Origin: an uncultured Bacilli bacterium
GTDB taxonomy: Bacteria; Bacillota_I; Bacilli_A; RF39; UBA660
Length of the DNA stretch: 64,000 bases
Direction of reading: 5' to 3'
Assembly: GCA_944331865.1 (NCBI GenBank)
Contig: CALVIZ010000002.1
Location: forward strand, 12,227 to 76,226
The notes under the pieces: model-generated
Databases searched by the model: none
What the model was told of the DNA's origin: nothing
The model's input: the letters and a program-made list of their open reading frames with translations, nothing else
Shown: in pieces, positions 1 to 64,000 of the stretch
How positions within the stretch are numbered: position 1 is the stretch's first letter
Layout: the number at the start of each line of letters is the position of its first letter
Program-made: the position numbers and the translations under genes

Positions 1-911
1 TTTTTGCACCAATATTTTCTATATTCTTCACCTTTTTTTGAAAAATATGATAAAGCATTTGCTGTTGCCCCAACCATAAAACCATCTAAATCTAATTCTT
101 CATTATATACTTGTTGTTCAGCATCTTCAAATGAAATTCCTGCTTCAAATTTTTTCATCATTGAAATAGTTGCTTTTACTACATATACAGAACATCCATC
201 ATTAGTATTATTATCTACAAACTGCAACCATTCTTCTGCTGTTTCAGGTTTAACAAGGACTAATCCTTCCTTCATAAGTGTATATTTTGCTTTTTTAGCT
301 TCAATGTCACTTTTTTCTTTATGTTCTTCCCCTTCTCTATCTAATTTTTCTTTTCCTACATCCATTCCTTCTTGTTTTGATATCATTATTTCTTCTTCTT
401 CTCTTAATTCAGCAGTTTCTTCTATCTTAGATCCATACCACCAACCAGTATATGAAACATTTTCACCATTATGTTCATCTAACTTATTAAACATTTTTTT
501 TGCTTGTAAATCTTTGTCTTCTTGCATTTGTGCAATAACTTCATCAATTGTCAAATCCCCATTTCCCATAGGTAAAAACGAGCCAACCTGTGTATGACAA
601 ACATATTTATAATCATGTTTTTCCATAAATCTAATCAGCATTCTAATATAAAGATTATTTCTATATAATTTTTTTAATTCTTCTAAAGATAATCTTCTAC
701 CAAAATAAATCCAGTTAGAGTAATTTGACTTTTTACCACCATAAACTTTATTCCCATCTACAATAAATTCTTTGTCATAAAAGCGAAATCCAGTTATAGA
801 TTTGTCATTTGCAATTTTCATTGGATCTCTTTCTGCCACTTCAGTAATTGTAGTTTCAACAATTAAACCTTTGTAATTTTTTTCAACATAACTTATTGTT
901 ATTTTTTTCAT
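1..911 (-). CDS. Hypothetical protein, 3' end truncated by the window edge. N-terminus is MKKITISYVEKNYKGL.
   Basis: An ATG at 909-911 on the minus strand is preceded by the RBS AAGGGGAAATT. The frame stays open to position 1 and codon usage is consistent. No recognisable family motif. Confidence 0.5.
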   Translation of the reverse strand, partial: MKKITISYVEKNYKGLIVETTITEVAERDPMKIANDKSITGFRFYDKEFIVDGNKVYGGKKSNYSNWIYFGRRLSLEELKKLYRNNLYIRMLIRFMEKHDYKYVCHTQVGSFLPMGNGDLTIDEVIAQMQEDKDLQAKKMFNKLDEHNGENVSYTGWWYGSKIEETAELREEEEIMISKQEGMDVGKEKLDREGEEHKEKSDIEAKKAKYTLMKEGLVLVKPETAEEWLQFVDNNTNDGCSVYVVKATISMMKKFEAGISFEDAEQQVYNEELDLDGFMVGATANALSYFSKKGEEYRKYWCK

Positions 912-1099
912 ATAATTTCCCCTTTACAAAATTTATTTTGTATTTTAGCATATATAATATAAATTGTCAAATTTAACAAATTTAACAAATTTTGTTAATA
1001 TTACACAAATACTAAAATTTAGATTTAAAAATACTTAATTACTTTATTTAACAAAAATAGAATATTTTTATAAACAACGAAAAAGTTTAAATTAAAATA

Positions 1100-1879
1100 T
1101 CATATATAATTTAAAAATTTATTATTTAATTTTTTAATAAAATCATAATTACTTTGCCTTAATATTTTTATATATTCATTACTTATAAAAGTTTTTACTT
1201 TTATAACATCTTTTATATATTTATTTTTACCATCAATAGTAATAATTATATCAGAATCATTAGGTTCAATTATTACAAATTTATCACTTGGTATAATTAA
1301 TGAATTATTTAATGATATATATTTGTTGTTGTTAATTGTGCCAAGTGGAGTTATTTGTAAAGAACGAATCGTATCATACATTATTGCTCCTCCTAGGCTT
1401 TTGTTGTAACCAGTTGAACCAAAAGGTGTAGCTATTATTAATCCATCCCCTACATAATCTTCTAAAAATGCATTGTTTATACAGACTTTCCCTTTAAAAA
1501 CTTTATAATTTTTGTATCTTATTACTATTTCATTTAAAGAATAAATATTAATTATTCCTTTTTTAGTATATACTATTGTTTTTTGTAAATATATTTTTTG
1601 GGTTTTTAACTTATTTTCTTTTAATTCTTTAATAAAATTATTTATATCTTTTATTGATACATCTTGGTAATAACCTAATGTACCTGTATTTATTCCAATA
1701 TAATTATACTTGGTATTATACTTGTTTTTTCTAACACAATTTAAAAATGTTCCATCGCCACCGATTGCTATTTTTAAATTTTTTAATTTTATTTTTTCCT
1801 TTATAAGTTTTTTTTCTAATAAATTTTTAACTTTTAAGGATTTGACATAATTATTTGTATAAATATTCATTTTTATCAA
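1100..1879 (-). CDS. nadK: NAD kinase
   Basis: GGDGT motif (IAIGGDGTFLNCVRK). Size is ~259 aa. The downstream ATGA overlap with the preceding gene suggests an operon. Confidence 0.88.
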   Translation of the reverse strand: MIKMNIYTNNYVKSLKVKNLLEKKLIKEKIKLKNLKIAIGGDGTFLNCVRKNKYNTKYNYIGINTGTLGYYQDVSIKDINNFIKELKENKLKTQKIYLQKTIVYTKKGIINIYSLNEIVIRYKNYKVFKGKVCINNAFLEDYVGDGLIIATPFGSTGYNKSLGGAIMYDTIRSLQITPLGTINNNKYISLNNSLIIPSDKFVIIEPNDSDIIITIDGKNKYIKDVIKVKTFISNEYIKILRQSNYDFIKKLNNKFLNYI

Positions 1880-3894
1880 CTCTTTTCTATAACTATTAAT
1901 AATGTTGAATTTGGCAAACTACATACTTTTAGATTTTCATCATATAAAGCTATTTTTGATAATAAATTTACATTATAACCATTTTGTAAATATTCTTTTT
2001 TAGCTATAATCTTACTATTAGGTAATATTTGTTTTATAAATTCTATATATTCTTTTAATGTAAAATAAGCAAATTGTTCTTGTACTTCCATTGGATATGC
2101 TTCTTCTCCCCATGTGTAAGTGTATAAAAATTCTAATGCATCATTTACTAACATTCTTACCATTTTGTCATTTACTTTTATATAATCTATTTTTCTTCCC
2201 TTAAAATCTTTACAAAATCTATTTAGTATTTCTATATCACTTTTATTATAAAATTCAATAATACGATATTCATCTTTATTTTCACTCATTACACCATCAC
2301 GAATGATAATACGACCATTAGGCTTTAAAACATCATAAGCATTTTTTAATACTACAGCTATAGTTTCCTTATTAAATTTATGATTATTAAAATTTACATA
2401 AGAGTATAACTCATGGATAATCGCTGAAAAAATTACGGTATCTTGACTATTTTTAGGTATGTATTTTAATAAATTAAGAGCATCACCTTCAATTATATCC
2501 CAATTGTGATTTTCTTTCTTTTTTAATATCTTTAATTTTTCTACTACATTTTTTGATATATCTAATCCCTTTATCTTTAAAAAGTTATCACTTTCTTCTA
2601 ACATATTTAATATGACTCCACCACCAGGTCCTATTTCTAAAATGTTTTCTTTTACTATATAATCTAATATAATTTTTTTATCATTTTTAGAATTATTCAT
2701 TTGCTTTAAATAATTTACTTCTTCATAAAATCGATCATATTGATCTTTACGAAAGCCAAATAAATCATATAACATATAAATTGCTTTTTGATATAAACTA
2801 TCATTGATTGTTGCAACTTCACAAAATTCTATTAGTTTTTTGATTTGTATGGAATAATTAAAATTAAATATTAGGTTTTGTTTTGTATGCTTAATATTAA
2901 ATTTTATATGTGGTGATGTTTTTAAATTATTAGTTGAAATATCTTTTAATGTTAACATATTTAGGTAGTATTCTATTATTCTTGTTTTATATAGATTTAA
3001 TTCTTTGTGGAAATTATAATTAAAATATATTTCTTTCATTAGTTGTTCAAATGTAACATTAATTGTTGTATCTTGCAAATTATTTTCTATATATAATAAT
3101 ATTTTAATTTGTTGTTCTATGGAAAAAATACACATTACGGCATCATAATACCATAGTTCTACTTTACTAAATAAATTAGCTAGTTTCCTTTTAATATTTG
3201 TATCTAACTTTTCTAAATATTTTATTTCTTCTTTACTTAATTTTTTATTTAATTTTTCTAATTTAATAATATAATCTTCAGTATTAGTAAATTTATTATT
3301 TATTATTAAATCAATTACTTTAATAATTTCATTTTCTATTTTTGTATATAATTTTAAAGATACACCCTTAATTATACATTCATTTAAAATTATTAATACT
3401 TTTCTTAATTTAGTTTTAGATATTAATTTATTTTTTATAAGTAAATATAATTCATAATTTTTATCTAAATTGATTTCACCTTTTATATATTGACCAACTA
3501 AACCATGAGTTTTAATTAAAGTTGCTATAATAGTATCATTATTACTTTCTAAATAAATTTGTGATGAGCCAATATTGTGGGCATATAAATCATAACCTTT
3601 TTTCTCCCAACTCAAGCGATCTTTTTTTCTTCCACACTTTGCTACTTCACTCCATTTTAATGTTTCTTCTACTAAATATAATATATCTTTAGATAACTTT
3701 TGCTCTTTATTTATTTCATCTAGAATTTTTAAAGTTTTTAAACAATAATTTAATACAGAATGATTAGTTATTTCTTTTATTGAAGTAACATTTAAATAAT
3801 TATAATTTTTTTCCTTAGTTTTATATAAATATGTTAACCATAATTCATTAGAATACATCTTAGGATTATTTAGACATTTAAGAGATTTTAACAT
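1876..3894 (-). CDS. 672-aa protein with a C-terminal class I SAM-dependent methyltransferase domain. The large N-terminal region is uncharacterised.
   Basis: SAM-binding motif I (ILEIGPGGGVILNMLEE). Translationally coupled between nadD and nadK. Confidence 0.5.
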   Translation of the reverse strand: MLKSLKCLNNPKMYSNELWLTYLYKTKEKNYNYLNVTSIKEITNHSVLNYCLKTLKILDEINKEQKLSKDILYLVEETLKWSEVAKCGRKKDRLSWEKKGYDLYAHNIGSSQIYLESNNDTIIATLIKTHGLVGQYIKGEINLDKNYELYLLIKNKLISKTKLRKVLIILNECIIKGVSLKLYTKIENEIIKVIDLIINNKFTNTEDYIIKLEKLNKKLSKEEIKYLEKLDTNIKRKLANLFSKVELWYYDAVMCIFSIEQQIKILLYIENNLQDTTINVTFEQLMKEIYFNYNFHKELNLYKTRIIEYYLNMLTLKDISTNNLKTSPHIKFNIKHTKQNLIFNFNYSIQIKKLIEFCEVATINDSLYQKAIYMLYDLFGFRKDQYDRFYEEVNYLKQMNNSKNDKKIILDYIVKENILEIGPGGGVILNMLEESDNFLKIKGLDISKNVVEKLKILKKKENHNWDIIEGDALNLLKYIPKNSQDTVIFSAIIHELYSYVNFNNHKFNKETIAVVLKNAYDVLKPNGRIIIRDGVMSENKDEYRIIEFYNKSDIEILNRFCKDFKGRKIDYIKVNDKMVRMLVNDALEFLYTYTWGEEAYPMEVQEQFAYFTLKEYIEFIKQILPNSKIIAKKEYLQNGYNVNLLSKIALYDENLKVCSLPNSTLLIVIEKS

Positions 3895-4463
3895 TAATTT
3901 AACCTATATAAATTATTTTCTATTATATAATCATATACTTTTTTATCTAAATATATTTTAACTTTTCCTAATTTATTTTGATTAATATAATTTCTTATTT
4001 TGCTTGAAGAAATCGAATTTCGAAAACTTACAATATGATAATTATTTTTCTTATTTAACTTTATTAAATATTTTTTTACTTTAATATTTTTTCTTTGCAT
4101 AATTATTAAATTATATTTTAATAGTTCTTCATATTTATACCAATCGGAAAAATTAATGATATTATCAGCACCTATTATTAATGAAAATGTGGCTTGGGGA
4201 TATATTTTTTCTAATTCTTTTAAAACATCATATGTCCTACTTAAGCTATATAAGTCTGCATTTAAAATTATTTTATCGGTTGTTATTAATTTAAGCATAT
4301 CAATTCTCTCAAAAATTGTTGCTTCACTTTTTTTATCCCAATACTTTTCTGTTGGAATTATTATTATCTTATCAACATAGCCTTTTTTTATTAATTTTTT
4401 ACATATTTTGATATGAGCTTTGTGTACTGGATTAAATGTACCATTATAAATTCCTATTCGCAT
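3894..4463 (-). CDS. nadD: Nicotinate-nucleotide adenylyltransferase
   Basis: N-terminal MRIGIYNGTFNPVHKAHI matches the (H/T)xGH nucleotidyltransferase signature of NadD. Size 189 aa. Confidence 0.88.
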   Translation of the reverse strand: MRIGIYNGTFNPVHKAHIKICKKLIKKGYVDKIIIIPTEKYWDKKSEATIFERIDMLKLITTDKIILNADLYSLSRTYDVLKELEKIYPQATFSLIIGADNIINFSDWYKYEELLKYNLIIMQRKNIKVKKYLIKLNKKNNYHIVSFRNSISSSKIRNYINQNKLGKVKIYLDKKVYDYIIENNLYRLN

Positions 4464-5200
4464 TTTTTGGTATATGTTGGAATTTTAAATTTATGAGCAT
4501 TATTTTGATGGTACTTTTCTATTAATTCAGCACTTTTTTTACTTATAGGCAAATTGTTTAAATAATCATCTATTTCTTGATAAGTTATTTGTAATTTTTC
4601 TTCATCAGATAATCCACTTAAGCCATCACTTGGAGTTTTATATAATACTTTTTTTGGTACTTTTAGTACTTCTCCTAGTTTGATTACTTCACTCACGGTT
4701 AAATTAGCTAAAACTTCAATGTCTCTTACTGAATCACCACCCTTAGTAAAATAACCAACATATGATTCTGATTTATTAGCAGTTCCTGCAACTATAAATG
4801 GTTTGTTATATAATTTTGTATACATCGCTGCACTATAATACATCGCTGCCATTCTTAATCTAGGCTTTAAATTAATATCACTATCTCCTAAAAACTTTTC
4901 ATCTACTAAAAAGTTTTTCTTAAATTCATCATAAGTTTTTGTTAAATCAATTTTAACAAGTTGAAATCCATAAAAATCACTAATTAGTTTGGCATCTAAT
5001 TCATCTTCTTCTTTTGAATGAATTGGTAGAGCTAAACCTATTACATTTTCTTTTCCTAAAGCTTTAACAAATAACGCTGCAACGACAGCACTATCTTTTC
5101 CCCCACTAATTCCTAATACTGCACCTTTTAAATTGTTCTTTTCATAATAATCTTGAATAAACTTTACAATGTTAGTAACTTCTTTTTTGGCATTAAACAT
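4454..5200 (-). CDS. nadE: NH3-dependent NAD+ synthetase
   Basis: PP-loop SGGxDS (LGISGGKDSAVVAAL). The start was trimmed to the ATG at 5198-5200, which is preceded by the RBS GGAGGAG. The ORF-track start at 5305 lacks an RBS. Confidence 0.85.
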   Translation of the reverse strand: MFNAKKEVTNIVKFIQDYYEKNNLKGAVLGISGGKDSAVVAALFVKALGKENVIGLALPIHSKEEDELDAKLISDFYGFQLVKIDLTKTYDEFKKNFLVDEKFLGDSDINLKPRLRMAAMYYSAAMYTKLYNKPFIVAGTANKSESYVGYFTKGGDSVRDIEVLANLTVSEVIKLGEVLKVPKKVLYKTPSDGLSGLSDEEKLQITYQEIDDYLNNLPISKKSAELIEKYHQNNAHKFKIPTYTKKCE

Positions 5201-5215
5201 TTTCTCTCCTCCTTT

Positions 5216-5281
5216 TTTTGTTATTAACATTTTATTAATAACAATGTTTAATAAAAAACAATTAATTGTTATTAACATTAT
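5216..5281 (-). promoter_or_regulatory. Putative operator in the nadE promoter region: three copies of TGTTATTAA(C/T)A, two direct and one inverted.
   Basis: tgttattaacat at 5219-5231 and again at 5267-5279, plus the inverted copy attaataacaa at 5233-5245. Located between recO and the nadE start. Confidence 0.3.
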
Positions 5282-5294
5282 ATTAAAAACAAAA

Positions 5295-6023
5295 TTATTT
5301 GTCAATACTTTTTAAAAAATTTTTGCTATTTAAATATAAACCTGTGTATTTTTCATAATAAATGTCTAAAAATGTATTTATTGTTTTTTTTATAAAATCA
5401 TCTACTTTGATGTCTTTGATGCTTTTTATATCTATGTAATAATACATTCTTAACATCTTTATTACTTTGGGGTCTACTAATACTTCGTTTGTTAAACATT
5501 TTTTACATACGAATCCTCCAGCATCTGCATTAATCGTGGCTATATCTTTTTTGCTTTTGCAAAAAACACATTCATCTAAATTAAATAATACCCCTAATTT
5601 ATCTAAATATTTGATTTCTAATATGTTGGTTAGTACTAAAGGATCTAGACCTTCTTCTATTTTTAATACTGCTGTAATAAAATTATCATAAATGTCTTTA
5701 GATTCACTTTGCTTGTATACTTGATAGGTTAATTCCGTTATGTAACTTAAATAACTAATTAAAAAAATATCACTGCGGATATTTTTTAAAGGATTTATTA
5801 TATCAGCACTTACTAAAGTAGATAGTTTGTCTTTCTTATAATATATGTTAAATTTGGCATAACTAAGTCGCATTGTTGCCACTCGGTTTTTGCTTTTTAA
5901 AGATGCTGCACCTTTAGCAATTATCCCTATTGTGCCATAATTCTTAGTTAATATATTTATTATTTTACTACTTTCTTTATATGGCATTTCTGTAAGTATA
6001 AAACCATCTACTTCTTCTAACAC
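5295..6023 (-). CDS. recO: DNA repair protein RecO
   Basis: C-terminal Cys4 zinc motif (CVFCKSK...CKKC). About 242 aa. Lies immediately downstream of era, as in Bacillus. Confidence 0.8.
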   Translation of the reverse strand: MLEEVDGFILTEMPYKESSKIINILTKNYGTIGIIAKGAASLKSKNRVATMRLSYAKFNIYYKKDKLSTLVSADIINPLKNIRSDIFLISYLSYITELTYQVYKQSESKDIYDNFITAVLKIEEGLDPLVLTNILEIKYLDKLGVLFNLDECVFCKSKKDIATINADAGGFVCKKCLTNEVLVDPKVIKMLRMYYYIDIKSIKDIKVDDFIKKTINTFLDIYYEKYTGLYLNSKNFLKSIDK

Positions 6024-6151
6024 ATTATCCCTTCTTAATTTTTGTATATTCTAAATAATCTTCTACTTTTCCACTTTTTGCAAATTTTTTCCATGCTTCC
6101 TTTTTATTCAAATTTATCACCTAATTATATATTGAGTGATTTTTTGAAAAT

Positions 6152-7042
6152 TTATTCATTATCTATAAATCCTAGTTCAATTAAATATTTTTCTTTTTCT
6201 TTCCAGTTCTTTATTACTTTTACATATACTTCTAAATATACTTTTTTTCCTACTAACTCTTCTATATCTCTTCTTGCTAATGTACCTACTTGTTTTAACA
6301 TGCTTCCATTTTTTCCTATTACTATCTTTTTTAATGACTCACGATCTACAATTATGTCTACTACTATGTTGGTTATGTCTTTCTTTTCTTCAAATAATGT
6401 CGTATAACAAGTGATGCTGTGAGGTACTTCATCTTCTGTTAACATTAAAAGCTTTTCTCTTACTATCTCACTTACCATAAATTTTAAACTACTACTGGTG
6501 TAATAATCTGTAGGAAAATATTGAACATCATCATGTAAATACTTTTTAGTTACTTCTATTAATCTTTTTATATTGTCAAATTTTAATGCTGATGTCGGTA
6601 CTATTTCTACAAATGGATAGATGTTTTTGTATCTGTCTATCGTTTCTAAAATTGTTGCATCTGTTACTTCATCTATTTTGTTAATTACTAATATTACTGG
6701 TATATCTAAGCCTTTAAGAGTATTTAATATGTATAAATCTCCTTTTCCTATCCCAGATGCTATGTCAACAACAAATAATATGACATCTACATCTTTGGTC
6801 ATAGAATATGCTTCTTTATTTAAATATTTACCTAATTTATTCTGAGGCTTGTGTATTCCTGGGGTATCAACAAATACCATTTGATAACCATCTTCATTAT
6901 ATATTCCTTGAATTATATTTCTCGTTGTTCCAGAAATGTTGCTTGTTATTGCTACCTTGCGATTAATTATGGCATTTAATAAAGTGCTCTTACCAACATT
7001 GGGTCTACCAATTATACTTACAAAACCACTTTTCATATTCAC
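6152..7042 (-). CDS. era: GTPase Era
   Basis: G1 GRPNVGKST and G3 DTPG motifs, C-terminal KH domain, 296 aa. Synteny ybeY-dgkA-era-recO. Confidence 0.92.
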   Translation of the reverse strand: MNMKSGFVSIIGRPNVGKSTLLNAIINRKVAITSNISGTTRNIIQGIYNEDGYQMVFVDTPGIHKPQNKLGKYLNKEAYSMTKDVDVILFVVDIASGIGKGDLYILNTLKGLDIPVILVINKIDEVTDATILETIDRYKNIYPFVEIVPTSALKFDNIKRLIEVTKKYLHDDVQYFPTDYYTSSSLKFMVSEIVREKLLMLTEDEVPHSITCYTTLFEEKKDITNIVVDIIVDRESLKKIVIGKNGSMLKQVGTLARRDIEELVGKKVYLEVYVKVIKNWKEKEKYLIELGFIDNE

Positions 7043-7405
7043 CTAAAACAATGCTATGATGTAAGGTATAAATATAAATGCACAAATTACTCCTGCCATT
7101 ATGCCACTAACAAATGCTGCTGCAGAGCCACAATCTTTAGCAATTTTTGCTAAAGGATGGATTTCACTAGTTACTAAATCAACTACGGCTTCAATTGCTG
7201 TGTTTAAAAGTTCTATCGCAAGTACTACTACAAAGGCTACTACTATTATTGCCCATTGAATAAATGTTATATCAAATATAAATCCCATTATTATTGCAAA
7301 TAATGAACCAGCCCCGTGTAACCATAAACTTTGTTCATTTCCATAGGCATATGCTAATCCTTCAATAGAATATTTAACACTGTTTAAAAATCTTTTAAAA
7401 CTCAT
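7043..7405 (-). CDS. dgkA: Diacylglycerol kinase / undecaprenol kinase (DgkA family)
   Basis: ~120-aa integral membrane protein with a DgkA-like sequence. Lies between ybeY and era as in B. subtilis. The start was trimmed to the internal Met (MSFKRF) to avoid a 44-nt overlap with ybeY. Confidence 0.7.
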   Translation of the reverse strand: MSFKRFLNSVKYSIEGLAYAYGNEQSLWLHGAGSLFAIIMGFIFDITFIQWAIIVVAFVVVLAIELLNTAIEAVVDLVTSEIHPLAKIAKDCGSAAAFVSGIMAGVICAFIFIPYIIALF

Positions 7406-7859
7406 TTGTTTGTGCTTTTTTTGTTTCTTTAAACTCATCTAATACCAACTCCTGCTTACTAAACATAATCTTTTCTTCTTCTTTTCCTTTAGTATGATCA
7501 TATCCTAATAAATGCAATAATCCATGAACTACTAAAAATGCTAATTCTCTTTTCTCACTATGCTGATAGTCTTTTGCTTGCTTAATCATTTGGGGAATAG
7601 ATATGTATATCTCCCCAAGTTGCCTTATATTATAACAAATTTTGTTGTTATCTTCAAATGCAAATGATAATACATCTGTCGTTTTATCTATTCCACGATA
7701 TTTTTTGTTTAATTCATGCATTAAGTCATCATCTATTAATACTATACTTAAATTGGCTGATTTAACTTTTTCAAGTTTTAATGTCCTTTTTATTATTTTG
7801 TCTAAATAACTACAATCTTTGCCATAACCATATTCATCTACTATTTTAAAATCTTTCAT
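7395..7859 (-). CDS. ybeY: Endoribonuclease YbeY (rRNA maturation factor)
   Basis: Conserved zinc-binding motif HGLLHLLGYDH. 154 aa. Confidence 0.88.
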   Translation of the reverse strand: MKDFKIVDEYGYGKDCSYLDKIIKRTLKLEKVKSANLSIVLIDDDLMHELNKKYRGIDKTTDVLSFAFEDNNKICYNIRQLGEIYISIPQMIKQAKDYQHSEKRELAFLVVHGLLHLLGYDHTKGKEEEKIMFSKQELVLDEFKETKKAQTNEF

Positions 7860-8476
7860 TAAAAACTATATACTCCCATCACACCCAATATATATATTAT
7901 CATAATTATTATAATTATTAAACAAATTATGTTGAATATGCCTTCATTTTTTATAACCCCCGGCAAATGCTTATAAATTGCACTACCACCAACATATAAT
8001 AAATATCCAAGTAACCCACCAAGAACATTAAGTATTATGTCATCAACATCAAAACTTCTTCCTATATTTAGTTGCACAAATTCAACTGTGGCACTTATTA
8101 ATAAAGATATTATAAATGGTGCTAAACAATTTTTGGGTTTTATATAACATGATACTATTAAACCAAATATTAAAAATGCTAGTATGTTTCCTCCGACATT
8201 GTAGATAAATAACCTACTACCAAATTCATATCGCATAATTTCTTGAAATGGTATTATGTTAAAACCACTCCCGGAATTCATTTCTACTTTCGTTAAAAGT
8301 TGAAATAGTAAAAATATGTAACATATTGATAACAGCATTAAAAATTCTTTGTAAAAAATTATTTTGTTGCGATGGTTTCTAAAATAAAAGAATCTAACTA
8401 AAATCATTGTAATTATAAATATTATTAATATCGGCCAGTTATCTTCTAATATTGATTTAATAGTATTTAGAAACAT
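7859..8476 (-). CDS. VanZ-like integral membrane protein
   Basis: Multi-pass membrane protein. The C-terminal motif RSFDVDDIILNVLGGLLGY resembles the VanZ family. Confidence 0.4.
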   Translation of the reverse strand: MFLNTIKSILEDNWPILIIFIITMILVRFFYFRNHRNKIIFYKEFLMLLSICYIFLLFQLLTKVEMNSGSGFNIIPFQEIMRYEFGSRLFIYNVGGNILAFLIFGLIVSCYIKPKNCLAPFIISLLISATVEFVQLNIGRSFDVDDIILNVLGGLLGYLLYVGGSAIYKHLPGVIKNEGIFNIICLIIIIIMIIYILGVMGVYSF

Positions 8477-8478
8477 TT

Positions 8479-9630
8479 TTAATCAATCCCTTCATCTTGT
8501 TCTATAATAATTTCTTTTTGAGTACTTATTAACTCTTTTACTATTATAAATACTTCTATATCCATTGTACTATCATTTACTACTTTTTTCAAAACTTTTT
8601 TATCAATTATTTCATCTTTATCACTTAAATTAATTTTTATGTTTTCTATTGCTTTATTTATTCCCATTTCTAAAGCCTCTTCTTCTGTGTATGTTTTTGT
8701 TACTTTTTCAGTTTCCATTTCTGTTTCTAAGTATAAATTAAAATCAAATACTTTTAAAATATTTTTTAAATAACTATTATAATTTGTAAATCTTTCTCTT
8801 AATAATAAATGCTTATTACCATTATTTTCCCATATAATATTGTATTTTTTCTTGCCCGTTTCTATATATTCATTATAATTAAAAGGTATCTTGACATTAA
8901 CTGTATACCAAGTAGTAGCATATATCTCTCCACTAGCACATGTTAATCTTTTTTCTTCTTCATTATATTTAACTATCCCCGTAACTAATGTATCTCCTTC
9001 TTTTACATAATCATTTATATTTACTAATATTTCACCATTTTCTATTAATATGTCATTTATTATCCCCGATTTTACTGCAACTATATCACATACTTTATCA
9101 TCCTTGGTTGTATCAGTTATAATTCTTTCTTCTATCCTAACATTTATTATTAATCCATCTATTTCAAATTCCATCCAATCTAATTTATCTGGATATTTAT
9201 CTAATATTTCTTGCTTTATTTTATCTAATTCTTTATAACTTTTCTTAAAACTTAAAACTTTTATACCATATTCGTCTAATTCTTCTTTTATTAGTTCTCT
9301 TATCTCTTTATTTTCATGAATAATATTTATTTTAAATATCATATTACTCATTATTATAAATAATATAATTCCTATTAATAAACTTGTTAAGTATATATAA
9401 TTTTTTTTAATTTTATTTATTATGTTATATATTCCTAATTCTTTTACTACCTTAAATTTATAACTTACTAAATACTTATTTAGTTTTTCTAAATATTTTG
9501 CTTCAATCTTTAAATATATGTTTTTGTTTTCATACTTTATTTCTATAATATTTATTCTTAAATATTGTAGCTTATTTATAAATTTGTAATAATCATCACA
9601 CTTGCTTTTTACCCAAATAATTTTATTCAT
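8479..9630 (-). CDS. yqfD: Sporulation protein YqfD-like
   Basis: 383 aa with a single TM after an N-terminal domain. Follows a YabP/YqfC-like gene and precedes ybeY-dgkA-era, which is conserved Bacillus synteny. Confidence 0.5.
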   Translation of the reverse strand: MNKIIWVKSKCDDYYKFINKLQYLRINIIEIKYENKNIYLKIEAKYLEKLNKYLVSYKFKVVKELGIYNIINKIKKNYIYLTSLLIGIILFIIMSNMIFKINIIHENKEIRELIKEELDEYGIKVLSFKKSYKELDKIKQEILDKYPDKLDWMEFEIDGLIINVRIEERIITDTTKDDKVCDIVAVKSGIINDILIENGEILVNINDYVKEGDTLVTGIVKYNEEEKRLTCASGEIYATTWYTVNVKIPFNYNEYIETGKKKYNIIWENNGNKHLLLRERFTNYNSYLKNILKVFDFNLYLETEMETEKVTKTYTEEEALEMGINKAIENIKINLSDKDEIIDKKVLKKVVNDSTMDIEVFIIVKELISTQKEIIIEQDEGID

Positions 9631-9877
9631 AATTAAAACCTACTTTGCTTATTTGTCCTTTGATTAATGCTTCATTTGAACACATTTTATTAATAAATAA
9701 GTTTTGGCCATCAATAACTAAATTGAACTTTTCAAATTTTAATTCTATTTTTTTGCTTGATAAACTAATTAATTCAGTATAATTAAATACATGTATGTAG
9801 TCTTCATATATGTTGATAAAATATGATTTGTCATATAAAAAATTAATAAGGTTATCTTTCATATGCATGATTATCAC
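9623..9877 (-). CDS. yqfC: YabP/YqfC family sporulation protein
   Basis: 84 aa. The segment ELKFEKFNLVIDGQNLFINKM resembles YabP. Position fits yqeY - yqfC - yqfD. Confidence 0.5.
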   Translation of the reverse strand: MIIMHMKDNLINFLYDKSYFINIYEDYIHVFNYTELISLSSKKIELKFEKFNLVIDGQNLFINKMCSNEALIKGQISKVGFNYE

Positions 9878-9911
9878 CTTATTAATTATATGTTTTGTTT
9901 TTAATTTTAAT

Positions 9912-9936
9912 TTAAAAGGAGAACCTTTTGTTCTCC
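9912..9936 (-). terminator. Rho-independent terminator after yqeY
   Basis: Stem AAGGAGAAC / GTTCTCCTT followed by a T-run on the minus strand. Confidence 0.6.
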
Positions 9937-10377
9937 TTAACTTAATTTTTCTTTTACTAAACTACTAACTAATGACATATCAGCATTTTTAGATGCAAGA
10001 ACTTCATTTAAACGCTTCATAACTTTGCCCATTTCTTTAATACCTTCAGGCTTAATTTCACATATTACTTCCGCTACTATTTTTTCTATGTCTTCTTTAC
10101 TCATTTCTTCTGGTAAATAACTAGCTAAAATATTTATTTCTTGCTCTAAATCTTTTACAGAATCCATTTTATTATATTTTTCATATTCTAAAATTGAATC
10201 TTTTCTTAATTTTACTTGTTTTTTTATTACGCTAGATATCTCACTATCTTCTAGTTCATGCTTTTTAGATATTTGTTCTAATTGTAATGCACTTTTTAAC
10301 ATTCTTAGTACGGAAAGTTTAAAAGTATCATGCTCTTTCATAGCTGCTTTTAAATCATTATTAATTTTTTCTAACAT
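9937..10377 (-). CDS. yqeY: GatB/YqeY domain protein
   Basis: N-terminus MLEKINNDLKAAMKEHD...LSVLRMLKSA is typical of YqeY. 146 aa. Immediately downstream of rpsU. Confidence 0.85.
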   Translation of the reverse strand: MLEKINNDLKAAMKEHDTFKLSVLRMLKSALQLEQISKKHELEDSEISSVIKKQVKLRKDSILEYEKYNKMDSVKDLEQEINILASYLPEEMSKEDIEKIVAEVICEIKPEGIKEMGKVMKRLNEVLASKNADMSLVSSLVKEKLS

Positions 10378-10379
10378 TA

Positions 10380-10565
10380 TTAGCCTCTATTCTTTTTGTG
10401 AGAATTTTTAATTCCTTCTTTAATTTCATTTCTTCTTTTTACACCAGGTTTTTCATAGTGTTTTCTTTTTTTAATTTCAGAAGGGACTCCACTGCGGGCA
10501 AATTTTGCCTTAAATTTTTTCAATGCTAAATCAACATCACCATTTTTTACTACTACTTTTGTCAT
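10380..10565 (-). CDS. rpsU: 30S ribosomal protein S21
   Basis: MTKVVVKNGDVDLALKKFKAKFARSGV...HYEKPGVKRR matches S21. The start was trimmed to the ATG at 10563-10565, which is preceded by AAGGGAGGG. Confidence 0.92.
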   Translation of the reverse strand: MTKVVVKNGDVDLALKKFKAKFARSGVPSEIKKRKHYEKPGVKRRNEIKEGIKNSHKKNRG

Positions 10566-10599
10566 TTTCAGCCCTCCCTTCCGTTTTTTTCTATAAAAT

Positions 10600-10628
10600 A
10601 TTATAACATCAGTAGTATTGCATTTCAA
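10600..10628 (-). promoter_or_regulatory. Sigma-A promoter of rpsU: TTGAAA-N17-TATAAT
   Basis: The minus strand reads ttgaaatgcaatactactgatgttataat. -35 is at 10623-10628 and -10 at 10600-10605, with a 17-nt spacer. Confidence 0.7.
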
Positions 10629-10650
10629 CCTTTTTTCCGTATTTTATTCG

Positions 10651-10791
10651 TTATTTTATTAATGACCGAAGATTTCTACCAACTGCTTTTCCTATTTCAA
10701 ATATCGTTTCACAAATTCCTGCTAGGGCTGTAATTAATGCTCCTGAAATTCCACCAACTACTGCTGATAATTCTTTATTGCTTAAATACAC
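10651..10791 (-). CDS. Double-glycine-leader bacteriocin precursor peptide 1. Leader (V/M)YLSNKELSAVVGG, core ISGALITALAGICETIFEIGKAVGRNLRSLIK.
   Basis: Hand-translated from the minus strand. RBS AAGGAGG, 5-nt spacer, GTG start with an in-frame stop immediately upstream. The leader matches the LSxxELxxIxGG consensus. It lies directly downstream of a C39-ABC exporter. Not in the ORF track. Confidence 0.55.
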   Translation of the reverse strand: MYLSNKELSAVVGGISGALITALAGICETIFEIGKAVGRNLRSLIK

Positions 10792-10804
10792 TTAGACCTC
10801 CTTT

Positions 10805-10924
10805 CTATTTTCCAAAAAAACCACAAAATACACCGAGAAGAAATACTGCTATGCCACCAATTGCTAACCACGCTCCAGTAGATCCTCCTTCTATTTGCAT
10901 AAGTTCTTTTTTGTTAAGTACCAT
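10805..10924 (-). CDS. Double-glycine-leader bacteriocin precursor peptide 2. Leader MVLNKKELMQIEGG, core STGAWLAIGGIAVFLLGVFCGFFGK.
   Basis: RBS AGGAGG, then ATG at 10922-10924. Canonical GG leader. The core is Gly-rich and hydrophobic with GxxxG motifs, typical of class II bacteriocins. Not in the ORF track. Confidence 0.7.
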   Translation of the reverse strand: MVLNKKELMQIEGGSTGAWLAIGGIAVFLLGVFCGFFGK

Positions 10925-10934
10925 TTTACCTCCT

Positions 10935-11081
10935 TTACATTGGACATAAAGTATTGGTTATTATCTTTTTTAGCTTAGTACCAAATGCTACTCCTAAACC
11001 ATAAATCTTTACACATACATTTAATACAGCATTAAAAAAACCACCTTTTACTTCCTGTAATTCTTTGTTCGTTAATTTCAT
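10935..11081 (-). CDS. Double-glycine-leader bacteriocin precursor peptide 3. Leader MKLTNKELQEVKGG, core FFNAVLNVCVKIYGLGVAFGTKLKKIITNTLCPM.
   Basis: RBS AAGGAGG, then ATG at 11079-11081. Canonical leader. The core is cationic with two Cys. Not in the ORF track. Confidence 0.7.
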   Translation of the reverse strand: MKLTNKELQEVKGGFFNAVLNVCVKIYGLGVAFGTKLKKIITNTLCPM

Positions 11082-11089
11082 AATCCTCC

Positions 11090-11224
11090 TTAATTTTTAT
11101 TACATTTTAAGTTACTTAATCCGTGGATGGTACCACTAACAAATAACATTAATACTACTTTAAAAGCTATTTTTATAATACCACCACCAGATATTTTACT
11201 TAATTTTTCTTTGTTTAATATCAT
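11090..11224 (-). CDS. Double-glycine-leader bacteriocin precursor peptide 4. Leader MILNKEKLSKISGG, core GIIKIAFKVVLMLFVSGTIHGLSNLKCNKN.
   Basis: RBS GGAGG, then ATG at 11222-11224, directly abutting the stop of the upstream 137-aa gene (TAAATG). GG leader. Not in the ORF track. Confidence 0.65.
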   Translation of the reverse strand: MILNKEKLSKISGGGIIKIAFKVVLMLFVSGTIHGLSNLKCNKN

Positions 11225-11638
11225 TTAACCTCCAGATATTATCTTTTTTATTTTGGTTGCCACTTTTTCTTTATCATAGTATATAGTTGTTTCTATTATA
11301 CTATTTTCCTTAAAATCATTTTTTAAATTTAATATTACTTCTTGATAATTTATATTATTACTTAAAAGTATCTCACTTATATTTTCTATTTCATAATTAT
11401 ATTTTTTATCTTCAATTACTAAATACTCTCCCTTTATTATAACTTCTGAATTTTCTATAGGTATATTTAATACTAATTTGCTATTTTTAATAAAACCCTT
11501 GGTATTATAAGCACTATATATTTTAATATTTAATATATATATAGTTATAATTATTACAATCGCTGTTATAATAATAAAAATGTGATATAAATGATATTTG
11601 ATATTTATTAATTCATTATAACTCATCTTATGCTCCAA
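11225..11638 (-). CDS. Single-pass membrane accessory protein of the bacteriocin locus. Possibly HlyD-like or an immunity protein; function unassigned.
   Basis: 137 aa. N-terminal TM helix (IFIIITAIVIIITIYIL) followed by an extracytoplasmic domain. Overlaps the ABC exporter stop and abuts peptide 4. Confidence 0.45.
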   Translation of the reverse strand: MEHKMSYNELINIKYHLYHIFIIITAIVIIITIYILNIKIYSAYNTKGFIKNSKLVLNIPIENSEVIIKGEYLVIEDKKYNYEIENISEILLSNNINYQEVILNLKNDFKENSIIETTIYYDKEKVATKIKKIISGG

Positions 11639-13682
11639 TAGATATTATCTTATCAAATAAATTATCATGATTTTTATGAGTAACACATATTATAGTCTTG
11701 TTTTTAAAGTAGTTTTTTATGTTTTTCATTATTTTTTCCTCCAAACTGTAGTCTACTTCACTTAATGCTTCATCTAATATGAGAATTTGAAAATTGTTAA
11801 GTAAGGCTCGTGCTAAAATAATTCTTTGCTTTTCACCCCCTGAAATGTTTGTGCCTTCATTACTTATGCCCGTGTCATATCGCATAGGTTTATTTTCTAT
11901 TATTTTATCAACTGCACAAATTTTACAAACATCAAAAAATTTTTTTTCGGTTACAAAACGATCCAATATTATATTGTTTTTTATAGTATCCGTAATTATA
12001 TTTTCATTTTGATTTATATATAAAACATTTTTTCTTATCGTTTTTATACTTAAATCTTTTATGTTAATATCCCCAATTAATATGTTACCTTGATAATCAG
12101 TAATATACTTATCTAATATTTTACATAATGTCGATTTGCCACAACCACTATGTCCTTTAAATAATACTAATTCCCCCCTTTCTATTTCTAAATTAAAATT
12201 GTTAAAAATATTATCTATGTGATTATAGGAATAAGTTAAATTACTGATTTTTATGTTATTATTCTTTAAATAACTACTTTTCCCCATCCTTTCTTGTTCA
12301 TTACTTAAAAAATCATTTATCTTGTTGTATGTTGCCTTTAAGAAATTATATTTGGGAATATTATCTATACAATTTTTTATCGGATTTAAAAAGAAACCTA
12401 ATAATGTGTTAAATGTTATCAATGCTGTTATCTCTAATTTGTTATTATATATTAAATAAAACCCCCATGTATTTATAATAAAAAATCCTATTTCACTAAT
12501 CCAATTCTTGATAGTCTTCTCTTTATTTAAAAAACTACTTACTAAATAATTATCATATAAAAAATTAGTTAAATTTTCTTCTATTTTCTTTAATCTAGAA
12601 TCTGTTATATTTAAGTTTTTAATACTATTTATCATATTTATGTTTTCTAATAATGTATTATTAAATTCTGACTCTAATTCAATATTTTGATATGCCTTTT
12701 TAAAAATTAATTTACTTGTTATCAATCCTACTATTAAATATAAAATTAAACATAGAAAAAGGGCTAAAAAAAGATTTTTACTTATATTTAACAATAAAGG
12801 CACCGAGGCAAACATCAATAAAAAATCTAAAATACATGATATAAATATATCTGTAAATAAATTTTTAATATTGGCAAGTTCATTTACTCTTGTTATTATC
12901 TCACCACTTGTTCTACTTGATATTACCTCTAAAGGGAGATTAAAAATATGTTTTATAAATGATGCATTTAATAAGCAATCTATGTTTTTATTTAGATGAT
13001 TTTCTAAATTGTTTCTTAAATATGTAAATATTAATTTTGATATCGTTATCATTCCAAATATGATAACAAATATCTTTATATATAATATGTAATAATTACT
13101 TGTAATACTATTTATCATTATCTGAAAATAATAACTACTAGTTATTGTAAAAATCATCATAAATATGCTCATTATTATTATGGTTACAAATAACTTTTTT
13201 TCTTTAAATAATATATCTAAAAATATATTAAATAAATTATTTTCTTTTTTGAATGTTATAATTTTACTTTTAGGATAAAATATTAATAATACTTTGCTCC
13301 ATTCTTGATAAAATTCTTGTTTAGTTTTTACAACTTTACCTTTAGCTGGATCCATTAATATTACTTTATTTTTGGTAATTTTGTAAATAACTACATAATG
13401 TTGCATACCATTTTTTAAATTAATATGAGCTATCGCTGGTAGTCTAATTTTAGAATCTTCTAAAGAATTAACTTTAATTCCTATGCTATCAAATCCATAC
13501 TTTTTACTAGCTTCAATAATATTTAAAGCACTTGTTCCTTCATTTGATGCTTTAACATCTAACCTGATTTTCTCTAAAGATACATAACCATTGTAATACT
13601 CAATTATCGATGCTAATGAACATACTCCACAGTCTTTAAAGTCTCTTTGTCTAATTATTTTCATATCCTTTTCCCCCTTCAC
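11628..13682 (-). CDS. Bacteriocin/peptide-processing ABC transporter with an N-terminal C39 peptidase domain
   Basis: The N-terminus carries a catalytic Cys in QRDFKDCGVCSLASI and a His in GMQHYVVIY. Six TM segments. The C-terminal ABC ATPase has Walker A GHSGCGKST, signature ISGGEKQR and Walker B ILILDEA. Confidence 0.88.
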   Translation of the reverse strand: MKGEKDMKIIRQRDFKDCGVCSLASIIEYYNGYVSLEKIRLDVKASNEGTSALNIIEASKKYGFDSIGIKVNSLEDSKIRLPAIAHINLKNGMQHYVVIYKITKNKVILMDPAKGKVVKTKQEFYQEWSKVLLIFYPKSKIITFKKENNLFNIFLDILFKEKKLFVTIIIMSIFMMIFTITSSYYFQIMINSITSNYYILYIKIFVIIFGMITISKLIFTYLRNNLENHLNKNIDCLLNASFIKHIFNLPLEVISSRTSGEIITRVNELANIKNLFTDIFISCILDFLLMFASVPLLLNISKNLFLALFLCLILYLIVGLITSKLIFKKAYQNIELESEFNNTLLENINMINSIKNLNITDSRLKKIEENLTNFLYDNYLVSSFLNKEKTIKNWISEIGFFIINTWGFYLIYNNKLEITALITFNTLLGFFLNPIKNCIDNIPKYNFLKATYNKINDFLSNEQERMGKSSYLKNNNIKISNLTYSYNHIDNIFNNFNLEIERGELVLFKGHSGCGKSTLCKILDKYITDYQGNILIGDINIKDLSIKTIRKNVLYINQNENIITDTIKNNIILDRFVTEKKFFDVCKICAVDKIIENKPMRYDTGISNEGTNISGGEKQRIILARALLNNFQILILDEALSEVDYSLEEKIMKNIKNYFKNKTIICVTHKNHDNLFDKIISIGA

Positions 13683-13743
13683 TATATATCTTAAAACAAT
13701 TAATTAATATATCTTTTTTATTTTTTAATTTTTTTCACAAAAA

Positions 13744-13770
13744 AAATTGTGTAAATACACAACTTTTAAA
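13744..13770 (-). terminator. Putative terminator after the 234-aa gene
   Basis: Hairpin TTGTGTA-aa-TACACAA followed by a T-run on the minus strand. Confidence 0.4.
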
Positions 13771-13787
13771 AACATTGATTACTATTA

Positions 13788-14492
13788 TTAATTATTTCTT
13801 GGCTTTCTAACTTTTTGTAATATTAATGAGCCAGTTTCTGCTCTTTTTATAACTTCTTCTTTTGTTCCTGATAATAATCCAGTAGATATGCTTTCTTCAA
13901 TATCACTAATATTTATACTTTTTAAATAATCTATATCAAATAATTCTAATAAGTCAGAAATGTCTTTAGATATAAGAGAATCATATTTACCTAGGCGTAA
14001 TAATTGTAATAAAAATAAACTTGGTGGTAAATTAAGCATACTACTTATTTGCCAGAAGCCCTGATTAGATTGAAATTCAACTTTTGCTTGTTCTAATAAA
14101 AGTAACCTATAAATATCATGATCTAAGCCATCTTCTTTAGAATATGCAAAAACTCTTTTTGGCTCTAATGCATCATAATATCCTGCTGCAAAGCTTTCTA
14201 AAAAATCCTTTTTTCTTTGACTTTCAATGTCTGAATCTTGAATAGGATATATTTGAGAATAATATCCAGTTTCTAAAACTGTACTATCATCGTAGTTTAA
14301 AGAATAATATTCCATATCTGTTTTTCTATTAAATTCTTCAAGAGTTCTTACATTATTTGTTTTTAAGCCATAAAATAAATTACTATTTTTATGGCTTTGT
14401 AAAACATCTTTTTTATATTTTGCTACCTTATTCTCTTTTTCACCAAATCTATATATATCTATTACTCCATCTTTTTTATCATATATAAGCAT
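13788..14492 (-). CDS. Hypothetical protein (234 aa)
   Basis: Long ORF with no recognisable motifs. Lies between the bacteriocin exporter and the tRNA. Confidence 0.5.
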   Translation of the reverse strand: MLIYDKKDGVIDIYRFGEKENKVAKYKKDVLQSHKNSNLFYGLKTNNVRTLEEFNRKTDMEYYSLNYDDSTVLETGYYSQIYPIQDSDIESQRKKDFLESFAAGYYDALEPKRVFAYSKEDGLDHDIYRLLLLEQAKVEFQSNQGFWQISSMLNLPPSLFLLQLLRLGKYDSLISKDISDLLELFDIDYLKSINISDIEESISTGLLSGTKEEVIKRAETGSLILQKVRKPRNN

Positions 14493-14563
14493 TTTAAACC
14501 TCCCTGATTAAATTATTTATATTAAGATATTTTGTCATATTTTATAATAAAAAAACTTATATT

Positions 14564-15460
14564 TTAATTTTTACTTATATTTCCATCTAAAGTCCTTACC
14601 AATTGTTGAACATCATCATTTCCAATTCGAGTAGTCGTGATTATAAATTCATGAGAATCCCACATATAATATATACCTGGTGCTTCATAACTTTCTTTAA
14701 ACGTTGATGTTTTTAAATCTATATATAATGAGTAGCCATTACTTCTACTACTAATTTCTAAATTTTTATCCTGTTGATATAAAACTGCAATTCTTTTTGA
14801 AATCACTCTATAAAAATCTAATAATTCGTTTTTTATTGATTTAAGTCCAATAATTTCAGCTAAATCAATATTAAATAAATATTTTTCAATATCTTTGCAT
14901 TGCATTGGCCATTGATTAAAATTAATTAGATCGCTTACATATTTATTCCATATAACATTAACAATTTTTGCAGCAATGTGTTTTCCAACTATTAAAGCAT
15001 TTTCATCAACTTCAATAGTTTCATCTATTTTTCTTTTTGGTTGTCCTGATAAAAATTCACCTATTAACTTTCTTATTTCTGCAGTTTTTCCTTTCCCTAA
15101 TTTTCCATCAGACATATAATATGTATTTAAACAACCCAAATCATAATCACTAAATCTATAATTAGCTTTTATAATATAGTCATCATCATCTTTACTATAC
15201 ATCATTTCCATATGTGGTAAAAACATTTCTTTTGGATTCCATCTATGCCAATCATGTTCAGCTTTTCTTTCAAAAAATCTTTGAAATAATTGTTCACTTT
15301 CATACAATATATCTTGAACTGGCATTTTACTTTCAAAAAAATGCAAAAATTCTATAAATTCTGATGCTAAAAATTGTGGTTCATATCCATTTTTAACTTT
15401 AAATATCATATACTCTACTATTAAATCATCTACTGTTAAATTATGTTCCGAATTAATCAT
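14564..15460 (-). CDS. Hypothetical protein (298 aa)
   Basis: Long ORF with no recognisable motifs. Confidence 0.5.
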   Translation of the reverse strand: MINSEHNLTVDDLIVEYMIFKVKNGYEPQFLASEFIEFLHFFESKMPVQDILYESEQLFQRFFERKAEHDWHRWNPKEMFLPHMEMMYSKDDDDYIIKANYRFSDYDLGCLNTYYMSDGKLGKGKTAEIRKLIGEFLSGQPKRKIDETIEVDENALIVGKHIAAKIVNVIWNKYVSDLINFNQWPMQCKDIEKYLFNIDLAEIIGLKSIKNELLDFYRVISKRIAVLYQQDKNLEISSRSNGYSLYIDLKTSTFKESYEAPGIYYMWDSHEFIITTTRIGNDDVQQLVRTLDGNISKN

Positions 15461-15540
15461 TTTGTCACTTCTCCTTTTTAAGGTATATTATAATACATTT
15501 TCTTAAAAATTGAAACACTTTATATTTTGTTTAAATTAAA

Positions 15541-15566
15541 ACTCAAATTTTATTAAAAATTTGAGT
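15541..15566 (-). terminator. Terminator hairpin downstream of tRNA-Arg
   Basis: actcaaatttt-attaaaa-atttgagt: 9-bp stem. Confidence 0.5.
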
Positions 15567-15577
15567 AGTTATTAATA

Positions 15578-15654
15578 TGGTGTCCCTGACAAGAATTGAA
15601 CTTGTGACCCCTACCTTCGGAGGGTAGTACTCTATCCAACTGAGCTACAGGGAC
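15578..15654 (-). tRNA. tRNA-Arg (anticodon CCG)
   Basis: The minus strand reads GTCCCTGTAGCTCAGTTGGATAGAGTACTACCCTCCGAAGGTAGGGGTCACAAGTTCAATTCTTGTCAGGGACACCA. 7-bp acceptor stem GTCCCTG/CAGGGAC, anticodon loop CTCCGAA, T-loop GTTCAATTC, encoded CCA. A terminator hairpin lies downstream at 15541-15566. Confidence 0.85.
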
Positions 15655-15671
15655 ACACATAAATTTTAACA

Positions 15672-18600
15672 TTATTTCTTTGAAATAGCAATTTTTATTA
15701 CTTCTTCGTTTATACTAAATTCTTCACCATTTTGAACATTTTTTTCTATTTCTGTTGCTAATGTTTCCTTTTTAATATAATCTTCAAAGGCATTTATTGC
15801 TTTCTTTATTTTATCGCTTGCTTCGTAATTAATTATTATTCTATCAGTTAATTCTAAACCAGCATTTTTACGCATTAATTGTACTTTTGATACTATTTCT
15901 CTGGCTATACCTTCATTTATTAATTCTTCATCTAAATTTGTGTTTAGTATGACGTAATCATTGTTTTCCATACCGATGTTAAATCCTGTTTTGGCATCTA
16001 TTCTAATATCTACCATAGTAGATGTAACTTCTAAATCTTCATTGTCTATTTTCATAGTTATTATTTCATTTTTACGTAATTTGTTAATATCTTCAAGTGA
16101 TAATTCTAATAATTTTTCTTGAAATTCTTTTAAATTTTTTCCTAATGCCTTACCTACTTCTTTAAAATTTGGTAAAACTCTAAAATTCATATATGTTGAT
16201 GTATCATCAATAAATGTTACTTTTTTAACATTTAATTCTTCTTTGATTAAATCTGTAAGTCCACCAATTAATAATTCATTTTTTCCATCTAAGAATATTT
16301 CGCTTAATGGTTGACGAACTCTAATTTTGTTTTCTTCACGAACAAATCTTCCAACACTAATTAGATTTCTTACTTTATCCATTTTTTCTTCTAATAATTC
16401 ATCAATTAGTGTTTCATCATATTTAGGAAAATCTGCAGTATGAACTGAATATTCATTTGTTAAATTTGTATATATTTCTTCTGATAAAAATGGTACGACT
16501 GGAGCCATCATTTTAGATATTCCTACTAATACTTCATAAGTTGTTCTGTAAACTGATTTTTTAGAATCATCAAGTTTTGATCCCCAGAAACGATCTCTAT
16601 TTCTTCTAATGTACCAATTTGATAAATCTTCTGATACAAAATCAGTTAAAGATCTTACTACTTTGTTTAAATCATATTCATCATAAGATTCTGTAACATA
16701 TTTAAGTAATTTGTTATATTTGCTTATTAACCAACGATCTATTTCATCTCTAGAATTAACAGGTATATCACATTTATTAATCTCAATATCATCAATGTTT
16801 GCATACATCGAAAAGAAATTATAAGTGTTTCTAAGAGGATTAAAGAACTTAGAATGCACTTCTTTTAAACCGTTGATATCAAATTTTAGTGGTACCCATA
16901 CCGGAGATACATATGGTAAATAAAATCTTACTGTATCTGCTCCATATTCTTTCATCGTTGTAAATGGCTCTACTATATTTCCCCGAGATTTACTCATTTT
17001 TTTGCCTTCAGCATCAAGTAATAAATCATTTACTAATACATTCTTAAATGGTGATACACCTTTAACAAATGTTGATATTACAATTAATGAATAAAACCAG
17101 CCTCTTGTTTGATCAATTCCTTCGCATATATAATCAGCTGGAAATTGAGTTTCAAATAAATCATTATTTTCAAAAGGATAATGATATTGGGCAAATGGCA
17201 TTGCCCCAGAATCAAACCAACAGTCAATTACATCTTTACATCTAGTCATAGCACTACCACATTCTGGACATTTTAAATGTACTTCATCAACATATGGACG
17301 ATGTAATTCTATACTTTCATCTATATTTTCAATAGCTTTTTCAACTAATTCTTTTCTTGACCCTATCATTTCACTATGGCCACAAGAACAAATCCAATAT
17401 GGAAGTGGTGTTCCCCAATAACGACTTCTTGATATTGCCCAGTCCTTTAAATTTTCTAGCCAGTTACCAAATCTTTTTTCACCAACATATTCCGGATACC
17501 AATTTACTGTTTTGTTGTTGGCTACTATTTTGTCTTTTATTTTAGTAATTTCTAAATAATAACTTGGTTTTGAATAATAAATTAATGGTGAATGACATCT
17601 CCAACAATGTGGATAGTTGTGAGTTATTCTTTGTTTTTTAAATAATTTGTCGTTTTCTTTTAAATATTTAATTATTTCATCACTAGCATCAAATACTAAT
17701 TGACCACGCCATGGACCTTCCATAAATTTACCATCTTCTCCAACTGGATTATAATATGGCAAATTATAATTACGACATACTCGAGCATCATCTTCTCCAA
17801 ATGCTCCAGCCATGTGAACTATTCCAGTTCCATCTTCATCTGTTACATAAGGATCTACTGTTACAAAAAATGCCTTTTTATTTAGTTTAGGTCCATCAAG
17901 TAATCTTTCATATTCCCAATATTCCATTTCACTACCTTTAAAAGTTTCAAGAACTTTAACTCCATCTCCTAAAACTTTTTTAATTAAACTGCTCGCTAAA
18001 ATGAATTTGTACCCTTTGCTTTCTACTAAAGAATATTCATAGTCAGGATTTACACATAATCCTACGTTGGCAAATAGCGTCCATGGTGTTGTTGTCCATA
18101 CTAAAAAGTATACATCTTCATCTTTTTTCTTCATAGGTACTATTACAGTATCTACTGGATCTTCTTGATATCCTAATGCAACTTCATGGCTAGCAAGACC
18201 TGTTCCACATCTTGGACAATATGGTAATATCTTTGTTCCTTCATAAAATAATCCTTCTTCAAAAAATTTCTTTAATATCCACCATTCTGTTTCAATATAA
18301 TCATTTTTGTAGGTTACATAAGGATTTTTTATATCTATTAATTGACCCATTTTGTTCGTTAAATCGGTAAATGTCTTTTCATTACGCATTACTGATTCGC
18401 GACATTTTTCATTAAATTCTTTAATACCATATCTTTCAATGTCTTTTTTATCTGTAAATCCAAGTTCTTTTTCAACTTGTAATTCTACTGGTAAACCATG
18501 AGTATCCCAACCAACTTTACGAATAACTTTGTATCCTTGCATTGATTTGTATTTACATATAGTATCTTTTAAAAATTTGGCTACTAAATGATGTAAGCCT

Positions 18601-18764
18601 GGATGCCCATTAGCTGTTGCTGGCCCATCGTAAAAGACAAAATATGGTGCATCTTTTCTTTCATCAATACATCTTTGTAACAAATCTTCTTTTAACCATT
18701 TGTCAAGTATCTTGCCTTCAACTTGATCAACTGGTTCTTTACTTAAACTTTTAAATCTTTCCAT
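15672..18764 (-). CDS. ileS: Isoleucyl-tRNA synthetase. The 1030-aa length suggests the type 2 / eukaryote-like form.
   Basis: KMSKS motif (KMSKSRGN), Zn-finger Cys clusters, class I aaRS editing and anticodon-binding regions. 1030 aa. Confidence 0.92.
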   Translation of the reverse strand: MERFKSLSKEPVDQVEGKILDKWLKEDLLQRCIDERKDAPYFVFYDGPATANGHPGLHHLVAKFLKDTICKYKSMQGYKVIRKVGWDTHGLPVELQVEKELGFTDKKDIERYGIKEFNEKCRESVMRNEKTFTDLTNKMGQLIDIKNPYVTYKNDYIETEWWILKKFFEEGLFYEGTKILPYCPRCGTGLASHEVALGYQEDPVDTVIVPMKKKDEDVYFLVWTTTPWTLFANVGLCVNPDYEYSLVESKGYKFILASSLIKKVLGDGVKVLETFKGSEMEYWEYERLLDGPKLNKKAFFVTVDPYVTDEDGTGIVHMAGAFGEDDARVCRNYNLPYYNPVGEDGKFMEGPWRGQLVFDASDEIIKYLKENDKLFKKQRITHNYPHCWRCHSPLIYYSKPSYYLEITKIKDKIVANNKTVNWYPEYVGEKRFGNWLENLKDWAISRSRYWGTPLPYWICSCGHSEMIGSRKELVEKAIENIDESIELHRPYVDEVHLKCPECGSAMTRCKDVIDCWFDSGAMPFAQYHYPFENNDLFETQFPADYICEGIDQTRGWFYSLIVISTFVKGVSPFKNVLVNDLLLDAEGKKMSKSRGNIVEPFTTMKEYGADTVRFYLPYVSPVWVPLKFDINGLKEVHSKFFNPLRNTYNFFSMYANIDDIEINKCDIPVNSRDEIDRWLISKYNKLLKYVTESYDEYDLNKVVRSLTDFVSEDLSNWYIRRNRDRFWGSKLDDSKKSVYRTTYEVLVGISKMMAPVVPFLSEEIYTNLTNEYSVHTADFPKYDETLIDELLEEKMDKVRNLISVGRFVREENKIRVRQPLSEIFLDGKNELLIGGLTDLIKEELNVKKVTFIDDTSTYMNFRVLPNFKEVGKALGKNLKEFQEKLLELSLEDINKLRKNEIITMKIDNEDLEVTSTMVDIRIDAKTGFNIGMENNDYVILNTNLDEELINEGIAREIVSKVQLMRKNAGLELTDRIIINYEASDKIKKAINAFEDYIKKETLATEIEKNVQNGEEFSINEEVIKIAISKK

Positions 18765-18767
18765 AAT

Positions 18768-18995
18768 TCCTCCTTATAAAAAAAGAATGATACCAAAAGG
18801 AGTGCATATAGCACGGTACCATCCTTAAATTATCTTAATTATCTTAACGCGATTAACGAAATAACTTACTATAATTTCAGTTATTTAACTCCCGAGTGAT
18901 TTATATTTGTTTAATTATATTCTACTTTCACCTAACTAGAACTCTCTAAATAATATTCCAAATATACATGTCTCGTTCTTCGTTTTTTTCAAAAA
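18768..18995 (-). promoter_or_regulatory. T-box riboswitch leader of ileS, with a sigma-A promoter at 18996-19024 (TTGACT-N17-TATAAT)
   Basis: The minus-strand leader contains an AGAGA stem-I motif (tagagagttctag) and a T-box sequence AATTTAAGGATGGTACCGTG close to the consensus AAUUAGGGUGGUACCGCG. This is followed by hairpin and T-run terminator elements just upstream of the RBS AAGGAGGA. Confidence 0.65.
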
Positions 18996-19053
18996 CTGCT
19001 TTAATTATAATATTTTATTTTTTATTAGTCAACATATTTTTATTTAAACTAAA

Positions 19054-19698
19054 TTAATCGGTACAATATCCATCACATAATACATAATTAAATGTATTTA
19101 TTACTAAACCTTCAATTACATCATAACCTATAATAGTATAATCATATTCACTATTATAATAATATGTTCCATCTTCTGTTTCTATCTTACTAAATTTGTC
19201 ACTATTTAAAATATTTTCAATTTCTTTTTTTAATTGATTGGAATTTTTAGGACTATTAAACTTAATTAATTCATGCCAATATGTTCCTATATATACAGAA
19301 TGTGATGGAATATATAATACTTTTAAATCTTCTAATACTTCATAATTATAACTTTCCGTTTTTTCTGGATATATATTTTTGGCTTCATAGATATTAACTA
19401 ATATGTTTTTGGTTATACTTAATACTATTACTAGTATGATGCTTATACAAAATATTATTATTAATTTATTTTGATTAGCTTTTTCTAAATATTTTTTATC
19501 TATTTTTTTCTTCTTTTTCTTTTTATGGCCTTTATAACTAATTAATATTATTACTATAGTTTCAAAAAATATTATCATTATAAATAACCAAAATTCTAAA
19601 CTCCTTAAATCAATTGGATAATTCATAATTGCTGCAGTTATTACTATTAATAATATAATTATCCCTATTTCCATAATAGGTACTTTCTTTTTTTTCAT
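19054..19698 (-). CDS. Hypothetical membrane protein (214 aa, ~3 TM, poly-Lys loop)
   Basis: ORF with hydrophobic helices. No family motif. Confidence 0.45.
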   Translation of the reverse strand: MKKKKVPIMEIGIIILLIVITAAIMNYPIDLRSLEFWLFIMIIFFETIVIILISYKGHKKKKKKKIDKKYLEKANQNKLIIIFCISIILVIVLSITKNILVNIYEAKNIYPEKTESYNYEVLEDLKVLYIPSHSVYIGTYWHELIKFNSPKNSNQLKKEIENILNSDKFSKIETEDGTYYYNSEYDYTIIGYDVIEGLVINTFNYVLCDGYCTD

Positions 19699-19724
19699 AT
19701 ACCCTCCCTAATAAATTTATTCTA

Positions 19725-21113
19725 TCATAATGTTTCGATATTTTCACTATTTTTTTGAATTAAAGGTATATAAATATTTTCTAATGCTTTAACTCCAGCT
19801 TCAGTTGTTGCTTCTCCCCTAAATGTAACATTCGGTCCTGTATTACTTGCTCTAACTAATGCCCAACCATTTGTATATGTTACTCTTACGCCATCAATGT
19901 CACTTATTGGGTAATTCATTGATGTTGCATATTCTTTAACTTTTTCTACTACTTGAAACTTATTAGCATCACTTACGGGGATTTTTATTTCTTCTGTTGC
20001 ATAATATTTAGGAAAATCTTTTATTATCTTACTTAATTTTTCGTTAGTTTTACTCATTATTTCTAATAATCTTAATGTTGCATATATTGCACTTCCACAA
20101 TCAGCATCTTTATCTCTAAAATATAAATGACCAGAATATTCTCCTCCAAAAGGTAAGTCATCGGTATGTACTTTATATTGAGTATAACTTGCTCCAGTAC
20201 GATACATTATAGGATTTCCTCCGAGCATTCTTATATAATCATCTAAACTTTTAGAACATTTGATATCATATAAAAAACTTTTCTTAGGTACTCTTTGATA
20301 CATATCACTTATAAATATTATCATTAAATATTCAATTGGTAATATCTCTCCCGTATCTGTTACTACCCCTATTCTATCTCCATCACCATCATATGCTACT
20401 CCAAAATCCGCTTTGTTGTCTTTTACCGCTTTTTGTAATTGTACCATGTTTTCTTTAACTGCTGGGTCTGGATGATGATTTGGAAAATTACCATCCATTA
20501 TTTCATTTATGTATATAGGATGACAAAATGAAGTATCAAATACTTTGCGAACTAATAAGGCTGTTGCTCCATTACCTGGATCTATTACTATTTTTCTTTT
20601 GTTTTTTCCGTATTTTATAGAATATTTTAAATATTCTATATATTTATCTACTATATTACTATTGTTAATATTACCCATGCCACTTTTAAAATTGCCAGCA
20701 ATAGTATATTTTTTAAAATCTTCAATCATTTCTCCTCGAGCATTAATCATCCCATCAAAAGAAAATTTAAAGCCATTGTCACTAGCAGGATTGTGAGAAG
20801 CCGTTACCATAATCCCAGGTAATTGGTTTAAATACCGACCATAATAATTCATTGGGGTTGTTGTTAAATTATAATTTATTATGTTGCAACCACTTGCAGT
20901 TATCCCTTTAATTAAATTTTGTGATAATGTTTCACTGGAAAGTCTGTTATCATGGGAAACTATACAAGTGTTTTTGTTGTATTTTTCTTGTAAGTATGAA
21001 CCATAACTTTTTCCAATTGTATATGCCGTTTGCTCATTTATTTCATTTGGATATTCTCCTCTTATATCATAAGCCCGAAATATTTCTTCATTTATACTTT
21101 CCATTATTATCAC
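19725..21113 (-). CDS. Phosphohexomutase (phosphoglucosamine mutase / phosphomannomutase family)
   Basis: Active-site phosphoserine motif TASHNP (GIMVTASHNPASDNG). 462 aa. Confidence 0.8.
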   Translation of the reverse strand: MIIMESINEEIFRAYDIRGEYPNEINEQTAYTIGKSYGSYLQEKYNKNTCIVSHDNRLSSETLSQNLIKGITASGCNIINYNLTTTPMNYYGRYLNQLPGIMVTASHNPASDNGFKFSFDGMINARGEMIEDFKKYTIAGNFKSGMGNINNSNIVDKYIEYLKYSIKYGKNKRKIVIDPGNGATALLVRKVFDTSFCHPIYINEIMDGNFPNHHPDPAVKENMVQLQKAVKDNKADFGVAYDGDGDRIGVVTDTGEILPIEYLMIIFISDMYQRVPKKSFLYDIKCSKSLDDYIRMLGGNPIMYRTGASYTQYKVHTDDLPFGGEYSGHLYFRDKDADCGSAIYATLRLLEIMSKTNEKLSKIIKDFPKYYATEEIKIPVSDANKFQVVEKVKEYATSMNYPISDIDGVRVTYTNGWALVRASNTGPNVTFRGEATTEAGVKALENIYIPLIQKNSENIETL

Positions 21114-21118
21114 CCTTT

Positions 21119-21865
21119 TTATTTTATTATTGATTCTAATGCTAATTTTATCATATCATTTAATGATTTTTGCCTATCTTCAATTGATAAAACTTTATCA
21201 CTGTATTTTGAATCTGATACTGTTGCCATCGCTGTTGCTTCAATATTCATTGAATTTGCTATGTGAATTAAAGCAAAAGCTTCCATTTCTTCACCTAGAA
21301 TTTCATATTCTTTTGGAATTCTATTTAAAACCCTATCATAATCAATATATGGACCAAAAACATCCATTGTTGTTAACATACCTTCATGAATTTTATCACT
21401 CATATTTAGTTCTTCAGCAGTTGATTTTATAATTTCATTTAAACTTTTGCTTGCCTTTACTACGTGTTCTTGATAATCATTATATGTATATGCAAAGTTT
21501 GATTCACTATATACTCTATCACTTAATAATACTTCTCCAACTAATGCTTTAGGACTTACTGCTCCACATGTGCCTATTCTAATTATTTTTTTTACATTAA
21601 AATAATGTATTAATTCAAATGCATAAATACTCATGCTAGGCATTCCCATTCCACTACCCATGATAGTTACTCTTTTACCTTTATATAATCCAGTATATCC
21701 TAACATGTTTCTAACACTAGTTACTAACTTGGCGTCCTCTAAAAATTCTTCAGCTATATATTTTGCTCTTAATGGATCTCCGGGCATTAATACTATTTGG
21801 GCTATATCACTTTTATTTTCTACTTTAATATGAATTGGTTCTTCTCCAATAAACATAAAAATCAC
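21119..21865 (-). CDS. deoD: Purine nucleoside phosphorylase, DeoD-type
   Basis: VLMPGDPLRAKYIAEEFLEDA...MGSGMGMPSMSIY closely matches the DeoD family. Confidence 0.85.
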   Translation of the reverse strand: MIFMFIGEEPIHIKVENKSDIAQIVLMPGDPLRAKYIAEEFLEDAKLVTSVRNMLGYTGLYKGKRVTIMGSGMGMPSMSIYAFELIHYFNVKKIIRIGTCGAVSPKALVGEVLLSDRVYSESNFAYTYNDYQEHVVKASKSLNEIIKSTAEELNMSDKIHEGMLTTMDVFGPYIDYDRVLNRIPKEYEILGEEMEAFALIHIANSMNIEATAMATVSDSKYSDKVLSIEDRQKSLNDMIKLALESIIK

Positions 21866-21953
21866 TTTCCTTCTATATTAATTTTAACAAAATATCTAAA
21901 CATTTACAATAAATACATTTTTTATTAACAAATTATTGTCAAAAAAAATAACT

Positions 21954-22763
21954 TTATGCAAAAGTTACTTTTAAAATGTTTTCTAAATCGAATTCAAATA
22001 TATTTGCTAAAAAATTTTTTAATTTTTCGTTTCCTTCTATTTCTTTATTGTAGATAGTTTTTAATTCTAATTGCAATTCATCACTTGCTAAAATATATAT
22101 CGCTTTTAATATTTCTCTTAATAAATAAAAATATATATCTTCTTTAACATCTTTTTTATATTGATATATTAAATTTCTTAGTGATAATTTAAATCTTTCT
22201 TTTAAAATTTTATCTTTATTTTTTTGATGATCATTATCATCTATATTGTAAAATATGTTGGCTGTATCACTAATTATATAAGTATCTGTTGGAATTGAAA
22301 AATCACTTTGTAATAATAATTCACCAATTTGAGGAATTATAAATGCTAAATAATATTTTAATTCTATAAATGGACCATTTTGACTATTATGAAGAGCAAG
22401 CATTAATTCATCTATTGTTAAATAATTATTTAATCTTCTTTCATAATCATCTATTTCCAGTCTTGAAAAAATTAAATTTGATAAACGAGTTAATATTTTT
22501 ATTGATGATTCTGATGAGTATGATACAAGAGTAATTCCTAAAGGTATATATTTTTTAATATCTAATATTTTGTTAAGTAATTCATGCATTTCAAAATCTC
22601 TTAAGTTATTTAATATTGCTTCTTCCTTTTTTAACAAATAATTTAATATTATTAATAATTTATTATAATCTGGAGAATCTTTTTTATTACTTTTATCTAA
22701 ACTTTCTAAGTCATCAAATATTATTTTCAATTTTTGTTCTAGTCGTATTAATTTATCTACCAT
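21954..22763 (-). CDS. Hypothetical alpha-helical protein (269 aa)
   Basis: ORF. Appears paralogous in architecture to the adjacent 273-aa protein. Confidence 0.45.
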   Translation of the reverse strand: MVDKLIRLEQKLKIIFDDLESLDKSNKKDSPDYNKLLIILNYLLKKEEAILNNLRDFEMHELLNKILDIKKYIPLGITLVSYSSESSIKILTRLSNLIFSRLEIDDYERRLNNYLTIDELMLALHNSQNGPFIELKYYLAFIIPQIGELLLQSDFSIPTDTYIISDTANIFYNIDDNDHQKNKDKILKERFKLSLRNLIYQYKKDVKEDIYFYLLREILKAIYILASDELQLELKTIYNKEIEGNEKLKNFLANIFEFDLENILKVTFA

Positions 22764-22764
22764 A

Positions 22765-23586
22765 TTATCTTCCTACCTTTATGCTTGCATATATAGGAAT
22801 TTCTTTATCACTATTAATATTTGCTAATATTTCTTCTATATATCTTTTAGCCTCTTCATAATTTTTATTAGATAATAATTGATCTAATAAATTTAAAAAT
22901 AATTCTTTATTATCAGCTATTGTAATTATGGCTCTAATAAAACTAATTTGATAATATATTAAATATGAATCAAGTTTACGAGTTATATATACTAATAATA
23001 TTTTTAAATGTTCTTTAAATGATTCAAATAATATTTTGTCTTTTTCTTCATTAGTTATATATCCTAAATCCATATATAATCTAATATTGATTATAGGATT
23101 TTTGTTAATTTCAAAATTGTTACTTATTAATTGTGCTTCTAAATCTTTGCCAATATTAAAATATGAATAATAAATGGATACAATTAGTTGAGATGCAATT
23201 TCTGGATGCATTTTCATTATTTTATCTAATATAGCTAATGAAATTAAAAAGATATCTTGTTGAATTGTTGCATTAATGTCTATTTTATTATCTACACTAT
23301 TTATAAATGCTAATTTGTTTTTTAAATGGTCTAGTAACATATTTTCATAAGGATTTAATTTTTTACTTAATTCTTCTATTTTTTTAAATATACTGTCTAT
23401 ATTAAATTCTTCTAGTAATTGCGATATTAAAGCATTTTCTTTAGTTGTTTTTTCTTTTATTTTAGCAGTTATCTCTAAAAATAAACCACTTTCTTTTTTT
23501 CCGGCAATTTCTAAATCAATTAAATCATCATAATATTCATTAATTTGTGCTCCTATTTTTAATAACATATTTATTATTTTATTCAT
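22765..23586 (-). CDS. Hypothetical alpha-helical protein (273 aa)
   Basis: ORF adjacent to its apparent paralog, separated by 1 nt. Confidence 0.45.
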   Translation of the reverse strand: MNKIINMLLKIGAQINEYYDDLIDLEIAGKKESGLFLEITAKIKEKTTKENALISQLLEEFNIDSIFKKIEELSKKLNPYENMLLDHLKNKLAFINSVDNKIDINATIQQDIFLISLAILDKIMKMHPEIASQLIVSIYYSYFNIGKDLEAQLISNNFEINKNPIINIRLYMDLGYITNEEKDKILFESFKEHLKILLVYITRKLDSYLIYYQISFIRAIITIADNKELFLNLLDQLLSNKNYEEAKRYIEEILANINSDKEIPIYASIKVGR

Positions 23587-23663
23587 GTTAATCCCCCAAA
23601 AGTAAAACTATGATATCACATTCTTTTTATTTTAACAATAAATATACTTAAAAAAAATTTATA

Positions 23664-25766
23664 TTATTCTTTAATTTTTATTTTATCTTTACTTTCAATA
23701 TATTTATCAAAGCCTCTAAATCCATTTTTTTGATAATTAAATTCATTTATATCTATATTTTTTATTTTATTTATTTCTAAATATTTATTTAAATCTTCTT
23801 TTGTTATGTCAGTATATTCTATTATATCTGTAAATCTTGCTAATAGTTCTTTACTAAATTCATGGTTATAGTTCTTTAAGTCATCCATAAATCCTATTTT
23901 TTTACTTCCTTTTACATTACTTGTAGCAAAAATTAAAGTATTTTTAAAATTTATTTGTTCTCCTTTAGCATTAGTAATTATACCTTCATCAAATATCTGT
24001 AAAAATAAATTTAAAACTTGTGAACTGGCTTTTTCTATTTCATCTATAAGAATGCAAGTAAATGGTTCTAATTTGATTTTGTCAAATATCGCTCCATCAT
24101 CATAGCCAACAAAACCTGCCGAAGCTCCAATTAATCTTGATATTGTAGATTCATTATTGTATTCACTCATATCTAACTTTAATAAGTTCATATTAAAGTA
24201 TTTGCTAATTTTTTTTACCGTTTCAGTTTTACCTACACCAGTTGAACCTGTTAATAATAAAGATGTCGGTTTATCATCAAATTTATTTTTTATATTTGTT
24301 ATTATCTTTTTAATTGCTTGTTCTTGACCTATTATATTTTTGTTTAAATATTTCTCTAAGTCCAAATAATCGGTTTTTAATAACGGAATGTTGTATTTAC
24401 GACTTAATAAATTTATTATATCATTTTTATTTATTTTATTAGCTTGCTTTGCTAATGATTTTAATTTTTGGTTTATTGATAATTCTTGATTATGTAATAT
24501 TAATGCTTTTTTAAAATCATTTAATTTAACCATATTTTCTTTTTCTTTAATTAGTTTGTTTTTTTCTATTAATAATTTATTTGTTTTATTAAATGTAATA
24601 TTATTTACCTCTTTCATTGCACAGACAGAATCTAATATGTCTAATGATTTGTCAGGATTTCTTTTTTCAATTACATATTTATTAGTGTAATAAACAATAT
24701 CTTTTATGTTTTCTTTTGTAATTTTAATATTATAATGTGATTCATAGTTTTTCTTAATTTTATTTAATATTTCTATGGTTTCTTCTGTATTTGGCTCAAG
24801 TACTCTGATAAGTTCAAATCTTCTATTTAAGGCTTTGTCTTTTACTATAAATTTGTTGTACTCATTAGTTGTAGTTGCTCCAATTATTTTAACTTTTCCC
24901 CTAGCTAAATATGGTTTTAATATGTCACTAGCATTTATTGCCCCTTCAGCACCACCAGCATTTACTATTGTATGTATTTCATCTATAAATAATATAATGT
25001 CTTGATTATTTTCTAATTCTCTAATTATTTTTGTTAATTTTTCTTCAAATTCTCCACGGTATTTTGTCCCCGCAACTAAAGAACCCATTTCTAACATTAC
25101 TATTTTTTTGGTTTGTAACATTGTTGGTACTTCTTTTTTCTTTATTCTTCTTACTAATTCTTCAACTATTGCTGTTTTACCAACCCCAGCATCTCCAACT
25201 AATAAGGGATTATTTTTGTTTTTCCTAATTAAGGTTTCAATTATTAAAGATATTTCTTTGTCTCTACCTATAACTAATTCTTTCATATCTGTTATATCCA
25301 TTAGATTGCGTCCTATACTTAGTATTTCCAATTTTTTATTGCTTTTTTTTGCATTGTCTTTTAATTCATCATATAATTTTTCTAGATTTATATCCATTTT
25401 GTATAAAAGTCTTATTGCTATTCCTTCGCCTTCTTCAATTAAGGCTTTAAGTAAATGAAAATCTTTTAATTCTTCCTTTTTTTCACTAGCTTCTTCAATA
25501 GCTAAATTTATAATTCGTTTTAATAATGGCGTATATAATATGTAACTACTTTTTTTAGTGGCTGATCCTACTATTAACATAAGTTCTTTTTTAAAGCTTT
25601 CATATGTTAAATCATATTTACTAGCTATTTTGCTTATCTCTTTAGAATTTTTTAATAAACTTAATAATAAATGTTCACTGCCTACATATGGATGATTTAA
25701 GTTAAGCATTTCTTTTTCTGCTTCTTTAAAAATATTACTTATTTCTAAACTATATTTATCAAACAT
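23664..25766 (-). CDS. Clp/Hsp100 family AAA+ ATPase (ClpC/ClpE-like), ClpP-interacting
   Basis: N-terminal Clp_N repeat. Two AAA modules with Walker A GDAGVGKTA and GSTGVGKTE. IGF loop (KKIGFMDD). 700 aa. Confidence 0.8.
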   Translation of the reverse strand: MFDKYSLEISNIFKEAEKEMLNLNHPYVGSEHLLLSLLKNSKEISKIASKYDLTYESFKKELMLIVGSATKKSSYILYTPLLKRIINLAIEEASEKKEELKDFHLLKALIEEGEGIAIRLLYKMDINLEKLYDELKDNAKKSNKKLEILSIGRNLMDITDMKELVIGRDKEISLIIETLIRKNKNNPLLVGDAGVGKTAIVEELVRRIKKKEVPTMLQTKKIVMLEMGSLVAGTKYRGEFEEKLTKIIRELENNQDIILFIDEIHTIVNAGGAEGAINASDILKPYLARGKVKIIGATTTNEYNKFIVKDKALNRRFELIRVLEPNTEETIEILNKIKKNYESHYNIKITKENIKDIVYYTNKYVIEKRNPDKSLDILDSVCAMKEVNNITFNKTNKLLIEKNKLIKEKENMVKLNDFKKALILHNQELSINQKLKSLAKQANKINKNDIINLLSRKYNIPLLKTDYLDLEKYLNKNIIGQEQAIKKIITNIKNKFDDKPTSLLLTGSTGVGKTETVKKISKYFNMNLLKLDMSEYNNESTISRLIGASAGFVGYDDGAIFDKIKLEPFTCILIDEIEKASSQVLNLFLQIFDEGIITNAKGEQINFKNTLIFATSNVKGSKKIGFMDDLKNYNHEFSKELLARFTDIIEYTDITKEDLNKYLEINKIKNIDINEFNYQKNGFRGFDKYIESKDKIKIKE

Positions 25767-25961
25767 AGAATCCTCCCTACTTTAATTCTATGTAAATTAT
25801 GCTTATCTAATATAAAAATTATTCAATTAAATTTGACATTAGTATTTTAAAATAAATTAGATAATATTAAATAATAAAAAAATTAATAATTGTTAAAAAT
25901 GAACCATAGTTTTTTTACTAAGCTAATTTAAACATCTTTAAATTTATTAAGATAATAAAAA

Positions 25962-26519
25962 TTATTTATCATTAAGATTTAATGTTCTTATAAGTCCATC
26001 ACCTTTTATTAATGTACTATACTTAGATAAAACTTCTTCAGCTTTACTTGAATCATAATAAAATTCTTTTAATAATTCAGCTATAACTTCACTATCGTTT
26101 GATGAAGTATAAGCTGGTTTTCTTGCTGTAGTCCCTTGTGTTAATATTTTAGCTAATTTTAAAATAGCACGCCTTATTTTTGGAGGATACTCTGATATTA
26201 TTTTTTTAGCTTCCTCATCCGACAAATTGATTAAAAAATTTATATTTCTACTCACATCACTCAATATATTTAATAATCCAAAAGCATATGCTGCTTGAAA
26301 TGCACTTGATAAATCAACTTGACCTACTTCATCGGTAAAATAAATTTTACATATATTGCTAAACAAAAAATGAAATTCTGGATCATCACAAAAATAATAT
26401 AACTTATATTCTAATTCATTTTTATTTATTATGTGATTATCTTTATTAACCACAAAACTAGCTAAAAGCAAACGTAAAAAACTAAATTCAGTTAAAATTG
26501 GTGATTTTGCATTTTTCAT
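25962..26519 (-). CDS. Hypothetical protein (185 aa)
   Basis: ORF. No motif. Confidence 0.4.
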   Translation of the reverse strand: MKNAKSPILTEFSFLRLLLASFVVNKDNHIINKNELEYKLYYFCDDPEFHFLFSNICKIYFTDEVGQVDLSSAFQAAYAFGLLNILSDVSRNINFLINLSDEEAKKIISEYPPKIRRAILKLAKILTQGTTARKPAYTSSNDSEVIAELLKEFYYDSSKAEEVLSKYSTLIKGDGLIRTLNLNDK

Positions 26520-26624
26520 TTTCGACCTTTCCTTTTCTTTATTTTAATTGTATCATATTTTTAATAAATATGCATAATATATAAATTATTAAATTAAGAA
26601 ATAGTGTTAATTTTCATTTGAACA

Positions 26625-26652
26625 AATATAAAAAAAGAACCGAAGTTCTTTT
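26625..26652 (-). terminator. Terminator after the 587-aa transporter gene
   Basis: Hairpin AAGAAC-ttcg-GTTCTT with a T-run on the minus strand overlapping the stop codon. Confidence 0.55.
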
Positions 26653-28414
26653 ACATATAACTTACTACTGTAAATAAAACAAGTAGAATTATTAACATGC
26701 CTACTACAAATAACCAAATGTATTTCAACCATGATTTATAATCTATATTCATAAATGATAAACCGATTACTAAAATTGCACTTGTAGGCAAGAATAATTG
26801 AATAAGACCATACATTGATGTATATATAGCATTTACTAATTGCATTTGATCAGTATATACAGTTGTTAAAAAGCTTCCTACTGCATAGCCGGTATATCCT
26901 AAATCTGGACTAAATAAGGAATTGATAAAGGCACATACTGATACTATAAATGGATTAAATCCTTCAACCAAATTAAATATCCAATTGCATATTGTTGAAG
27001 TAATTGGTACACTTACGATGACACCAAATACTATGTAAGATGCAACAAATAATAATATTGGTTTAAACATTTTTTTAACTCCATCGTAGAATGCTTGAAC
27101 AAATTCATTAACTTTCATACGATATAAGAATGCTATAAGCATAGCTGCTAAAACAAAAATATTGCAAAGAATAAATACATATTTTAAATTTCCTAAAGCG
27201 GTTGTTTGTTGACCAAGTATATAACTTATAATATAGAAATCTTCAGTTGGTGCAAGTCCTATTAACCATTCATGAAATTCATTAAATGCAGTAATTGCAA
27301 AATTTGTTTCCCAATCAATATATCCTAAAATGATAAGAGCCATCATTAAGAATAATATTATAGCTACTGGAATTGCATTTTTCTTGCTACTATTTTCAAC
27401 TTTAAATGGATCATCTTCTATTGTGCTATTTTTTGTATTTTTCTTTGTTTCACTTAAGACTTTTTTAACTCGCATACAAATGAAGAAGTTATATAATACT
27501 ACCGTAACTGCTGCAATTATATAACGATAATTTAAGCCTTCTGTTAAGTCACTTCCTATATAATAGTCAAATGAAGTAACTCCTTCACTACCAAATGTTA
27601 CCCCTAACAAACCTACTAACACTGAACCAAATGTTATAATGAAAGTAGTTAATTTGTCTAAGTTCATTTTTAATAATATACTTATAAAAAATGGAACAAA
27701 TGCTAGAACAACAAATGTTTGTGAGAACAAAGATGTTAATATAAATAGAAATACAGATACCACTACTGAATATACAACAACATATTTTTTTAGTTTTTCA
27801 GCTATTACTGTTACTAATCTTTGATAACCACTTGTCTTTGCTAATACACCATACACACCAGCGATAATCAATAAGAATATGATTTTATCCATAGTGTAAT
27901 ATAATGCATTATACATTGATACGCTTACATCTACGATTCCTACTCTACCTAATCCATAATCATAAAAATCTCCACCAGAGAATTGACCATATGGAATTAC
28001 CCAAGTAAATAATATTGTTGCTAAAACAAATACAAATATTGATTTTGATAAGCGATGATCATCAGAATTGATAGATATCATTAAGCCACCAACAATAAAA
28101 CTTGTGAGTGATATAATTTTTAAAATCATGTTTGGATTAGTTTCTAATACATAATTTATTGGTGCAAATAAAAGAATGCTTAGTGCTACTAGTATTGAGC
28201 CAATAAATGCTGTTGTTGTTAGCTTTTCTTTTAATGATTTTGCCATTAATAGATATATTCCAATAATTAGAAAATCTATTCCCATAATTTTTAAAACCAT
28301 ATCTGGAGTAGTTGCATCAACAAAATATGATACTGCAAGTAGGATTATTCCTATCAAATCCATTAAAGCTCCAATGCATTTTAACATCCCATGTTTTTCA
28401 ATTATCTTTCTCAT
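26651..28414 (-). CDS. Polytopic membrane transporter. Possibly YfcC/DcuC-like; it accompanies the ADI operon.
   Basis: 587 aa, more than 12 predicted TM helices. Adjacent to the arcD-like gene but with its own terminator. Confidence 0.4.
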   Translation of the reverse strand: MRKIIEKHGMLKCIGALMDLIGIILLAVSYFVDATTPDMVLKIMGIDFLIIGIYLLMAKSLKEKLTTTAFIGSILVALSILLFAPINYVLETNPNMILKIISLTSFIVGGLMISINSDDHRLSKSIFVFVLATILFTWVIPYGQFSGGDFYDYGLGRVGIVDVSVSMYNALYYTMDKIIFLLIIAGVYGVLAKTSGYQRLVTVIAEKLKKYVVVYSVVVSVFLFILTSLFSQTFVVLAFVPFFISILLKMNLDKLTTFIITFGSVLVGLLGVTFGSEGVTSFDYYIGSDLTEGLNYRYIIAAVTVVLYNFFICMRVKKVLSETKKNTKNSTIEDDPFKVENSSKKNAIPVAIILFLMMALIILGYIDWETNFAITAFNEFHEWLIGLAPTEDFYIISYILGQQTTALGNLKYVFILCNIFVLAAMLIAFLYRMKVNEFVQAFYDGVKKMFKPILLFVASYIVFGVIVSVPITSTICNWIFNLVEGFNPFIVSVCAFINSLFSPDLGYTGYAVGSFLTTVYTDQMQLVNAIYTSMYGLIQLFLPTSAILVIGLSFMNIDYKSWLKYIWLFVVGMLIILLVLFTVVSYM

Positions 28415-28449
28415 TTTCTTTACCTCCTTATTAAAATTATATCACTCAT

Positions 28450-28480
28450 ATTCAAGAAAAAAAAGCAAATATTGCTTTTT
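28450..28480 (-). terminator. Terminator after the arcD-like gene
   Basis: Hairpin AAGCAA-atatt-TTGCTT flanked by A- and T-runs. Confidence 0.5.
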
Positions 28481-28492
28481 TGCTTATTTTTT

Positions 28493-29941
28493 TTAAAAAA
28501 TTAGGGTTATTAATTCTAAAATTAATATGTTTGCAATAGCTATTGTTACAACTATTTTAAATGCCCATTTAAACCATGTTGTATATTCTACTTTAGCAAG
28601 AGCAAGTCCACCCATTATTGCTCCACAAGTTGGAGTAATTAAATTTACTAAACCATTTGCTGATACTAAAGTCATTATTGTTACATCAACATTGTAATTA
28701 AGAGTACTAGCAACTCCCCCAATAATCGGTGTTGATAATACTGCTAAACCACTTGATGATGGTACTAATATTGATAATACAACATGTAATAAATAATTAA
28801 GTGGTACGAATGCTACTTCTGGTAAATTTGATAATAAATCTGCAGCATTATATATTATGTAATTATCCAAATAGGTTACATTCATTAATACACTTGCTCC
28901 TCTTGCTACAGCAATTATTAAAATAACACCTATCATATCATTGGCACCATCTATAAATGTGTCGACTAAATCTTTTTCTTTCATACGAGCAATTATTCCA
29001 ATGATGATTGCCATTACAAAGAACCAAACTGATGCTTCTGCAAAATACCAACCACCTAATGGAGTTCCTGTTAACCAACCAGTAAATTTATCAAAAATGG
29101 TTACATTAAAATCTCCCCATGGAATAAAACCAATTATCATTACTAAAAATGTTAGTCCCATTAATATTAATGTAATTTTTTGTTTTGTTGTTAATTTTAC
29201 TTCTTTTTGTTTATCTTTTGCCCCTTCTATTTCAGCTGCAAATTTCTTTTCCATTGCTTTTTGTTCTTGAAGTGATAAAAATGTTGAACCTTTATCATCT
29301 TGAACTTTTTTAGCATAATTCATTACGAATATTATTGATATTAATAATGTTGTTAGCCATAACAATAAACCTGTAAATATTATTAAGCCTTGATTTGCTG
29401 AAACGCCTTCCGGTAAACTGCTTATTGCTACTCCTACTGCAAATGGATTTACTGTCGATCCTAATACCCCAGATCCAGCTCCTAGTAAGATTACTGCTGA
29501 TCCTACCAATGTATCCATTCCTGCTGCTACCATGGTTGCTGCTAGTAAAACATAAAATCCTACCGTTTCTTCTAACATTCCATAGGTTGTTCCCCCTATT
29601 GAAAATATTAACATTAAAATCGGAATTAATACTATTTCATTACCTTTTAATTTTTTTACTAATACTTTAATTCCTGTTTCTAATGCTCCAGTTTTAGTTA
29701 TTATCGCTAAAAATCCACCTAAAATTAAGATGAATACTGCTACATCTACTGCATCTGCAAAACCTAAAACTGGTGAAAGTAAAAAGTCTGATAATTTGGC
29801 TCCTACTGTACCACTACCATCAACTAATACTTCATCTACAAATTCAGCATTCGGTAATAAATGAGAAATTATTGCTAATGCGATAATTAATATAAATATA
29901 ATTGAAAATGCTGATAACATAAATTTTTTTCTTTTGGCCAT
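28493..29941 (-). CDS. Putative arginine/ornithine antiporter (YfcC / C4-dicarboxylate anaerobic carrier family, ArcD-like)
   Basis: 482-aa polytopic membrane protein. Immediately downstream of arcC in an arcABC operon, a common ArcD position in Firmicutes. Confidence 0.5.
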   Translation of the reverse strand: MAKRKKFMLSAFSIIFILIIALAIISHLLPNAEFVDEVLVDGSGTVGAKLSDFLLSPVLGFADAVDVAVFILILGGFLAIITKTGALETGIKVLVKKLKGNEIVLIPILMLIFSIGGTTYGMLEETVGFYVLLAATMVAAGMDTLVGSAVILLGAGSGVLGSTVNPFAVGVAISSLPEGVSANQGLIIFTGLLLWLTTLLISIIFVMNYAKKVQDDKGSTFLSLQEQKAMEKKFAAEIEGAKDKQKEVKLTTKQKITLILMGLTFLVMIIGFIPWGDFNVTIFDKFTGWLTGTPLGGWYFAEASVWFFVMAIIIGIIARMKEKDLVDTFIDGANDMIGVILIIAVARGASVLMNVTYLDNYIIYNAADLLSNLPEVAFVPLNYLLHVVLSILVPSSSGLAVLSTPIIGGVASTLNYNVDVTIMTLVSANGLVNLITPTCGAIMGGLALAKVEYTTWFKWAFKIVVTIAIANILILELITLIF

Positions 29942-29943
29942 TT

Positions 29944-30885
29944 TTATTCTCCTCCTAGTATTTTAGTACCTATTTCATCTTCAAAAGCAAATTCAGCTTG
30001 TTCAAGTGATGTTATTATTGCTTCTTTATTAGTGCTTTCTACAAATGATATACATGCTTCAATTTTGGGTAGCATACTGCCTTTAGCAAATTCTTCGGCT
30101 TTTATATATTCTTTTGCTTCATTCACACTCATTTTAGATATACCTTGTTCATTACTTTTTCCAAAATTTATATAAACTTTATCTATTGCTGTTAATATAA
30201 GTAATATATCTGCATCAATTAATTTAGCTAGTAATGCACTAGATAAATCTTTATCTATTACAGCATCTACCCCTTCTAATAATTCTTCGGCATTTTTTTT
30301 AACAACTGGTATACCACCACCACCAACTGCTATAACTATAACATCTTCATTAATTAATTTTTGAATTACCCTTTTTTCAATGATATCTATTGGCTTAGGA
30401 GATGGTACTACTCTTCTAAACCCACGATTAGCATCAGTTGCAAATGTATATCCTCTTTCTTTTGCCAATTGATTTGCCTCTTCTTCCGTGTAAAAAGCAC
30501 CAATTGGTTTTGTAGGATTTTTGAAAGCTGGATCATTTGCATCTACTAATACTTGCGTTATTACGGTTATACAATCTTTTTTGATTTTATTTCTCTCAAG
30601 TTCATCCTGCAAAGCTTGTTGTAATTGATAACCGATATAACCTTGAGACATACTACCACATTCTGCAAATGGCATTATAGGAATACTGTCTTCCATCTTA
30701 GCTGCATATTCCATTGCTAAATTAATTTGACCAACTTGTGGTCCATTACCATGCGTTAAAACTATTTGGTGATTATCTTTAATTAGTTTTACAATTATTT
30801 TAGCAACTTTTTCTAAATTAGCCATTTGCTCTTCTGGGGTATTTCCTAATGCATTTCCTCCTAATGCTATAACTATCTTACTCAT
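29944..30885 (-). CDS. arcC: Carbamate kinase
   Basis: N-terminus [14 protein letters not shown] is typical of carbamate kinase. 313 aa. Confidence 0.9.
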
Positions 30886-31873
30886 GTTCGCCTAATGTGG
30901 CATACATTATCGCTTTTATTGTATGCATTCTATTTTCTGCTTCATCAAATACTTTGCTTTGTTCTGATAAAAACACTTCATCTGTTACTTCCATTTCTTT
31001 TAAACCAAATTTTTCATAAATTTCTTTGCCTATCGTTGTGTTTAAATCATGAAATGAAGGTAAACAATGTAAAAATATTGCATCTTTGTTAGCATTTGCC
31101 ATTACATCTTTATTTACTTGGTAATTTCTTAATAAATTTATTCTTTCAGCCCAAACATTATCAGGTTCTCCCATTGATACCCATACATCTGTATAAATAA
31201 CATCAGCATTTTTTGTTGCTTCCATTATATCTTCTGTAAATTTAATAACGGATCCTGTTGTTGCTGCTATTTCTTTACATATTTGAATTAAATTTTCATC
31301 TGGCCATAAACTTTTAGGGGCTGCTAATGTATAATTAACTCCTAGTTTGCTGCTAGCAACCATTAAGGAATTTGCTACATTATTTCTTCCATCACCACAA
31401 AATACTAAATTTATTCCTTTTAAACTACCAAAGTTTTCTTTAATTGTTAGGAAATCAGCAAGCATTTGTGTAGGATGAAATTCGTTTGTTAAACCATTGT
31501 ATACCGGTACATTTGCATTTTTAGCTAATGTTTCAACTATACTTTGCTCAAAACCACGATATTCTATTCCATCATATATTCTTCCTAATACTTTGGCTGT
31601 ATCTTCAATGCTTTCTTTTTTACCCATTTGAGAACCTTGAGGATCTAAATAAGTTACATGCATTCCTAAATCATATGCAGCAACTTCAAAGGAACAACGC
31701 GTCCTAGTTGATGTTTTTTCAAATAAAATAGCAATATTTTTACCTTCTAAATATTTGTGAGGAATATTGTTTTTCTTTTTGTTTTTTAAGTCAATACTTA
31801 AATCTAATAAGTATTCTATTTCCTCTTTTGTATAATCAAGTAATTTTAAAAAACTTCTGCCTTTTAAATTCAT
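30878..31873 (-). CDS. arcB: Ornithine carbamoyltransferase (catabolic)
   Basis: STRTR carbamoyl-phosphate binding motif and HCLP motif. 331 aa. Confidence 0.9.
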
Positions 31874-33116
31874 TAATCCTCCCTAATTAGTGGCATGCTC
31901 ATACATCTTGGACCACCTCTACCACGAGATAATTCTGCACTTGCCATTTCTATTACTTTTATGCCATGCTCTCTTAAAACTTCATTAGTTATATTGTTAC
32001 GATTATATACTACTACCACCCCTGGTGCTATGCATAGTGTATTAGTTCCATCGTTCCATTGTTCTCTTTGCGATGCAACATCATCACCACCAGCACAAGG
32101 TATTAATATAACCTTTAATCCTAAATACTTACTTAAAATATTTTCTAATGAATCATTTATCTCTTTTACATTTAAATCTTCATCACTATTAGGGTCATTG
32201 CCTTCTGTTATTTCAAATACTTGTAAGGTCTTCATTATTCCTGGATGATATGTAAATTTATCAATATCTATTTGGGTAAATACTGTATCTAAATGCATGA
32301 AGGCTCTTGATTCAGGAATATTAAAGGCTAATATTATATCAATTTCACAATTAGGATTCTTAAATAAATTTTTAGCTAGTTTATCAATTGCTCCTGCTTC
32401 AGTTCTTTGCGATATTCCAACTGCAAGTACATGTTCATTTAAATTTAAAACATCTCCACCTTCAATATGCCAATCATAATCTCGGTCAAAATATTTTTCT
32501 ACTTCACCTTTAAATTTTGGATGATATTTAAATATGTAATCAGCATAAATAGTTTCTCTATTTCTAGTAACTGAGTACATTTTATTTAAAACTATACCAT
32601 TTCCAACACTAGCAAATGGATCTCTTGTAAAATATAAATTGGGCATTGGTTCTACTATAAAATCGGTTTCATCAGTTACTAAATCAACTAAAGATTTTTC
32701 TAAAACTCTTTTTTCACGATCTAGTTCATAAATTTGAACTCCTTCCATAGTTTTTAAAACAAATTCTTTAGTTTCTTCAATACTCATTAAATATTCAAAT
32801 ACCAAGTCACGATATTTCGGGGTATTTACTCCTGCTTCTTCAATAAATTGCTTTAAAAATTTTTCTTTAATTTCTGGATTAAAATCCAAAGTTTCAGTCA
32901 TTAAATCTTCTAAATAAAACACTTTGATATCATTATCTCTTAATATTTGAACAAATTCATCGTGTTCAGCTTGAGCAACTTTTAAATATGGAATATCATC
33001 AAATAATAAGCGATGTAAAGTATCTGGTGTTAAATTCAATAATTCCTTACCAGGCCTGTGTACTAAAACTTCTTTTAGTGGTTTAATTTCACTTTTAACA
33101 TTAATTGTGCTCATGT
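31873..33116 (-). CDS. arcA: Arginine deiminase
   Basis: C-terminal catalytic Cys context [10 protein letters not shown]. About 410 aa. The start was trimmed to the ATG at 33114-33116 (MSTINVK), which is preceded by GAGGAGG. Confidence 0.9.
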
Positions 33117-33151
33117 ATCCTCCTCTATTATAATTATTATAGCATATAAAA

Positions 33152-33184
33152 AAAAGAAAAACTATCATTTTTTGATAGTTTTAA
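33152..33184 (-). terminator. Terminator after the 315-aa gene, upstream of the arc operon
   Basis: AAAACTATCA-tttttt-TGATAGTTTT perfect 10-bp stem with a T-run. Confidence 0.6.
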
Positions 33185-34128
33185 AATCCAAATTGAATTC
33201 GTGTTAAGCTAAAATCTTGGTTATCTAATTTTCTAAATATTTCTGCTGCAACTTTATTTGCTTTTTCATAACTTCCATCTTCTTCTTGATTATTTTCCAT
33301 TAATGCTCTTACATTTTCAACTGTTTCATCATTTGCTAATAATAATGCTGATAATACTAAACCTTGAGAGTTATAAAGAGCAAATAAATTATTGACTGAA
33401 TCTAAATAAACTATATCCATATTTAACATAAATACTAATTCATCTTTACATATTTTATAAACCATATTACTTATTCTTTCTTTTAAAGCATCTTCATCTA
33501 TTTGATACTTTTTACTGAGAGTATCTGAATATATTATAGGACATTTATCTACTACAAATCTTTTAGCTAATAATTCCCCTTCTAAAAAACTTAGACAATA
33601 TCCTAAATCATATTTTTGCTTTCCCATTAATGGTTTTAAAAATGGTTCATCATTATTTTGATTTATTGATAAAAGTAATTTTATTATATCTTGGGCAAAA
33701 TATTGCTCTAATTCTAAAGTAAAGACAGTATTTTGATATTCTAAATTTCCTTCCATTAACTCATAATAGTTTTTTATTATTAAATCTATTATTTGATTTA
33801 TTAATCTTGTTGCGGCATAATTTTTAAAAGGAATGCTGCGAGGAATTAAATATAATAATGTATCATCTGCAAGTAAACTATAATGTTCATATAAATACTT
33901 TATTATTTCTTCTAATTCATCAATATTTTTGGGTAATTTTTGCAATAATAAATTTTCAAAATATTTTAATGCTTTTATTTCATGTAATATATCTTCATAT
34001 TCTTTACTCTCTTTTTGATTAGATGTCTCTAATAAATATAATTTATCATATTTTCCCTTAATGCTTCTTCCAATATTCATTAAATTATTTAAGTTTTTAT
34101 AATTTTTTTTAATTACTTGATTTTCCAT
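33181..34128 (-). CDS. Hypothetical protein (315 aa)
   Basis: ORF between lysS and arcA. No motif. Confidence 0.45.
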   Translation of the reverse strand: MENQVIKKNYKNLNNLMNIGRSIKGKYDKLYLLETSNQKESKEYEDILHEIKALKYFENLLLQKLPKNIDELEEIIKYLYEHYSLLADDTLLYLIPRSIPFKNYAATRLINQIIDLIIKNYYELMEGNLEYQNTVFTLELEQYFAQDIIKLLLSINQNNDEPFLKPLMGKQKYDLGYCLSFLEGELLAKRFVVDKCPIIYSDTLSKKYQIDEDALKERISNMVYKICKDELVFMLNMDIVYLDSVNNLFALYNSQGLVLSALLLANDETVENVRALMENNQEEDGSYEKANKVAAEIFRKLDNQDFSLTRIQFGF

Positions 34129-34135
34129 TTTTTAC

Positions 34136-35635
34136 CTATTTATCTTTAGGTTTCATAGTTGGAAATAAAATTACTTCTCTAACTGTTTCACAACCAGTTA
34201 GTAACATCACTAATCTATCTATTCCTATACCTAAACCACCTGCTGGAGGCATACCATATTCTAATGCCTCAATAAAATCTATATCCATTTCATTTGCTTC
34301 TTCATTACCTAATTCTTTTTCTTTAAGTTGACTAGCAAATCTTTCATATTGATCTATTGGATCATTTAATTCAGTAAAAGCATTGGCATATTCTGAACCA
34401 GCGATAAACAATTCAAATCTTTGTGTAAATCGTTCATCTTTAGGATCTTTTTTTGCTAATGGGCTTATTTCAATTGGATGACCAAATACAAAAGTTGGTT
34501 CAATTATTGTATCTTCTACATATTTTTCAAAAAATGCATTTACAATGTGACCATAAGAAAAATGTTGTTCTATTTCAATGTTATGTTCTATTGCTAATTT
34601 TTTAGCATCTTCAAAACTCATATTTTGGAAAAAATCTATTCCTGTTTTTTCTTTTATTAAATCAACCATATGTGCTCTTTTAAATTTAGGAGCTAAATTT
34701 AGATGATGACCTAAAAAATCAACTTCGTATGTACCATTTAATTTAAATGCGGCATTGCTAATTATGCCTTCACAAATATCCATCATGCCTTCTAAATCAG
34801 AAAATGCTTTATATAATTCTATCGTTGTAAATTCTGGATTGTGCTTGCGATCCATTCCTTCATTTCTAAAAAGTCTTCCTATTTCATATACAGCATCCAT
34901 ACCTCCAACTAATAGTCTTTTTAAAGGTAATTCAGTAGCTATTCTTAAATACATATCAATATTTTGTGCATTGTGATGAGTTACAAATGGCTTAGCTGCT
35001 GCACCACCTAAAATTGTTCCTAAAATTGGAGTTTCTACTTCAACATAGCCTAAATTATCTAGATATTCTTGAATATATCTTATAATTTTAGGACGAGCAA
35101 ATGCTACTTTACGAGCATCATCATTCATTATTAAATCTACATATCTACGACGATATCTTTCTTCAATATCATTTAATCCATGATACTTTTCTGGAAGCGG
35201 TCTTAATGCTTTAACTAAATGAGTATATTCTAAACATTTTACTGTAATTTCACCAGTTTGGGTTTTCATTAATATTCCTTTTACCCCAACTATATCACCA
35301 ATATCTGCACTTTTAAATAAATTATATGTTTCTTCACCAACATCATTTATTGAAATATATATTTGAATATTTCCTAGTTTATCTTTAATTGAAAAAAAAC
35401 TTGCTTTACCCATTTTTCTAATAAACATTATTCTACCTGCTATTGATACTTCTATATGCATATTTATTAGTTCATCATGTAAAACTTCTTGGTATTTATC
35501 TTTTAATTCTTTAGAAAAATTAGTTACTTCAAAACGATGTCCAAATGGATCTATTCCTAGTTCTCGTAACTTTTTTAATTTTTCTCTTCTGACTAATTCT
35601 TGTTCACTAAATTCTCTCAACTTCATCACCTGCAC
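34136..35635 (-). CDS. lysS: Lysyl-tRNA synthetase, class II
   Basis: N-terminal OB fold, then class II motifs 1-3 (including FRNEG and GLGIGIDRLVMLLTG). 499 aa. Confidence 0.92.
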   Translation of the reverse strand: MQVMKLREFSEQELVRREKLKKLRELGIDPFGHRFEVTNFSKELKDKYQEVLHDELINMHIEVSIAGRIMFIRKMGKASFFSIKDKLGNIQIYISINDVGEETYNLFKSADIGDIVGVKGILMKTQTGEITVKCLEYTHLVKALRPLPEKYHGLNDIEERYRRRYVDLIMNDDARKVAFARPKIIRYIQEYLDNLGYVEVETPILGTILGGAAAKPFVTHHNAQNIDMYLRIATELPLKRLLVGGMDAVYEIGRLFRNEGMDRKHNPEFTTIELYKAFSDLEGMMDICEGIISNAAFKLNGTYEVDFLGHHLNLAPKFKRAHMVDLIKEKTGIDFFQNMSFEDAKKLAIEHNIEIEQHFSYGHIVNAFFEKYVEDTIIEPTFVFGHPIEISPLAKKDPKDERFTQRFELFIAGSEYANAFTELNDPIDQYERFASQLKEKELGNEEANEMDIDFIEALEYGMPPAGGLGIGIDRLVMLLTGCETVREVILFPTMKPKDK

Positions 35636-35715
35636 ATATTATACTTAATTTCTAAATAAAAGTCTATTATTTATATTAAAAATATGCATAAAAAAAAGTC
35701 AATTTAATGACTTTT

Positions 35716-36255
35716 TTATATCTTATATAGTTTTTTGTTTTTCTTAGATACTATGTATATTACTGCTACTGCTCCAACGCCACAAGCAAGTATTGTTAGC
35801 GGAAGTGTTGCTCCAGTACTTACTTCTTCTTCGACATCTACTTCAATTTCAATTTTACCACCTACTGATGGATTATTAACTGTTAATGTACAACCCGTTA
35901 CTCCTTCTTCTACTTCAAGTACTACTGTTGCTAAATCAAATTTAGATGCACTTATACCTTCAGTTGATGTAAACATAAAACTTGCAGAATTTCCAGTATT
36001 ATTTTTCCATCCATCGGCAGCTGTAACTGAAACTATTTTTCCTTTGTCTGATGGGGTAAATACAAATTCGCCACTAAATTCATTTAATGTGGTATTATTG
36101 TTTTCAATCCATATTTCACATACAGATTGACATACACCTTCAGGACAATCTGTTTTCTTTTCACAACTACCCTTTATGTCTAATGCCTTTGCACTTAAAG
36201 GTAATATTGCAACTATACATACTACTAAAAAACCTATAAATTTTTTCACACACAT
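35716..36255 (-). CDS. Secreted or cell-surface protein with an N-terminal signal peptide, a Cys-rich N-region, and a C-terminal hydrophobic anchor plus KKNKK tail
   Basis: Start is at the ATG preceded by AGGAGAG. Signal peptide MCVKKFIGFLVVCIVAILPLSAKA. C-terminus TLPLTILACGVGAVAVIYIVSKKNKKLYKI. The overall layout resembles a sortase substrate but no canonical sorting motif is present. Confidence 0.5.
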   Translation of the reverse strand: MCVKKFIGFLVVCIVAILPLSAKALDIKGSCEKKTDCPEGVCQSVCEIWIENNNTTLNEFSGEFVFTPSDKGKIVSVTAADGWKNNTGNSASFMFTSTEGISASKFDLATVVLEVEEGVTGCTLTVNNPSVGGKIEIEVDVEEEVSTGATLPLTILACGVGAVAVIYIVSKKNKKLYKI

Positions 36256-36280
36256 CTCTCCTATCTCTATTATGTCTAAA

Positions 36281-36351
36281 TTATAACATAAAAATACAAA
36301 AAACAACATATTTTTTTAAAAATTATATTAAAATGTGTAAAATTGTGTTAT
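36281..36351. repeat. 71-bp direct repeat R2, copy 1
   Basis: ttataacataaaaatacaaaaaacaacatatttttttaaaaattatattaaaatgtgtaaaattgtgttat is near-identical to 42918-42988. Confidence 0.8.
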
Positions 36352-36417
36352 AAATTAGAAATAATTCAGGAAAAATTTCATCAAGTTTTTACACTTAGTT
36401 TTAAAATGTATAAATTA

Positions 36418-37950
36418 TTAGTTTTTCTTACGCATTAATTTATGATCTGTATCAATTATTTCAGTTACATTATTAGTATTTCTTGATTTTATTGTTCCTA
36501 TATTTTTCATATTCAAATTATCTATTACCTCAGCATCTGTTAAAACACAAGTAAACAAATCATAACAACAAATTGTTTGAAGATTTATTCTAGCTCCTCT
36601 ACTACCTGTAAAATCTATGCTATATATGTTTACCCCATCAAATGGGCCGATAAATTCTACTTCTGAGAATTTACATTCTTTTAAATTTCCGTCATAAACT
36701 GTTTGAGGATTTATTTTGGCTCCTTTGCTTTCTGTAAAATCTGCATGATTTATTTTTGCTCCATCAAATGGGCCAATAAATTCTATTCCTGAGAATTTAC
36801 TCCATATTAAATCTTTTTCAAAAACTGTTTGAGGATTTATTTTAGCTCCTTTACTCCCTGTAAAATCTGAGTAACTTATATAAACTCCATCAAATGGGCC
36901 ATCAAATTCTATTCCTGAAAATTTGCAATTATATAAATATTTTTTATAAATTGTTTGAGGATTTATTTTAGCTCCTTTGCTTCCTGTAAAATCTGAATTA
37001 GATATTATTACTCCATCAAATGGACCTATAAATTCTACTCCTGAAAATGTACATCCATTTAAATTTTTTTCAAAAACTGTTTGAGGATTTAATTTTACTC
37101 CCTTAAATCCAGTAAAATTAAGTCCACGTATATCTACATTATCAAAAGATACATTACTAAAATCAATCTTTTTCAATAATTTCTCAGACATTTTAAATTT
37201 TCTACAAGGTATTCTATCTGCAAATAGAGTCTCTGTAGAAGATTTATCGAATTCTATAACATCCGTAACAAATAAAATATCTGGATTAGGTAAAGTTATA
37301 TATTCACCATCTTTTAATTTTTCTAAAACTTCTATTAGGTTTTGTATTTCTATATTCATTACCTCAGCATCTGTTAAAGTAGACAAACCATCATAATAAA
37401 CATTTTGTAGATCTACTATAGCTCCTTTACTTCCCATAAAATTTGTTTGGGATAAATGTACTCCATCAAATGGGCCGATAAATTCTACTCCTGATAATGT
37501 ACATCCTCTTAAATTTTTATCGTAAATTGTTTGAGGATTTATTTTAGCTCCTTTGCTTTCTGTAAAATTTGCACCTGCTATTTTCGCTCCATTAAACGGA
37601 CCTATAAATTCTACTCCTGATAATTCACATCCCCTTAAATCTTTATTTTGAACTGTTTGAGGATTTAATTTTACTCCCTTAAATCCAGTAAAATTAAATC
37701 CACTTATATCTACATTATCAAAAGATACATTACTAAAATCAATTTTTTTCAATAATTTCTGATTTATTACAGATGTTATTTCCCAATAATATTGCCCACA
37801 CTTTGCTATCTTTTCAAATAAAATGTGTGGATTAGATAAAGTTATATGCTTACCATCTTCTAGACTTTCTAAAATCTTTATTAATTGTTGTCTTTTAATC
37901 CGTAACCAATTTTCATATGTATTTTTTAAAATTTGATTAATATAAATCAT
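36418..37950 (-). CDS. 40-aa-repeat family protein, paralog A. A fused double module of 510 aa.
   Basis: Two complete N-domain+repeat modules are joined in one ORF. Repeats carry GVEFIGPFDG and (D/N)FTGSKGAKINPQT(V/I)Y. No signal peptide. Conserved C-terminal tail ...HKLMRKKN. Confidence 0.7.
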   Translation of the reverse strand: MIYINQILKNTYENWLRIKRQQLIKILESLEDGKHITLSNPHILFEKIAKCGQYYWEITSVINQKLLKKIDFSNVSFDNVDISGFNFTGFKGVKLNPQTVQNKDLRGCELSGVEFIGPFNGAKIAGANFTESKGAKINPQTIYDKNLRGCTLSGVEFIGPFDGVHLSQTNFMGSKGAIVDLQNVYYDGLSTLTDAEVMNIEIQNLIEVLEKLKDGEYITLPNPDILFVTDVIEFDKSSTETLFADRIPCRKFKMSEKLLKKIDFSNVSFDNVDIRGLNFTGFKGVKLNPQTVFEKNLNGCTFSGVEFIGPFDGVIISNSDFTGSKGAKINPQTIYKKYLYNCKFSGIEFDGPFDGVYISYSDFTGSKGAKINPQTVFEKDLIWSKFSGIEFIGPFDGAKINHADFTESKGAKINPQTVYDGNLKECKFSEVEFIGPFDGVNIYSIDFTGSRGARINLQTICCYDLFTCVLTDAEVIDNLNMKNIGTIKSRNTNNVTEIIDTDHKLMRKKN

Positions 37951-37979
37951 TATTATCCCTCCCTATATAAATTTCATTT

Positions 37980-38008
37980 ATATTATCAAAAAAAAGATAG
38001 GATGTCAA
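37980..38008 (-). promoter_or_regulatory. Sigma-A promoter of paralog A: TTGACA-N17-TAATAT
   Basis: The minus strand reads ttgacatcctatcttttttttgataatat, about 25 nt upstream of the RBS GGGAGGG. Confidence 0.55.
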
Positions 38009-38164
38009 TTTATAACATCTTAGCGTAATTTTTTCCTAAGTATAACATTTTAAAATTCCAAAGTTTAACATTTATAATGGTTTAAAAAAATAATTTGATA
38101 ATATTCTTTAAGAAAATATAATTGCATTTTAGAAATGGACATTATAAAGAGTACAAAAAAATTT

Positions 38165-38310
38165 TATTATTGACTTATCAAAAAAATACCTAACATTATT
38201 TGAAATCTTCCGTTTCACAACAAACAAAAAATGAGCTAGCTTAGTATTTCCTAAATTTGCTCATTTTTGCTGTCAAATTCAATTTATAACATAAAAATAT
38301 AAAAGTCAAT
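38165..38310. repeat. ~140-bp direct repeat R1, copy 1. Contains a hairpin aaaatgagc...gctcatttt.
   Basis: About 90% identical to 42800-42935. Confidence 0.7.
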
Positions 38311-38327
38311 ATAGAAGTATATAATTA

Positions 38328-39014
38328 CTAGAAGTGTTTTTTATTCCTAGTTAATTCCATTAAAACGAAACCAGGAGGAGGTGATTTTGGTTCGTAATCA
38401 TAATAGTCTATTATCTCAACATTTGTTAAAATAGACGAATTAGCATAAGATACTTTTTTCCGATCTACTATAGCCCCCTTACTGCCTGTAAAATCTGCAT
38501 ATAATAAGGTTGCACCATCAAATGGACCTATAAATTCTACTCCTGAGAATATACAGTAACTCAAATCTTTTTCAAAAACTCTTTGAGGATTTATTTTAGC
38601 TCCTTTGCTTCCTGTAAAATCTGTTTCGTATAAATATATTCCATCAAATGGGCCTATAAATTCTACTCCTGAAAATTTACATCTACTTAAATTTTGGGCA
38701 TAAACTGTTTGAGGATTTATTTTTACTCCCTTTAATTCAGTAAAATCCATCCCTCTTATATCTACATTATCAAAAGATATGTTACTAAAATCAATCTTTT
38801 TCAATAATCTCTCAGGTATTGCAAATTTCTTATAAGAACTACTTTCATTAAATAAAATATTTGCATCAGATAATGTCAAATATTTACCATCTTCTAGACT
38901 TTCTAAAATATTTATTAATTTTTGCCTTTCTGCTTTTATTCTATTATAAAACTCTAAACTATTTCTAATTCCATTTAAAGATTGACTATTGAAACTCATT
39001 ATTATTCCTCCCAT
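38328..39014 (-). CDS. 40-aa-repeat family protein, paralog B (228 aa, ~3 repeats)
   Basis: Conserved N-domain (LESLEDGKYLTLS), NPQT-containing repeats, and a divergent C-terminus. Confidence 0.65.
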   Translation of the reverse strand: MGGIIMSFNSQSLNGIRNSLEFYNRIKAERQKLINILESLEDGKYLTLSDANILFNESSSYKKFAIPERLLKKIDFSNISFDNVDIRGMDFTELKGVKINPQTVYAQNLSRCKFSGVEFIGPFDGIYLYETDFTGSKGAKINPQRVFEKDLSYCIFSGVEFIGPFDGATLLYADFTGSKGAIVDRKKVSYANSSILTNVEIIDYYDYEPKSPPPGFVLMELTRNKKHF

Positions 39015-39028
39015 TATAATTTAAATTT

Positions 39029-39057
39029 ATATTATCAAAAATAAGTTATGATGTCAA
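39029..39057 (-). promoter_or_regulatory. Sigma-A promoter of paralog B: TTGACA-N17-TAATAT
   Basis: The minus strand reads ttgacatcataacttatttttgataatat. Confidence 0.5.
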
Positions 39058-39092
39058 CTAAGTCATATTATCTTACACAATTGTCAAAATTA

Positions 39093-40151
39093 TTAATTTT
39101 TCTTCCGCATTAATTTAAAATTAGCATCAACTATCCCGGTTTCATTATTAGTATTTATTGATTTTATTGTTCCTATATTTTCTATATCCATTAGCTCAAC
39201 ATCTGTCAAAACACAAGTAGAAAAATCGTCATAATAAACTGTTTGAGAATCTATTCTAGCTCCTTTACTACCTGTAAAATTTGTTTTAGATATATTTGCC
39301 CCATCAAATTCACCGATAAATTCTACTCCTGAAAATGTACACCCACTTAAATCCTTATTTATAACTGTTTGGGGGTTTATTATAGCTCCTCTACTACCTG
39401 TAAAATTTGTTTTAGATATGTTTGCTCCATCAAACGAACCATCAAATTCTACTCCTGAAAATATACATCCACTTAAATCCCTCTTTATAACTTTTTGAGG
39501 ATTTATTCTAGCTCCCATACTGCCAGTAAAATTTGTTTTAAACAAGTATGCTCCATCAAATTCACCAATAATGCTAAAAACAGATCTCATTCCATAATCT
39601 TCAGGAATAAATATAACTCCAGATAATACGCAAAATCTAAAATCTCTATAATAAATTTTTTGGGGAGATATTAAGGCTCCTTTACTCCCTGTAAAATTTG
39701 CTCTAGATATTTTTGCTCCATCAAATGGTCCTATAAATTTTACACCAAAGAATGTACATCCTCTTAAATCTTTTTTATAAACTCTTTGAGGATCTATTCT
39801 AACTCCTTTACTACCAGCAAAATTTGTATCATACATATATGTATAATCAAATGAACCGTCAAATTCTACTCCTGAGAATGTACATCCTCTTAAATCTTGT
39901 TTATAAACTTTTTGAGGGTCTATTTTTACCCCCATATATCCAGTAAAATTAAGGCCACGTATACATACATTATCAAAAGATATATTACTGTAATCAATCT
40001 TTTTCAATAATCTTTTAGGTATTGCAATTTCCTTATAAACTTTACCATCTTCTACCTCAATTTCCTTAAATATAATATTTGGATTAGTCAAAGTTATATA
40101 TTCATCATCTTCTAAACTGTCTAAAACTTCTATTAGCATTTCTAAATTCAT
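39093..40151 (-). CDS. 40-aa-repeat family protein, paralog C (352 aa, subfamily 2 N-terminus MNLEMLIEVLDSLEDDEY)
   Basis: Repeats with (N/D)FTGS(K/M)G(A/V)RI(D/N)PQ(K/R)VY. Conserved C-terminal tail IDANFKLMRKKN. Confidence 0.65.
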   Translation of the reverse strand: MNLEMLIEVLDSLEDDEYITLTNPNIIFKEIEVEDGKVYKEIAIPKRLLKKIDYSNISFDNVCIRGLNFTGYMGVKIDPQKVYKQDLRGCTFSGVEFDGSFDYTYMYDTNFAGSKGVRIDPQRVYKKDLRGCTFFGVKFIGPFDGAKISRANFTGSKGALISPQKIYYRDFRFCVLSGVIFIPEDYGMRSVFSIIGEFDGAYLFKTNFTGSMGARINPQKVIKRDLSGCIFSGVEFDGSFDGANISKTNFTGSRGAIINPQTVINKDLSGCTFSGVEFIGEFDGANISKTNFTGSKGARIDSQTVYYDDFSTCVLTDVELMDIENIGTIKSINTNNETGIVDANFKLMRKKN

Positions 40152-40232
40152 AAGTATCTACTCCTCGTAAAATTACATTTATAATAATCACAAAACAAAA
40201 AATCAAATATTTTTTCATTAAAACTCAAGATT

Positions 40233-41132
40233 TTATTTCTTTCGCATTAATTTAAAATTAGCATCAATTAACCCAGTTTCATCATTACTATTTCTTGATT
40301 TTATTGTTCCTATATTTTCCATATTTATGTCATCAATTATCTTAGCATCTGTTAAAACACAAAGAGACAAATCATCAAAATAAACCGTTTGAAGATCTAT
40401 TTTAGCTCCTTTACTACCTGTAAAATCTGTTTCGTGTAAATATATTCCATCAAATGGGCCGATAAATTCTACTCCTGAGAATTTACATCTTCTTAAATTT
40501 CTCTTATAAACTGTTTGAGGTTCTATTCTAGCTCCTTTGCTTCCTGTAAAATCTGCTCCTTCTATTATCACTCTATCAAATGATTCAATAAATTCTACTC
40601 CTGAGAATTTACATTCACTTAAATTTCCCTTATAAACTGTTTGAGGATCTATTCTAGCTCCTTTGCTTCCTGTAAAATCTGCACCATTTATTTTCACTCC
40701 ATCAAATGGGCCGATAAATTCTACTCCTGAGAATTTACATTCACTTAAATTTTTATTGTAAATTGTTTGGGGATTTATTTTAGCTCCTTTGCTTCCTGTA
40801 AAATTTGTTTTAGATATATTTGCACCATCAAATGAGCCATCAAATAATACTCCCGATAATACACAAAAGTTAAAATCCTTGTCATAAACTGTTTGAGGAT
40901 CTATTTTTACTCCAATAAATCCAGTAAAATCAAAGCCACATATACATACATTATCAAAAGATACATTACTAAAATCAATCTTTCTCAATAATCTCTCAGG
41001 TATTGCAATTTCCTTATAAACTTTACCATCTTCTAAAACTTTTTCCTTAAATATAATATTTGGATTAGCCAAAGTTACATATTCATTATCTTTCAAACTA
41101 TCTAAAGCTTCTATTAGCTTTTCTAAATTCAT
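40233..41132 (-). CDS. 40-aa-repeat family protein, paralog D (299 aa, subfamily 2)
   Basis: Same architecture. C-terminal tail IDANFKLMRKK. Confidence 0.65.
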   Translation of the reverse strand: MNLEKLIEALDSLKDNEYVTLANPNIIFKEKVLEDGKVYKEIAIPERLLRKIDFSNVSFDNVCICGFDFTGFIGVKIDPQTVYDKDFNFCVLSGVLFDGSFDGANISKTNFTGSKGAKINPQTIYNKNLSECKFSGVEFIGPFDGVKINGADFTGSKGARIDPQTVYKGNLSECKFSGVEFIESFDRVIIEGADFTGSKGARIEPQTVYKRNLRRCKFSGVEFIGPFDGIYLHETDFTGSKGAKIDLQTVYFDDLSLCVLTDAKIIDDINMENIGTIKSRNSNDETGLIDANFKLMRKK

Positions 41133-41200
41133 ATTTTCAACTCCTCACAAAATTGCATTTATAATAATCACAAAAACAAAAATATCAAGTTTTTCATAAC

Positions 41201-42718
41201 TCAAAGCTGATTTTTATTCCGTATTAATTTATAATCAGCATCAATTAGACCAATTTCATCATTAGTAATTCTTGATTTTATTATTCCTATTTTTTCCATA
41301 TCTATGTCATCCGTTATCTCAACATCTGTTAAAACACAAAGATACAAACAATCATAATAAACCGTTCGAAGATTTATTTTAGCTCCTTTGCTTCCTGTAA
41401 AATCTAATTCGTTTAAATATATTCCATCAAATGAACCTATAAATTCTACTCCTGATAATTTACATTTTTCAAAACTATAAAGTGTTTGAGGATTTATTCT
41501 AGCTCCTTTGCTTCCTGTAAAATCTGCACCATTTATTTTCACTCCATCAAATGGGCCTATAAATTCTACTCCTGAGAATGTACATTCTTTTAAATCACTG
41601 TAAATTGTTTGAGGATTTATTTTAGCGCCTTTACTTCCTGTAAAATCTGCACCATTTATTTTCACTCTATCAAATGGGCCAATAAATTCTACGCCTGAAA
41701 ATTTGTTCCAACTTAAATCTTTTTCATAAACTGTTTGAGGATTTATTTTAGCTCCTTTGCTTCCTGTAAAATCTGCTCCTATGTAATCTGTATAACCAAA
41801 ATATACTAATTCTACTCCATCAAATGAGCCGATAAATTCTACTCCTGAGAATGTACATCCACTTAAATATTTATTGTAAATTGTTTGGGGATTTATTTTA
41901 GCTCCTTTACTTCCTGTAAAATTTGCACCAACTATTTTTGCGCCATCAAATGGGCCGATAAATTCTACTCCTGATAATATACACCATATAAATTTTTTTT
42001 CAAAAATTGTTTGAGGATTTATTTTAGCTCCTTTGCTTCCTGTAAAATCCGCTCCTTCGCTTCCTAAATCATCAAAATGTACTAAGTCCGCTCCATCAAA
42101 TGGGCCAATAAATTCTACTTCTGAAAATTTACATCCTCTTAAATTTTTTTTAAAAACGGTTTGAGGATTTATTTTAGCTCCTTTGCTTCCTGTAAAATTT
42201 GCTTTTTCTATCATTACTCCATCAAATGGACCTATAAATTCTACTCCTGAAAATTTGTTCCAACTTAAATCTTTTTCATAAACTGTTTGAGGATTTATTT
42301 TGGCTCCTTTGCTTCCTGTAAAATTTGTTCCTTCTATTATCACTCCATCAAATGGGCCGATAAATTCTACTCCTGATAATTTACACCCTCTTAAATTTTT
42401 TTTAAAAACGGTTTGAGGATTTATTTTTATTCCCTTATATCCAGTAAAATTAAATCCTCTTATGTCTACATTATCAAAAGATACATTACTAAAATCAATC
42501 TTTTTCAATAATATCTCAGGTATTGCAAATTCCCTATAAGAGTAGTTCTCATTTTCTTCAATTTCATTGAATAAAATATCTGCATTAGATAATGTTAAAT
42601 ACTTACCATCTTCTAGGCTTTCTAAAACATTTATTAGATTTTGCCTTTCAGCTTCTATTCTATTATAAAATTCTAAACTATTTCTATCTTCATTTAAAGA
42701 TTGACTATTGAAACTCAT
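41201..42718 (-). CDS. 40-aa-repeat family protein, paralog E (505 aa, ~8.5 repeats)
   Basis: N-domain as in paralog B. Eight near-identical repeats (KFSGVEFIGPFDG...ADFTGSKGAKINPQTVY). C-terminal tail IDADYKLIRNKN. Confidence 0.7.
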   Translation of the reverse strand: MSFNSQSLNEDRNSLEFYNRIEAERQNLINVLESLEDGKYLTLSNADILFNEIEENENYSYREFAIPEILLKKIDFSNVSFDNVDIRGFNFTGYKGIKINPQTVFKKNLRGCKLSGVEFIGPFDGVIIEGTNFTGSKGAKINPQTVYEKDLSWNKFSGVEFIGPFDGVMIEKANFTGSKGAKINPQTVFKKNLRGCKFSEVEFIGPFDGADLVHFDDLGSEGADFTGSKGAKINPQTIFEKKFIWCILSGVEFIGPFDGAKIVGANFTGSKGAKINPQTIYNKYLSGCTFSGVEFIGSFDGVELVYFGYTDYIGADFTGSKGAKINPQTVYEKDLSWNKFSGVEFIGPFDRVKINGADFTGSKGAKINPQTIYSDLKECTFSGVEFIGPFDGVKINGADFTGSKGARINPQTLYSFEKCKLSGVEFIGSFDGIYLNELDFTGSKGAKINLRTVYYDCLYLCVLTDVEITDDIDMEKIGIIKSRITNDEIGLIDADYKLIRNKNQL

Positions 42719-42748
42719 TATTATTCCTCCCCATATAAATTAAAATTT

Positions 42749-42777
42749 ATATTATCAAAAAAAATATATGGTGTCAA
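42749..42777 (-). promoter_or_regulatory. Sigma-A promoter of paralog E: TTGACA-N17-TAATAT
   Basis: The minus strand reads ttgacaccatatattttttttgataatat. Confidence 0.5.
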
Positions 42778-42799
42778 GTAAAATTAACTTAAGAAATTT

Positions 42800-42935
42800 T
42801 TTATTATTGATTAAAAAAATACCTAACATTATTTGAAATTTTCTGTTTCACAACAAACAAAAAATGAGCAATCTTAGTATTTACCTAACTTTGCTCATTT
42901 TTGCTGTCAAACTCAAGTTATAATATAAAAATACA
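42800..42935. repeat. ~140-bp direct repeat R1, copy 2
   Basis: About 90% identical to 38165-38310. Contiguous with R2 copy 2. Confidence 0.7.
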
Positions 42936-42988
42936 AAAAACAACATATTTTTTTAAAAATTATATTAAAATGTGTAAAATTGTGTTAT
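42918..42988. repeat. 71-bp direct repeat R2, copy 2
   Basis: Near-identical to 36281-36351 with 1-2 mismatches. Lies immediately upstream of the sortase-like gene. Confidence 0.8.
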
Positions 42989-43014
42989 CATATTAAAGTA
43001 ATATAGGTGAAGTT

Positions 43015-44589
43015 ATGAAAAAAGTATTAATAAGAATAAAGGATAATAGTTTTATTGTAAAAGAAAAAATTAAATTGTCTAGTGAATATAAAAATATTTT
43101 AAATACTAATGTAATTAGTTGTAATGAACTAGTTTTTTCTAATGAATATATTGTAAATAACCCCAAAATTGTTAGTAATTTTATTCAAGAATTATCTAAA
43201 ACTTACAATATTGATACTTTAATAATTGAAAAAAATGACTTTACTTTGTTATTCTTGAATATTGTAAAAAATAATAAAAACATAACTTCTTTAATTTTAA
43301 AAGATGATACACCTTTAACTTTTAAAATGTGTGAAGCTATTATGCACTCTTATGTTAAGAATGTCAATTGTTATACTTTACAACCATTTATGATAGAATA
43401 CCTTGATAAATATAATATTATTGTTGAATCTAGAAATGAAATACTATATTTATCTAAATTTATGATTGATAATAATTTAAGTATTTTTTCATCTATGTTT
43501 TATAAAATGACTCTAAATATGGATTTACCCTTGAATGAACAAGATGAACAAGATTTTGAAGCTTTTTGTAAAATTAATAAATATTTAAAAAATATTAATG
43601 TTAATATTGTTAATAAAAATGATTTAGAATTTATTATTAAAACTTTAAGACAAAATAATAAAAAGAATATTAAAATTAATATTCATGAAAATATAAGTAA
43701 TGTAGAATTAATTGAATATTTAAAGAATTTTAATAAGAGGAAAAGTAAAAAATATAAAATATATTTTCGCTTAGTATATAGTAATGATTATTTAAAAGAT
43801 AATATTTTTAAACAAACTAATTTAAGTTTACTTAAAACATGTGGTTATTTAATTTTGTTAATTGTATTTTTTTCTTTTGGTTATGTCTTTTATGATAATT
43901 ATAAATCTATGCAAAGTGATAATAACATAAAAGAAAATATAACAAAAGTTATTGAAATAAATGATTCTGAAGATATTATTGCGGAACTTAATAAAGATAA
44001 GCAGGAAGATGAAAAATTAGTTGTTAATGAAGATATTGCTAGTTTAATAAATGTAAATCCAGAAGTAGTGGCATGGATTAAAGTTAATAATACTAATATT
44101 GATTATCCAATAACCCAAACAGATAATAATGAATTTTATTTAAAACATAATTTCTATTTAGAAAAGGATAATAATGGTTGGGTTTTTATGGATTATCGAA
44201 ATCATACTGATGATTTAAGTGATAATATCATTCTTTATGCTCATAATAGATATTATAGTGGTATTATGTTTGGTACATTACAAAATACTTTAAGATATAG
44301 TTGGTATACTAATCCCGAAAATCAAATTATTAGTTTAAGAACTCTATATGAAAATTTAGAATATCAAGTATTTTCCGTTTATAAAATTACAGTTACTACC
44401 GATTATATGCAAACTTTATTTGCAGATGATAATGATCGATTAAACTTTTATAATATGTTAAAAAATAGAAGTATTTATAATTTTAATGTTGAACTTAAAG
44501 GTAGTGATAAAATAATAACTTTATCAACTTGTGCTGAAGATAATAGTAGATATGTATTACATGCTGTTTTAAAAAACGATGATAAATAG
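43015..44589 (+). CDS. Class B sortase-like transpeptidase domain fused to a ~280-aa N-terminal cytoplasmic extension and one TM helix
   Basis: The C-terminal ~190 aa carry SrtB-family hallmarks: the catalytic His context IILYAHNR, the Cys motif TLSTC, a downstream Arg, and the VAWIKVNNTNIDYPITQTDNNEFYLKHNF segment typical of SrtB. A TM helix LLKTCGYLILLIVFFSFGYVFY is preceded by a K/R-rich stretch, giving N-in topology. RBS taggtgaagtt, then ATG. Confidence 0.7.
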   Translation: MKKVLIRIKDNSFIVKEKIKLSSEYKNILNTNVISCNELVFSNEYIVNNPKIVSNFIQELSKTYNIDTLIIEKNDFTLLFLNIVKNNKNITSLILKDDTPLTFKMCEAIMHSYVKNVNCYTLQPFMIEYLDKYNIIVESRNEILYLSKFMIDNNLSIFSSMFYKMTLNMDLPLNEQDEQDFEAFCKINKYLKNINVNIVNKNDLEFIIKTLRQNNKKNIKINIHENISNVELIEYLKNFNKRKSKKYKIYFRLVYSNDYLKDNIFKQTNLSLLKTCGYLILLIVFFSFGYVFYDNYKSMQSDNNIKENITKVIEINDSEDIIAELNKDKQEDEKLVVNEDIASLINVNPEVVAWIKVNNTNIDYPITQTDNNEFYLKHNFYLEKDNNGWVFMDYRNHTDDLSDNIILYAHNRYYSGIMFGTLQNTLRYSWYTNPENQIISLRTLYENLEYQVFSVYKITVTTDYMQTLFADDNDRLNFYNMLKNRSIYNFNVELKGSDKIITLSTCAEDNSRYVLHAVLKNDDK

Positions 44590-44603
44590 TTCATCGTTTT
44601 TTT
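44573..44603 (+). terminator. Rho-independent terminator of the sortase-like gene
   Basis: aaaaacgatga-taaatag-ttcatcgtttttttttt: 8-9 bp stem plus a T-run. Overlaps the stop codon. Confidence 0.7.
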
Positions 44604-44606
44604 TTT

Positions 44607-45805
44607 AATTGTAATTTCAACCGCACCATTTAATATAATTTTAACAAACAATAAAAATTTGTCAATTTTTTTCTTTTTTGTTTGATAATTTTTATAAATA
44701 TATATTATGGTTTTTTTGTCAATGACACGCAGTGTTTATTTTATCATTGACAAAAAAATCATAATATTATTACAATTTTAATCAAACAAAAATAATAATT
44801 AATATTCCATTTCTTTTTCATATGAGTTTTTAAATCCAAACATTTTTCTTGGCATTGAATTAATATTAAATGCTATGTCATCTAGATATATTTGTGGGGT
44901 TATTTTAAATGACATTCCTTTTGGTAAATATCTTCTTACTATTGCATTTGTTCTTTCATTTGTTCCTCTTTGAAACGAACAATATGGATCACATTTATAT
45001 AGTTTTACTCCTAGTCTTTTTGCTGCTATTCCCATTGCTCTAAATTCTAATCCATTATCTATTGTTATTGATTTTACTTTTATTTCATTTTTTATTATAT
45101 ATTTATATATTAGGTTTGCTGTATAATAATCATATCTATATTCTGACTTTATTAACCATACTCTCCTTGTACATCTATCAACTATTGATACTATTGATTG
45201 TTGTTCATCCTTTTTTCCTAGTATTGAATCTATTTCCAAATGCCCTGGCTCTCTTCTTTCTTCTATATATTTTGGTCTTAATCCTATTGGTAATATTGTT
45301 TTATTTTCTAGATTCCATATGAAATGTTCCATCATTCCACTTCTCTTTTTCTTTTTGTGCTTTTTATAACATAAATCTGTTCTTTTTAAATATATTTTTC
45401 CTTGTTCTATCCAATTATATACTTGTTTTACACTTACACTTTTTTCTCCTAAATACATTTTCTTAAATCGATATACACATACTTCTATTGAATGATCTTT
45501 TCTATCATAATGATCAAATAAATATTTTATAAATATTTCATATTTCTTATTTATATCTATTTTCCTTTTTTTATATATTCCCGCTTTATATCTTGATATT
45601 GTTGAATGACTTATACCTAATCTTCTTCCTACTTCTCTCATTGATAAATTTTGTTTTAACAAAATATCAATTTCTACTTTATTTTTTTCTGTTAATTGTT
45701 TATAATGCATATAAGAGCTCCTCCTTGCCGGGTTGTGGGCTCTTTTATTATACCAAAAAAAGCCGCACCTTGTGGTGCGGTTCAAATTTCAATTTAGGAA
45801 AAACG
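44607..45805 (-). mobile_element. IS30-family insertion sequence (~1.2 kb) with terminal inverted repeats and a ~32-bp flanking duplication
   Basis: IRL aattgtaatttcaaccgcacca at 44607-44628. IRR (reverse complement) aattgaaatttgaaccgcacca at 45784-45805, a 20/22 match. Flanking direct repeat aaaaacgatgataaatagttcatcgttttttt at ~44573-44604 and ~45810-45841. Confidence 0.75.
44799..45710 (-). CDS. IS30-family transposase (DDE)
   Basis: N-terminal HTH (LSMREVGRRLGISHSTISRY). DDE residues with the IS30 signature ...QRGTNERTNAIVRRYLPKG. The start was trimmed to the ATG at 45708-45710 (MHYKQL), which is preceded by AGGAGGAG. Confidence 0.85.
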   Translation of the reverse strand: MHYKQLTEKNKVEIDILLKQNLSMREVGRRLGISHSTISRYKAGIYKKRKIDINKKYEIFIKYLFDHYDRKDHSIEVCVYRFKKMYLGEKSVSVKQVYNWIEQGKIYLKRTDLCYKKHKKKKRSGMMEHFIWNLENKTILPIGLRPKYIEERREPGHLEIDSILGKKDEQQSIVSIVDRCTRRVWLIKSEYRYDYYTANLIYKYIIKNEIKVKSITIDNGLEFRAMGIAAKRLGVKLYKCDPYCSFQRGTNERTNAIVRRYLPKGMSFKITPQIYLDDIAFNINSMPRKMFGFKNSYEKEMEY

Positions 45806-45828
45806 ATGATAAATAGTTCATCGTTTTT

Positions 45829-46788
45829 TTATAAAAAAGGATTTATTCTTTGTAATTCTTCATTACTATTATACATATTCATTTCTTCAAATATTCCTTT
45901 AGTTAAATCAGCATTTTCATTATAAAAATCAATAAGTAATTGAGCCCCTAATTCTTTATCACATAGTATCTCTTCTATTAAGTTATCTATATCTTCACCT
46001 TGATCTATTAAATCTATTAATATTTCTGTGCTTTCTTTTTCTTTATCTTCACTTTCTTCATTAAAATCATTTTCAGAATAATAATCAGATTTATATAATA
46101 CATTTTTATAAATATTAAATAACATATATTGTATTAAAAAACGAATGTCTAAATTAAATTCTATTACCAGTTCTAAAAATTTTTCCCAAATAAATACATC
46201 CTCATTTTTGCCATATATATACCTACTTTGAGCTTGAGCCAGTTCATTTAGTTCTATTATTTTACTAATTATCCGTTCTTCATCCGATAAATCTTTAGCA
46301 TTATCTTCCATTGTAAATATTGAAAAAGGATTTATTTTTAATAATTTACTTATTTCTTTATTAGCAATTAAATATTCCCTTGCTTTGTAACTTACTAAAT
46401 AATTACCCTCATTAACCATTTCAACATAATATAAAATAATCATTTTATCAATTGGTTTTTTTATTTTTTCTTTTAAAGATAAAGATTCTATGTTTTCTTT
46501 AACTGAATCGCTATATGGCATTGGTATATTTATTGCTTTAAAATAATTAATAAACAAATAAGCCATTTCATATACATATAATTTTAATATAACGATAATG
46601 TTTTCTTTTGTTAAGTTGTATTTATCTATGTATTGGGCAAAATCATTTTCAAAATTAGTAGACTTGCCTTGTAAATAATTTGTTATTTCATCTACTATAG
46701 TTTCACTATTATATAAAACATTAGTATTAGCATTAAATTTTTGAATAATTTCTATAATAATATTTTCTTTTAGCTCAATTTCCCCCAT
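45829..46788 (-). CDS. Hypothetical cytoplasmic protein (319 aa, acidic)
   Basis: ORF between the two IS30 copies. No motif. Confidence 0.45.
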   Translation of the reverse strand: MGEIELKENIIIEIIQKFNANTNVLYNSETIVDEITNYLQGKSTNFENDFAQYIDKYNLTKENIIVILKLYVYEMAYLFINYFKAINIPMPYSDSVKENIESLSLKEKIKKPIDKMIILYYVEMVNEGNYLVSYKAREYLIANKEISKLLKINPFSIFTMEDNAKDLSDEERIISKIIELNELAQAQSRYIYGKNEDVFIWEKFLELVIEFNLDIRFLIQYMLFNIYKNVLYKSDYYSENDFNEESEDKEKESTEILIDLIDQGEDIDNLIEEILCDKELGAQLLIDFYNENADLTKGIFEEMNMYNSNEELQRINPFL

Positions 46789-46795
46789 AAAAACC

Positions 46796-47590
46796 TCAAT
46801 TTACTACAGTTGAACTATAATAATAAAAACTGTCAGTTTCTTTATCATATTTAAAACTATGTTCATATGTTACTAGATTATTTATATAATCGTTTATATT
46901 AAAATTAGAACTATAAACTATTGCAGTATTTAAATCTTTTCTATCTTCATCATTATAACATTGCTTCGTTTCTAAATCACACTTTAAATAATAATCATAT
47001 ATTTTTATTACGTTATTATTTTCCGTTAATGCATATCTGATTATTTCTTTATATTCAATATAATTGTTACTTATATTTTCATTTGTGTCATATATATAGT
47101 AATATTCATTGTTATATTTTGCTTTAATGTTTTTATTATAATCAAAATCTGTTGATATAAATTTTATATCTGGACCTAATATAGTTTTGGCAGCTTCTTT
47201 AAATTTACTTAAACTGACTTTATATAATGGAGTATAATTATTAGTATTATTTAATACTTCAGATAATTCTTCTTTAGTTAGTACTTCTAAACTAAAATTA
47301 TCATATTTTAGTATGTATTGATAAATCATTGCTTGGATATATCTTGTATTTTGATTAGCTAAATTTGTATTAATTACATAATGAATTGAATGCACTCCAT
47401 CATATTCTAAAGCATTATCATTTAATAAATATGAATAAAGTTCTTTTACTGTACTTTCACCTATTTCATCAATGTTTGTATTTGTTTCTTTATTATTTTT
47501 TTCAAAATTAAATAATTTATAAAAACCAAAGCATGATCCAAGTACTAATAAAACAACACCGATTATTATTGCTATTTTTTTTGCATTCAT
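46796..47590 (-). CDS. Hypothetical membrane-anchored or secreted protein (264 aa)
   Basis: N-terminal signal-anchor MNAKKIAIIIGVVLLVLGSCFGFY. Confidence 0.45.
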   Translation of the reverse strand: MNAKKIAIIIGVVLLVLGSCFGFYKLFNFEKNNKETNTNIDEIGESTVKELYSYLLNDNALEYDGVHSIHYVINTNLANQNTRYIQAMIYQYILKYDNFSLEVLTKEELSEVLNNTNNYTPLYKVSLSKFKEAAKTILGPDIKFISTDFDYNKNIKAKYNNEYYYIYDTNENISNNYIEYKEIIRYALTENNNVIKIYDYYLKCDLETKQCYNDEDRKDLNTAIVYSSNFNINDYINNLVTYEHSFKYDKETDSFYYYSSTVVN

Positions 47591-47663
47591 TATTCATTCA
47601 CCTTAATAAAATTTTAGCATTTTTTTTTATTCTTGACAATAAAAAATCAAGATTTCTCTTGAT

Positions 47664-48980
47664 TTAATCAACTATATTTATACATGTATAATTCTTTTGA
47701 TCATAGTAATTTTTTAGTCCACTATATGTTCTATCAAATACTCCACCTGCTTCTGTATCTAATGTACTGGCACTTAAATCAGTGGCAATTTTTAATGTAT
47801 AATTTTCATCATCATATTCTGCTAGACCACTTATATTATTAAATGTTATTGTTTCTGGCTTACCATTAGTTATTTGAATATAATCATCATTATTACTAAA
47901 TTTATATGTATATATTCTTTGTGATATTTCTAAATATCCTAAACCATTTTCTGTTGCCCCTAAAACTAAATTATCTGTAGTTGTCATTGATCCAGAATAT
48001 CCTTCAATTTCACTATCTAATGATGTGCATGATCTAATTGCTGTGATGTCACTTGGAGATACATATAATATTGCGTTTACTTCTTTGCTATTATTTTCAT
48101 CATCTGAAAGTGTTATACCTACATTATATGGACCACCCGCTGTTGATAAATAACTATTTACAGTCTCTTTATTACTAAATGCATATTTACAATTTGATGG
48201 ATCTGTACATGATACTATAAAGTCATCAACTGAAATTGTAGTTGTATTTATTACTTTATATACCGTTTTTAATTGCGCTGTTGGTGCTGTTTTGTCTACT
48301 ACGTGTATTGTTCCTGTATAAGTATCTTCACCACAAGTTATAGTAAAATTATAATCTCCTAAAGCATTAGTATTTACATTATTAATATTTTTTTCACAAG
48401 TTGCTGCTCCCCCACCAGTAATTGTTGCATAATCACTTATATCATCAGATAATGTTTCCCCTAATCCTAAGGTTACATCTTTTATTTGAACATTTACTTT
48501 ATTATTCGCCATATTTAAATAATAATATACCCCAAATGCTACAGCTCCGATTAGTATTACTATTATTATTGTAAATAATACTTTATTCATTGGCCTTTTT
48601 GGTTTTTCTTGTTTTGGTGGTACTGCCCCTATATCTTCAACTTTTGTTGGTTCAACAAAACCATTATTATTTATATTGCCTAATGATATTCCTCCTGGGT
48701 CTTGACCTATAGAACTTCCCATATTATTTGGCATATTATTGTTTTCAGTTCCAGGAATTGGTGTTGCTACTGGATTGTTTTGTGGATTATTTGGCATGCT
48801 TATAGTATCTGAAACAGTATTTGTTACTGGTGTGCTGTTTAAATTAGTATTAACTGAATTAGTTACTGGTTCACCAACTGGTTGAGTTTGAATTGTTGGC
48901 TCTGGATTTTGACTTACTGGTTGTTCATTTAAATTATTACTTTGATTTTGTCCTAAATTATTAAAATTTTGCTCATTCAT
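47664..48980 (-). CDS. Hypothetical bitopic protein (438 aa). Q/N/P-rich N-terminus, one TM, extracellular C-terminal domain.
   Basis: Low-complexity N-terminus (NLGQNQSNNLNEQPVSQNPEP...). TM helix VLFTIIIVILIGAVAFGVYYYL. Confidence 0.45.
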   Translation of the reverse strand: MNEQNFNNLGQNQSNNLNEQPVSQNPEPTIQTQPVGEPVTNSVNTNLNSTPVTNTVSDTISMPNNPQNNPVATPIPGTENNNMPNNMGSSIGQDPGGISLGNINNNGFVEPTKVEDIGAVPPKQEKPKRPMNKVLFTIIIVILIGAVAFGVYYYLNMANNKVNVQIKDVTLGLGETLSDDISDYATITGGGAATCEKNINNVNTNALGDYNFTITCGEDTYTGTIHVVDKTAPTAQLKTVYKVINTTTISVDDFIVSCTDPSNCKYAFSNKETVNSYLSTAGGPYNVGITLSDDENNSKEVNAILYVSPSDITAIRSCTSLDSEIEGYSGSMTTTDNLVLGATENGLGYLEISQRIYTYKFSNNDDYIQITNGKPETITFNNISGLAEYDDENYTLKIATDLSASTLDTEAGGVFDRTYSGLKNYYDQKNYTCINIVD

Positions 48981-49178
48981 TTTATCAGCCCCTTATTTAT
49001 CATAATATAATTATACTGTTTTATTTTTAATTTTTTAATTATTTATATTAATTTTTTAATTGAAAAATTAAATTAGACACAAAAATTAATAGTGTTTCAT
49101 TTACTTTTGCAATCATCACATACCAATATGTATTATAATATGTATTGATATATTGCCCCAATAAAGGAGGTTTAATTT

Positions 49179-50372
49179 ATGGCAACTGTATCAAATTATA
49201 ATAAACATACAAAACTATCAGAAAGAATTAAAATTGAAAATGGTCTTAATAATGGGTTATCTTTCAGAAGTATAAGTAAAGATATTAATAAAAGTGTTAC
49301 TACAATATCTCGTGAAGTCTTTAATCGTAGATATAAAGAAAAAGGTAATTACTTTAATGGCTTTCCTGGTAAATGTTCTAAATTAGATAAGGCTCCATTT
49401 GTTTGTAATTCTTGTCCTAATTCAAAAAAATGTAGAATGACAAAGTTTTATTATAGTGCTGCTCACGCTGAAGAAGATTATAAGAAATTATTAGTTGAGT
49501 CTAGAACTGGAATTGATCAAACTACTGAAGAATTTAAAAATCTTAATAAAATTGTAAAAACAGATATTGATAAAGGGCATTCTTTTTCTCTAATTATAAA
49601 TAATCATCCAGAACTAAATATAACTGAAAGAACACTTTATAATTATCAAGAAAAAGGTTACTTATCTACTAAAAATATAGATTTACCAAGAAAAGTTAGA
49701 TATAAAAAAAGAAAAAGAAATTGTATAACTTCTAGTAAAAAAGAAAACCATTGTAGAATTAATCGTACTTATAATGATTTTCTTATATATATAAAAGAAA
49801 ACAATATCACTTATTATACACAAATGGATACTGTTGAAGGCATAATTGGAACTGGGCAGCCATGTTTATTAACTTTGTATTTAAAACATGCCCAACTCCT
49901 ACTTATATTTAAAATTTCAGAACAAACCATTACCTGTGTTAACAACAAAATTAAAGAAATAAAATCACTTATAGGTAATGAAATGTTTCATGAAATTTTC
50001 CCTATTATTTTAACAGACAATGGCTCTGAATTCAAGCGACCAGAAGAAATAGAGGATAATGGTATCCATGTAATTAATTCTAAAGTTTTTTATTGTGACC
50101 CTCAAAGAAGTAATCAAAAATCTCAAATTGAATTATCACATGAATATATAAGAAAATATATACCAAAAGGTATTTCATTAAATAACTATACAGATAATAA
50201 TATATTAGATATGATGAATAACATTAACTCAACTCCAAGAAAATCACTTGATTTTAAATCACCTTATGACATAGCTAAAAATATGTTTGGTGAAGAGGTA
50301 TTAAACAAATTGGGAATCGTTAAAATTGATAGCAAAAACGTAATATTAAATGATAGTCTATTTAATAAATAA
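49179..50372 (+). CDS. IS30-family transposase, second distinct copy
   Basis: N-terminal HTH (LSFRSISKDINKSVTTISREV). C-terminal IS30 signature ...QRSNQKSQIELSHEYIRKYIPKG. RBS AAAGGAGG. IS ends not determined. Confidence 0.8.
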   Translation: MATVSNYNKHTKLSERIKIENGLNNGLSFRSISKDINKSVTTISREVFNRRYKEKGNYFNGFPGKCSKLDKAPFVCNSCPNSKKCRMTKFYYSAAHAEEDYKKLLVESRTGIDQTTEEFKNLNKIVKTDIDKGHSFSLIINNHPELNITERTLYNYQEKGYLSTKNIDLPRKVRYKKRKRNCITSSKKENHCRINRTYNDFLIYIKENNITYYTQMDTVEGIIGTGQPCLLTLYLKHAQLLLIFKISEQTITCVNNKIKEIKSLIGNEMFHEIFPIILTDNGSEFKRPEEIEDNGIHVINSKVFYCDPQRSNQKSQIELSHEYIRKYIPKGISLNNYTDNNILDMMNNINSTPRKSLDFKSPYDIAKNMFGEEVLNKLGIVKIDSKNVILNDSLFNK

Positions 50373-50384
50373 TTATTTAAAATA

Positions 50385-50435
50385 TAATTTCATATATATC
50401 TGTAATGAAGCGTAGCGAATTAAGATATATATGAA
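50385..50435. repeat. Perfect 15-bp inverted repeat hairpin downstream of the second IS30 transposase
   Basis: atttcatatatatct - 21 nt - agatatatatgaaat. Confidence 0.6.
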
Positions 50436-50666
50436 ATTGGGGGTAATGTATCACTTAGTCTTGCAAAAATAATAATATTATTTGTTTCACTTAGTCTTTC
50501 AACAAAATAAGCAAAGGCTAGCATTGCTATGTCCTGAAATACTAAATGATACATTTTCTTAAAGTTTTTAATTAAAAAAGTACAATATTTTGTTGCACTT
50601 AATCTTGCATATTTACTTACTTTATTCTATTTCTTAAAAGTGTTGCAGTTAATTTTTCATTTTACC

Positions 50667-51974
50667 TTAGATTAATTTTTTAAATTCTTCTCCCCTATCT
50701 TCAAATTTTTGATATTGGTCTTGTGATGAACTGCCTGGTGATAATAATACTATTTCTCCTGGTTTTACATTTTCTTTTATTTTATCCATAGCTTTATTTA
50801 ATGTATAACATTTAAAACATTCAATCTTTATTTTATTTGCATAATTATCTATGGTATCAGTAACTTCTCCAATAGCATATATTGCTTTGACATTTTTAAT
50901 ATAATCATTTAATTCATTAAAATCTTGATTGCGATTTAAACCACCTAAAATTAGATGAATTGGTTTATTAAATGTTTTTAAAGCTGTAATTGTAGCTGTT
51001 GGATTTGTACTTTTAGAATCATTATAATATTCAACATTATTTTTGGTAGTTACATATTCAATTCGATGCTCTACACCATTAAAATTCTTTAAAAAATTTC
51101 TAACTTTTTCTTTATCTATTCTAAATTGTTTTAATACTAGTAAAGATGTTAAAATATTTTCATAATTGTGTTCACCTTTAATTTTAACTTCTCTTAAATC
51201 TAATAATTTTTCTTTATTTAAGTATAGTAAGTTATCTTTTATATAATTAATTTCATCGTTGAAATATATCTTCGTTGATTTAATATCTTTAGTTAAATCT
51301 AAACTATCAGGATTTTTCTTATTAATTATGGCAATATCTTTTTTAGTATGATGATTAAATATATTCTTTTTAGCTAATTTATAATTTTCATAACTACCAT
51401 GATAATCTAAGTGAGTAGGACATAAATTTGTAAGAACACTAATATTAGTTTTAAAATCAATAAAATCATATAATTGATGATCACTTATTTCTAAAAGCAA
51501 TATCGAATCATTATCAATTTCAGTTAATATATCACATAATGGATAACCAATATTACCCCCTAAAGTTACTTTGTAACCATGTAATTTTAATAATTCATGT
51601 ATAATCGTTACAGTAGTTGTTTTACCATTTGAACCTGTAACACCAATTATTTTAATGCCTTTTGGTAAATAATGATAAGCAAGTTCCATTTCATTTATAC
51701 ATTTTATATTTAGTTTCTTAATTTTTTGCATTATTTCACTAGTTGCCATTATAGCAGGATTTTTTATTATTAAATCATATTCATTTGATATTAAATCTAG
51801 TTGCTCTTCAGTAATAATTATTTTAACATTTAATTTATTTAATAATTCTTCATCTTTTTCCTTAAGTGGTTTTAAATCACTTAAGGTTACATCATTGTTT
51901 TTAGCTAATATCTTAGCTGCTGCTATTCCACTTCTTGCTGCTCCTAATATTAAAATTTTTTTATTTTCATACAT
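50667..51974 (-). CDS. murD: Mur ligase family protein, likely UDP-N-acetylmuramoylalanine--D-glutamate ligase
   Basis: N-terminal Rossmann ILILGAARSGIAAAKIL, ATP-binding P-loop GVTGSNGKTTT, about 435 aa. Assignment to MurD versus another Mur ligase is tentative. Confidence 0.6.
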   Translation of the reverse strand: MYENKKILILGAARSGIAAAKILAKNNDVTLSDLKPLKEKDEELLNKLNVKIIITEEQLDLISNEYDLIIKNPAIMATSEIMQKIKKLNIKCINEMELAYHYLPKGIKIIGVTGSNGKTTTVTIIHELLKLHGYKVTLGGNIGYPLCDILTEIDNDSILLLEISDHQLYDFIDFKTNISVLTNLCPTHLDYHGSYENYKLAKKNIFNHHTKKDIAIINKKNPDSLDLTKDIKSTKIYFNDEINYIKDNLLYLNKEKLLDLREVKIKGEHNYENILTSLLVLKQFRIDKEKVRNFLKNFNGVEHRIEYVTTKNNVEYYNDSKSTNPTATITALKTFNKPIHLILGGLNRNQDFNELNDYIKNVKAIYAIGEVTDTIDNYANKIKIECFKCYTLNKAMDKIKENVKPGEIVLLSPGSSSQDQYQKFEDRGEEFKKLI

Positions 51975-52046
51975 TTTTAGTCACCTATTTTAATTATATA
52001 TTTATAAATAATAAAATGCAATTAAATATTAATTAATAAAATAAAA

Positions 52047-52067
52047 AGAGTGATAAAAATCACTCCT
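52047..52067 (-). terminator. Terminator after rpoC
   Basis: GAGTGAT-aaaa-ATCACTC followed by a T-run on the minus strand. Confidence 0.6.
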
Positions 52068-52073
52068 TAAATA

Positions 52074-55000
52074 TTATAAATCAAGTTTTAAATCAGCATT
52101 ATCCATTAATTTTTCTTCTAATGCTTCACTAGCATCATCATCAATAATGTCTTTTTCTAATTGTATTTTAATATCACTATATTGTTTGTATCCTGTACCT
52201 GCTGGAATTAACTTACCAATTATAACATTTTCTTTTAATCCTTGTAAGTAATCAACTTTACCATGGATTGCTGCATCTGTTAATACTCTTGTTGTTTCTT
52301 GGAATGATGCTGCAGATAAGAATGAATCTGTTTCTAATGATGATTTAGTAATTCCTAGCATGATTGGATTTCCTTTTGCTGGAACTTTACCTTCAAGAAT
52401 TACTGGTTTGTTTCCTTCCGTAAATTCTCTTAATGATACTGTTAACCCTTCAACAAAGTCAGTGTCTCCAGCATCAGTTATTCTTACCTTATTAATCATT
52501 CTCTTAACTATTATTTCAATATGTTTATCTGAAATATCAACACCTTGTAATTTATAAACTTTTTGAACTTCTTTTAAAATGTATTCTTGAGCTGTAAGTG
52601 GGTCTGTTACTGCTAGTAATTCTTTTGGTGAAATTACTCCTTCAGTTAATTTTTCTCCCGCTTCAACTTCATCTCCTACATTAACACGTACTTTCATATT
52701 GTAATTTGTTACGTGTTCTCTTATGCCAGCAGCATTTTCAATAGTTATTATATGTTTGCCATTTTGTTCTTCTATACCAATAACTTTACCACTAATTTCA
52801 GCAATTGTTGCTTTTCCTTTTGGAGTTCTTGCTTCAAATAGTTCTTCAACTCTTGGTAAACCTTGTGTAATATCAGCATCACCACCATGGGCAACTCCAC
52901 CTGAGTGGAATGTACGCATTGTAAGTTGGGTACCAGGTTCACCAATTGATTGAGCTGCCATTATTCCTACTGCTTCACCTTTTTCAACTAGGTTACCAGT
53001 TGCCAAATTGCGTCCATAACATTTTTGACATACACCATTATTGGATTTACATGTTAATACACTTCTAATTTCTACTTTTTTAATGCCAGCTTTAGTTATT
53101 TTAGCAACAGCATTTTCCGTTATCATTTCTCCTGCTTCAACTATTACTTCTTTTGTTTCTGGATTAACTATTTTCTTAGATGCAAAACGACCTAATATTC
53201 TTTCTGCTAATGGTTCAATTATAGTATTATCTTTATCATTTATTAAATCATACACTACTAATCCTTGTACTGAACCACAATCGTAGTCTTTTACTATTAT
53301 GTCTTGTGCTACATCTACTAGTCTTCTTGTTAAATATCCAGAATCGGCGGTACGTAAGGCTGTATCAGCTGAACCTTTACGAGATCCATGGGTTGATAAG
53401 AAGAATTCTGATACGCTTAATCCTTCAATAAATGATGAAGTTATCGGAATTTCTACTGTTGATCCATCAGGTTTTGCCATAAGACCACGCATTCCTGCAA
53501 GTTGTGTGAAGTTGGATATTGATCCACGAGCTCCACTATTCATCATCATAAATATTGGATTATCATAATTATTTTTACTCAATTCTGCTAGTTCATCTTT
53601 GATTTCATCGGTTGCTTTGTTCCATGATGTAATAACATTTTCATATCTTTCATCTTCAGTTATTAAACCTCTTTGATATTGTTTATTAATTTTATCTACT
53701 TTAGCTTTGGCTTTTTCAATAATTTCATGTTTGTCATCACTTCTTACAACATCAGCAATAGATACTGTTACACCTGCAACTGTTGAATATTTAAATCCTA
53801 AGTCTTTTAATTTATCAAGCATTATAGATGTTTCAGTAGTCTTATATCTTTTAAATACTTGAGCTATTAGTTGACCTAATGTTTTTTTAATAAATGGAGA
53901 AACTAATTCCATCTTACTTATTTCTTCAGGTATATTTGCACCCATACTTAAGAAATATTTGTTTGGAGTTATTCCTTCAATGTTTTCTTTTGTTCCTTCA
54001 TTAACATATGGGAATGTGTCCGGTAATATTTCATTAAATTTTATTTTTCCAACTGTTGTTACTAAATATTTGTCTTTTTGTTCATCAGTAAATAATTTGT
54101 ATTTAAATGAATTTACAGGAATCGCTATTCTCGTATGAAGAGTTATTTCTCTTCTTTCATAAGCCATTAAAGCTTCATTTGGGCTTTTGTATACATGGCC
54201 TTCATTTGGTTCTCCTGCATATTCAATTGTTAAATAACAATTTCCTAATACCATGTCTTGAGATGGAGTAACTATTGGTTTTCCATCTTTAGGGTTTAAT
54301 ATGTTATTAGCTCCAAGCATAAGTATTCTTGCTTCGGCTTTAGCTTCTTCAGAAAGTGGTACATGAACAGCCATTTGATCCCCATCAAAGTCAGCATTAA
54401 ATGCTGTACATACTAGTGGGTGTAATCGTATGGCTTTACCACCAACTAAAACTGGTTCAAATGCTTGAATACCAAGTCTATGAAGTGTTGGTGCACGATT
54501 TAATAATACTGGATATTCGGTTATTACATCTTCAACTATATCCCATACCGCTTCATCACGAGCATCTATTAACTTTTTAGCTCCTTTAATGTTATGAGCA
54601 AGGCCTCTTTCAACTATTCCATTAATTACATGTGGTTTAAATAATTCTATTGCCATTTCTTTAGGTAAACCACATTGATACATTTTTAGGTTTGGTCCTA
54701 CAACAATAACTGAACGACCTGAATAGTCAACTCTTTTACCAAGTAGGTTTTGACGGAATCTTCCTTGTTTTCCTTTAAGCATACTTGATAAACTCTTAAG
54801 TGGTCGATTGCTTGCTGCAGTGATACTTCTACCACGTCTTCCATTATCAAATAATGAATCCACTGCTTCTTGAAGCATTCTTTTTTCATTTTGAACAATA
54901 ATTGTTGGTGCTCCCAGTTCAAGTAATTTCTTTAAACGATTGTTTCTATTTATTATACGACGATATAAATCATTTAAATCACTGGTTGCAAATCTGCCAC

Positions 55001-55736
55001 CATCAAGTTGAATCATCGGACGAAGTTCTGGGGGTATTACTGGAAGTACATCTAATACCATCCATTCAGGTTTGTTTCCTGATTCTTGAAATGCTACTAA
55101 ACAATCTAGTCTTTTTACTAAACGAATTCTTTTTTGACCAGTTGTATTTTCTAGTTCTTCTCTTAAATCAGCTATTTCTTTTTCTATATCAACTCTTTTT
55201 AAAAGTTCTTTAATGGCTTCAGCACCCATGCCTACTGTAAATGAATTGCCATATTTTTCATAATAAGCACGATATTCTTTATCTGATAAAGTTTGTTTAA
55301 CTTCAAGTGGTGCTGTCCCTGGATCTATTACTACATAACTTACAAAATATAATACTTCTTCTAAGTCTCTTGGTGACATGTCTAAAACTAGTCCCATTTT
55401 AGATGGTACACCTTTAAAAAACCAAATGTGTGAACATGGAGCAGCTAACTCAATATGTCCCATTCTTTCTCTTCTAACTTTAGAACGAGTTACTTCTACT
55501 CCACAACGATCACATATTATGTTTTTATATCTTAATCTTTTGTATTTTCCACAACTACATTCGTAGTCTTTAGTAGGTCCAAATATCTTTTCGCAGAATA
55601 AACCATCTCTTTCAGGTTTAAGGGTACGATAATTAATTGTTTCAGGTTTCTTTACTTCACCATATGACCAAGAACGAATCTTTTCTGGTGATGCAATACT
55701 TACTTTTATTCCTTTAAATTTACTTACATCAATCAT
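52074..55736 (-). CDS. rpoC: DNA-directed RNA polymerase subunit beta'
   Basis: Catalytic NADFDGDQM motif, Zn-binding Cys cluster at the N-terminus, 1220 aa. Immediately downstream of rpoB. Confidence 0.97.
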
Positions 55737-55745
55737 TTAACCCAC

Positions 55746-58700
55746 CTACTCTCCTTCATCCATGGTATCTATTTCATCAATACCTGGGAATTCTAAATCA
55801 TCTAAATCTTCTTCTTCATCTTCAATAGTTTCTTCTTCAAAGTCACTATTTTCTATGACTGGTTCTTCTACTACTTCTTCATTAGAATTAACTTCTATTT
55901 CATCTATTCTAAAGACGTCTGATTCATCTTCATCTTCTTCTATTTCTTTAAATTCAACTATTTTATCATCTTGATCAACTATTTGAACATCTAGTGCTAA
56001 GGCTTGGAACTCTTTAACTAAAACACGGAAACTTTCTGGTACTCCAGCTTGGTCAACTACTTTGCCTTTAACAAGAGATTCATATACTTTAACACGACCT
56101 ACAATATCATCAGCTTTTACGGTAAGTATTTCTTGTAATACATGACTTGCTCCATATGCATAAAGTGCCCAAACTTCCATTTCTCCAAATCTTTGACCAC
56201 CAAATTGTGCTTTTCCTCCTAAAGGTTGTTGAGTAACTAGTGAATATGGTCCTGTTGCTCTAGCATGAAGTTTGTCATCAACCATATGGTGGAGTTTAAC
56301 CATGTACATTACACCAACATTGATACGATGATCAAATAATTCGCCAGTACGACCATCACGAAGTTCTACTTTTCCATCTTCAGCCATTCCTGCTGCTTTC
56401 ATTTCTGCTAGTATGTCTTCCCATGTTGCTCCATCAAATACTGGAGTCGCATAGTGAACACCTAACTTTTTACCAGCCATTCCTAAATGTACTTCTAAAA
56501 TTTGACCTATGTTCATACGTGATGGAACACCTAATGGATTTAGCATTATATCTACTGGACGTCCATCTGGTAAATATGGCATATCTTCTTCTGGTAAAAT
56601 TAATGATATTACCCCTTTGTTACCATGACGACCTGACATTTTGTCACCAACTTGGATTTTTCTTTTTTGAATTATATATACTCTTATAACTTTAGATACT
56701 CCTGCTCCTAGTTCATCTGAGTTTTCTTTTGTGTAAACTTTAACATCGTGTACTATTCCCCCAGCTCCATGTTCAACACGTAGGGATGTATCTCTTACTT
56801 CTCTAGTCTTTTCACCAAAAATTGCATGTAACAATTTTTCTTCACTAGTTAGTTCTTGTACCCCTTTTGGAGTTACTTTACCAACTAAAATGTCGCCTTC
56901 TTTAACTTCAGTTCCAATTCTTACTATACCATCAGAATCTAAATTCTTACGAGCATCTTCTCCAACGTTTGGTATATCTCTAGTTATTTCTTCTGGTCCT
57001 AGTTTTGTATCTCGGCATTCAATATCATAGTGTGATATGTGTAAAGATGTGTATACATCATCTTTTACTAATCTTTCATTTAATATAACGGCATCTTCAT
57101 AGTTATAACCATTAAAAGTCATAAATGCTACAGTCATATTTTTTCCTAAAGCAAGTTCGCCTTTGTCTGTTGATGGACCATCTGCTAAAACTTGACCAAC
57201 ATGAACTTTATCTCCAGCTTTAACAAGTGGATGATGGTTTACACAACTTGAAGCATTACTACGTTCAAAATTAGCTAAATAATAAGTATCAGAGCCTTTA
57301 GCTACTTTAACTACTATTTTTAAACCATCAGCATATTCTACAACACCATCGGCTTTACATACTATTGTTGAACCAGAATCACGAGCTGCAGTATATTCAA
57401 CACCAGTTCCAACTATTGGTGCTTCAGTTTCAAGTAATGGTACTGCTTGACGTTGCATGTTGGCACCCATTAATGTTCTGTTAGCATCATCATATTCCAA
57501 GAATGGAATACAACTAGTTGTTATAGCAACAACTTGTGATGGGGCAACATCCATGAAATTAACATGAAGTTTATCAATATATACTGTATCCCCATTAATT
57601 CTTGCTATTACTTCATCTTCTACTATTTCATTTTCTTCATTTATTTTGGTTGTCGCTTGGGAAATGTAATAATCTTTTTCTTCATCGGCTGTCATATAAA
57701 TAACTTCATCTGTTACTTTACCATTAATAACTTTTTTGTATGGTGTCATTATAAAACCATATTCATTAATTTTAGCATATCCAGCAAGTGATGTTATTAA
57801 ACCAATGTTTTGACCTTCTGGTGATTCAATCGGACAAATACGTCCATAGTGTGATGCATTAACATCACGTACATCCATTCCTGCACGATCTCTTGATAAT
57901 CCTCCAGGTCCTAAACTTGATAATCTTCTTTTGTCTGTAAGTTCTGCAATTGGGTTAATTTGATCCATAAATTTAGATAATTGAGATGAACCAAAGAATT
58001 CTTTTAATGCTGCTGTTACGGGACGAATATTAATTAATGTCTTTGGTGTTATTGATTCTAATTCTTGAGTAGTCATTCTTTCACGAATAACTCTTTCCAT
58101 TCTAGCCATACCTATTCTAAATTGATTTTGAATTAGTTCTCCAACTTGACGAACACGTCTATTTCCTAAGTTATCTATTTCATCATCACTACCTATATTA
58201 CTATGTAATCCTATATAGTAATTAAGCGATGCATATACATCAGGTATTGTTAGTCTTCTTACATCTACTGATTGATCTGTTCCGATAATTGTAATAGTCT
58301 TCTTATTATCTAATGGATCTATTACTTTTACTGTTTGAATTTTATTATAATCATCTAATTCTTCATTTATTTTTACTTCTTTAACATTTAACCCATTTGC
58401 AAATAAAGGGCGTATTTTTTCTAATATTTCTTTGGTTATTAAAGTATTGCTTTTTACAACTTCATTGCTACCATCTATTATTGGTTCTGCTAAAGTTAAT
58501 CCTACTAAACGATCTAATACATTTAATTTTTTGTTAAATTTATATCTTCCTACTTTTGCTAAATCATAACGAAATCTATCAAAAAATCTAGTTATTAATT
58601 GATTCTTTGATGAATCTAAAGTTGCAGGTTCTCCAGGTCTTAATTTTTCATATATTTCAATTAATGCTTCATCGGTATTACTTGTACTATCTTTTTCTAA

Positions 58701-59360
58701 TGTATTTAATATATATTGATTATCACCAAATACTTCAATTATTTCTTCATCAGATGATAAACCTAATGCTCTTAATAATGTTGTTACTGTTACTTTCCTT
58801 GTTCTATCTATTCTTACATATAATACATCTCTAGCATCAGTTTCATATTCTAACCATGTTCCTTTATTAGGTATTAATTCACCACTAATTATATGACGTC
58901 CATTTTTGTCTATTTCTCTTTTGAAATATACACTTGGACTTCTAACTAATTGCGATACAATTACTCTTTCTGCTCCATTAATTATAAATGTTCCCGCATC
59001 AGTCATTAATGGCATATCACCTAAGAATATAGTTTGTTCTTTTACTTCACCTGTTTCATGCACATAAAGACGTGCTTCAACTTTAAGTGGTGCTGCATAG
59101 TTTACCATTCTTTCTTTTGCTTCTTTAATTGAATATCTTGGTTCATCAAAATAATAATCACCAAATTCTAGTGAAATATTACCAGTAAAACTTTCAACTG
59201 GGAATAAATCTTCAAAAATTTCTTTTATTCCCTCATTTAAGAATTGTTGATAGCTTTTCTTTTGAATTTCCAATAAATCTTTCAATTCTAAAACGTTTTT
59301 CGTTCTCGAAAAACTTCTTCTTTCACGATAGTCACCAAATTTTTTTACTTTATAAGCCAC
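55746..59360 (-). CDS. rpoB: DNA-directed RNA polymerase subunit beta
   Basis: Conserved RpoB regions including [13 protein letters not shown]. 1204 aa with an acidic C-terminal tail. Confidence 0.97.
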
Positions 59361-59454
59361 GATATCACCCCATACACAATTTTTTTAGACTATTTCTATT
59401 TAAAAAAATAAATATACCACCAATTTAAAATTTTAAATCTTAAACGGGATTTTG

Positions 59455-60054
59455 TCAACTAATTTTTGCTCGAAATACCAAAAAACCTTTACTTTTTTCT
59501 ACTATTTCTATATTATACCAATTTTCTAAAGCTTTTTTTGTCGAATTTGCTCCCTGATCTTTATTTATTACAAACCATAGTTCTCCATTTGTCTTTAAAT
59601 GATTTTTAGCTTCACTTAATATTTTTAATACAACTTCTTTACCAGCTCTAATCGGCGGATTAGTTATTATATAATCATATTTTTTGTCTATATTTTCATA
59701 GCAATTGCTTAAAAATGTCCAACAGTTGTCTATTTCATTTAACTTAATATTCCTTTCACATAAATGAACAGCTCTTTTGTTAACATCAATTATGTCAACT
59801 CTCGAATTTGTTACTTTGGCTAAAGTTATGCCAATAAAACCATAACCACCACCAACATCTAAAATGTCACTTTCTTTATCGTTTGTATGGTACTTTAAAA
59901 AACTTTCAACTAGTAATTTTGAACCAAAATCAATTTTATTTTTAGAAAACACTCCATTATCACTTAAAAAAGAAAAATTATATTCTTGGTATTGATAATA
60001 AATTGTTCTTATATCACTCTTTAAATTATCGTTATTTGTAAAATAATGTTCCAA
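59455..60054 (-). CDS. Class I SAM-dependent methyltransferase, small-domain type (YbxB/RsmC-like)
   Basis: Motif I LDVGGGYGFIG and motif IV TNPPI. 199 aa. Positioned immediately upstream of rpoB, as ybxB is in Bacillus. Confidence 0.75.
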   Translation of the reverse strand: MEHYFTNNDNLKSDIRTIYYQYQEYNFSFLSDNGVFSKNKIDFGSKLLVESFLKYHTNDKESDILDVGGGYGFIGITLAKVTNSRVDIIDVNKRAVHLCERNIKLNEIDNCWTFLSNCYENIDKKYDYIITNPPIRAGKEVVLKILSEAKNHLKTNGELWFVINKDQGANSTKKALENWYNIEIVEKSKGFLVFRAKIS

Positions 60055-60156
60055 TCAAAGTTCCCCTTTTCTTGACATATGTCTAGTATACAATAAAAAT
60101 TTATTTAAAGCAATGTTTTTTTGAAAAAAATAAAGAATTTCAATATTTAAAATTCT

Positions 60157-60657
60157 TTATTTACAACTTACTAATGGATAATTTAATTTGTAATTATTAT
60201 CTTCAATTAATTCTATTTCATTGTTGTTTGCATTAAGATACTTTTTCCCATTAGCTTCTATAATTTTACTGTTTTCAGTATTATATGTTATTATATTACA
60301 TTGGGGATTACAAATAAATAATTTTTCATTGTTTTTATCATCATATACCATTTGAAAATAGCCATCTTCAAAAAAAGGATTCACATAAGTCTCTTTTAGT
60401 AGTTTTAAATATGTTTCTACATCATCTCCGATGTATTCTTTACATACTATTCCATTATTATCTTCATACGAGTTTGCTGTGTTCAAATTTGTACTGTTAA
60501 ATATTTTATTTATTTTATTAATATTATTTAATAATTGTTCTAATTCATTATTTTTATTAGAGTTATTGTCATCATAATTATAAATTAATATACCTAATCC
60601 TAATCCAATAATTAATATAAATATGACTATTATTATATTTTTTTTCATTTTAAACAA
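60157..60657 (-). CDS. Small membrane-anchored extracytoplasmic protein (166 aa)
   Basis: N-terminal signal-anchor MFKMKKNIIIVIFILIIGLGLGILIY. Start overlaps the pilin-like gene. Confidence 0.5.
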   Translation of the reverse strand: MFKMKKNIIIVIFILIIGLGLGILIYNYDDNNSNKNNELEQLLNNINKINKIFNSTNLNTANSYEDNNGIVCKEYIGDDVETYLKLLKETYVNPFFEDGYFQMVYDDKNNEKLFICNPQCNIITYNTENSKIIEANGKKYLNANNNEIELIEDNNYKLNYPLVSCK

Positions 60658-62717
60658 CTTCCTTTTCCATTCCAGGTATACCCCGGTTTACAACAGTAAC
60701 AAAAATATTTATAATTTGTACATGATCCATATTGTGAAGGATTATAACATTCTCCTCCTGAATATCCTTCTGCACCACATGATCCACTATTAGAACAAAC
60801 CTGTTGAGGATCATATGTACTTGGACCACTTGATCCACCTGTATCACCGCCGCCAATATTACCACCACCTGTGCTTCCACCTGAATAATAACAACTTGTG
60901 CTGTCTTGGTATGAATATCTAAATCCCCCATAATAGTAATAACATGTTCTATATTTGTAACCTGGAGATTCACAAGGTCCCCAGCTATAATCACATGTTG
61001 AACTTGATTCACATGCTATTGTTGTTGTCCTTGTTTCTGTTCTTCCTAAACATTCATTATATCGACTTTGAATTTCATAGCCATAACTACTACAACCACT
61101 ATATCTGTATGTCCCTTCATTACAACATGCCGCAGATGTAACATTTCCTAGACTTCTAATTGTATAGTTGCCTAAACTATCTACAGCTTTAGCAAAGGCA
61201 TAATAAGTTGTGCCACAACTATAACTAAAAGTTTTACTCGTAGATGTAAAGGCAGATGATGAAGGTGTACTACTAGTGGTTTTTACTAAATAATATACAG
61301 TAATTGGTGGATTTTTATCTGTAAATGTCGCTGTAGTAATACTACCTAAACTTACTTTTCCTCCACTGACATATACTGGTCCTTCTTTATCTATATTATC
61401 AACTGTTATTTTTTCACATTTTACTTCAATAGCATTTTGAGCACAGAAATAGTATACACCGTTTTTATCTACTTCTTTTGTTTTAGTTACTTCAGTTAAA
61501 GCTGGATTTAATGTATTCCAACCACTTGCAGTGGTATCTGTTTGTGCATTATCAAAAAATCCAACCTTTAATATTCCTGAACCAGTGTCTTTGGCATTTC
61601 CTGTTAATGTGACATTGTTTTTAGTTGGGGCTGTAGGATAAGCACTTAAACTAATGCTATCAATACCATCATCTATTTTTTCAATTACTACTTTGGTATT
61701 GTCATTCATTTCTGATACATTACCTACTTTATCTATTGCTACTACTTGATATGTTCCTTCATTTTTTATTCCCGTAAATTCTATTTTGGTTTTTCCATCT
61801 ACTTCTTTATATGCTCCCGTTGTTGTACAACTTTTTAGAGTTTCTATACATGTTTCTAATTCTTCATTACATATTTTATATTCGTTTATACATTCTTCTA
61901 AATCCGTACTTAAATTTACATATATTCCTTTTAATCCTGATCCGTTTCCATCTGTTGCTTCTATACTTATACTTTTTTCTTTGCTCCATTCACTACTATT
62001 TGGTACTTCTATTCTTTCTATTATTGGTGATTCTTTATCTATATTTATTGTTGCACTTGCTTCTGCTTTTATTAATTGGTCTTCTTCTTTCCAATTTATT
62101 GTTAAGGTATATGGTATTTTACTTGCTACTCCTACTACTGCTTCTGTTGTTATCTTGGCTGTTGTTTTAGTTGTTCCTAAATTACTTTTCCATTCATATT
62201 CTTTTTCTCTATCTTCTAATACTTCATTATTTTGTAATCCCGCTAATGTTACATTATCTTTATACCATTTACTATTATCTGCTATTTCATAATTTATCCC
62301 ATCCGTTGATACTCCTATTAATAAATTGCTTTCTTTTTCATATTCTTTACATTTTCCATCTTCACTTCGATTACTTTCTTCTATATCTAATACCGATTTA
62401 TATTTCCCATCTTCATATGTACTTCTTACTAGATAACAATTTAAACTTTCATTTGTTACTGGATTGTATATATCTGTTTCATCATCTGGTTCTACATATC
62501 CAGCTAGTATTAAATCTTCAACACTTACTACAGTTATATTTGTATCATTGGCATAATTTTTTGCTTGAGTTTCAATATATGATATTGTATTTGCTAATTC
62601 TTGGTTTAACACATTTTCTTTAACTCTATTATATATAACTAGTGATAAACTTATTAATACTGCTAGTATTGCTATTGTTGCTAATAACTCTACTAATGTA
62701 AATCCTTTCTTTTTCAT
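60645..62717 (-). CDS. Large type IV pilin-like protein (690 aa) with a class III prepilin signal and a Cys/Tyr/Gly-rich C-terminal region
   Basis: N-terminus MKKKG|FTLVELLATIAILAVLISL, with Gly at -1 and Glu at +5 relative to the prepilin peptidase cleavage site. The C-terminal ~170 aa contain more than 20 Cys and many Tyr and Gly. Confidence 0.7.
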   Translation of the reverse strand: MKKKGFTLVELLATIAILAVLISLSLVIYNRVKENVLNQELANTISYIETQAKNYANDTNITVVSVEDLILAGYVEPDDETDIYNPVTNESLNCYLVRSTYEDGKYKSVLDIEESNRSEDGKCKEYEKESNLLIGVSTDGINYEIADNSKWYKDNVTLAGLQNNEVLEDREKEYEWKSNLGTTKTTAKITTEAVVGVASKIPYTLTINWKEEDQLIKAEASATINIDKESPIIERIEVPNSSEWSKEKSISIEATDGNGSGLKGIYVNLSTDLEECINEYKICNEELETCIETLKSCTTTGAYKEVDGKTKIEFTGIKNEGTYQVVAIDKVGNVSEMNDNTKVVIEKIDDGIDSISLSAYPTAPTKNNVTLTGNAKDTGSGILKVGFFDNAQTDTTASGWNTLNPALTEVTKTKEVDKNGVYYFCAQNAIEVKCEKITVDNIDKEGPVYVSGGKVSLGSITTATFTDKNPPITVYYLVKTTSSTPSSSAFTSTSKTFSYSCGTTYYAFAKAVDSLGNYTIRSLGNVTSAACCNEGTYRYSGCSSYGYEIQSRYNECLGRTETRTTTIACESSSTCDYSWGPCESPGYKYRTCYYYYGGFRYSYQDSTSCYYSGGSTGGGNIGGGDTGGSSGPSTYDPQQVCSNSGSCGAEGYSGGECYNPSQYGSCTNYKYFCYCCKPGYTWNGKGSCLK

Positions 62718-62783
62718 AAAATCATCCTATCTTTAATTAAATTATAACTAATATTATTTTATTTGTAAATAAAAAGCAGAAAA

Positions 62784-63326
62784 TTACTCTGCTTCTATAC
62801 AATAATAATTATTGCCTCCTAGTTTCCAACTTTCATTTTCATAATACATTTGACTTTTTGTTTCATCAAAATATATATCTTTTTTTAAGTCATCTCCTTC
62901 TAATGTAATATTACTTAAATCGTATTTTACTATATTTTTACAAGGATTATCTGTTTTATTAACATATAATGTCCCATCTATTTCTATATAATTATTTTTA
63001 TTTGTTTCTTCGGTTAAAGCAACTTGAATTGAAGATATAAAACTATTATTAAGCATATCATTAAATTCTTTTATTGATTTAATGTTTGTATCAGTAACTT
63101 TATAATAAATAGTATCTTCTATTAATATATTTTCTTCACTAGTTTTTATATCACCATATGTATAATAGTAATAATAATAATTATTTTCTAGTAATTCTTT
63201 AGCTGTTACCGTTAAATCTTCTTTTGGTTTTTCTTCTTTATTTATTAATTTCATTGCTAAAACTACTGCAATAATAATTAAAATTAATACAAATATAATT
63301 ATTAAAATCATTTTTTTATTTTTCAT
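62784..63326 (-). CDS. Membrane-anchored extracytoplasmic protein (180 aa)
   Basis: N-terminal signal-anchor MKNKKMILIIIFVLILIIIAVVLAM. Confidence 0.5.
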   Translation of the reverse strand: MKNKKMILIIIFVLILIIIAVVLAMKLINKEEKPKEDLTVTAKELLENNYYYYYYTYGDIKTSEENILIEDTIYYKVTDTNIKSIKEFNDMLNNSFISSIQVALTEETNKNNYIEIDGTLYVNKTDNPCKNIVKYDLSNITLEGDDLKKDIYFDETKSQMYYENESWKLGGNNYYCIEAE

Positions 63327-63341
63327 ACTATCTCCCTAATT

Positions 63342-64000
63342 TTAAACAGCATAATAATAAATTGTTACATAATATTCATAATATGTATAATCTACATATG
63401 TTTGATACTGACATGTATTATAATTAATCAATGTTCCCCTACTACACGTATGACAAATGCTACCACTTAAATAATCACCACTATTACAATAATAATTTAT
63501 CCCTGTTGAAGAACAAGTTGCTGGATAGTCCCCTTGCCAATAACATGTGGCAGAGCAATTTCTTGTATAAGTTTGTCCACTTGAACAACTGCCACTTGGC
63601 TTAGCATCACAATAATAGCTTTTTGTAAAATGTTCTTTGCAGTCTTGATCAGTTTCATAATAACCTTCCCAATATCCATTGTTACATCTCCATAAAGCAT
63701 ATCCTGAAAAATTATAATTATTATCAGTACACATTGTTCCTCTTAAATTTCCGCCATTACTACAATAATAATTTCTACAATACTCATTTTGATGCGCATA
63801 ATAACTTTGAGAAGATTCTGTAAGTGTAGTAAGTCTTTGGCTTGTATATTTAGTTCCATTTTTGGCTGTTATATATGCTCCATTCCCAGATAAATATCCA
63901 TTAACTGAACCATTACCTTTAGTTATGACTGCATGATCATATTCAATTATTCCATTTATGGGAACATATTGTGTAATATCACTATCATTATAAATTGTTT
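63342..64000 (-). CDS. Cys/Tyr-rich protein, 5' end beyond the window. Compositionally similar to the pilin-like C-terminus.
   Basis: The reading frame is open from 64000 through the Met listed in the ORF track (translation ...TIYNDSDITQYVPINGIIEYDH...CRNYYCSNGGNLRGTMCTDNNY...). At least 219 aa are visible, with many Cys and Tyr. Confidence 0.55.
   Translation of the reverse strand, partial: TIYNDSDITQYVPINGIIEYDHAVITKGNGSVNGYLSGNGAYITAKNGTKYTSQRLTTLTESSQSYYAHQNEYCRNYYCSNGGNLRGTMCTDNNYNFSGYALWRCNNGYWEGYYETDQDCKEHFTKSYYCDAKPSGSCSSGQTYTRNCSATCYWQGDYPATCSSTGINYYCNSGDYLSGSICHTCSRGTLINYNTCQYQTYVDYTYYEYYVTIYYYAV

Follow-up and report, generated by a model that had tools for sequence, protein, structure and literature searches.

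A conserved exporter module encoding two candidate pairs of double-glycine-leader peptides upstream of rpsU in an uncultured Bacilli bacterium

Introduction

The question raised by this locus is what four small double-glycine-leader peptides, encoded with an exporter beside the gene for ribosomal protein S21, are made for, and whether they act singly or together. The window is a 64,000-nucleotide stretch of DNA from an uncultured Bacilli bacterium of the gut, in which an original prediction had placed a class II bacteriocin locus with four peptides of mutually dissimilar cores. Our analysis leads us to favour, with some reserve, a chromosomally fixed module that exports and processes unmodified double-glycine-leader peptides in two pairs, most like those of class IIb.

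Results and discussion

Four leader peptide genes follow an exporter and an accessory gene

Our analysis confirmed the predicted four-peptide exporter locus, which lies on the minus strand (Table 1). The gene for a C39-peptidase ABC exporter is followed by the gene for a single-TM accessory protein and then by pep4, pep3, pep2 and pep1, ORFs of 39 to 48 aa that each encode a double-glycine leader ending in GG. The strong ribosome-binding sites and tight packing attributed to these genes were both found, with AGGAGG or GGAGG 4-8 nt 5' of each start codon, spacers of 8-13 nt between the peptide genes, and a TAAATG junction between the accessory gene and pep4. A six-frame scan of the 64-kb window for ORFs with the leader motif returned exactly four loci, which were pep1 to pep4, against a chance expectation of 0.01 per window in Markov-1 simulated windows (0 with a ribosome-binding site). 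These ORFs had been described as missed by ORF calling, but all four are annotated in 10 of 10 public contigs; pep1 corresponds to NCBI protein MFR5857350.1, labelled hypothetical. Placement within the rpsU-yqeY block also needed revision, as the module lies upstream of rpsU and not between rpsU and yqeY, and the -35 box of the rpsU promoter (10628) starts 22 nt past the pep1 stop rather than 60 bp beyond it.

Table 1 Features of the module and its neighbours, listed in minus-strand order.
Feature	Position	Strand	Description
Terminator-like hairpin and U-run	13739..13767	minus	Ends upstream orf234 unit; limits the module's transcription unit on its 5' side
ABC 5' region	13665..13700	minus	Conserved block TATATAGTGAAGGGGG; candidate -10-like element and Shine-Dalgarno
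ABC exporter	11628..13664	minus	678 aa from ATG; PCAT/AMS type: C39 peptidase domain, 6-TM domain, nucleotide-binding domain
Accessory protein ("mini-MFP")	11225..11626	minus	133 aa from ATG; N-terminal TM helix, then beta-barrel domain
pep4	11090..11224	minus	B-type (hydrophobic) precursor, 44 aa; leader MILNKEKLSKISGG
pep3	10935..11081	minus	A-type (amphipathic) precursor, 48 aa; leader MKLTNKELQEVKGG
pep2	10805..10924	minus	B-type precursor, 39 aa; leader MVLNKKELMQIEGG; AGGAGG ribosome-binding site
pep1	10651..10791	minus	A-type precursor, 46 aa, GTG start; leader (M)YLSNKELSAVVGG
rpsU promoter	10600..10628	minus	TTGAAA-17-TATAAT, extended -10 TG
rpsU (ribosomal protein S21)	10380..10565	minus	PF01165 1.7e-17, TIGR00030; invariable 3' neighbour of the module in the clade
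yqeY	9937..10377	minus	PF09424 3e-42
Terminator after yqeY	9914-9938		First convincing terminator 3' of the module; -12.1 kcal/mol, z -3.65, then UUUU

The small ORFs are conserved in relatives, with order and sequence kept in more than 10 species at dN/dS of 0.2-0.5. By gene, the ratio was 0.20-0.22 for pep2, 0.38 for pep1 (0.31 in its core), 0.40 for pep3 and 0.53 for pep4, compared to 0.24 for yqeY, values that indicate purifying selection on the peptide genes. Translation of pep1, which begins with GTG, had been a point of doubt. The start is supported because ATG occupies the same codon in every orthologue examined, and AGGAGG lies 5 nt 5' of the GTG; we regard pep1 as a real gene. In an AF2 model of pep1 (pLDDT 82), the leader is helical at residues 5-12, the chain breaks at the GG, and the core forms one helix at 14-45; the maximum hydrophobic moment of pep1 is 0.71.

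The predicted core of pep4 has 30 aa and contains GTIHG and a tail Cys (KCNKN). This gene has a GGAGG ribosome-binding site and orthologues in 8 species, and its product scored 37 bits against the B-core HMM, with a predicted mature mass of 3259 Da and a net charge of +4. The 34-aa core of pep3, preceded by an AGGAGG ribosome-binding site, contains GVAFG and a tail Cys (LCPM), scored 51.6 bits against the A-core HMM, and is predicted to have a mass of 3718 Da and likewise a net charge of +4. The core of pep2 (WLAIGGIAVFLLGVFCGFFGK, 25 aa) is the most conserved of the four, with a mean identity of 65% in 9 species, and that of pep1 has 32 aa. Each core holds a GxxxG motif (GTIHG, GVAFG, GVFCG and, in pep1, GKAVG) that is invariant in both family alignments.

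The peptides form two B/A pairs

The four cores had been called mutually dissimilar. Core-only profile comparison with hhalign revealed relationships that this description overlooks, pep1 matching pep3 at 95% probability (E 3.7e-8) and pep2 matching pep4 at 65% (E 6e-5), compared to 0.2% for cross-pair controls. On this profile evidence, the peptides constitute two paralogous pairs in the order B-A-B-A, in which B is hydrophobic and A is amphipathic; therefore, a two-peptide unit was duplicated. The B-A unit is kept in about 25 loci, and minimal modules consist of one B followed by one A (L019, L023-L028, L034, L036, L037, L105-L108).

The C-terminal tail Cys also tied the partners together. 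It was found in both partners of 16 pairs and in neither partner of 12, leaving 0 of 28 B/A pairs examined discordant, and the concordance predicted ahead for L106 and L107 held in both. This pattern implies at least 4 independent co-losses. Such co-occurrence suggests that the partners of the ancestral pair, represented in the window by pep4 and pep3, are joined by a disulfide between the two chains.

Similarity searches placed the leaders more readily than the cores. Leaders of pep1 to pep4 scored 14.6-16.9 bits against the bacteriocin signal model TIGR01847, the cut-off of which (15.7) was reached by pep3 and pep2, and they matched PF10439 or class IIb models weakly. With PF10439 (Bacteriocin_IIc, gathering threshold 27.1 bits), pep2 scored 20.9 (E 3.6e-4), pep4 16.1 and pep3 14.9, all below threshold, and pep1 gave no match. 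With TIGR03949, pep3 scored 21.7 bits against a cut-off of 21.5 and pep2 15.9, pep1 and pep4 being unreported; 17 of 35 orthologues matched this model at E<0.01 (10/17 B-type and 7/18 A-type; best E 8.8e-7), in matches that span the leader and about 20 core residues. Most of the model matches are driven by the leader. The cores matched neither a characterised bacteriocin nor any two-peptide bacteriocin of solved structure, and the best PDB match for the peptides was to the CtA leader only (E 0.18).

The exporter retains a predicted active peptidase and is paired with a miniature membrane-fusion protein

The C39 ABC exporter was correctly recognised in the original prediction, with a longer reading frame: the 684 aa given there start from an upstream GTG at 13682 rather than from the ATG. 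Its Pfam matches were Peptidase_C39 (PF03412, 1e-36), ABC_membrane (PF00664, 6e-24) and ABC_tran (PF00005, 8e-27). The protein scored 408 bits against TIGR01193 (cut-off 523.85) and 343 bits against NF045998 (cut-off 500), both under the NCBIfam cut-off, and is best classed as a divergent relative of these families, not as a member by the curated rule. Its closest solved relatives are ComA (8hf7, E 6e-90) and PCAT1 (4ry2, E 1e-83). In the phmmer alignment, Q6, C11 (in DCG), the His of QHYVV and the Asp of MDP align to the ComA catalytic residues, indicating that the catalytic set of the C39 domain is intact. The catalytic Cys, His and Asp and the oxyanion Gln separate the C39 domain of PCATs from the inactive C39-like domain of HlyB. 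The nucleotide-binding domain motifs GHSGCGKST, ISGGEKQR and ILILDEA were read in the translation, and together with the predicted six-helix TMD and the catalytic residues of the C39 domain they are the features by which a PCAT/AMS exporter is recognised.

The exporter stop codon lies 1 nt 5' of the accessory ATG, and the accessory gene is translationally coupled both to the ABC gene and to pep4. The accessory product is a single-TM protein, as claimed; the 137 aa reported for it start from an upstream TTG, and the ATG that yields 133 aa is the start found in homologues and in public gene calls. It has the fold of a membrane-fusion protein (MFP), an N-terminal membrane anchor followed by the MFP beta-barrel domain. 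The alpha-helical hairpin and the lipoyl domain are absent because 133 aa leave no room for them. No HlyD match was found in Pfam, where the best hit was HAS-barrel at E 0.05. The sole curated model matching the protein was NF045999, at 22.6 bits against a cut-off of 35 (protein residues 10-131 aligned to profile positions 2-125 of 126), and this model was matched at E<1e-3 by 7 of 60 accessory-family members. The dN/dS of the accessory gene is 0.34.

The module keeps its place upstream of rpsU

The hairpin upstream of the ABC gene folds at -8.9 kcal/mol (z -3.0) as RNA and is followed by UUUUUUUU; equivalent hairpins precede the ABC gene in related species. A promoter scan of the ABC 5' region (13665..13700) gave nothing above 9/12. 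In this region, the block TATATAGTGAAGGGAG is kept 8-12 nt 5' of the ABC ATG, even where the ABC protein is 52% identical. By comparison, the rpsU promoter gave the highest score (11/12) of any site across the 6 kb that was scanned, and it is kept in 18 of 18 related loci. No terminator lies between pep1 and rpsU because the spacer is unstructured (-3.8 kcal/mol, z +0.8), and transcripts of the module may read through into rpsU; one related locus (L026) has a terminator-like hairpin 5' of rpsU.

The exporter, accessory protein and B/A peptides are encoded directly 5' of rpsU-yqeY in about 20 loci, and rpsU-adjacent modules reach lineages whose proteins share only about 46% (YqeY) and about 34% (ABC) identity with those of the window. 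Both outer flanks of the module are rearranged among relatives, and module divergence between relatives tracks housekeeping-gene divergence. Comparison across these loci indicates that the module has been inherited vertically next to rpsU, and it is an old inherited part of the lineage's chromosome rather than a recent insertion. In the distant members L105, L107 and L108 it is not beside rpsU. The module is absent in related lineages L030, L032, L033 and L035 and decaying in L044, and is therefore dispensable. Peptide number per species varies from 2 to 4.

The module is most like a class IIb bacteriocin system

The locus is probably best read as a two-peptide bacteriocin system that is class IIb-like and belongs to a new family, as yet uncharacterised. 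Known class IIb systems include lactococcin G, plantaricin EF/JK, enterocin 1071 and the lactobin A/cerein 7B family (TIGR03949), and their best antimicrobial activity needs both peptides in about equal amounts, a requirement for which the co-evolving tail Cys of the partners give indirect support here. As in these systems, two different small cationic or hydrophobic peptides are encoded side by side, each with a 14-residue double-glycine leader and with GxxxG in its helical core, and a dedicated C39 ABC exporter and accessory protein are encoded in the same cluster. In the mechanism that we propose, the four precursors would be translated off a single tightly coupled transcript starting past the terminator at ~13740. 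The exporter C39 domain would recognise the amphipathic leader helix and cut after Gly-Gly, and the cores of 25-34 residues would be exported by the transporter, aided by the membrane-anchored mini membrane-fusion protein. Outside the cell, each hydrophobic B would pair with the amphipathic A encoded adjacent to it (pep4 with pep3, pep2 with pep1) via GxxxG helix-helix packing, to which a C-terminal interchain disulfide would probably add in the ancestral-type pair, pep4 and pep3. The putative heterodimers may then permeabilise the membranes of competitors, giving the peptides their presumed antimicrobial activity.

The locus also differs from class IIb systems. An immunity gene normally stands beside the class IIb peptide genes, whereas no immunity gene conserved with the module was found inside or beside it in about 25 loci, in agreement with the original prediction that a dedicated one is lacking. 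The candidates proposed for this role fared less well: upstream orf234 and orf298 encode soluble proteins that are not conserved with the module, one being a strain-level indel, and the accessory protein, which has the mini-MFP fold, is unlikely to confer immunity. The cores resemble characterised members only at the leader and a Gly-rich stretch. The paired C-terminal Cys suggest a covalent heterodimer; we know of no class IIb example with such a disulfide, and a text search of the literature found none. Finally, the two-peptide unit is tandem-duplicated and is vertically inherited beside rpsU, whereas class IIb genes are carried by plasmids or variable regions. The missing immunity gene, the unmatched cores and the long vertical inheritance at a fixed site by a ribosomal protein gene, under purifying selection, all speak against the class IIb reading. 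Antagonism loci tend to have a patchy distribution and to evolve fast.

An alternative, which we consider unlikely, is that the B/A heterodimers are not weapons but have a physiological role, conserved in the lineage, in the producer or its kin, with expression tied to rpsU-yqeY. A membrane-active signal and an envelope- or sporulation-linked factor would be examples. The module stays 5' of rpsU down to the most divergent YqeY while its outer flanks are rearranged, the interval between pep1 and the rpsU promoter has no terminator in the window, an immunity gene conserved with the module is lacking, and pep2 and pep1 are under purifying selection as strong as that on yqeY. However, the losses and decay noted above mean that the factor is not essential, three distant modules lie away from rpsU, and rpsU has its own strong promoter everywhere, with a terminator-like hairpin before it in L026. 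The variable peptide number fits an arms-race trait, and cationic peptides of 25-34 aa with GxxxG and paired genes have the traits of pore-forming two-peptide bacteriocins. A bolder version, equally doubtful, is that the module represents a widespread, uncharacterised family in which a PCAT and a minimal MFP export a disulfide-linked heterodimer of a TM-like and an amphipathic peptide, a conserved membrane-active factor with S21-coupled expression. If true, the product is not a conventional bacteriocin, and the module, lacking an immunity gene, has been kept 5' of rpsU-yqeY in a broad clade of gut Bacilli that are low in GC and uncultured.

The peptides could also act singly, as four separate class IId-like (one-peptide) bacteriocins with a common exporter, instead of as two obligate pairs. 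Every gene comes with a ribosome-binding site and leader of its own, three loci (L012, L017, L018) have three peptides with one A-type lacking a B partner, and L044 retains an A peptide only. Against this stand the strict B-A alternation, a minimal module that is always one B and one A, the perfect co-occurrence of the tail Cys in neighbouring partners and the GxxxG in every core, which make the one-peptide arrangement quite improbable.

Still less credible is a role of the peptides in quorum sensing, as pheromones of the ComC/BlpC type with ComAB-like export. ComA is indeed the best solved relative of the exporter, and there are weak matches to the ComC and VP1 pheromone models, but these are limited to the leader. 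Unlike pheromones, the cores are long helices that carry GxxxG and are either amphipathic or TM-like, and in contrast to ComC/BlpC with ComDE/BlpHR, no histidine kinase or response regulator is encoded in the window neighbourhood or adjacent to the module in about 25 related loci.

The original framing, in which a mobile bacteriocin island was acquired recently and interrupts housekeeping synteny, can draw on the tRNA-Arg and the two upstream ORFs of unclear function, but we give it the least credence of all, as all relatives that have the module carry it at the same site 5' of rpsU with divergence tracking housekeeping genes, GC content and GC skew match the neighbours with no compositional anomaly, no flanking direct or inverted repeats exist beyond AT-rich chance matches, no integrase or transposase genes were found, and the conserved module does not include the variable ORFs.

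Relation to other export systems

The export machinery is related to several described systems. The ComAB, BlpAB and LcnCD pairs are similar in that the exporter is homologous to ComA, and to PCAT1, over its full length with catalytic residues kept, and in that the accessory gene comes directly after the ABC gene and encodes the MFP beta-barrel fold. ComB and LcnD are about 450 aa long, whereas the accessory protein here is reduced to a TM helix and one beta-barrel domain. PCAT1/CtA of Clostridium thermocellum likewise combines a peptidase-containing ABC transporter with small GG-leader cargo nearby. The CtA cargo core is unrelated to the pep cores, and to our knowledge neither a mini-MFP partner nor a two-peptide arrangement has been described for that system. 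The Mycoplasma families NF045998 (Mbov_0121 family peptidase-domain ABC transporter) and NF045999 (MAG1140 family) are among the curated models nearest to the ABC and accessory proteins, the generic TIGR01193 scoring higher for the ABC protein, although the scores here fall below both cut-offs. The literature on these families gave no published function, with a locus tag mentioned only in passing. The matches point to an ABC and small-accessory architecture shared by low-GC Bacilli and Mollicutes, and the mini-MFP family comprises at least 132 divergent clusters.

A small exporter module encodes two pairs of leader peptides

All genes of the module are co-directional on the minus strand and closely coupled, in the order ABC exporter, accessory gene, pep4, pep3, pep2 and pep1, upstream of rpsU and yqeY. 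AGGAGG or GGAGG stands before every small ORF, and each encoded peptide starts with a leader of 14 residues, (M)xLxxKELxxIxGG. When all six frames of the 64-kb window were scanned for this leader motif with an in-frame start and a tail of 20 to 60 residues, pep1 to pep4 and no other ORF came up. In Markov-1 simulated windows the chance level of such ORFs was 0.01, and 0 with a Shine-Dalgarno sequence. Because the scan returned exactly these four and the simulations almost none, the four peptides noticed in the original prediction are confirmed. They were thought to have been missed by ORF calling, but all four were called in 10 of 10 inspected public metagenome contigs with an identical ABC protein. 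They are correctly described as unannotated, as the only name recorded for module proteins is "hypothetical protein". For example, pep1 is hypothetical protein MFR5857350.1 of a "Bacilli bacterium" MAG in NCBI and is present on 121 contigs.

The predicted GTG start of pep1 holds, with orthologues having ATG at that same codon. The lengths first given for the exporter (684 aa) and the accessory protein (137 aa) count from a GTG and a TTG further upstream; in homologues and in public gene calls the start is ATG. That the small ORFs are genes is borne out by public calling, by conserved order across orthologous loci, and by dN/dS ratios below 1. Pooled Nei-Gojobori estimates were 0.22 for pep2, 0.38 for pep1, 0.40 for pep3 and 0.53 for pep4, relative to 0.34 for the accessory gene, 0.24 for yqeY and 0.11 for rpsU, all of which are rough because dS is near saturation (0.6-1.35). 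The source gut Bacilli genomes have very low GC (~26%).

Features of the module and of other parts of the window
Feature	Coordinates	Strand	Remarks
VanZ-like 5-TM protein	7859-8476	-	between yqfD and ybeY
rpsU promoter	10628-10600	-	TTGAAA-17-TATAAT, extended -10; best sigma-70 match of region
pep1	10651-10791	-	GTG start
pep2	10805-10924	-	
pep3	10935-11081	-	
pep4	11090-11224	-	
Accessory gene, 133 aa	11225-11626	-	begins 1 nt after ABC stop codon; own stop abuts pep4 start (TAAATG)
Gly-Gly end of accessory gene	11225-11230		final codons GGA GGT
ABC transporter, 678 aa	11628-13664	-	ATG start
Conserved 16-nt block	~13670-13690		8-12 nt 5′ of ABC start codon
Hairpin + U-run	13739-13767	-	end of upstream orf234 unit; -8.9 kcal/mol, z -3.0
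orf234, 234 aa	13788-14492	-	
orf298, 298 aa	14564-15460	-	directly 3′ of tRNA-Arg(CCG)
tRNA-Arg(CCG)	15578-15654		
T-box leader	18795-18989	-	5′ of ileS; 93.1 bits (gathering score 93)
Two adjoining paralogues	21954-23586	-	269 and 273 aa
Five tandem paralogous ORFs	36418-42718	-	228-510 aa

The cores were compared by hhalign between peptide families with the leaders removed. Although the four had been described as mutually dissimilar, the pep1 and pep3 families matched each other at 95% probability (E = 3.7e-8) and the pep2 and pep4 families at 65% (E = 6e-5), while cross-comparisons between the two types gave 0.2%. The A-type peptides (pep1 and pep3) are amphipathic, with a consensus like ...IF/YxxGxxxGxxhRRL... 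and a maximum hydrophobic moment of 0.71 in pep1. The B-type peptides (pep2 and pep4) are transmembrane-like, with a consensus like ...FhxGxxxG(F/Y/L)xNPxKC. The GxxxG motif is invariant in all four cores, and an AlphaFold2 model of pep1 contains a leader helix, a break at the GG and a single long core helix. The gene order B-A-B-A implies tandem duplication of a two-peptide unit, and the number of peptides per species is four, three (related loci L012, L017 and L018) or two (L019). The multi-peptide locus of the original prediction thus stands as a four-peptide locus, but its peptides are best read as two duplicated two-peptide units, pep4+pep3 and pep2+pep1, not as four unrelated peptides, and its supposed insertion is not retained either.

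Tail cysteines are coupled between adjacent peptides

In pairs of ancestral type, one Cys lies in the C-terminal tail of both partners, as in pep4 (...NLKCNKN) and pep3 (...NTLCPM). Across 28 adjacent B/A pairs, it was present in both partners in 16 and in neither in 12, with no discordant pair (naive Fisher p = 3e-8, computed on non-independent pairs). The pattern implies a minimum of four separate co-losses, in L022, in the L020/L018 lineage, in L106/L107 and in the entire pep2/pep1 duplicate. For two A-type orthologues without the Cys (P0054 and P0055), the B partners were predicted beforehand to be without it too, and this was the case on the fetched contigs. Judged from sequence, this correlation is the strongest evidence here that adjacent B and A peptides function together. 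An interchain disulfide is suggested for pep4+pep3, presumably between C27 of pep4 and C32 of pep3, and the partners of this one pair are probably covalently linked. Their heterodimer has a predicted mass of ~6975 Da; the predicted core masses are 3259 Da for pep4, 3718 Da for pep3, 2532 Da for pep2 and 3329 Da for pep1. In pep2 there is another invariant Cys, located within its GxxxG (GVFCG), and pep1 is without a conserved partner Cys. Literature searches for disulfide-linked two-peptide bacteriocins found nothing relevant. The correlated cysteines predict such a bacteriocin which, if real, would add a new structural variant to class IIb.

A divergent exporter is paired with a miniature accessory protein

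The ABC protein contains Peptidase_C39, ABC_membrane and ABC_tran domains, and its nearest solved structures are pneumococcal ComA (E = 6e-90) and PCAT1 (E = 1e-83). Alignment to ComA places the oxyanion Gln, the Cys (in DCG), the His (in HYVV) and the Asp (in MDP) at their catalytic positions, so the C39 protease should be active. Since its scores fall below the curated cut-offs of both TIGR01193 and the Mycoplasma model NF045998, it is a divergent peptidase-containing ABC transporter (PCAT).

The 133-aa accessory protein has no Pfam match and aligns weakly, over almost its full length, to NF045999 ("MAG1140 family"; 22.6 bits, cut-off 35); literature searches on Mbov_0121/MAG1140 found nothing relevant. 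Its AlphaFold2 model, built with 15 homologues (pLDDT 86), has a TM helix at the N-terminus and then a beta-barrel domain. On this model it is a miniature counterpart (mini-MFP, for membrane-fusion protein) of the HlyD-type accessory proteins of bacteriocin exporters, such as ComB and LcnD. Among 1.84 billion cluster representatives, all searched with HMMER, the mini-MFP had 132 clusters at E≤1e-10 and 345 clusters with the limit relaxed to E≤1e-3, with members nearly all 125-150 aa long; this is a sizeable uncharacterised family. A protein search with a 60-sequence profile yielded no named proteins among its matches, and the accessory protein had no match in PHROGs or PADLOC. Pfam has no model of the mini-MFP and NCBIfam only a distant relative; such loci could be under-annotated by mining tools built on these models. 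Within the close clade, the Gly-Gly terminus of the protein is explained by its final codons, which double as the Shine-Dalgarno sequence for the peptide gene that comes first; this ending is absent from distant homologues.

The module very likely processes and exports pairs of GG-leader peptides, and it is no fundamental departure from PCAT-dependent class II peptide systems. It is unusually small, with four components and a 133-aa adaptor where HlyD-type accessory proteins have ~450 aa, an attractive size for use in heterologous peptide secretion.

The module resides beside rpsU across related Bacilli

The accessory protein (28 homologue clusters), lookups of encoding contigs and a survey of GTDB species representatives (9 species) together yielded the orthologous loci. 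The genomes are named "uncultured Bacilli", "uncultured Tenericutes UMGS910" and Candidatus Onthocola (Bacilli incertae sedis in NCBI). All recovered loci have the same peptide families in the same order, and every close relative has the order ABC, mini-MFP, peptides, rpsU, yqeY despite different upstream flanks, such as ileS-tRNA-Arg in the window, PriA-LemA-DUF2207 in L014 and SpoIIIAH-GerE in L024. A metagenome scan was anchored on YqeY and not on the module. ABC, mini-MFP, B, A and rpsU were again found together in all relatives with YqeY 62-70% identical (L025-L028) and in the far more distant L034, L036 and L037 (YqeY ~46%, ABC ~34% identical). L106 has this arrangement too. The module was missing 5′ of rpsU in L030, L032, L033 and L035, with frr occupying the site in L030 and L032, and in the more distant L105, L107 and L108 it does not adjoin rpsU. 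The GC content and GC skew of the locus are those of its neighbours, and a search for flanking repeats found AT-rich chance matches only. The original prediction of an insertion into housekeeping synteny is contradicted by the shared site in relatives down to ~46% YqeY identity and by the lack of any composition or repeat signature; the module is a vertically inherited, ancient resident with occasional loss, not a recent arrival. In L044 (2800-5630) a decaying module lies 5′ of rpsU, with ABC and accessory genes fragmented and the B gene lost; the A gene survives whole, together with its ribosome-binding site.

The rpsU promoter begins 22 nt after the pep1 stop codon and is conserved in 18 of 18 related loci. 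The 85-nt pep1-rpsU spacer is unstructured (z +0.8), and the first good terminator downstream of the peptides follows yqeY (-12.1 kcal/mol, z -3.65), which makes read-through from the peptide operon into rpsU-yqeY plausible in the window. In L026, a terminator-like hairpin is present in the corresponding spacer. In L025 (5626-5812) and L037 (5518-5764), GC-richer spacers of 190-250 nt between the A gene and the rpsU promoter fold strongly (-27.6 and -46.5 kcal/mol) and have no Rfam match; an Rfam scan found no RNA family within the locus. The exporter promoter placed upstream of the ABC gene by the original prediction is not endorsed, as a promoter scan found no convincing -35/-10 pair and the only conserved block there is TATATAGTGAAGGGAG. 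This block has equivalents in L012, L015, L016, L025 and L027 and is kept down to 52% ABC identity, a conservation that exceeds the need of a ribosome-binding site alone. It could combine a -10 element with a Shine-Dalgarno sequence, or be a regulatory site.

The peptides resemble class IIb bacteriocins but lack a conserved immunity gene

On the bacteriocin signal model TIGR01847 the leaders scored 14.6-16.9 bits, with the cut-off of 15.7 reached by pep3 and pep2 only. On TIGR03949 (class IIb, lactobin A/cerein 7B family) pep3 barely reached the cut-off (21.7 vs 21.5), 17 of 35 orthologues matched at E<0.01, and weaker matches to the lactococcin G alpha and beta models recurred among orthologues; these class IIb matches cover mostly the leader and a Gly-rich stretch. 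None of the four peptides reached the threshold of Pfam Bacteriocin_IIc, and a profile search of solved structures with the peptides found no two-peptide bacteriocin. The searchable literature contained no paper with the core sequences, and two-peptide systems are not covered in a 2026 preprint on class II bacteriocins of the gut.

As in class IIb operons, two adjacent peptides with GG leaders and GxxxG motifs are encoded with a PCAT and an accessory protein, and the label of a bacteriocin-type locus is reasonable for this architecture. On balance we favour antimicrobial activity of the peptide pairs, which would make them two new two-peptide families from uncultured gut Bacilli. Unlike class IIb operons, the module has no immunity gene conserved with it in ~25 loci, in agreement with the original prediction that none was obvious. 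This absence, the persistent linkage to rpsU and the purifying selection on the peptide genes would also fit a conserved, exported factor other than a weapon, the main alternative to antimicrobial pairs, although we consider it unlikely. A pheromone system is argued against by the absence of a nearby kinase or regulator.

Candidates for immunity were also considered individually. The fold of the accessory protein makes it an unlikely immunity protein, though it may have a dual role. The two upstream ORFs proposed earlier, orf234 and orf298, do not qualify, being soluble, without Pfam, NCBIfam, PHROG or PADLOC matches, and not conserved with the module. A homologue of orf234 (227 aa) occurs in the nearest species only (L011). 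Its strain differences are mostly non-synonymous (13 nt/9 aa in L008, 9 nt/8 aa in L005, compared with 1-4 nt/0 aa in the adjacent ABC gene), a pattern that at sequence level indicates relaxed or diversifying selection. The orf298 gene is a ~1-kb presence/absence polymorphism, absent from L006 and L007, two loci that are nearly identical to the window elsewhere, and it has no homologue outside the window's own species. In L107 (518-1477), a multi-TM ORF with no equivalent in the window directly follows the A peptide gene and could be an immunity gene of that lineage.

Other features of the window and related contigs

Skipping-rope RNAs (RF02924, 52-56 bits) occur in L012 (8549-8636 and 9090-9172) and L015 (6398-6485), adjoining PBECR-domain and YhcG/DUF1016 genes inserted 3′ of yqeY; there are none in the window. 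Within the window, the five tandem paralogous ORFs have a common motif like ...LESLEDGKYxTLSNP, and the two further adjoining paralogues have no Pfam matches in public gene calls. The VanZ-like protein is kept in place in all related loci, at a position that is held by phoH in Bacillus subtilis.

Follow-up and report, generated by a model that had tools for sequence, protein, structure and literature searches.

A strain-variable tandem array of cytoplasmic beta-solenoid proteins from a narrow branch of the pentapeptide-repeat superfamily

The variable lipoprotein families of Mycoplasma (vlp) are multigene tandem families that combine in-frame variation of repeat size with homopolymer runs in promoter spacers. 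In the esaG and tipC arrays, homologous recombination between conserved blocks of the paralogues leads to gene loss, expansion and the formation of chimeras (Garrett et al. 2022, PMC9484751). The known pentapeptide-repeat proteins (PRPs) act by binding to partner proteins such as gyrase, and many of them dimerise via C-terminal helices, but the function of most PRPs is unknown (PMC8145042). Here we describe, within a window of 64,000 nucleotides of DNA from an uncultured Bacilli bacterium, a tandem gene array encoding paralogous cytoplasmic beta-solenoid proteins that represent a narrow, lineage-specific branch of the PRP superfamily. The five paralogous minus-strand ORFs of 510, 228, 352, 299 and 505 aa that had been listed in an earlier note on this DNA are indeed present, spanning 36418-42718:

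41201-42718, minus strand: g5, 505 aa, PF00805 at 65.4 bits
40233-41132, minus strand: g4, 299 aa, the protein used for the AF2 model
39093-40151, minus strand: g3, 352 aa
38328-38999, minus strand: g2, 223 aa from the start supported by a ribosome-binding site; the full ORF, to 39014, is of 228 aa
36418-37950, minus strand: g1, 510 aa, two genes fused in frame

The g5 protein consists of a type-A N-terminal domain, a first partial unit and 8 more units, two of which are of 50 aa with an 8-aa insert each, and ends with the tail ...DYKLIRNKNQL. In g4, a type-B N-terminal domain is followed by four 42-aa units and the tail ...NFKLMRKK, and in g3 by five units, one of them of 55 aa, with the tail ...NFKLMRKKN. 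The start of g2 is the second ATG (MSFNSQ...) at 38999, as judged from the ribosome-binding site and in agreement with the leader alignment and with the relative P0054; in the resulting protein, a type-A N-terminal domain precedes two units, and the tail, ...PPGFVLMELTRNKKHF, is a variant also found in P0012. Finally, g1 is an old fusion of two genes. Its front part is a type-A N-terminal domain with 2 units that has lost its tail, and its back part is a complete type-B gene with an N-terminal domain, 4 units and the tail ...HKLMRKKN. The joint, between V197 and M198 (codon 198 is 37357-37359), coincides exactly with a former start codon: the similarity of the third gene of strain locus L047 to g1 begins exactly at the ATG of that gene. 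The same joint is found in P0012, and the exact g1 protein is present on at least 10 contigs. The N-terminal domain thought to be shared by the five proteins is shared indeed, but in six copies, the additional one being internal in g1. The conserved cationic tail of the earlier note holds for four of the five genes (...KLMRKKN in g1, g3 and g4, KLIRNKNQL in g5), and the tail as a whole, with a net charge of -4 to +1, is cationic only in its last ~6 residues.

The DNA period of the repeat is 126 nt, which corresponds to a unit of 42 aa and not of ~40 aa as estimated before; 20 units in the window are exactly of this length, along with variants of 40, 41, 50 and 55 aa, and family-wide the motif spacing is 42 aa in 240 intervals, the next commonest spacing being found in 22. 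The repeat consensus of the earlier note was correct, and its INPQT motif is seen once per unit in the array, the cap position being occupied by N in 12 cases and by D in 6 (210 NPQ versus 66 DPQ across 120 relatives). Residues F15, F19, F29, S32 and G34 of the unit are invariant, and a Cys is conserved once per unit at position 8; positions 2, 6, 7, 9, 23, 25 and 26 show an entropy above 1.8 bits.

The suggestion that the repeat falls outside the pentapeptide families proved to be wrong. All five proteins score 30-65 bits with Pfam PF00805 (Pentapeptide), above its gathering cutoff of 20.2, so that there is a confident match to a characterised family, albeit one of mostly unknown function. 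In the PDB, the profile of an 84-aa double unit matched PRP structures only, namely 3n90 (1e-4), AhQnr (8e-4), QnrB1, MfpA and Rfr; it matched no LRR proteins there, and no LRR Pfam family was found even at E<=1. The significant Foldseek matches, both PDB and viral, were PRPs throughout. The structure prediction that had been proposed as a check for a beta-solenoid yielded one both for g4 (AF2 pLDDT 89.2, pTM 0.84) and for the distant family member P0037 (pLDDT 95.4, pTM 0.87), the two models sharing the per-unit DSSP pattern 'E----E----EE-------E----E----E--EE-HHH-HHH'. Each protein starts with a conserved alpha/beta N-terminal domain of 50-70 aa, continues as a run of 42-residue double coils and ends with a C-terminal extension. 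Judging from the predicted models, coils of ~19 and ~23 residues alternate: the first would have pentapeptide-type sides (KDLSG-CKFSG-VEFI-GPFDG), and the last side of the second (VKISG-ANFTG-SKGAK-INPQTVYK) would be a short helical turn. In both models the helix begins at P-Q-T, so that INPQT is predicted to be a structural motif, the N-cap (N/D-P-Q) of this turn.

The family comprises 914 cluster representatives, which come from metagenome-assembled genomes of uncultured low-GC gut Bacilli, one source genome belonging to the order RF39. The proteins range from ~160 to 780 aa with a variable number of units, and internal N-terminal domains recur in the long relatives. Tandem arrays are found in about half of the family loci. 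No constant neighbour gene stands beside the arrays in 46 other loci; the neighbours that recur in some of these are of housekeeping types, such as an ABC exporter, MutS, an RluA-type synthase, GerM and a SpoIIIAH-like protein.

The surroundings of the genes in the window include the following elements:

42749-42777, minus strand: promoter-like site of g5, TTGACA, 17 nt, TG-n-TAATAT, with T8 in the spacer
39029-39057, minus strand: promoter-like site of g2, hexamers as in the g5 site, 17-nt spacer with T5
37980-38008, minus strand: promoter-like site of g1, hexamers as in the g5 site, 17-nt spacer with T8
42840-42915, minus strand: stable, extended hairpin with a U-run behind it, upstream of the g5 promoter, -27.3 kcal/mol, z = -5.9
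38210-38285, minus strand: the other copy of this hairpin, in the interval from the g2 stop to the g1 promoter, -20.2 kcal/mol, z = -3.6
36278-36377, no strand assigned: copy R0 of repeat R (family D8), downstream of g1 and directly upstream of a gene for a small secreted protein
42915-43014, no strand assigned: copy R5 of repeat R (D8), at the far upstream end of the array, abutting the start of the sortase gene

Two types of leaders can be told apart, as noticed earlier: type A in g1, g2 and g5 (repeat family D6) and type B in g3 and g4 (D10). In the type-A genes, the promoter-like sites come close to the extended -10 consensus, and the ribosome-binding site is GGAGG. The two hairpins are paralogous copies (repeat families D9/D7); the one upstream of g5 looks like an intrinsic terminator or insulator, and the other is probably the terminator of g2. 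The 71-bp direct repeat reported to bracket the array is present at 36281-36351 and 42918-42988, but with 70 of the 71 positions matching (the exact core is 64 nt); the similarity extends over 100 nt at 87% between R0 and R5, and there is a third, partial copy at 38247-38313. The neighbour gene at 43015-44589 encodes a sortase of class B, its TIGR03064 score of 161 bits exceeding the cutoff of 153.75.

At one syntenic chromosomal site, different strains carry 3, 4 or 5 array genes, which bears out the notion of a variable multigene family, and the repeat number varies not only between paralogues but also between orthologues, g4 of L054 being exactly one 42-aa unit shorter (257 versus 299 aa). 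The g2 gene is missing from the 3-gene strains and is represented in L061-L065 by a nonsense allele with a stop at codon 8; together with the absence of the canonical tail from g2 and the fused nature of g1, this calls for qualification of the earlier statement that no pseudogenisation was seen. In the 3-gene strains, the 3' end of g3 has been swapped for that of the last gene of the array. Specifically, the third gene of L047 is 100% identical to g3 of the window for its first ~800 nt and switches ~225 nt before the stop, inside GVEFIG, towards the 3' end of g1 and its flank. The 3-, 4- and 5-gene forms are related by such in-register crossover. Since all units are built on 126 nt and are similar, unequal homologous recombination between units and between paralogues proceeds in register, adding or removing units, deleting or duplicating whole genes, making chimeras and fusing genes.

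The between-strain pN/pS is 0 for g5 and 0.06 for g4, with values of 0.08-0.10 for the flanking genes: purifying selection acts on both g5 and g4, which are almost the same from strain to strain. These values, along with the promoter-like and ribosome-binding sites of g1, g2 and g5, speak for functional genes. At the variable positions of the unit, pN/pS is 1.07, about the neutral rate, a value that cannot be read as positive selection because these positions were chosen for their variability.

None of the five proteins contains a signal peptide (in accord with the earlier note), a TM segment or an LPxTG-like motif, and within their first 50 aa the 15-residue Kyte-Doolittle mean peaks at 0.19-0.60, as compared to 3.03 for the secreted neighbour; accordingly, the proteins are assigned to the cytoplasm. 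Taking all this together, we somewhat favour, at a little better than even chances, a cytoplasmic array of PRP-branch solenoids that is reshaped by recombination and the products of which serve as protein-binding rods. The five proteins most likely act as rigid protein-binding rods, the binding specificity of which would reside in a stripe of variable outward-pointing residues (positions 2, 6, 7 and 9 on one coil, with 23, 25 and 26 on the coil after it). As characterised PRPs bind and shield a partner protein, the array may supply a small set of binders with a protective or inhibitory effect. Against this reading stand the lack of a recurrent neighbour gene of the arrays, the about neutral rate at the variable positions and the near-invariance of g5 and g4 between strains, which one would not expect of an arms-race repertoire. 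We infer that the products are not secreted, not phase-variable and not DNA mimics of the Qnr type.

A specific version of the protective-binder idea, which we hold to be unlikely although it fares best among the alternatives, is an array of orphan immunity genes, the paralogues neutralising different polymorphic toxins of competitors as do the EsaG/TipC arrays of T7SS-bearing firmicutes. The tandem arrangement of non-identical leaderless paralogues in strain-dependent number would fit, as would the recombination yielding chimeras and deletions, known for esaG/tipC (Garrett et al., PMC9484751), and several characterised PRPs (McbG, AlbG, Qnr) are self-protection factors against toxins. However, no toxin, LXG/WXG or T7SS gene adjoins the array in the window or recurs near the arrays in the 46 other loci, there is no match to a known immunity family and no PADLOC match, and g5 and g4 barely differ between strains.

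Slightly less probable still is a membrane or envelope scaffold, with the basic, often amphipathic C-terminal helix attaching the rods to the membrane on its inner face, or with a cytoskeleton-like self-assembly that reduced-genome relatives of Mollicutes might need. Across the family, 95 of 120 members carry a net positive charge in their last 20 residues, the rest of the protein being mildly acidic, the amphipathic moment of the tail is 0.61 versus 0.50 in shuffled sequences, and the P0037 model has a confident C-terminal helix of 23 residues. Yet this excess of the moment is modest, the extension is predicted to be disordered in g4 (pLDDT <50), and such a helix could just as well be there to cap the solenoid or to dimerise, as it is in known PRPs. 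The canonical tail is, moreover, absent from g2 and from the first module of g1.

It seems improbable that the proteins are DNA mimics that, like Qnr and MfpA, bind DNA gyrase or topoisomerase IV and shield it from poisons. The Foldseek and PDB profile matches include MfpA, QnrB1 and AhQnr, there is weak sequence similarity to the QnrB and MfpA models, and the C-terminal helix of P0037 resembles the Qnr/MfpA dimerisation helix. These similarities, however, amount to 16-48 bits, far under the NCBIfam cutoffs of 360-460; the net charge of the solenoids, -9 to +4 over 123-401 residues, is in our judgement too weak for an acidic mimic; the spread of lengths and unit numbers does not suit a fixed dimer of the size of a DNA segment; a single conserved target would leave five paralogues at one locus redundant; and the predicted shape differs from a straight tower with 20 residues per coil.

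The leaning of the earlier note, a contingency family of phase-variable surface antigens switched by promoter tract length as in Mycoplasma vlp, appears very improbable. The repeat-dependent variation of protein size, the runs of T5-T8 that all three type-A promoters have in their 17-nt spacer and the relatedness of the host lineage to Mollicutes would speak for it, but the proteins lack a signal peptide, lipobox and TM segment, neither the spacers nor their T-tracts differ in length between any of the same-species assemblies that cover these promoters, and a T-run is absent from the sister lineage; given these invariant tracts and the purifying selection on g5 and g4, the locus does not qualify as phase-variable. 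Least credible of all is that the proteins serve the neighbouring class B sortase as substrates or decoys via their one NPQT per unit, even though SrtB of S. aureus recognises NPQTN, since no hydrophobic-plus-basic anchor follows any of the motifs in these signal-less proteins, a sortase gene adjoins the array in 0 of 46 other loci, N gives way to D in about a quarter of the motifs, the motif lies at the N-terminus of a predicted helix as a capping box, and a better candidate substrate flanks the other side of the array.

The preferred solenoid-rod array can, finally, be set against the systems it resembles. With Mycoplasma vlp it shares the tandem arrangement in a Mollicutes-related lineage, the in-frame repeat size variation and the homopolymer runs in spacers, but its proteins lack a lipoprotein signal, its tracts do not vary in length, its sequences are conserved between strains, and its products are folded solenoids, unlike the repeat regions of Vlp. 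Short-repeat LRRs (21-24 residues; Listeria InlJ 3bz5, plant LRR ectodomains) are similar in the average of ~21 residues per turn, in short helical segments along one side of the solenoid, in variable surface residues on a repetitive scaffold and, perhaps, in the regularly placed Cys, the title of the 3bz5 entry naming a cysteine ladder; they differ in repeating one type of coil, whereas the array alternates two, and the array units lack the LxxLxLxxN motif and any LRR Pfam or profile match. The esaG/tipC arrays are likewise strings of non-identical leaderless paralogues in strain-dependent number that undergo loss, expansion and chimera formation by recombination, but the proteins are unrelated in sequence and fold, linked toxin or T7SS genes are lacking here, and in the array recombination acts also inside genes, on the 126-nt units. 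To PRPs of the Rfr fold (PF00805; HetL, Rfr32, At2g44920, MfpA, Qnr), most of which share with the array proteins the lack of a known function, the likeness extends to the CKFSG, VEFIG and ANFTG segments, which fit [STAV][DN][LF][STR][G], and, in the models, to a beta-solenoid with F/L/I inward, small residues at i-2 and helical N- and C-terminal elements. The array branch departs from the uniform 20-residue coils of PRPs by a strict 42-residue super-repeat of two unequal coils (~19 + ~23), by the N/D-P-Q-capped helical turn that replaces one side of every second coil, by a conserved N-terminal domain of its own (50-70 aa), and by tandem genes the content of which varies between strains.

The five proteins of the array belong to a divergent, strain-variable branch of the known superfamily of pentapeptide-repeat proteins (PRPs) and are not built from an unclassifiable repeat. 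The earlier note had placed and measured the five minus-strand ORFs correctly but held that their repeat fits no pentapeptide family; this view is contradicted by the profile searches, in which all five proteins exceed the Pfam gathering cutoff for PF00805 (20.2 bits) and a profile of the repeat unit finds nothing but PRPs in the PDB.

Genes of the array, in array order, with PF00805 scores
41201-42718 (-), g5, 65.4 bits
40233-41132 (-), g4, 48.4 bits
39093-40151 (-), g3, 48.6 bits
38328-38999 (-), g2, 30.2 bits (ORF to 39014)
36418-37950 (-), g1, 60.7 bits

Specifically, an 84-aa double-unit profile searched against all PDB sequences retrieved only PRPs, including At2g44920 (3n90, 1e-4), AhQnr (8e-4), QnrB1, MfpA and Rfr; no LRR protein was matched by the unit profile in the PDB at E<=10, no LRR family occurred among the Pfam matches of the five proteins at E<=1, and the significant Foldseek matches in the PDB and a viral library were PRPs in every case. 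A run of eight or more adjoining pentapeptides with the consensus [S,T,A,V][D,N][L,F][S,T,R][G] defines a PRP (PMC8145042). In the unit consensus, about 5 or 6 of the 8 segments fit this pattern at the central and i-2 positions (KDLSG, CKFSG, VEFI(G), VKISG, ANFTG), but every unit contains breaks, namely a 4-residue side (with GPFDG overlapping VEFIG), the non-canonical SKGAK and an 8-residue INPQTVYK turn, so that eight strictly contiguous canonical pentapeptides are absent. Nor are the five proteins members of the characterised PRP subfamilies (NCBIfam QnrB, MfpA, SmQnr and HetL), against which they score 16-48 bits versus cutoffs of 260-460.

Repeat finding confirmed the array of repeats and corrected the length of its unit: the DNA period is 126 nt, hence the unit comprises 42 aa and not ~40 as previously estimated. 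Exactly 42 aa are found in 20 units, with a few variants of 40, 41, 50 and 55 aa (split at the G-A-x-I-N-P-Q motif). The same procedure recovered the shared N-terminal domain, albeit in six copies, two of them within g1, instead of one per gene; the C-terminal tail is also present, although it is cationic only in its last few residues and g2 ends unlike the others. AlphaFold2 models were obtained for g4 (pLDDT 89.2, pTM 0.84) and for P0037, a relative with 36-41% identity to g3 and g4 (pLDDT 95.4, pTM 0.87). In both models, every unit displays single-residue beta bridges at spacings of 5, 5, 9, 5, 5 and 3 and, after these, a short helical turn. When matched to the unit consensus, the models yield a first coil of ~19 residues (KDLSG-CKFSG-VEFI-GPFDG) and a second coil of ~23 residues (VKISG-ANFTG-SKGAK-INPQTVYK), with the helical turn as its last side. 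In the models, the helix starts at P-Q-T, right after an N or a D (12 and 6 cases, respectively, in the window; 210 NPQ versus 66 DPQ among 120 relatives); this is the pattern of a helix N-cap, so that the INPQT motif is structural. The N-terminal domain is a small alpha/beta unit, confident in both models; the tail of g4 is predicted to be disordered, and the Lys-rich C-terminus of P0037 to form a confident 23-residue helix (321-343). The predicted architecture is, then, modular, and the two-coil super-repeat with its capped helical turn gives the modelled rod an LRR-like shape. The basic C-terminal segment has a net positive charge in 95 of 120 relatives and may act as a helix for dimerisation, as a cap or as a tether to the membrane. 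A distinct architecture is found in a subtype of relatives of 475-516 aa (P0056, P0057, P0063, P0079, P0082 and P0090), where an irregular solenoid leads into a charged linker, probably helical, and this in turn into a conserved segment ('...LGV.PKNLY.SIPI..EELLV.IDDHYEINR.F..YLRFLNLSMIDFSNVKVSGLDFR...') and a final short repeat block.

How widespread is this branch? A search with g4 returned 386 relatives, almost all without a name, one of them being titled 'YjbI with pentapeptide repeats'. Out of 1.84 billion cluster representatives, an HMM of the N-terminal domain and the first unit matched 914 at E<=1e-3 and 227 at E<=1e-30; the family is small. Data with one genome per species contained 46 loci, nearly all in MAGs of uncultured gut 'Bacilli bacterium' (from rabbit, goat, water deer and Hadza samples), the remaining loci being titled 'Mycoplasma sp. 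CAG:877', 'Tenericutes' or 'Erysipelotrichaceae'; the genus CAG-877 is placed in the order RF39 in GTDB (PMC8035907). The branch is confined to MAGs of uncultured gut Bacilli, with one source genome in the order RF39, and tandem arrays on one strand are frequent: 93 genes are spread over the 46 loci, 21 of these loci having two or more copies. In the low-GC gut hosts, a single locus can have as many as seven tandem copies, and several MAGs have more than one locus. The window itself is AT-rich (about 20-35% G+C), with a steadily negative GC skew, and syntenic strain loci place core chromosomal genes around the array (lysyl-tRNA synthetase, arginine deiminase pathway, Mur ligase, RNA polymerase). 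Clustering of all ORFs at the 46 loci gave no conserved neighbour, and a conserved partner gene was rejected: the recurring neighbours are all of housekeeping type, apart from an artefactual cluster of 51 long antisense ORFs opposite the repeat regions of 26 loci, which arise from the repetitiveness of the sequence and should not be annotated as genes.

Related strains carry the array at one shared site, flanked by a class B sortase gene and by p177, a small secreted-protein gene beside lysS, and its size varies.

Array haplotypes at the shared site, with product lengths in array order
3 genes, 505-299-352 aa: related loci L047-L049, L056, L057
4 genes, 499-257-352-259 aa: sister lineage, loci L054/L055 (GCA_964308315)
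5 genes, 505-299-352-228-510 aa: window, L061, L063; L062, L064 and L065 are interrupted by contig ends

The exact g1 protein was recovered from several samples, on 10 or more contigs, which shows that the five-gene form is not a mis-assembly. The gap between the proteins of 299 and 257 aa is exactly one unit. In the three-gene locus L047, the third gene is 100% identical to g3 of the window over its first ~800 nt, turns mosaic ~225 nt ahead of its stop, within the GVEFIG of the last unit, and, past the stop, tracks the flank of the window g1; such a gene is to be expected if g3 and the array's last gene underwent an unequal crossover in register. Recombination has altered both the gene number and the unit number at this site, as seen in the haplotypes of three, four and five genes and in the chimeric third gene with its mapped breakpoint; the same process has been described for the esaG and tipC arrays (PMC9484751). 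Furthermore, g1 is an in-frame fusion of a tail-less type-A gene to the initiator Met of a type-B gene, with the junction between ...LTDAEV and MNIEIQNLIEVLEKLKDGEY. The DNA similarity of g1 to the third gene of L047 starts exactly at the ATG of the latter, and the junction is found also in P0012, the fourth gene of the sister lineage, so that the fusion is old; other long relatives contain internal N-terminal domains, too. P0012 also has the variant tail of g2. The start of g2 is most likely the second ATG, yielding a product of 223 aa, since the first ATG falls within the ribosome-binding site. In L061-L065, codon 8 of the g2 orthologue is a stop (MSFNSQS, then stop) and gene callers report a 183-aa product; this copy is decaying in part of the population. 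The locus offers a clean natural example of in-register recombination that changes gene number, unit number and gene fusion, with a crossover breakpoint that can be mapped from metagenome assemblies.

Two leader types had been proposed, and these stand, type A in g1, g2 and g5 and type B in g3 and g4. The direct repeat that brackets the array is also real: 70 of its 71 positions are identical, and the similarity runs on to 100 nt at 87%.

Further features of the window
42840-42915 (-), extended hairpin with U-run, upstream of the g5 promoter (-27.3 kcal/mol, z = -5.9)
38210-38285 (-), second copy of this hairpin, between g2 and g1, upstream of the g1 promoter (-20.2 kcal/mol, z = -3.6)
35716-36249 (-), p177, ORF to 36309; 177 aa as called in other strains, N-terminus strongly hydrophobic
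43015-44589 (+), class B sortase, 524 aa (TIGR03064, 161 bits)
44799-45785 (-), IS30-like transposase (HTH_38 + rve), in the interval that separates the sortase gene from the gene after it
45829-48980 (-), run of three genes (319, 264, 438 aa) unmatched in Pfam and NCBIfam
18795-18989 (-), T-box leader scoring 93.1 bits, level with the gathering score, upstream of a 1030-aa ORF at 15672-18764
15581-15654 (-), tRNA gene

The hairpin is very stable and is probably a terminator duplicated along with the unit; its long loop hid it from a consensus terminator scan. A structured RNA in the array was considered and rejected, since Rfam found none there, its only matches in the window being the T-box leader and the tRNA. 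The transposase is present in the window, L047 and L048 and absent from the otherwise syntenic L056 and L057, and is thus a strain-variable insertion; the genes for 319, 264 and 438 aa keep their synteny beside the sortase gene in strains of the same species. The sortase looks unusually long, a ~270-aa N-terminal region without a Pfam match preceding its hydrophobic segment and catalytic domain. The C-terminus of p177 (...TLPLT-ILACGVGAVAVIYIV-SKKNKK) is like a sortase sorting signal. Both p177 and the sortase gene flank the array and abut one copy each of the 71-100 nt repeat; a former divergent promoter region, common to the sortase and its substrate, may thus enclose the array.

The NPQT within the repeat resembles the sorting motif of S. 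aureus SrtB. A link to the neighbouring sortase is nonetheless unlikely, given that the adjacency is not conserved, that the motif is modelled as a helix cap, and that export and sorting signals are lacking: as noted earlier, there is no signal peptide, and all five proteins lack hydrophobic N-termini, transmembrane segments and LPxTG-like motifs (N-terminal hydropathy maxima of 0.19-0.60, no 19-residue window above 1.29). The likeness beside a class B sortase gene is most likely a coincidence, and the lack of export signals points to a cytoplasmic location of the five proteins.

Between strains, pN/pS is 0 for g5 and 0.06 for g4, as compared to 0.08-0.10 for the sortase, p177 and lysS and 0.59 for the first 810 nt of g3; thus, g5 and g4 are conserved, functional genes under purifying selection. 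Their pS (0.003 and 0.012, respectively) is 5-25 times lower than that of the sortase, p177 and lysS (0.06-0.08), and this low synonymous diversity over 40233-42718 hints at a recent spread, or homogenisation, of the g5/g4 part between strains. Within the units, amino-acid variability peaks at positions 2, 6, 7, 9 and 23, 25, 26, which are equivalent in the two coils and point outward. The pN/pS of this stripe is 1.07 (about neutral) versus 0.53 elsewhere, but as a test of positive selection this comparison is circular, because the positions were picked for their variability.

The earlier reading of the array as a contingency family does not hold. The promoter-like sites of g5, g2 and g1 (TTGACA-17-TGnTAATAT with a GGAGG ribosome-binding site) have 17-nt spacers with T8 or T5 that are identical across all same-species assemblies that include these promoters, these being consensus assemblies, and the sister lineage has no T-run; hence, phase variation by changes in poly-T tract length is unsupported. 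The locus is real but was over-rated, being a structurally interesting PRP branch and no contingency locus, which corrects the view that the repeat is new and unclassifiable or that the family consists of phase-variable antigens. A mobile-element origin (no tblastn match in phage or plasmid collections, faint PHROG matches, a location between core genes) and a defence system (no PADLOC match) were likewise rejected.

What, then, might these proteins do? Function is known for almost none of the ~39,000 PRP sequences (PMC8145042). The characterised PRPs bind a partner protein and often protect it. By this analogy, and considering the variable stripe of surface residues on a rigid scaffold, protein binding would be the most likely role, and the array could represent a small repertoire of protective or inhibitory binders. 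A bolder version, in which the array stands for a previously unrecognised solenoid class bridging PRP and LRR architectures and forms an intracellular, recombination-diversified binder repertoire in reduced-genome gut Bacilli (RF39-type), strikes us as improbable; if true, the binders could be directed at incoming toxins, at proteins of phages or at host factors, and the repertoire would be the bacterial counterpart of recognition repertoires built on LRRs or ankyrins. DNA mimicry of the Qnr/MfpA/AlbG type is argued against by the charge and length of the proteins. The curated NCBIfam models of this group have cutoffs of 360-460 bits, compared to the 16-48 bits scored here. Such mimics are dimers of fixed length, joined head to head through C-terminal helices, with a surface that is strongly acidic and DNA-like, whereas the solenoids of the array proteins are near-neutral (net charge -9 to +4, from the sequence), and the family members vary from ~160 to 780 aa, with 1 to 16 motifs per gene. 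Should experiment confirm the predicted architecture of these putative binders, it would widen the structural range of the Rfr fold and provide a new modular scaffold for protein design.

Among known systems, the immunity arrays of the EsaG/TipC type invite comparison. The array loci differ from these in the lack of a linked toxin or secretion system, none being found in the neighbourhood within the window and none recurring in the 46 loci with 10-kb flanks; they resemble them as strain-variable strings of paralogues that are reshaped by recombination between the paralogues.

Follow-up and report, generated by a model that had tools for sequence, protein, structure and literature searches.

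The window analyzed here, a stretch of 64,000 nucleotides from the genome of an uncultured Bacilli bacterium, encodes a sortase-like protein with a long N-terminal extension. Its gene lies divergently beside an array of repeat genes that reiterate the tetrapeptide NPQT. What does this sortase act on, and what could the extension contribute? An earlier note on this DNA, made from the sequence alone, had linked the sortase to the repeats. We favor another reading, to which we assign a probability of roughly 70%: the protein is a dedicated class B sortase that anchors a conserved, divergently encoded small secreted neighbor, and the NPQT array is an unrelated insertion.

The sortase and its N-terminal domain

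The sortases known so far are generally small membrane proteins of type II topology, with a specificity that lies in the extracellular motif of the sorting signal. The sortase gene of the window and the parts of its product are as follows.

43015..44589, plus strand: N-extended class B sortase gene (ORF listing, 524 aa, TIGR03064 match)
43015..43800, plus strand: predicted cytoplasmic N-terminal domain, a beta/alpha-repeat solenoid and orphan domain (residues 1-262)
43822..43896, plus strand: single transmembrane anchor (residues about 270-294; Kyte-Doolittle peak 2.05)
44029..44586, plus strand: SrtB catalytic domain, predicted extracellular (residues about 339-524; alignments to 2oqw, 1rz2, 1ng5)
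44242..44244, plus strand: predicted catalytic His410 (YAHNR), from the HMMER alignment to SrtB crystal structures
44530..44532, plus strand: predicted catalytic Cys506 (TLSTC), from the same alignment
44548..44550, plus strand: predicted catalytic Arg512, from the same alignment

The open reading frame starts with ATG, and a Shine-Dalgarno sequence (AGGTGA) is present just 5' of the start. The Pfam Sortase model matches residues 355-519 of the product (E 7e-11, 42.3 bits, threshold 26.6), and the NCBIfam model TIGR03064 ('class B sortase', MEROPS C60B) matches residues 273-510 (161.2 bits, cut-off 153.75). Using phmmer against the PDB, B. anthracis SrtB was found with an E-value of 3.5e-30 and the S. 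aureus 'NPQTN specific sortase B' with an E-value of about 1e-29. The SrtB-like character of the C-terminal domain, read by the earlier note from short motifs, is thus confirmed by a family model above its cut-off and by matches to SrtB crystal structures at E-values of about 1e-30.

The earlier note had proposed an alignment to SrtB structures as a check. In this comparison, His410, Cys506 and Arg512 align residue by residue with their catalytic counterparts in 2oqw, 1rz2 and 1ng5, and hence stand at matching sequence positions. Among 63 family members, the His and the Cys are each retained in 62 and the Arg in 57, with Lys replacing it in 5. Foldseek comparison of the modelled catalytic domain with SrtB structures gave an E-value of 2e-14 and TM-scores (target) of 0.6-0.7. 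In the AF2 model, the pLDDT drops below 50 over residues 372-419, a segment that includes His410, and the triad geometry therefore rests on sequence alignment, not on a reliable three-dimensional superposition. By these alignments, the product of 43015..44589 belongs to the class B sortases and keeps all three catalytic residues.

Only one hydrophobic segment was found in the protein, at about residues 270-294, directly preceded by the basic stretch KRKSKKYKIYFR. The net charge is +7 over the 32 residues before this segment and -4 over the 30 residues after it. The asymmetry makes an N-in, C-out topology plausible, with the N-terminal domain in the cytoplasm and the catalytic domain outside, as the earlier note had proposed.

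The N-terminal extension does precede the single transmembrane segment, with a length of about 262-270 aa instead of the 280 aa given previously. Short beta-strands and helices alternate in it, and the pattern repeats about every 25-28 residues. This alternation is shared with the leucine-rich repeat (LRR) domains of ribonuclease inhibitor, NLR and F-box type, which were also the most frequent among the weak, LRR-like or TIM-like fold matches. Pfam, NCBIfam and PADLOC searches gave zero family matches for the N-domain, and the view that it lies outside every curated family searched (Pfam, NCBIfam) is supported. The mean pairwise identity of the N-domain is 32%, versus 16% in the extracellular linker, which indicates that the N-domain is constrained. 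Conservation is highest at residues about 119-194, a stretch that includes the sequence VESRNEIL and is invariant among close homologs. The N-domain was encountered solely in fusion with sortases of this N-extended family. Candidate stand-alone N-domain proteins were rejected: the short matches stop inside the transmembrane helix or linker and look like contig-end fragments.

More than 120 metagenomic proteins are full-length homologs of the fusion (58-99% identity), and uncultured gut Bacilli encode it at full length in about 75 species-level genomes. For the locus comparisons, we collected 77 related species-level genome loci (L004-L080) with 10 kb on either side of each sortase, and the N-extended fusion was kept full-length in 74 of them, at 39-93% identity. 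The genomes that carry the sortase are RF39-like MAGs and represent a clade of gut Bacilli that are uncultured and low in GC. For RF39 genomes, m-DAP-type peptidoglycan and srtA/B have been predicted (PMC10868615). In the literature on N-terminally extended sortase B and on RF39 sortases, we found the fusion described nowhere. A whole lineage of abundant, uncultured gut Bacilli carries a SrtB with a folded, conserved domain that is predicted to be cytoplasmic. Genes conserved close to the sortase encode a Mur ligase and two membrane-anchored proteins; for three downstream genes without assigned role, PADLOC gave zero matches.

The NPQT array next to the sortase

The earlier note had envisaged that the sortase acts on the NPQT sequences of the neighboring repeat proteins, either to release units of some 40 aa from a repeat polyprotein or to cross-link such units, after unconventional export. 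The following features of the window are relevant.

36418..42718, minus strand: five pentapeptide-repeat paralogs, the 'NPQT array' (Pfam PF00805, E 3e-18 to 3e-7)
36278..36351, unstranded: left copy of a duplicated 74-bp intergenic core (repeat family D8)
42915..42988, unstranded: right copy of the 74-bp core, immediately upstream of the sortase
44799..45785, minus strand: IS30-family transposase, just downstream of the sortase (NF033563, 199.6 bits, cut-off 80)

The divergent adjacency of sortase and array is real, with the same placement in L083, L084 and L081, and NPQT is similar to NPQTN, the motif that S. aureus SrtB recognizes. A copy of the intergenic core from the substrate side also stands upstream of the first array gene. 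These points speak for an action of the sortase on NPQT. The number of motif copies is smaller than the 35 or so reported previously: we counted 17 exact copies, or 30 with variants such as DPQT and NPQK. The period of the repeat was measured as 42 aa, not the 40 or so given previously.

All five paralogs match PF00805 with 30-65 bits (gathering threshold 20.2), and NCBIfam pentapeptide models match as well. Besides a 42-aa super-repeat (with NPQT-containing stretches such as KGAKINPQTVYEK), the proteins have a distinct domain of about 70 aa at the N-terminus and a conserved C-terminal end. As in Qnr and MfpA, which also belong to PF00805, pentapeptide models match, a signal peptide is missing and a cytoplasmic localization is predicted; the super-repeat with GAKINPQT and the N-terminal domain set the array proteins apart from this comparison set. 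Sequence searches of solved structures found no relative for the array protein, and PADLOC found no match for the array proteins.

Several properties of the repeats argue against their being cut. NPQT has a fixed position in the 42-aa repeat. The residue after it is V, I or L in every copy and in no case G or N; all cognate signals of this sortase family, by contrast, end in TG (see below). GAKINPQT is a family-wide repeat position across 120 homologs. The array proteins carry neither a signal peptide nor a C-terminal transmembrane helix or sorting signal, as already stated in the earlier note, and the catalytic domain of the sortase is predicted to be extracellular. Judged from these sequence features, the array proteins are cytoplasmic pentapeptide-repeat proteins and not part of the sortase system.

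The distribution of the array also disagrees with a partnership. ORFs with NPQT repeats were absent within 10 kb on either side of the sortase in all 77 related loci (74 with N-extended sortases), including the locus with a 93% identical sortase. The array site is occupied only in the species of the window (3-5 copies; L083, L084) and in one related species (L081). Expressed in terms of sortase identity, loci at 99.6% and 84% have the array, and loci at 93%, 83% and 81% lack it. More distant NPQT-bearing homologs were found in unrelated contexts without a sortase in 4 of 4 cases examined. Sortase and NPQT repeats essentially do not travel together, the outcome that the earlier note itself had named as speaking against its proposal. 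Together with the far better substrate that is conserved beside the sortase, these observations make an action on NPQT extremely improbable. The fallback of the earlier note, that the motif is simply structural, agrees with its fixed and family-wide position in the repeat and is the reading that the evidence favors.

Comparison with L004, the locus with the 93% identical sortase, indicates how the array came to its place. According to blastn, window positions 26627-36365 and 42915-44604 are contiguous in L004, where the sortase lies directly beside a different gene with no array in between. The two loci are otherwise collinear and differ in the 6.5-kb array and in two copies of IS30. One of these, at 44799..45785, is missing from L004 and from the conspecific L083 and L084, and is therefore a strain-specific insertion; a second IS30 transposase is encoded at 49179..50372 (NF033563, 99.4 bits, cut-off 80). 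The 74-bp core is found in two copies in array-bearing loci and in one copy in array-less loci, and its right copy contains promoter-like hexamers on both strands (consensus matches only). We considered an array ancestral to the sortase locus and rejected this scenario in view of the patchy distribution and of the core duplication wherever the array is present. Recent gain with easy loss by recombination fits these two observations better than a partnership. The sequence comparison indicates that the array was inserted between the sortase and substrate genes with duplication of the 74-bp core, in a few strains. The NPQT proteins would then represent a mobile, copy-number-variable cytoplasmic pentapeptide-repeat family that came to lie beside the sortase by insertion.

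The small secreted protein as predicted substrate

On the far side of the array, the window encodes a small protein with the following features.

35716..36255, minus strand: predicted cognate substrate (179 aa, counted from Met19 of the longest reading frame), ortholog of a sortase-adjacent gene
35812..35826, minus strand: sorting motif EVSTG (residues 144-148; predicted cleavage T147/G148)
35719..35811, minus strand: hydrophobic helix (35746..35811) and tail KKNKKLYKI (35719..35745) of the sorting signal

The protein is an ortholog (34% identity) of the gene that directly adjoins the sortase in L001. Its signal peptide is followed by about 120 aa of variable domain and by a C-terminal sorting signal, the motif of which lies in the stretch VEEEVSTGATLP. 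With its motif, hydrophobic helix and basic tail, the protein is predicted to be a sortase substrate.

The same layout recurs next to the sortase in other genomes. In 63 loci, the divergent upstream gene adjoining the sortase encodes a signal peptide, a variable domain, an xxxTG motif, a transmembrane helix and a basic tail. Within the 10 kb covered on either side of each sortase, the sorting signal was present in 65 of 1268 ORFs (at least 100 aa, non-redundant loci), and all 65 adjoin a sortase; further substrates may be encoded elsewhere in these genomes. No adjacent substrate was found within 10 kb on either side in four loci (L020, which is partly masked, L051, L072 and L074), and two loci (L026, L067) each have a second, unrelated substrate with the same tail as the first. 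The motif ends in TG in 65 of 65 cognate signals collected beside sortases, and in about 60 of these the tail ends in [LMIF]Y[KR][IV]. Whether a tail is of the YKI or the FY[KR]V type follows the phylogeny. In an alignment of 32 substrates, only T147 and G148 are invariant, and the tail residues K172, K175 and Y177 are each at least 90% conserved, against a mean column identity of 27% for the whole protein. In the predicted partner of the N-extended SrtB, the cytoplasmic tail and the cleavage site are conserved to the same degree. The Asn and Pro typical of canonical SrtB motifs are missing from EVSTG, and cleavage between T and G is therefore predicted by extrapolation from relatives; in distant ones, NPKTG, NPSTG, NPETG, NPQTG, VPKTG or PPETG is found in the same place.

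The Pfam model Gram_pos_anchor recognizes only 2 of the 32 substrates. The substrate matches no Pfam family and has no NEAT or haem-uptake domain. A weak match of the substrate profile to YcnI in the PDB (E 1.3e-4) is a lead and not an assignment.

After the established SrtB mechanism, we would expect Sec to export the substrate precursor, which would stay in the membrane through its C-terminal hydrophobic helix and basic tail. Outside the cell, the SrtB domain (His410, Cys506, Arg512) would then cut the degenerate motif (EVST/G), and the amino group of a peptidoglycan precursor would resolve the acyl-enzyme, fixing the domain of roughly 120 aa to the wall.

Alternatively, the enzyme could be a polymerase that joins copies of the small substrate into a fiber, like the class B-type pilus sortases of S. 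pyogenes and S. pneumoniae. SrtB-family structures from pilus systems are indeed among the structural matches (4y4q; PMC3019223), the locus is a dedicated sortase/substrate pair, and the two-substrate loci (L026, L067) would be compatible with this idea. However, the mature domain contains no conserved lysine or pilin-type motif (Cys122 is its only near-invariant residue among the 32 substrates), the best sequence matches are to B. anthracis and S. aureus enzymes, which are anchoring SrtBs, and in most loci there is just one small substrate, with genes for tip or base pilins missing. Polymerization therefore seems improbable to us, and anchoring remains the reading that we prefer.

Anchoring has close parallels in B. 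anthracis (motif NPKTG) and S. aureus (motif NPQTN), where SrtB has IsdC as its substrate and the substrate gene lies in the same locus as well. The catalytic domain matches theirs (E about 1e-30), with aligned His, Cys and Arg and the anchor N-terminal to it, and distant members of the window family use similar signals (NPKTG, NPSTG, NPQTG). In contrast to these systems, the window enzyme has an additional folded cytoplasmic domain of about 262 aa before the anchor and a Cys-Arg loop that is four residues shorter, and the motif of its clade has lost Asn and Pro and now reads E-[VT]-x-T-G. Unlike IsdC, the substrate has no NEAT or other haem-uptake domain and belongs to no annotated family. 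SrtB of C. difficile shares the fold (4ux7, 5gyj) and has signals that also end in TG ([SP]PxTG, NVQTG); it lacks an N-terminal cytoplasmic domain and serves several dispersed substrates instead of one adjacent gene. The C. difficile signal NVQTG shows that a residue other than Pro is tolerated at position 2.

Possible roles of the N-terminal domain

The role of the N-domain that we favor is purely inferred: the domain would dock on the sorting-signal tail (K-x-x-K-[LMIF]-Y-[KR]-[IV]-COOH), providing a second recognition site across the membrane. The tail of the window family is conserved in sequence and not merely basic, which distinguishes it from the tails of known sorting signals and from that of one collected case (n=1): L078, the sole conventional SrtB relative fetched (257 aa), has a neighbor with TPKTG and the generic tail KMKRN. 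Bearing on docking are this generic tail, the sharing of one tail by unrelated substrates, the constraint on the N-domain and its occurrence only in the fusion. The conservation of the tail could instead reflect the needs of membrane retention or insertion, or shared ancestry.

The full proposal, in which the substrate is read on both sides of the membrane, with the SrtB domain reading a relaxed xxxTG and the N-domain binding the cytoplasmic C-terminus, is put forward tentatively, and we consider it rather unlikely as it stands. If true, it would offer a reason why the motif could lose its Asn-Pro part in this clade. To our knowledge, sortase substrate selection through the cytoplasmic tail has not been described. 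An interaction of N-domain and tail would mean that sortases can select their substrates at an additional level, and it would offer a handle for engineering orthogonal sortase/tag pairs.

With the same enzyme and substrate, the N-domain might also localize or regulate the sortase, by contacts to the divisome, the cell-wall-synthesis or the secretion machinery, or in response to a cytoplasmic signal. Repeat solenoids are generally used for protein-protein contacts, the stretch at about 119-194 with VESRNEIL is conserved, and the nearby Mur ligase and membrane-anchored protein genes would fit. Against this, localization or regulation does not account for a cytoplasmic tail that matches the cleavage motif in conservation, and no candidate partner was identified. 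We regard such a role as possible but less likely than not.

Cytoplasmic additions to SrtB-like proteins are also found in other lineages, where they are unrelated to the N-domain. They suggest that such add-ons arise repeatedly and need not involve the substrate tail. The extension of the window sortase is unusual, and the earlier statement that it is unlike known sortases was too strong: SrtB-like proteins of 473 and 516 aa in two Clostridia/Oscillospiraceae MAG loci (L079, L080) are also N-terminally extended, by low-complexity, acidic sequences that differ from the N-domain of the window sortase.

A class B sortase family with a predicted cytoplasmic N-terminal domain

Main features of the sortase locus
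43015-44589, plus strand: class B sortase ORF (524 aa, ATG start, AGGTGA Shine-Dalgarno sequence upstream)
36418-42718, minus strand: five pentapeptide-repeat paralogues (the NPQT array)
35716-36255, minus strand: predicted substrate gene, encoding a small secreted protein, separated from the sortase by the array and adjoining lysS (34136-35635)

The sortase is, by sequence, a member of the class B sortases, as the earlier note had proposed. The Pfam Sortase domain covers residues 355-519, the NCBIfam model TIGR03064 ("class B sortase") matches residues 273-510 with 161.2 bits (curated cut-off 153.75), and the top matches in a phmmer search of all PDB chains were B. anthracis SrtB (E 3.5e-30) and the S. 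aureus "NPQTN specific sortase B" (E about 1e-29). One homologue has already been named "class B sortase" by NCBI. In the phmmer alignments, the catalytic residues of the crystal structures pair with His410 (YAHNR), Cys506 (TLSTC) and Arg512, the types of residue that had been picked out beforehand, although the loop from Cys to Arg is 4 residues shorter than in the B. anthracis and S. aureus SrtB structures. The full-length AF2 model also matched SrtB structures (Foldseek, E 2e-14); because its confidence is low around His410, the triad geometry rests on the sequence alignment. Within the family alignment A3, Phe replaces the catalytic Cys of protein P0145 (519 aa; LTLTTF), and this member may lack sortase activity. 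Lys replaces the catalytic Arg in 5 of 63 family members.

The one hydrophobic segment (residues about 270-294) has a net charge of +7 just before and -4 just after it, a pattern in favour of an N-in, C-out orientation that leaves about 265 residues in the cytoplasm. This agrees with the earlier placement of the extension inside and the sortase domain outside, but the region preceding the TM helix is about 265 aa long, not ~280 aa.

The fusion is conserved. Metagenomic data contain more than 120 proteins, 520-530 aa long, that align over 99-100% of the query with 58-99% identity. When one genome per species was scanned, 77 loci were obtained, and 74 of them encode an N-extended sortase (39-93% identity, nearly all over the full length). 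The taxa are labelled "uncultured Bacilli", "uncultured Tenericutes", "Firmicutes bacterium CAG:460" and "Clostridium sp. CAG:609", which we take to be RF39-type gut lineages. A published genome survey predicted m-DAP-type peptidoglycan and srtA/B sortases for most RF39 species (PMC10868615). We found no description of the fusion in the literature searched.

Searched alone with phmmer, the N-domain (residues 1-262) had only 160 matches in 1.84 billion representative proteins, and a sortase domain was present in 51 of the 52 full-length ones. The lone exception was spurious, being a match to a repeat protein; short matches that appear as stand-alone proteins stop inside the TM helix or linker and seem to be truncated by contig ends. 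Mean pairwise identity across the family is 32% for the N-domain, 16% for the extracellular linker and 49% for the catalytic domain. The N-domain matched no family in Pfam, NCBIfam or PADLOC. Its AF2 model, built from 64 diverse sequences, is confident (pLDDT 87.2, pTM 0.73) and has about eight beta-strand/helix repeats; we describe the predicted fold as an orphan beta/alpha-repeat solenoid that resembles LRR proteins, without assigning it to the LRR family.

Having an extension does not in itself set this protein apart from other sortases, as had been suggested. Two SrtB-like proteins of 473 and 516 aa from Clostridia / Oscillospiraceae MAGs (L079:9440-10861 and L080:9140-10690) carry an acidic, low-complexity extension of ~200-240 aa before the TM helix. 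Since these extensions are unrelated to the N-domain, cytoplasmic add-ons to SrtB seem to have arisen more than once.

The predicted substrate and its sorting signal

In relatives, a gene for a ~180-aa protein lies directly upstream of the sortase gene, divergently oriented and 70-140 bp away, followed by lysS. It was found in 63 loci, which yield 65 signals because two loci (L026 and L067) carry two each. Behind its signal peptide the protein has a domain of ~120 aa that evolves quickly; the sorting signal follows, consisting of five residues of which the last two are TG, a hydrophobic helix and a basic tail. Among 32 aligned substrates (mean column identity 27%), T147 and G148 are the only invariant columns, and tail residues K172, K175 and Y177 are at least 90% conserved. 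Collection of the 65 signals required TG, so that independent support for its invariance comes from the 32-substrate alignment. Position 2 of the collected motifs is mostly Pro (30), Thr (18) or Val (12). Distant relatives have NPKTG, NPSTG, NPETG, NPQTG, VPKTG or PPETG; the clade of the window has E-[VT]-x-T-G, and the window itself EVSTG. The NPQTG motif belongs to the adjacent substrate of one distant relative (L059:9138-9806, minus strand), so the family can use an NPQT-type signal, there in the usual C-terminal setting with G, TM helix and tail behind it.

A C-terminal TM helix with basic tail was found in 81 of 1268 ORFs of at least 100 aa from non-redundant loci; 65 of these 81 also have the TG motif and terminate in [LMIF][YFH]x[IVLM], and every one of the 65 is a neighbour of the sortase. 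Sortase and substrate are arranged as expected for a dedicated enzyme/substrate pair, like SrtB and IsdC. Compared with characterised SrtBs, the system is set apart by its folded cytoplasmic N-domain, by a relaxed motif in the clade of the window and by the conserved sorting-signal tail.

No annotated family includes the mature substrate domain. Searching with a profile of the substrate alignment (A4) gave only a weak match to the copper-binding DUF1775 protein YcnI of B. subtilis (PDB 7me6, E 1.3e-4, residues 43-126), which hints at a beta-sandwich, possibly metal-binding, surface domain.

The sequences show that the enzyme is a class B family member with an aligned catalytic triad and topology signals, and that its pairing with a sorting-signal protein is conserved. 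By analogy with SrtB biochemistry, the substrate precursor would leave the cytoplasm through Sec, and its helix and tail would keep it in the membrane; Cys506 would then attack the T147-G148 bond, and an amine of a peptidoglycan precursor would resolve the thioester intermediate. More speculatively, the N-domain might bind the conserved substrate tail, KKNKKLYKI-COOH. We propose this because conservation of the tail equals that of the cleavage site, because the unrelated second substrates in L026 and L067 share this tail, because the N-domain is confined to this sortase family, and because the only conventional SrtB relative fetched (L078, 257 aa) adjoins a protein with TPKTG and a generic KMKRN tail, a single comparison. 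That the N-domain instead localises or regulates the sortase is an equally simple explanation.

The NPQT array as a separate insertion

All five array proteins match the pentapeptide-repeat family PF00805 (E 3e-18 to 3e-7). The earlier note counted NPQT about 35 times and considered it a possible sortase target; we find 17 exact copies, or 30 if DPQT, NPQK and similar variants are included. The motif occupies a fixed position of a 42-aa super-repeat (...FTGSKGAKINPQTVY...), the next residue is always V, I or L, and GAKINPQT is a family-wide signature among 120 homologues. As already remarked in that note, none of the five paralogues has a signal peptide or C-terminal anchor.

Neighbourhood tests were negative from both sides. 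No NPQT-repeat ORF was found within 10 kb on either side of the sortase in any of the 77 loci, and all four more distant NPQT-bearing homologues examined have unrelated neighbours (uvrC/GH25, rplS, rpmA, ftsA-ftsZ) with no sortase nearby. Among the nearest array homologues, this location is shared only by those in conspecific contigs (L083 and L084: sortase 99.6% identical, three paralogues, no IS30 copy) and one relative (L081: sortase 84% identical, four paralogues). In the close relative L004 (sortase 93% identical), window positions 26627-36365 and 42915-44604 are contiguous by blastn; compared with L004, then, the window carries the 6.5-kb array as an insertion. The two gene sets thus do not co-occur in general, and processing of the neighbouring NPQT repeats by the sortase is very improbable.

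Core of the sortase/substrate bidirectional intergenic region (74 bp)
36278-36351: copy at one end of the array
42915-42988: copy at the other end

Array-bearing loci have two copies of this core, one at each end, versus one in array-less loci. Copy number therefore varies, and the array would be lost cleanly if the two copies recombined. The duplication also puts the first array gene behind a copy of what looks like the substrate promoter. Each copy has promoter-like hexamers on both strands, which are consensus matches only. A partial third copy lies within the array (38247-38313). Array copy number is five in the window, three in the conspecific contigs and four in L081, and the array has internal segmental duplications (repeat families D5, D7 and D9).

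Surroundings of the locus

Other features near the sortase
44799-45785, minus strand: IS30-family transposase (NF033563)
49179-50372, plus strand: IS30-family transposase (NF033563)
45829-48980 and 50667-51974, minus strand: three genes (proteins of 319, 264 and 438 aa) downstream of the sortase, with a Mur-ligase gene
26651-33168, minus strand: arginine deiminase pathway cluster (synteny and matching gene lengths with L083)

Both IS30 copies are absent from L004, L083 and L084, which points to recent IS activity around the locus in this strain. The 319-, 264- and 438-aa proteins had no Pfam, NCBIfam or PADLOC match. The latter two have a single TM anchor each, and the N-terminal region of the 438-aa protein is rich in N/Q/P; counterparts of 264/268 and 437/486 aa recur with the Mur ligase near the sortase in L001 and L083. 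By synteny with L083, the arginine deiminase cluster comprises genes for ADI, ornithine carbamoyltransferase, carbamate kinase and two DcuC-type transporters, and adjoins lysS and a 315-aa gene without assigned function. The window has a G+C content of about 25% and a negative GC skew in every 2-kb bin (cumulative -7.7). Nearly all its long ORFs are on the minus strand; the few genes on the plus strand include the sortase and one of the IS30 copies.

Follow-up and report, generated by a model that had tools for sequence, protein, structure and literature searches.

An IS1630-like IS30-family element in a terminator hairpin of an uncultured Bacilli bacterium, flanked by copies of the whole hairpin

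The window, the entire 64-kb stretch of uncultured Bacilli DNA analysed here, contains a class B sortase gene of 524 aa (43015-44589, plus strand; Pfam Sortase; NCBIfam TIGR03064 sortase_srtB, 161 bits where the cutoff is 153.75) and, convergent to it, a 319-aa open reading frame (ORF) with no Pfam match (45829-46788, minus strand). Between the two lies an insertion sequence (IS) of 1,195 bp (44604-45798, minus strand), bordered on each side by the exact 32-bp direct repeat AAAAACGATGATAAATAGTTCATCGTTTTTTT. The repeat occurs in two copies only in the window, at 44572-44603 and 45799-45830, and no such pair is expected from 100 shuffles. An earlier reading of this DNA, made from the sequence alone, had placed an element and its duplication at 44573-45841; the element is there, and the right edge was set slightly too far, as the duplication ends at 45830.

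The repeat forms a terminator-like hairpin with an A-run, a 6-bp stem, an 8-nt loop and a T-run (DNA fold -10.1 kcal/mol, z = -4.5). Its left copy is the terminator of the sortase gene, whose last codons make up the 5' arm of the hairpin. As the sequence-only reading had described, the duplicated segment joins the 3' codons of the sortase (KNDDK*) to a terminator hairpin; precisely, it holds 2 nt of a Lys codon, N-D-D-K-stop and the hairpin. The right copy now serves the 319-aa ORF, whose stop codon extends 2 nt into the duplication. Before insertion, the hairpin was a single bidirectional terminator common to the sortase B gene and the 319-aa ORF. Because the hairpin was duplicated whole, neither neighbour lost its stop codon through the insertion, and each has a complete terminator.

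We placed the true IS ends at 44604 and 45798 by comparison with other copies, and at least 14 related copies share the same ends. The element has a single ORF and imperfect terminal inverted repeats (TIRs) of 22-26 bp, which fits the IS30 pattern of ~1.0-1.25 kb with TIRs of 20-30 bp. The inner TIR core pairs AATTGTAATTTCAACCGCACCA (44607-44628) with AATTGAAATTTGAACCGCACCA (45773-45794, minus strand), matching at 20 of 22 nt where 0.01 matches are expected by chance, and it extends to 25-26 nt. In transposase orientation, the transposase-distal TIR (44604-44628, minus strand) reads TGGTGCGGTTGAAATTACAATTAAA and the transposase-proximal TIR (45773-45798, minus strand) reads CCTAAATTGAAATTTGAACCGCACCA.

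The transposase gene (44799-45710, minus strand) encodes 303 aa from an ATG start, with AGGAGG upstream at 45720-45725. Its product consists of an HTH_38 domain at the N-terminus (Pfam, 43.7 bits) and a DDE domain, and it matches NCBIfam NF033563, the transpos_IS30 equivalog, over profile positions 24-267 of 267 with 199.8 bits against a cutoff of 80. The Pfam rve match is weak (23 bits, below its cutoff). The catalytic triad is present as D161 (HLEIDS), D218 (IDNGLEF) and E252 (GTNERTN), with 33 residues from the second D to E, that is, DD(33)E. The assignment to IS30, the clear imperfect TIRs and the intact transposase, all proposed at first sight, are therefore borne out. An exact look-up of the 303-aa sequence found no identical entry on record; its relatives P0001 and P0003 served as stand-ins. 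Human-gut metagenomes hold the element family in abundance, with 1,216 homologues at E<=1e-10; no relatives of the transposase were found in viral contigs. The element at 44604-45798 is a new member of the IS30 family, of the already known IS1630-like kind.

Several further features lie within the IS. An extended -10 box read straight from the sequence, TGGTATAAT (45747-45755, minus strand), is likely the transposase promoter. Near it, a terminator-like hairpin, CCGCACC-ACAA-GGTGCGG followed by T7 (45763-45780, minus strand; -9.5 kcal/mol, z = -3.5), lies partly within the transposase-proximal TIR, is retained in most relatives, and would stop external read-through transcription from entering the transposase gene. 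The 3' untranslated region holds an internal hairpin with 24-nt arms (44702-44767) that are 96% complementary (-18.1 kcal/mol, z = -5.8). Its stem is maintained in the related locus L012 despite changes in both arms, and a comparison with Rfam gave no family, only sub-threshold chance matches. One of its arms contains an antisense promoter-like site, TTGACA-18-TACAAT (44747-44776, plus strand), which points into the transposase gene and is found in all 10 hairpin-bearing copies. A second promoter-like site, TTGACA-16-TAAAAT with a TG extension (44638-44665, minus strand; 11/12 consensus match), faces outward and may act as a promoter reading from the IS into the left hairpin copy. It is present in about 9-10 of the 11 listed elements with this 3' module, being seen in the window element and in L006, L007, L008, L011, L013, L014, L015 and L036; it had no match in L009 and L012, and the short relatives L016-L020 lack it.

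Continuation of the repeat identity into non-IS flanks had been named beforehand as the mark of a segmental duplication; instead, identity stops sharply at both edges, with A (left) versus G (right) before the repeat and T (left) versus A (right) after it. We then compared the locus with an IS-free allele, as the sequence-only reading had advised, and the comparison confirmed the empty site. The allele, reached through a search with the neighbouring 319-aa protein, is represented by a single k=31 Logan contig from another sample (L044). Both flanks of this contig are 100% identical to the window over 3,359 bp; the contig aligns to the window in two segments, which share exactly 32 bp of it, and it has one copy of the repeat, at which it joins. 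This single copy between identical flanks demonstrates a true target-site duplication and a polymorphic insertion. We also considered that the repeats might belong to the element, as terminators that it carries, or might stem from a local segmental duplication that the IS had hit. Apart from the bare presence of the repeat, nothing speaks for this, and we give it almost no credence: identity ends at exactly 32 bp on both sides, the flanking hairpin sequence differs at every insertion of the same IS, and the empty allele has one copy. The varied hairpins and the single-copy empty allele refute it.

The same alleles bear on the age of the insertion. The population contains the locus both with and without the IS, at flank identities of 99.2-100%, which upholds the earlier claim of a recent insertion. 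It could be argued that the insertion is fixed in the lineage and that L044 is a mis-join across the 32-bp repeat, in which case the duplication would be real and its recency not demonstrable. The empty site does occur in one contig only, all five contigs that encode an identical sortase carry the IS or end in it, and the exact empty-site pattern had 0 matches in JGI metagenome contigs. Against this, L044 shows full identity over 3,359 bp, and its junction falls precisely on the repeat; three Logan contigs from other runs (L005, L043 and L045) end within the repeat, which is what IS-bearing DNA should give and how a de Bruijn graph holding both paths behaves; and the hairpin-long duplications found across the family independently predict exactly this empty site. 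We therefore regard a mis-join as very unlikely.

The empty allele also settles the status of the three downstream genes, which had been taken for a cargo block. The same genes are unchanged in L044, which lacks this IS, and likewise in L042 and L043, which lack a second IS, so that they are neither IS cargo nor part of a composite transposon. The second IS has a target duplication of 12 bp, established by comparing its copies; this ruled out the ~33 bp suggested by a BLAST overlap.

Duplications in the IS30 family are typically 2-3 bp long, a length that is not a defining trait of the family. The 32 bp found here and the 20-56 bp of the relatives depart from it. Among gut-Bacilli relatives (68-94% aa identity), 14 independent insertions are each bounded by an exact duplication, 20-56 bp long, which in every case adjoins the same IS ends. 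A more distant element in Malacoplasma muris, with a 36% identical transposase, has duplications of 23-35 bp in 11 of 13 copies. With few exceptions, the target sites are hairpins of the form A-run/stem-loop/T-run located at the 3' ends of genes: 22 of 24 have a long ORF that stops no more than 56 nt away and is directed into the hairpin, and 12 of the 24 have one on each side. By a fixed-width dyad scan, the hairpin dyad lies no more than 1 nt from the centre of the duplication in 23 of 25 cases (14 gut-Bacilli and 11 M. muris). At least 85% of the possible end-to-end pairs are formed in 11 of the 14 gut-Bacilli duplications, while 0.6% of random windows from the genome analysed here reach 80%. 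The relatives thus repeat the insertion at many different hairpins, and the length of the duplication (20-56 bp) tracks the size of the hairpin on which it is centred.

Some loci show no duplication (L008, L012, L018, L020 and several others), and some IS ends in short-read contigs have no adjoining hairpin (L047 on the left, L049 on both sides). Recombination between IS copies was considered for the no-duplication loci; chimeric assembly across the repeat explains at least the short-read ones better, given that one contig has as its left flank what another has as its right flank. As a separate observation, the element family visibly fragments and chimerises short-read assemblies of its uncultured Bacilli hosts.

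Long duplications at palindromes have precedents, and the earlier remark that a few IS30 members from low-GC bacteria make them is correct for IS1630 (PMC3317919) and ISMhom-1 (PMC7648426). IS1630 of Mycoplasma (Mycoplasmopsis) fermentans (Calcutt, Lavrrar & Wise 1999, J Bacteriol 181:7597, as cited in PMC3317919) duplicates inverted repeats of 16-26 bp, which in strain M64 measure 16, 23, 25 and 26 bp (PMC3317919). It shares with the window element an IS30-type transposase and a size of ~1.2-1.4 kb, and its TIRs are ~27 bp. Compared by description, both also use inverted-repeat targets that vary in sequence and length and are duplicated whole. Unlike IS1630, the window group has duplications of up to 56 bp, its hosts are uncultured gut Bacilli with the standard genetic code and cell-wall genes, and the window element carries an additional 3' region, in which a long hairpin and two promoter-like sites lie.

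ISMhom-1 of Mycoplasma (Metamycoplasma) hominis is a 1.26-kb IS30-family element (accession dq973625) that has inverted repeats of 27 bp and an untranslated region at either end; its sites are intergenic or at the extreme 3' ends of genes, where duplication of the site-specific inverted repeat leaves the ORFs intact (PMC7648426). In the window, the sortase is spared just as the ORFs at ISMhom-1 sites are, a likeness drawn by description and across different host clades. At the protein level, the window transposase is ~33-36% identical to the mycoplasma IS1630-like group, including 33% (E = 2e-52) to an M. penetrans transposase annotated as 'IS1630-like', to which the M. muris transposase is 62% identical. 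The M. muris element (13 copies analysed) shares the hairpin-long duplications and a related TIR core, ATTGAAAT.TGAA..GCA.C; it differs from the window element in using genetic code 4, and the two transposases are 36% identical in amino acids. Its duplications are more exactly dyad-centred, and outer A/T pairs are often excluded from them.

The E. coli IS30 prototype favours hot spots that are close to palindromic, where the stagger is 2 bp (PMC9333248). It has in common with the window element a DDE transposase with an N-terminal helix-turn-helix, a single ORF, TIRs and a preference for near-palindromes. In contrast, IS30 joins at the central 2 bp and duplicates 2 bp, whereas the window group joins at the two outer palindrome edges, with duplications of 20-56 bp.

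Taken as a whole, we consider it very probable that the locus holds an intact, recently active IS1630-like IS30 element that inserted in a shared terminator hairpin and duplicated the hairpin whole. The two strand transfers took place at the outer edges of the hairpin, one in the A-run and one in the T-run, and the hairpin was duplicated when the resulting 32-nt gaps were repaired. The transposase presumably uses the ordinary copy-out-paste-in chemistry of IS30, an assignment made by family membership. A circle or dimer intermediate of the IS would then join ...ACAATTAAA to CCTAAATTG...; a search for this IRR-IRL junction (IRR-N0-30-IRL) gave 0 in 75 fetched loci and JGI metagenome contigs, and assembled contigs are a poor source of such intermediates.

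The target may be captured through its two-fold symmetry or structure, most likely as a palindrome extruded as a cruciform. A cruciform would bring both palindrome edges together at the base of the junction, and a short stagger would in this way yield a duplication as long as the hairpin. The hairpin might also be recognised through flexible half-sites: two protomers would read the A-tract and the T-tract in B-form DNA, with no cruciform, and a flexible linker would tolerate 20-56 bp. In nearly all gut-Bacilli targets, an A-run opens the site and a T-run closes it, and E. coli IS30 reads its nearly palindromic hot spots as sequence (PMC9333248). However, several M. muris duplications begin and end in the stem, with neither an A- nor a T-run in the duplicated part, for example TCCAAAAC...GTTTTGGA and ATCTATAAC...GTTATAGAT, and on straight DNA a synaptic complex of fixed geometry could hardly accommodate spacings from 20 to 56 bp while the dyad stays within 1 nt. 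We consider half-site reading rather unlikely. Because branch migration can vary the extent of extrusion, the sequence data fit any small stagger and so cannot by themselves separate recognition of structure from that of flexible half-sites. For capture of the hairpin by symmetry or structure, the 25 sites from two transposase clades (~35% identity) are informative: dyad-centred duplications that follow hairpin size are the signature expected of a DDE transposase that reads symmetry or structure rather than sequence.

These findings do not overturn current knowledge, because IS1630 showed the same phenomenon in 1999. They provide a population-verified case of an IS that spares its host, entering terminators and handing each neighbour its own copy. 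Such an insertion would amount to a 'safe harbour', in which genes are undisrupted and a terminator stands outside each IS end. It is possible, if somewhat doubtful, that hairpin-edge joining is ancient and conserved in an entire IS30 sub-lineage spanning wall-less mycoplasmas and uncultured gut Bacilli (~35% transposase identity), with the duplication length reading out the size of the cruciform at an intrinsic terminator. If so, members of this sub-lineage would be natural integrators that seek out terminators and are specific for structure, with an intact terminator copy left outside each end.

Two exact copies of the 32-mer AAAAACGATGATAAATAGTTCATCGTTTTTTT, and no more, are present in the window (44572-44603 and 45799-45830), where none would be expected by chance. 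Identity stops sharply at either edge of this direct repeat, instead of running on past 32 bp as in a segmental duplication. The 1,195-bp stretch between the two copies (44604-45798) is the body of an insertion sequence, IS#1, whose imperfect terminal inverted repeats have their cores at 44607-44628 (AATTGTAATTTCAACCGCACCA) and, on the minus strand, at 45773-45794 (AATTGAAATTTGAACCGCACCA). The single long ORF of IS#1 (44799-45785, counted from a TTG codon) is on the minus strand; translation likely starts at the ATG at 45710, nine bases 3' of an AGGAGG, to give a protein of 303 aa. This protein has an N-terminal HTH_38 domain, and the IS30 equivalog model of NCBIfam, NF033563, gives it 199.8 bits (cutoff 80) in an alignment that covers profile positions 24-267 of 267. 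It also carries D161, D218 and E252, with 33 residues from the second D to the E, the DD(33)E signature of the IS30 family. The transposase is intact, as the sequence-only reading had held when it proposed an IS30-family element with imperfect inverted repeats and a target duplication of ~32 bp.

To find the empty site, we used an exact-sequence look-up of the neighbouring 319-aa protein, which led to contig L044 (Logan, run ERR4096565). In this contig, the sortase 3' end lies 13 nt past the 319-aa ORF. L044 is 100% identical to window positions 48609-45799 and 44603-44024, with exactly 32 bp of L044 shared between the two matches and a junction that reads ...catgctgttttaAAAAACGATGATAAATAGTTCATCGTTTTTTTataaaaaagg.... 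L044 is the predicted IS-free allele; from it, IS#1 spans 44604-45798 and the duplication measures 32 bp, without homopolymer ambiguity. L044 is a single k=31 contig and might instead be a mis-join across the repeat; however, Logan contigs of other runs (L005, L043 and L045) end within the 32-bp repeat, as a de Bruijn graph behaves where an IS path exists, and a mis-join is thus unlikely. All five contigs with an identical sortase contain IS#1 or break in it. The insertion is therefore common but polymorphic, which supports the earlier suggestion of a recent event.

The 32-bp target is a hairpin composed of an A-run, a 6-bp stem, an 8-nt loop and a T-run (-10.1 kcal/mol as DNA, z = -4.5). The end of a class B sortase gene (43015-44589; TIGR03064) supplies the 5' arm and places its TAG stop in the loop; on the other side, the T-run shares 2 nt with the stop codon of the convergent 319-aa ORF (45829-46788). 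The hairpin is thus a bidirectional terminator common to both genes, and after insertion each gene owns one complete copy. That the duplicate comprises the sortase gene end and its terminator was already recognized from the sequence; the observation is confirmed and its interpretation as a target duplication supported. The view that a three-gene cargo block follows did not hold. The three ORFs between IS#1 and the next element (45829-48980; 319, 264 and 438 aa), in which a Pfam search found no domains, are conserved in IS-free alleles and are thus chromosomal genes, not IS cargo. On the other side of the sortase gene, paralogous genes for pentapeptide-repeat proteins form an array at ~36300-42700 (for example 40233-41132 and 41201-42718); DNA repeats within and between these genes, at 77-85% identity, give many secondary BLAST matches.

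Relatives of the transposase, sought in species-representative genomes, form two groups: one of 68-94% aa identity in uncultured gut Bacilli MAGs, Acholeplasma sp. CAG:878 and Ca. Fimihabitans, and one of 36% aa identity in Malacoplasma muris. All gut-clade copies have the repeat cores AACCGCACCA / TGGTGCGGTT in common. At 14 gut-clade loci (11 from MAGs or genomes and three from metagenomes, reached via the recorded transposase relatives P0001 and P0003), exact direct repeats of 20, 22, 25, 27, 28, ~25 (28 by script), 29, 29, 30, 32, 32, 32, 39 and 56 bp adjoin the same IS termini, and their sequence differs at each locus. In M. muris, exact repeats of 23-35 bp were found at 11 of the 13 copies analysed. 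At least 85% of the possible end-to-end pairs are formed in 11 of the 14 gut-clade duplications, and stretches drawn at random from this AT-rich genome reach 80% in only 0.6% of cases. Of 25 sites, 23 have the hairpin dyad no more than 1 nt from the centre of the duplication. In reconstructed empty sites, a long ORF is aimed into the hairpin and ends no more than 56 nt away in 22 of 24 cases, on both sides in 12 of 24. We conclude that the duplicated repeats are hairpins, that the targets are gene-end terminators, and that hairpin-long duplication is a property of the family rather than of this one site.

M. muris RIII-4 (NZ_CP177248.1; L022-L035), which uses genetic code 4, carries at least 13 copies of a ~1.18-kb IS1630-like element that are 97-99% mutually identical, each at a different terminator-like hairpin; the duplications at L025 and L032 have since diverged through point mutations.

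Several loci, including L008, L012, L018 and L020, have no duplication and unlike hairpins on the left and right. In short-read contig pairs such as L056/L057, L061/L062 and L050/L060, one contig has on its left the flank that the other has on its right; for the short-read loci at least, this suggests that assembly joined different copies of a multi-copy repeat into chimeras. Short-read metagenome contigs across the IS (L046-L065, L008, L012, L018, L020) are often chimeric, with flanks from separate insertions, and many are exactly IS-sized (L064, 1,195 bp; L065, 1,194 bp). L012 was binned as Muribaculaceae, probably a mis-binned repeat contig. IS ends without a hairpin occur at L047 (left) and L049.

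The two joins are symmetric and lie at the outer edges of the palindrome for any length from 20 to 56 bp. Prototype IS30 likewise prefers nearly palindromic hot spots but joins at their central 2 bp (PMC9333248). We infer that a DDE synaptic complex whose stagger is short and fixed could make such edge joins only if both palindrome edges were held together, as they would be at the foot of an extruded cruciform. With a 2-bp stagger at that point, the duplication would exceed the palindrome by ~2 bp; the data fit this prediction, which, given branch migration, sequence alone could not falsify. The main rival is recognition of flexible A-tract/T-tract half-sites on B-DNA, against which it counts that some M. 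muris duplications are without any A/T run. No IS circle junction was found in the fetched loci or JGI metagenomes. IS#1 also has a structured non-coding anatomy. A terminator-like hairpin (CCGCACC-ACAA-GGTGCGG, then T7) lies partly inside the transposase-proximal inverted repeat, and an extended -10 box (TGGTATAAT) is seen in the sequence 3' of it. The 3' untranslated region (44638-44776) holds two optional modules, missing from the shorter relatives L016-L020 (~1.02 kb), for which an Rfam search found no family; the promoter-like sites in them are consensus matches only. One module is a hairpin (44702-44767, z = -5.8) whose arms are 24 nt long; an antisense promoter-like site on one of them is aimed into the transposase gene and kept even in the divergent L012. 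This module may provide antisense control of the transposase. The other consists of a promoter-like site facing outward, TTGACA-16-TAAAAT (44665-44638), which lies ~35 nt from the IS end and which the relative L015 has without the hairpin module. It may drive transcription out of the IS, which the duplicated terminator would then halt.

A second IS30-family element, IS#2 (49055-50666; 1,612 bp; ends GTTAATTGAAAAATT...CATTTTACC), encodes a 397-aa transposase on the plus strand (49179-50372; NF033563, 99 bits). Its kinship to IS#1 is distant, with only the catalytic C-terminus in common. IS#2 is missing from contigs L042 and L043 and so, like IS#1, is polymorphic; the two different IS30-family elements lie within 5 kb of each other. 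Its duplication (49043-49054 and 50667-50678) is non-hairpin, TTAGATTAATTT in the window and AAAGTTAAATAT and CTTCAACAATTT at other sites, and its 12 bp exceed the usual 2-3 bp of IS30. Compared with L069, L073 and L075, which have the same IS#2 insertion, the window shows C>T, C>T, G>T and G>T at 49036, 49039, 49046 and 49055. These four to-T substitutions fall within 20 nt, with one at the initial base of IS#2 and another inside its duplication, and the remaining ~1.8 kb is identical; they may reflect genuine local mutation, or else a consensus error made in AT-rich sequence.

The sequence-only reading had noted that a few low-GC IS30 members are reported to duplicate tens of bp at palindromes, and published elements bear this out. 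IS1630 of Mycoplasma fermentans duplicates whole inverted repeats that vary in sequence and length; in strain M64 its terminal inverted repeats measure 27 bp and its duplications 16-26 bp (PMC3317919), compared with 32 bp for IS#1 and 20-56 bp in the gut clade; ISMhom-1 of M. hominis behaves likewise, with ORF 3' ends preserved (PMC7648426). An M. penetrans protein annotated as 'transposase for IS1630-like insertion sequence element' shares 62% identity with the M. muris transposase, and the next group down in the hit list of that comparison is the clade of the window, at ~35% identity. Aligned with that same M. penetrans protein, the window transposase itself shows 33% identity (E = 2e-52). 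Judged by the published description of IS1630 and by this protein, IS#1 would be a new, divergent addition to the known IS1630-like elements.
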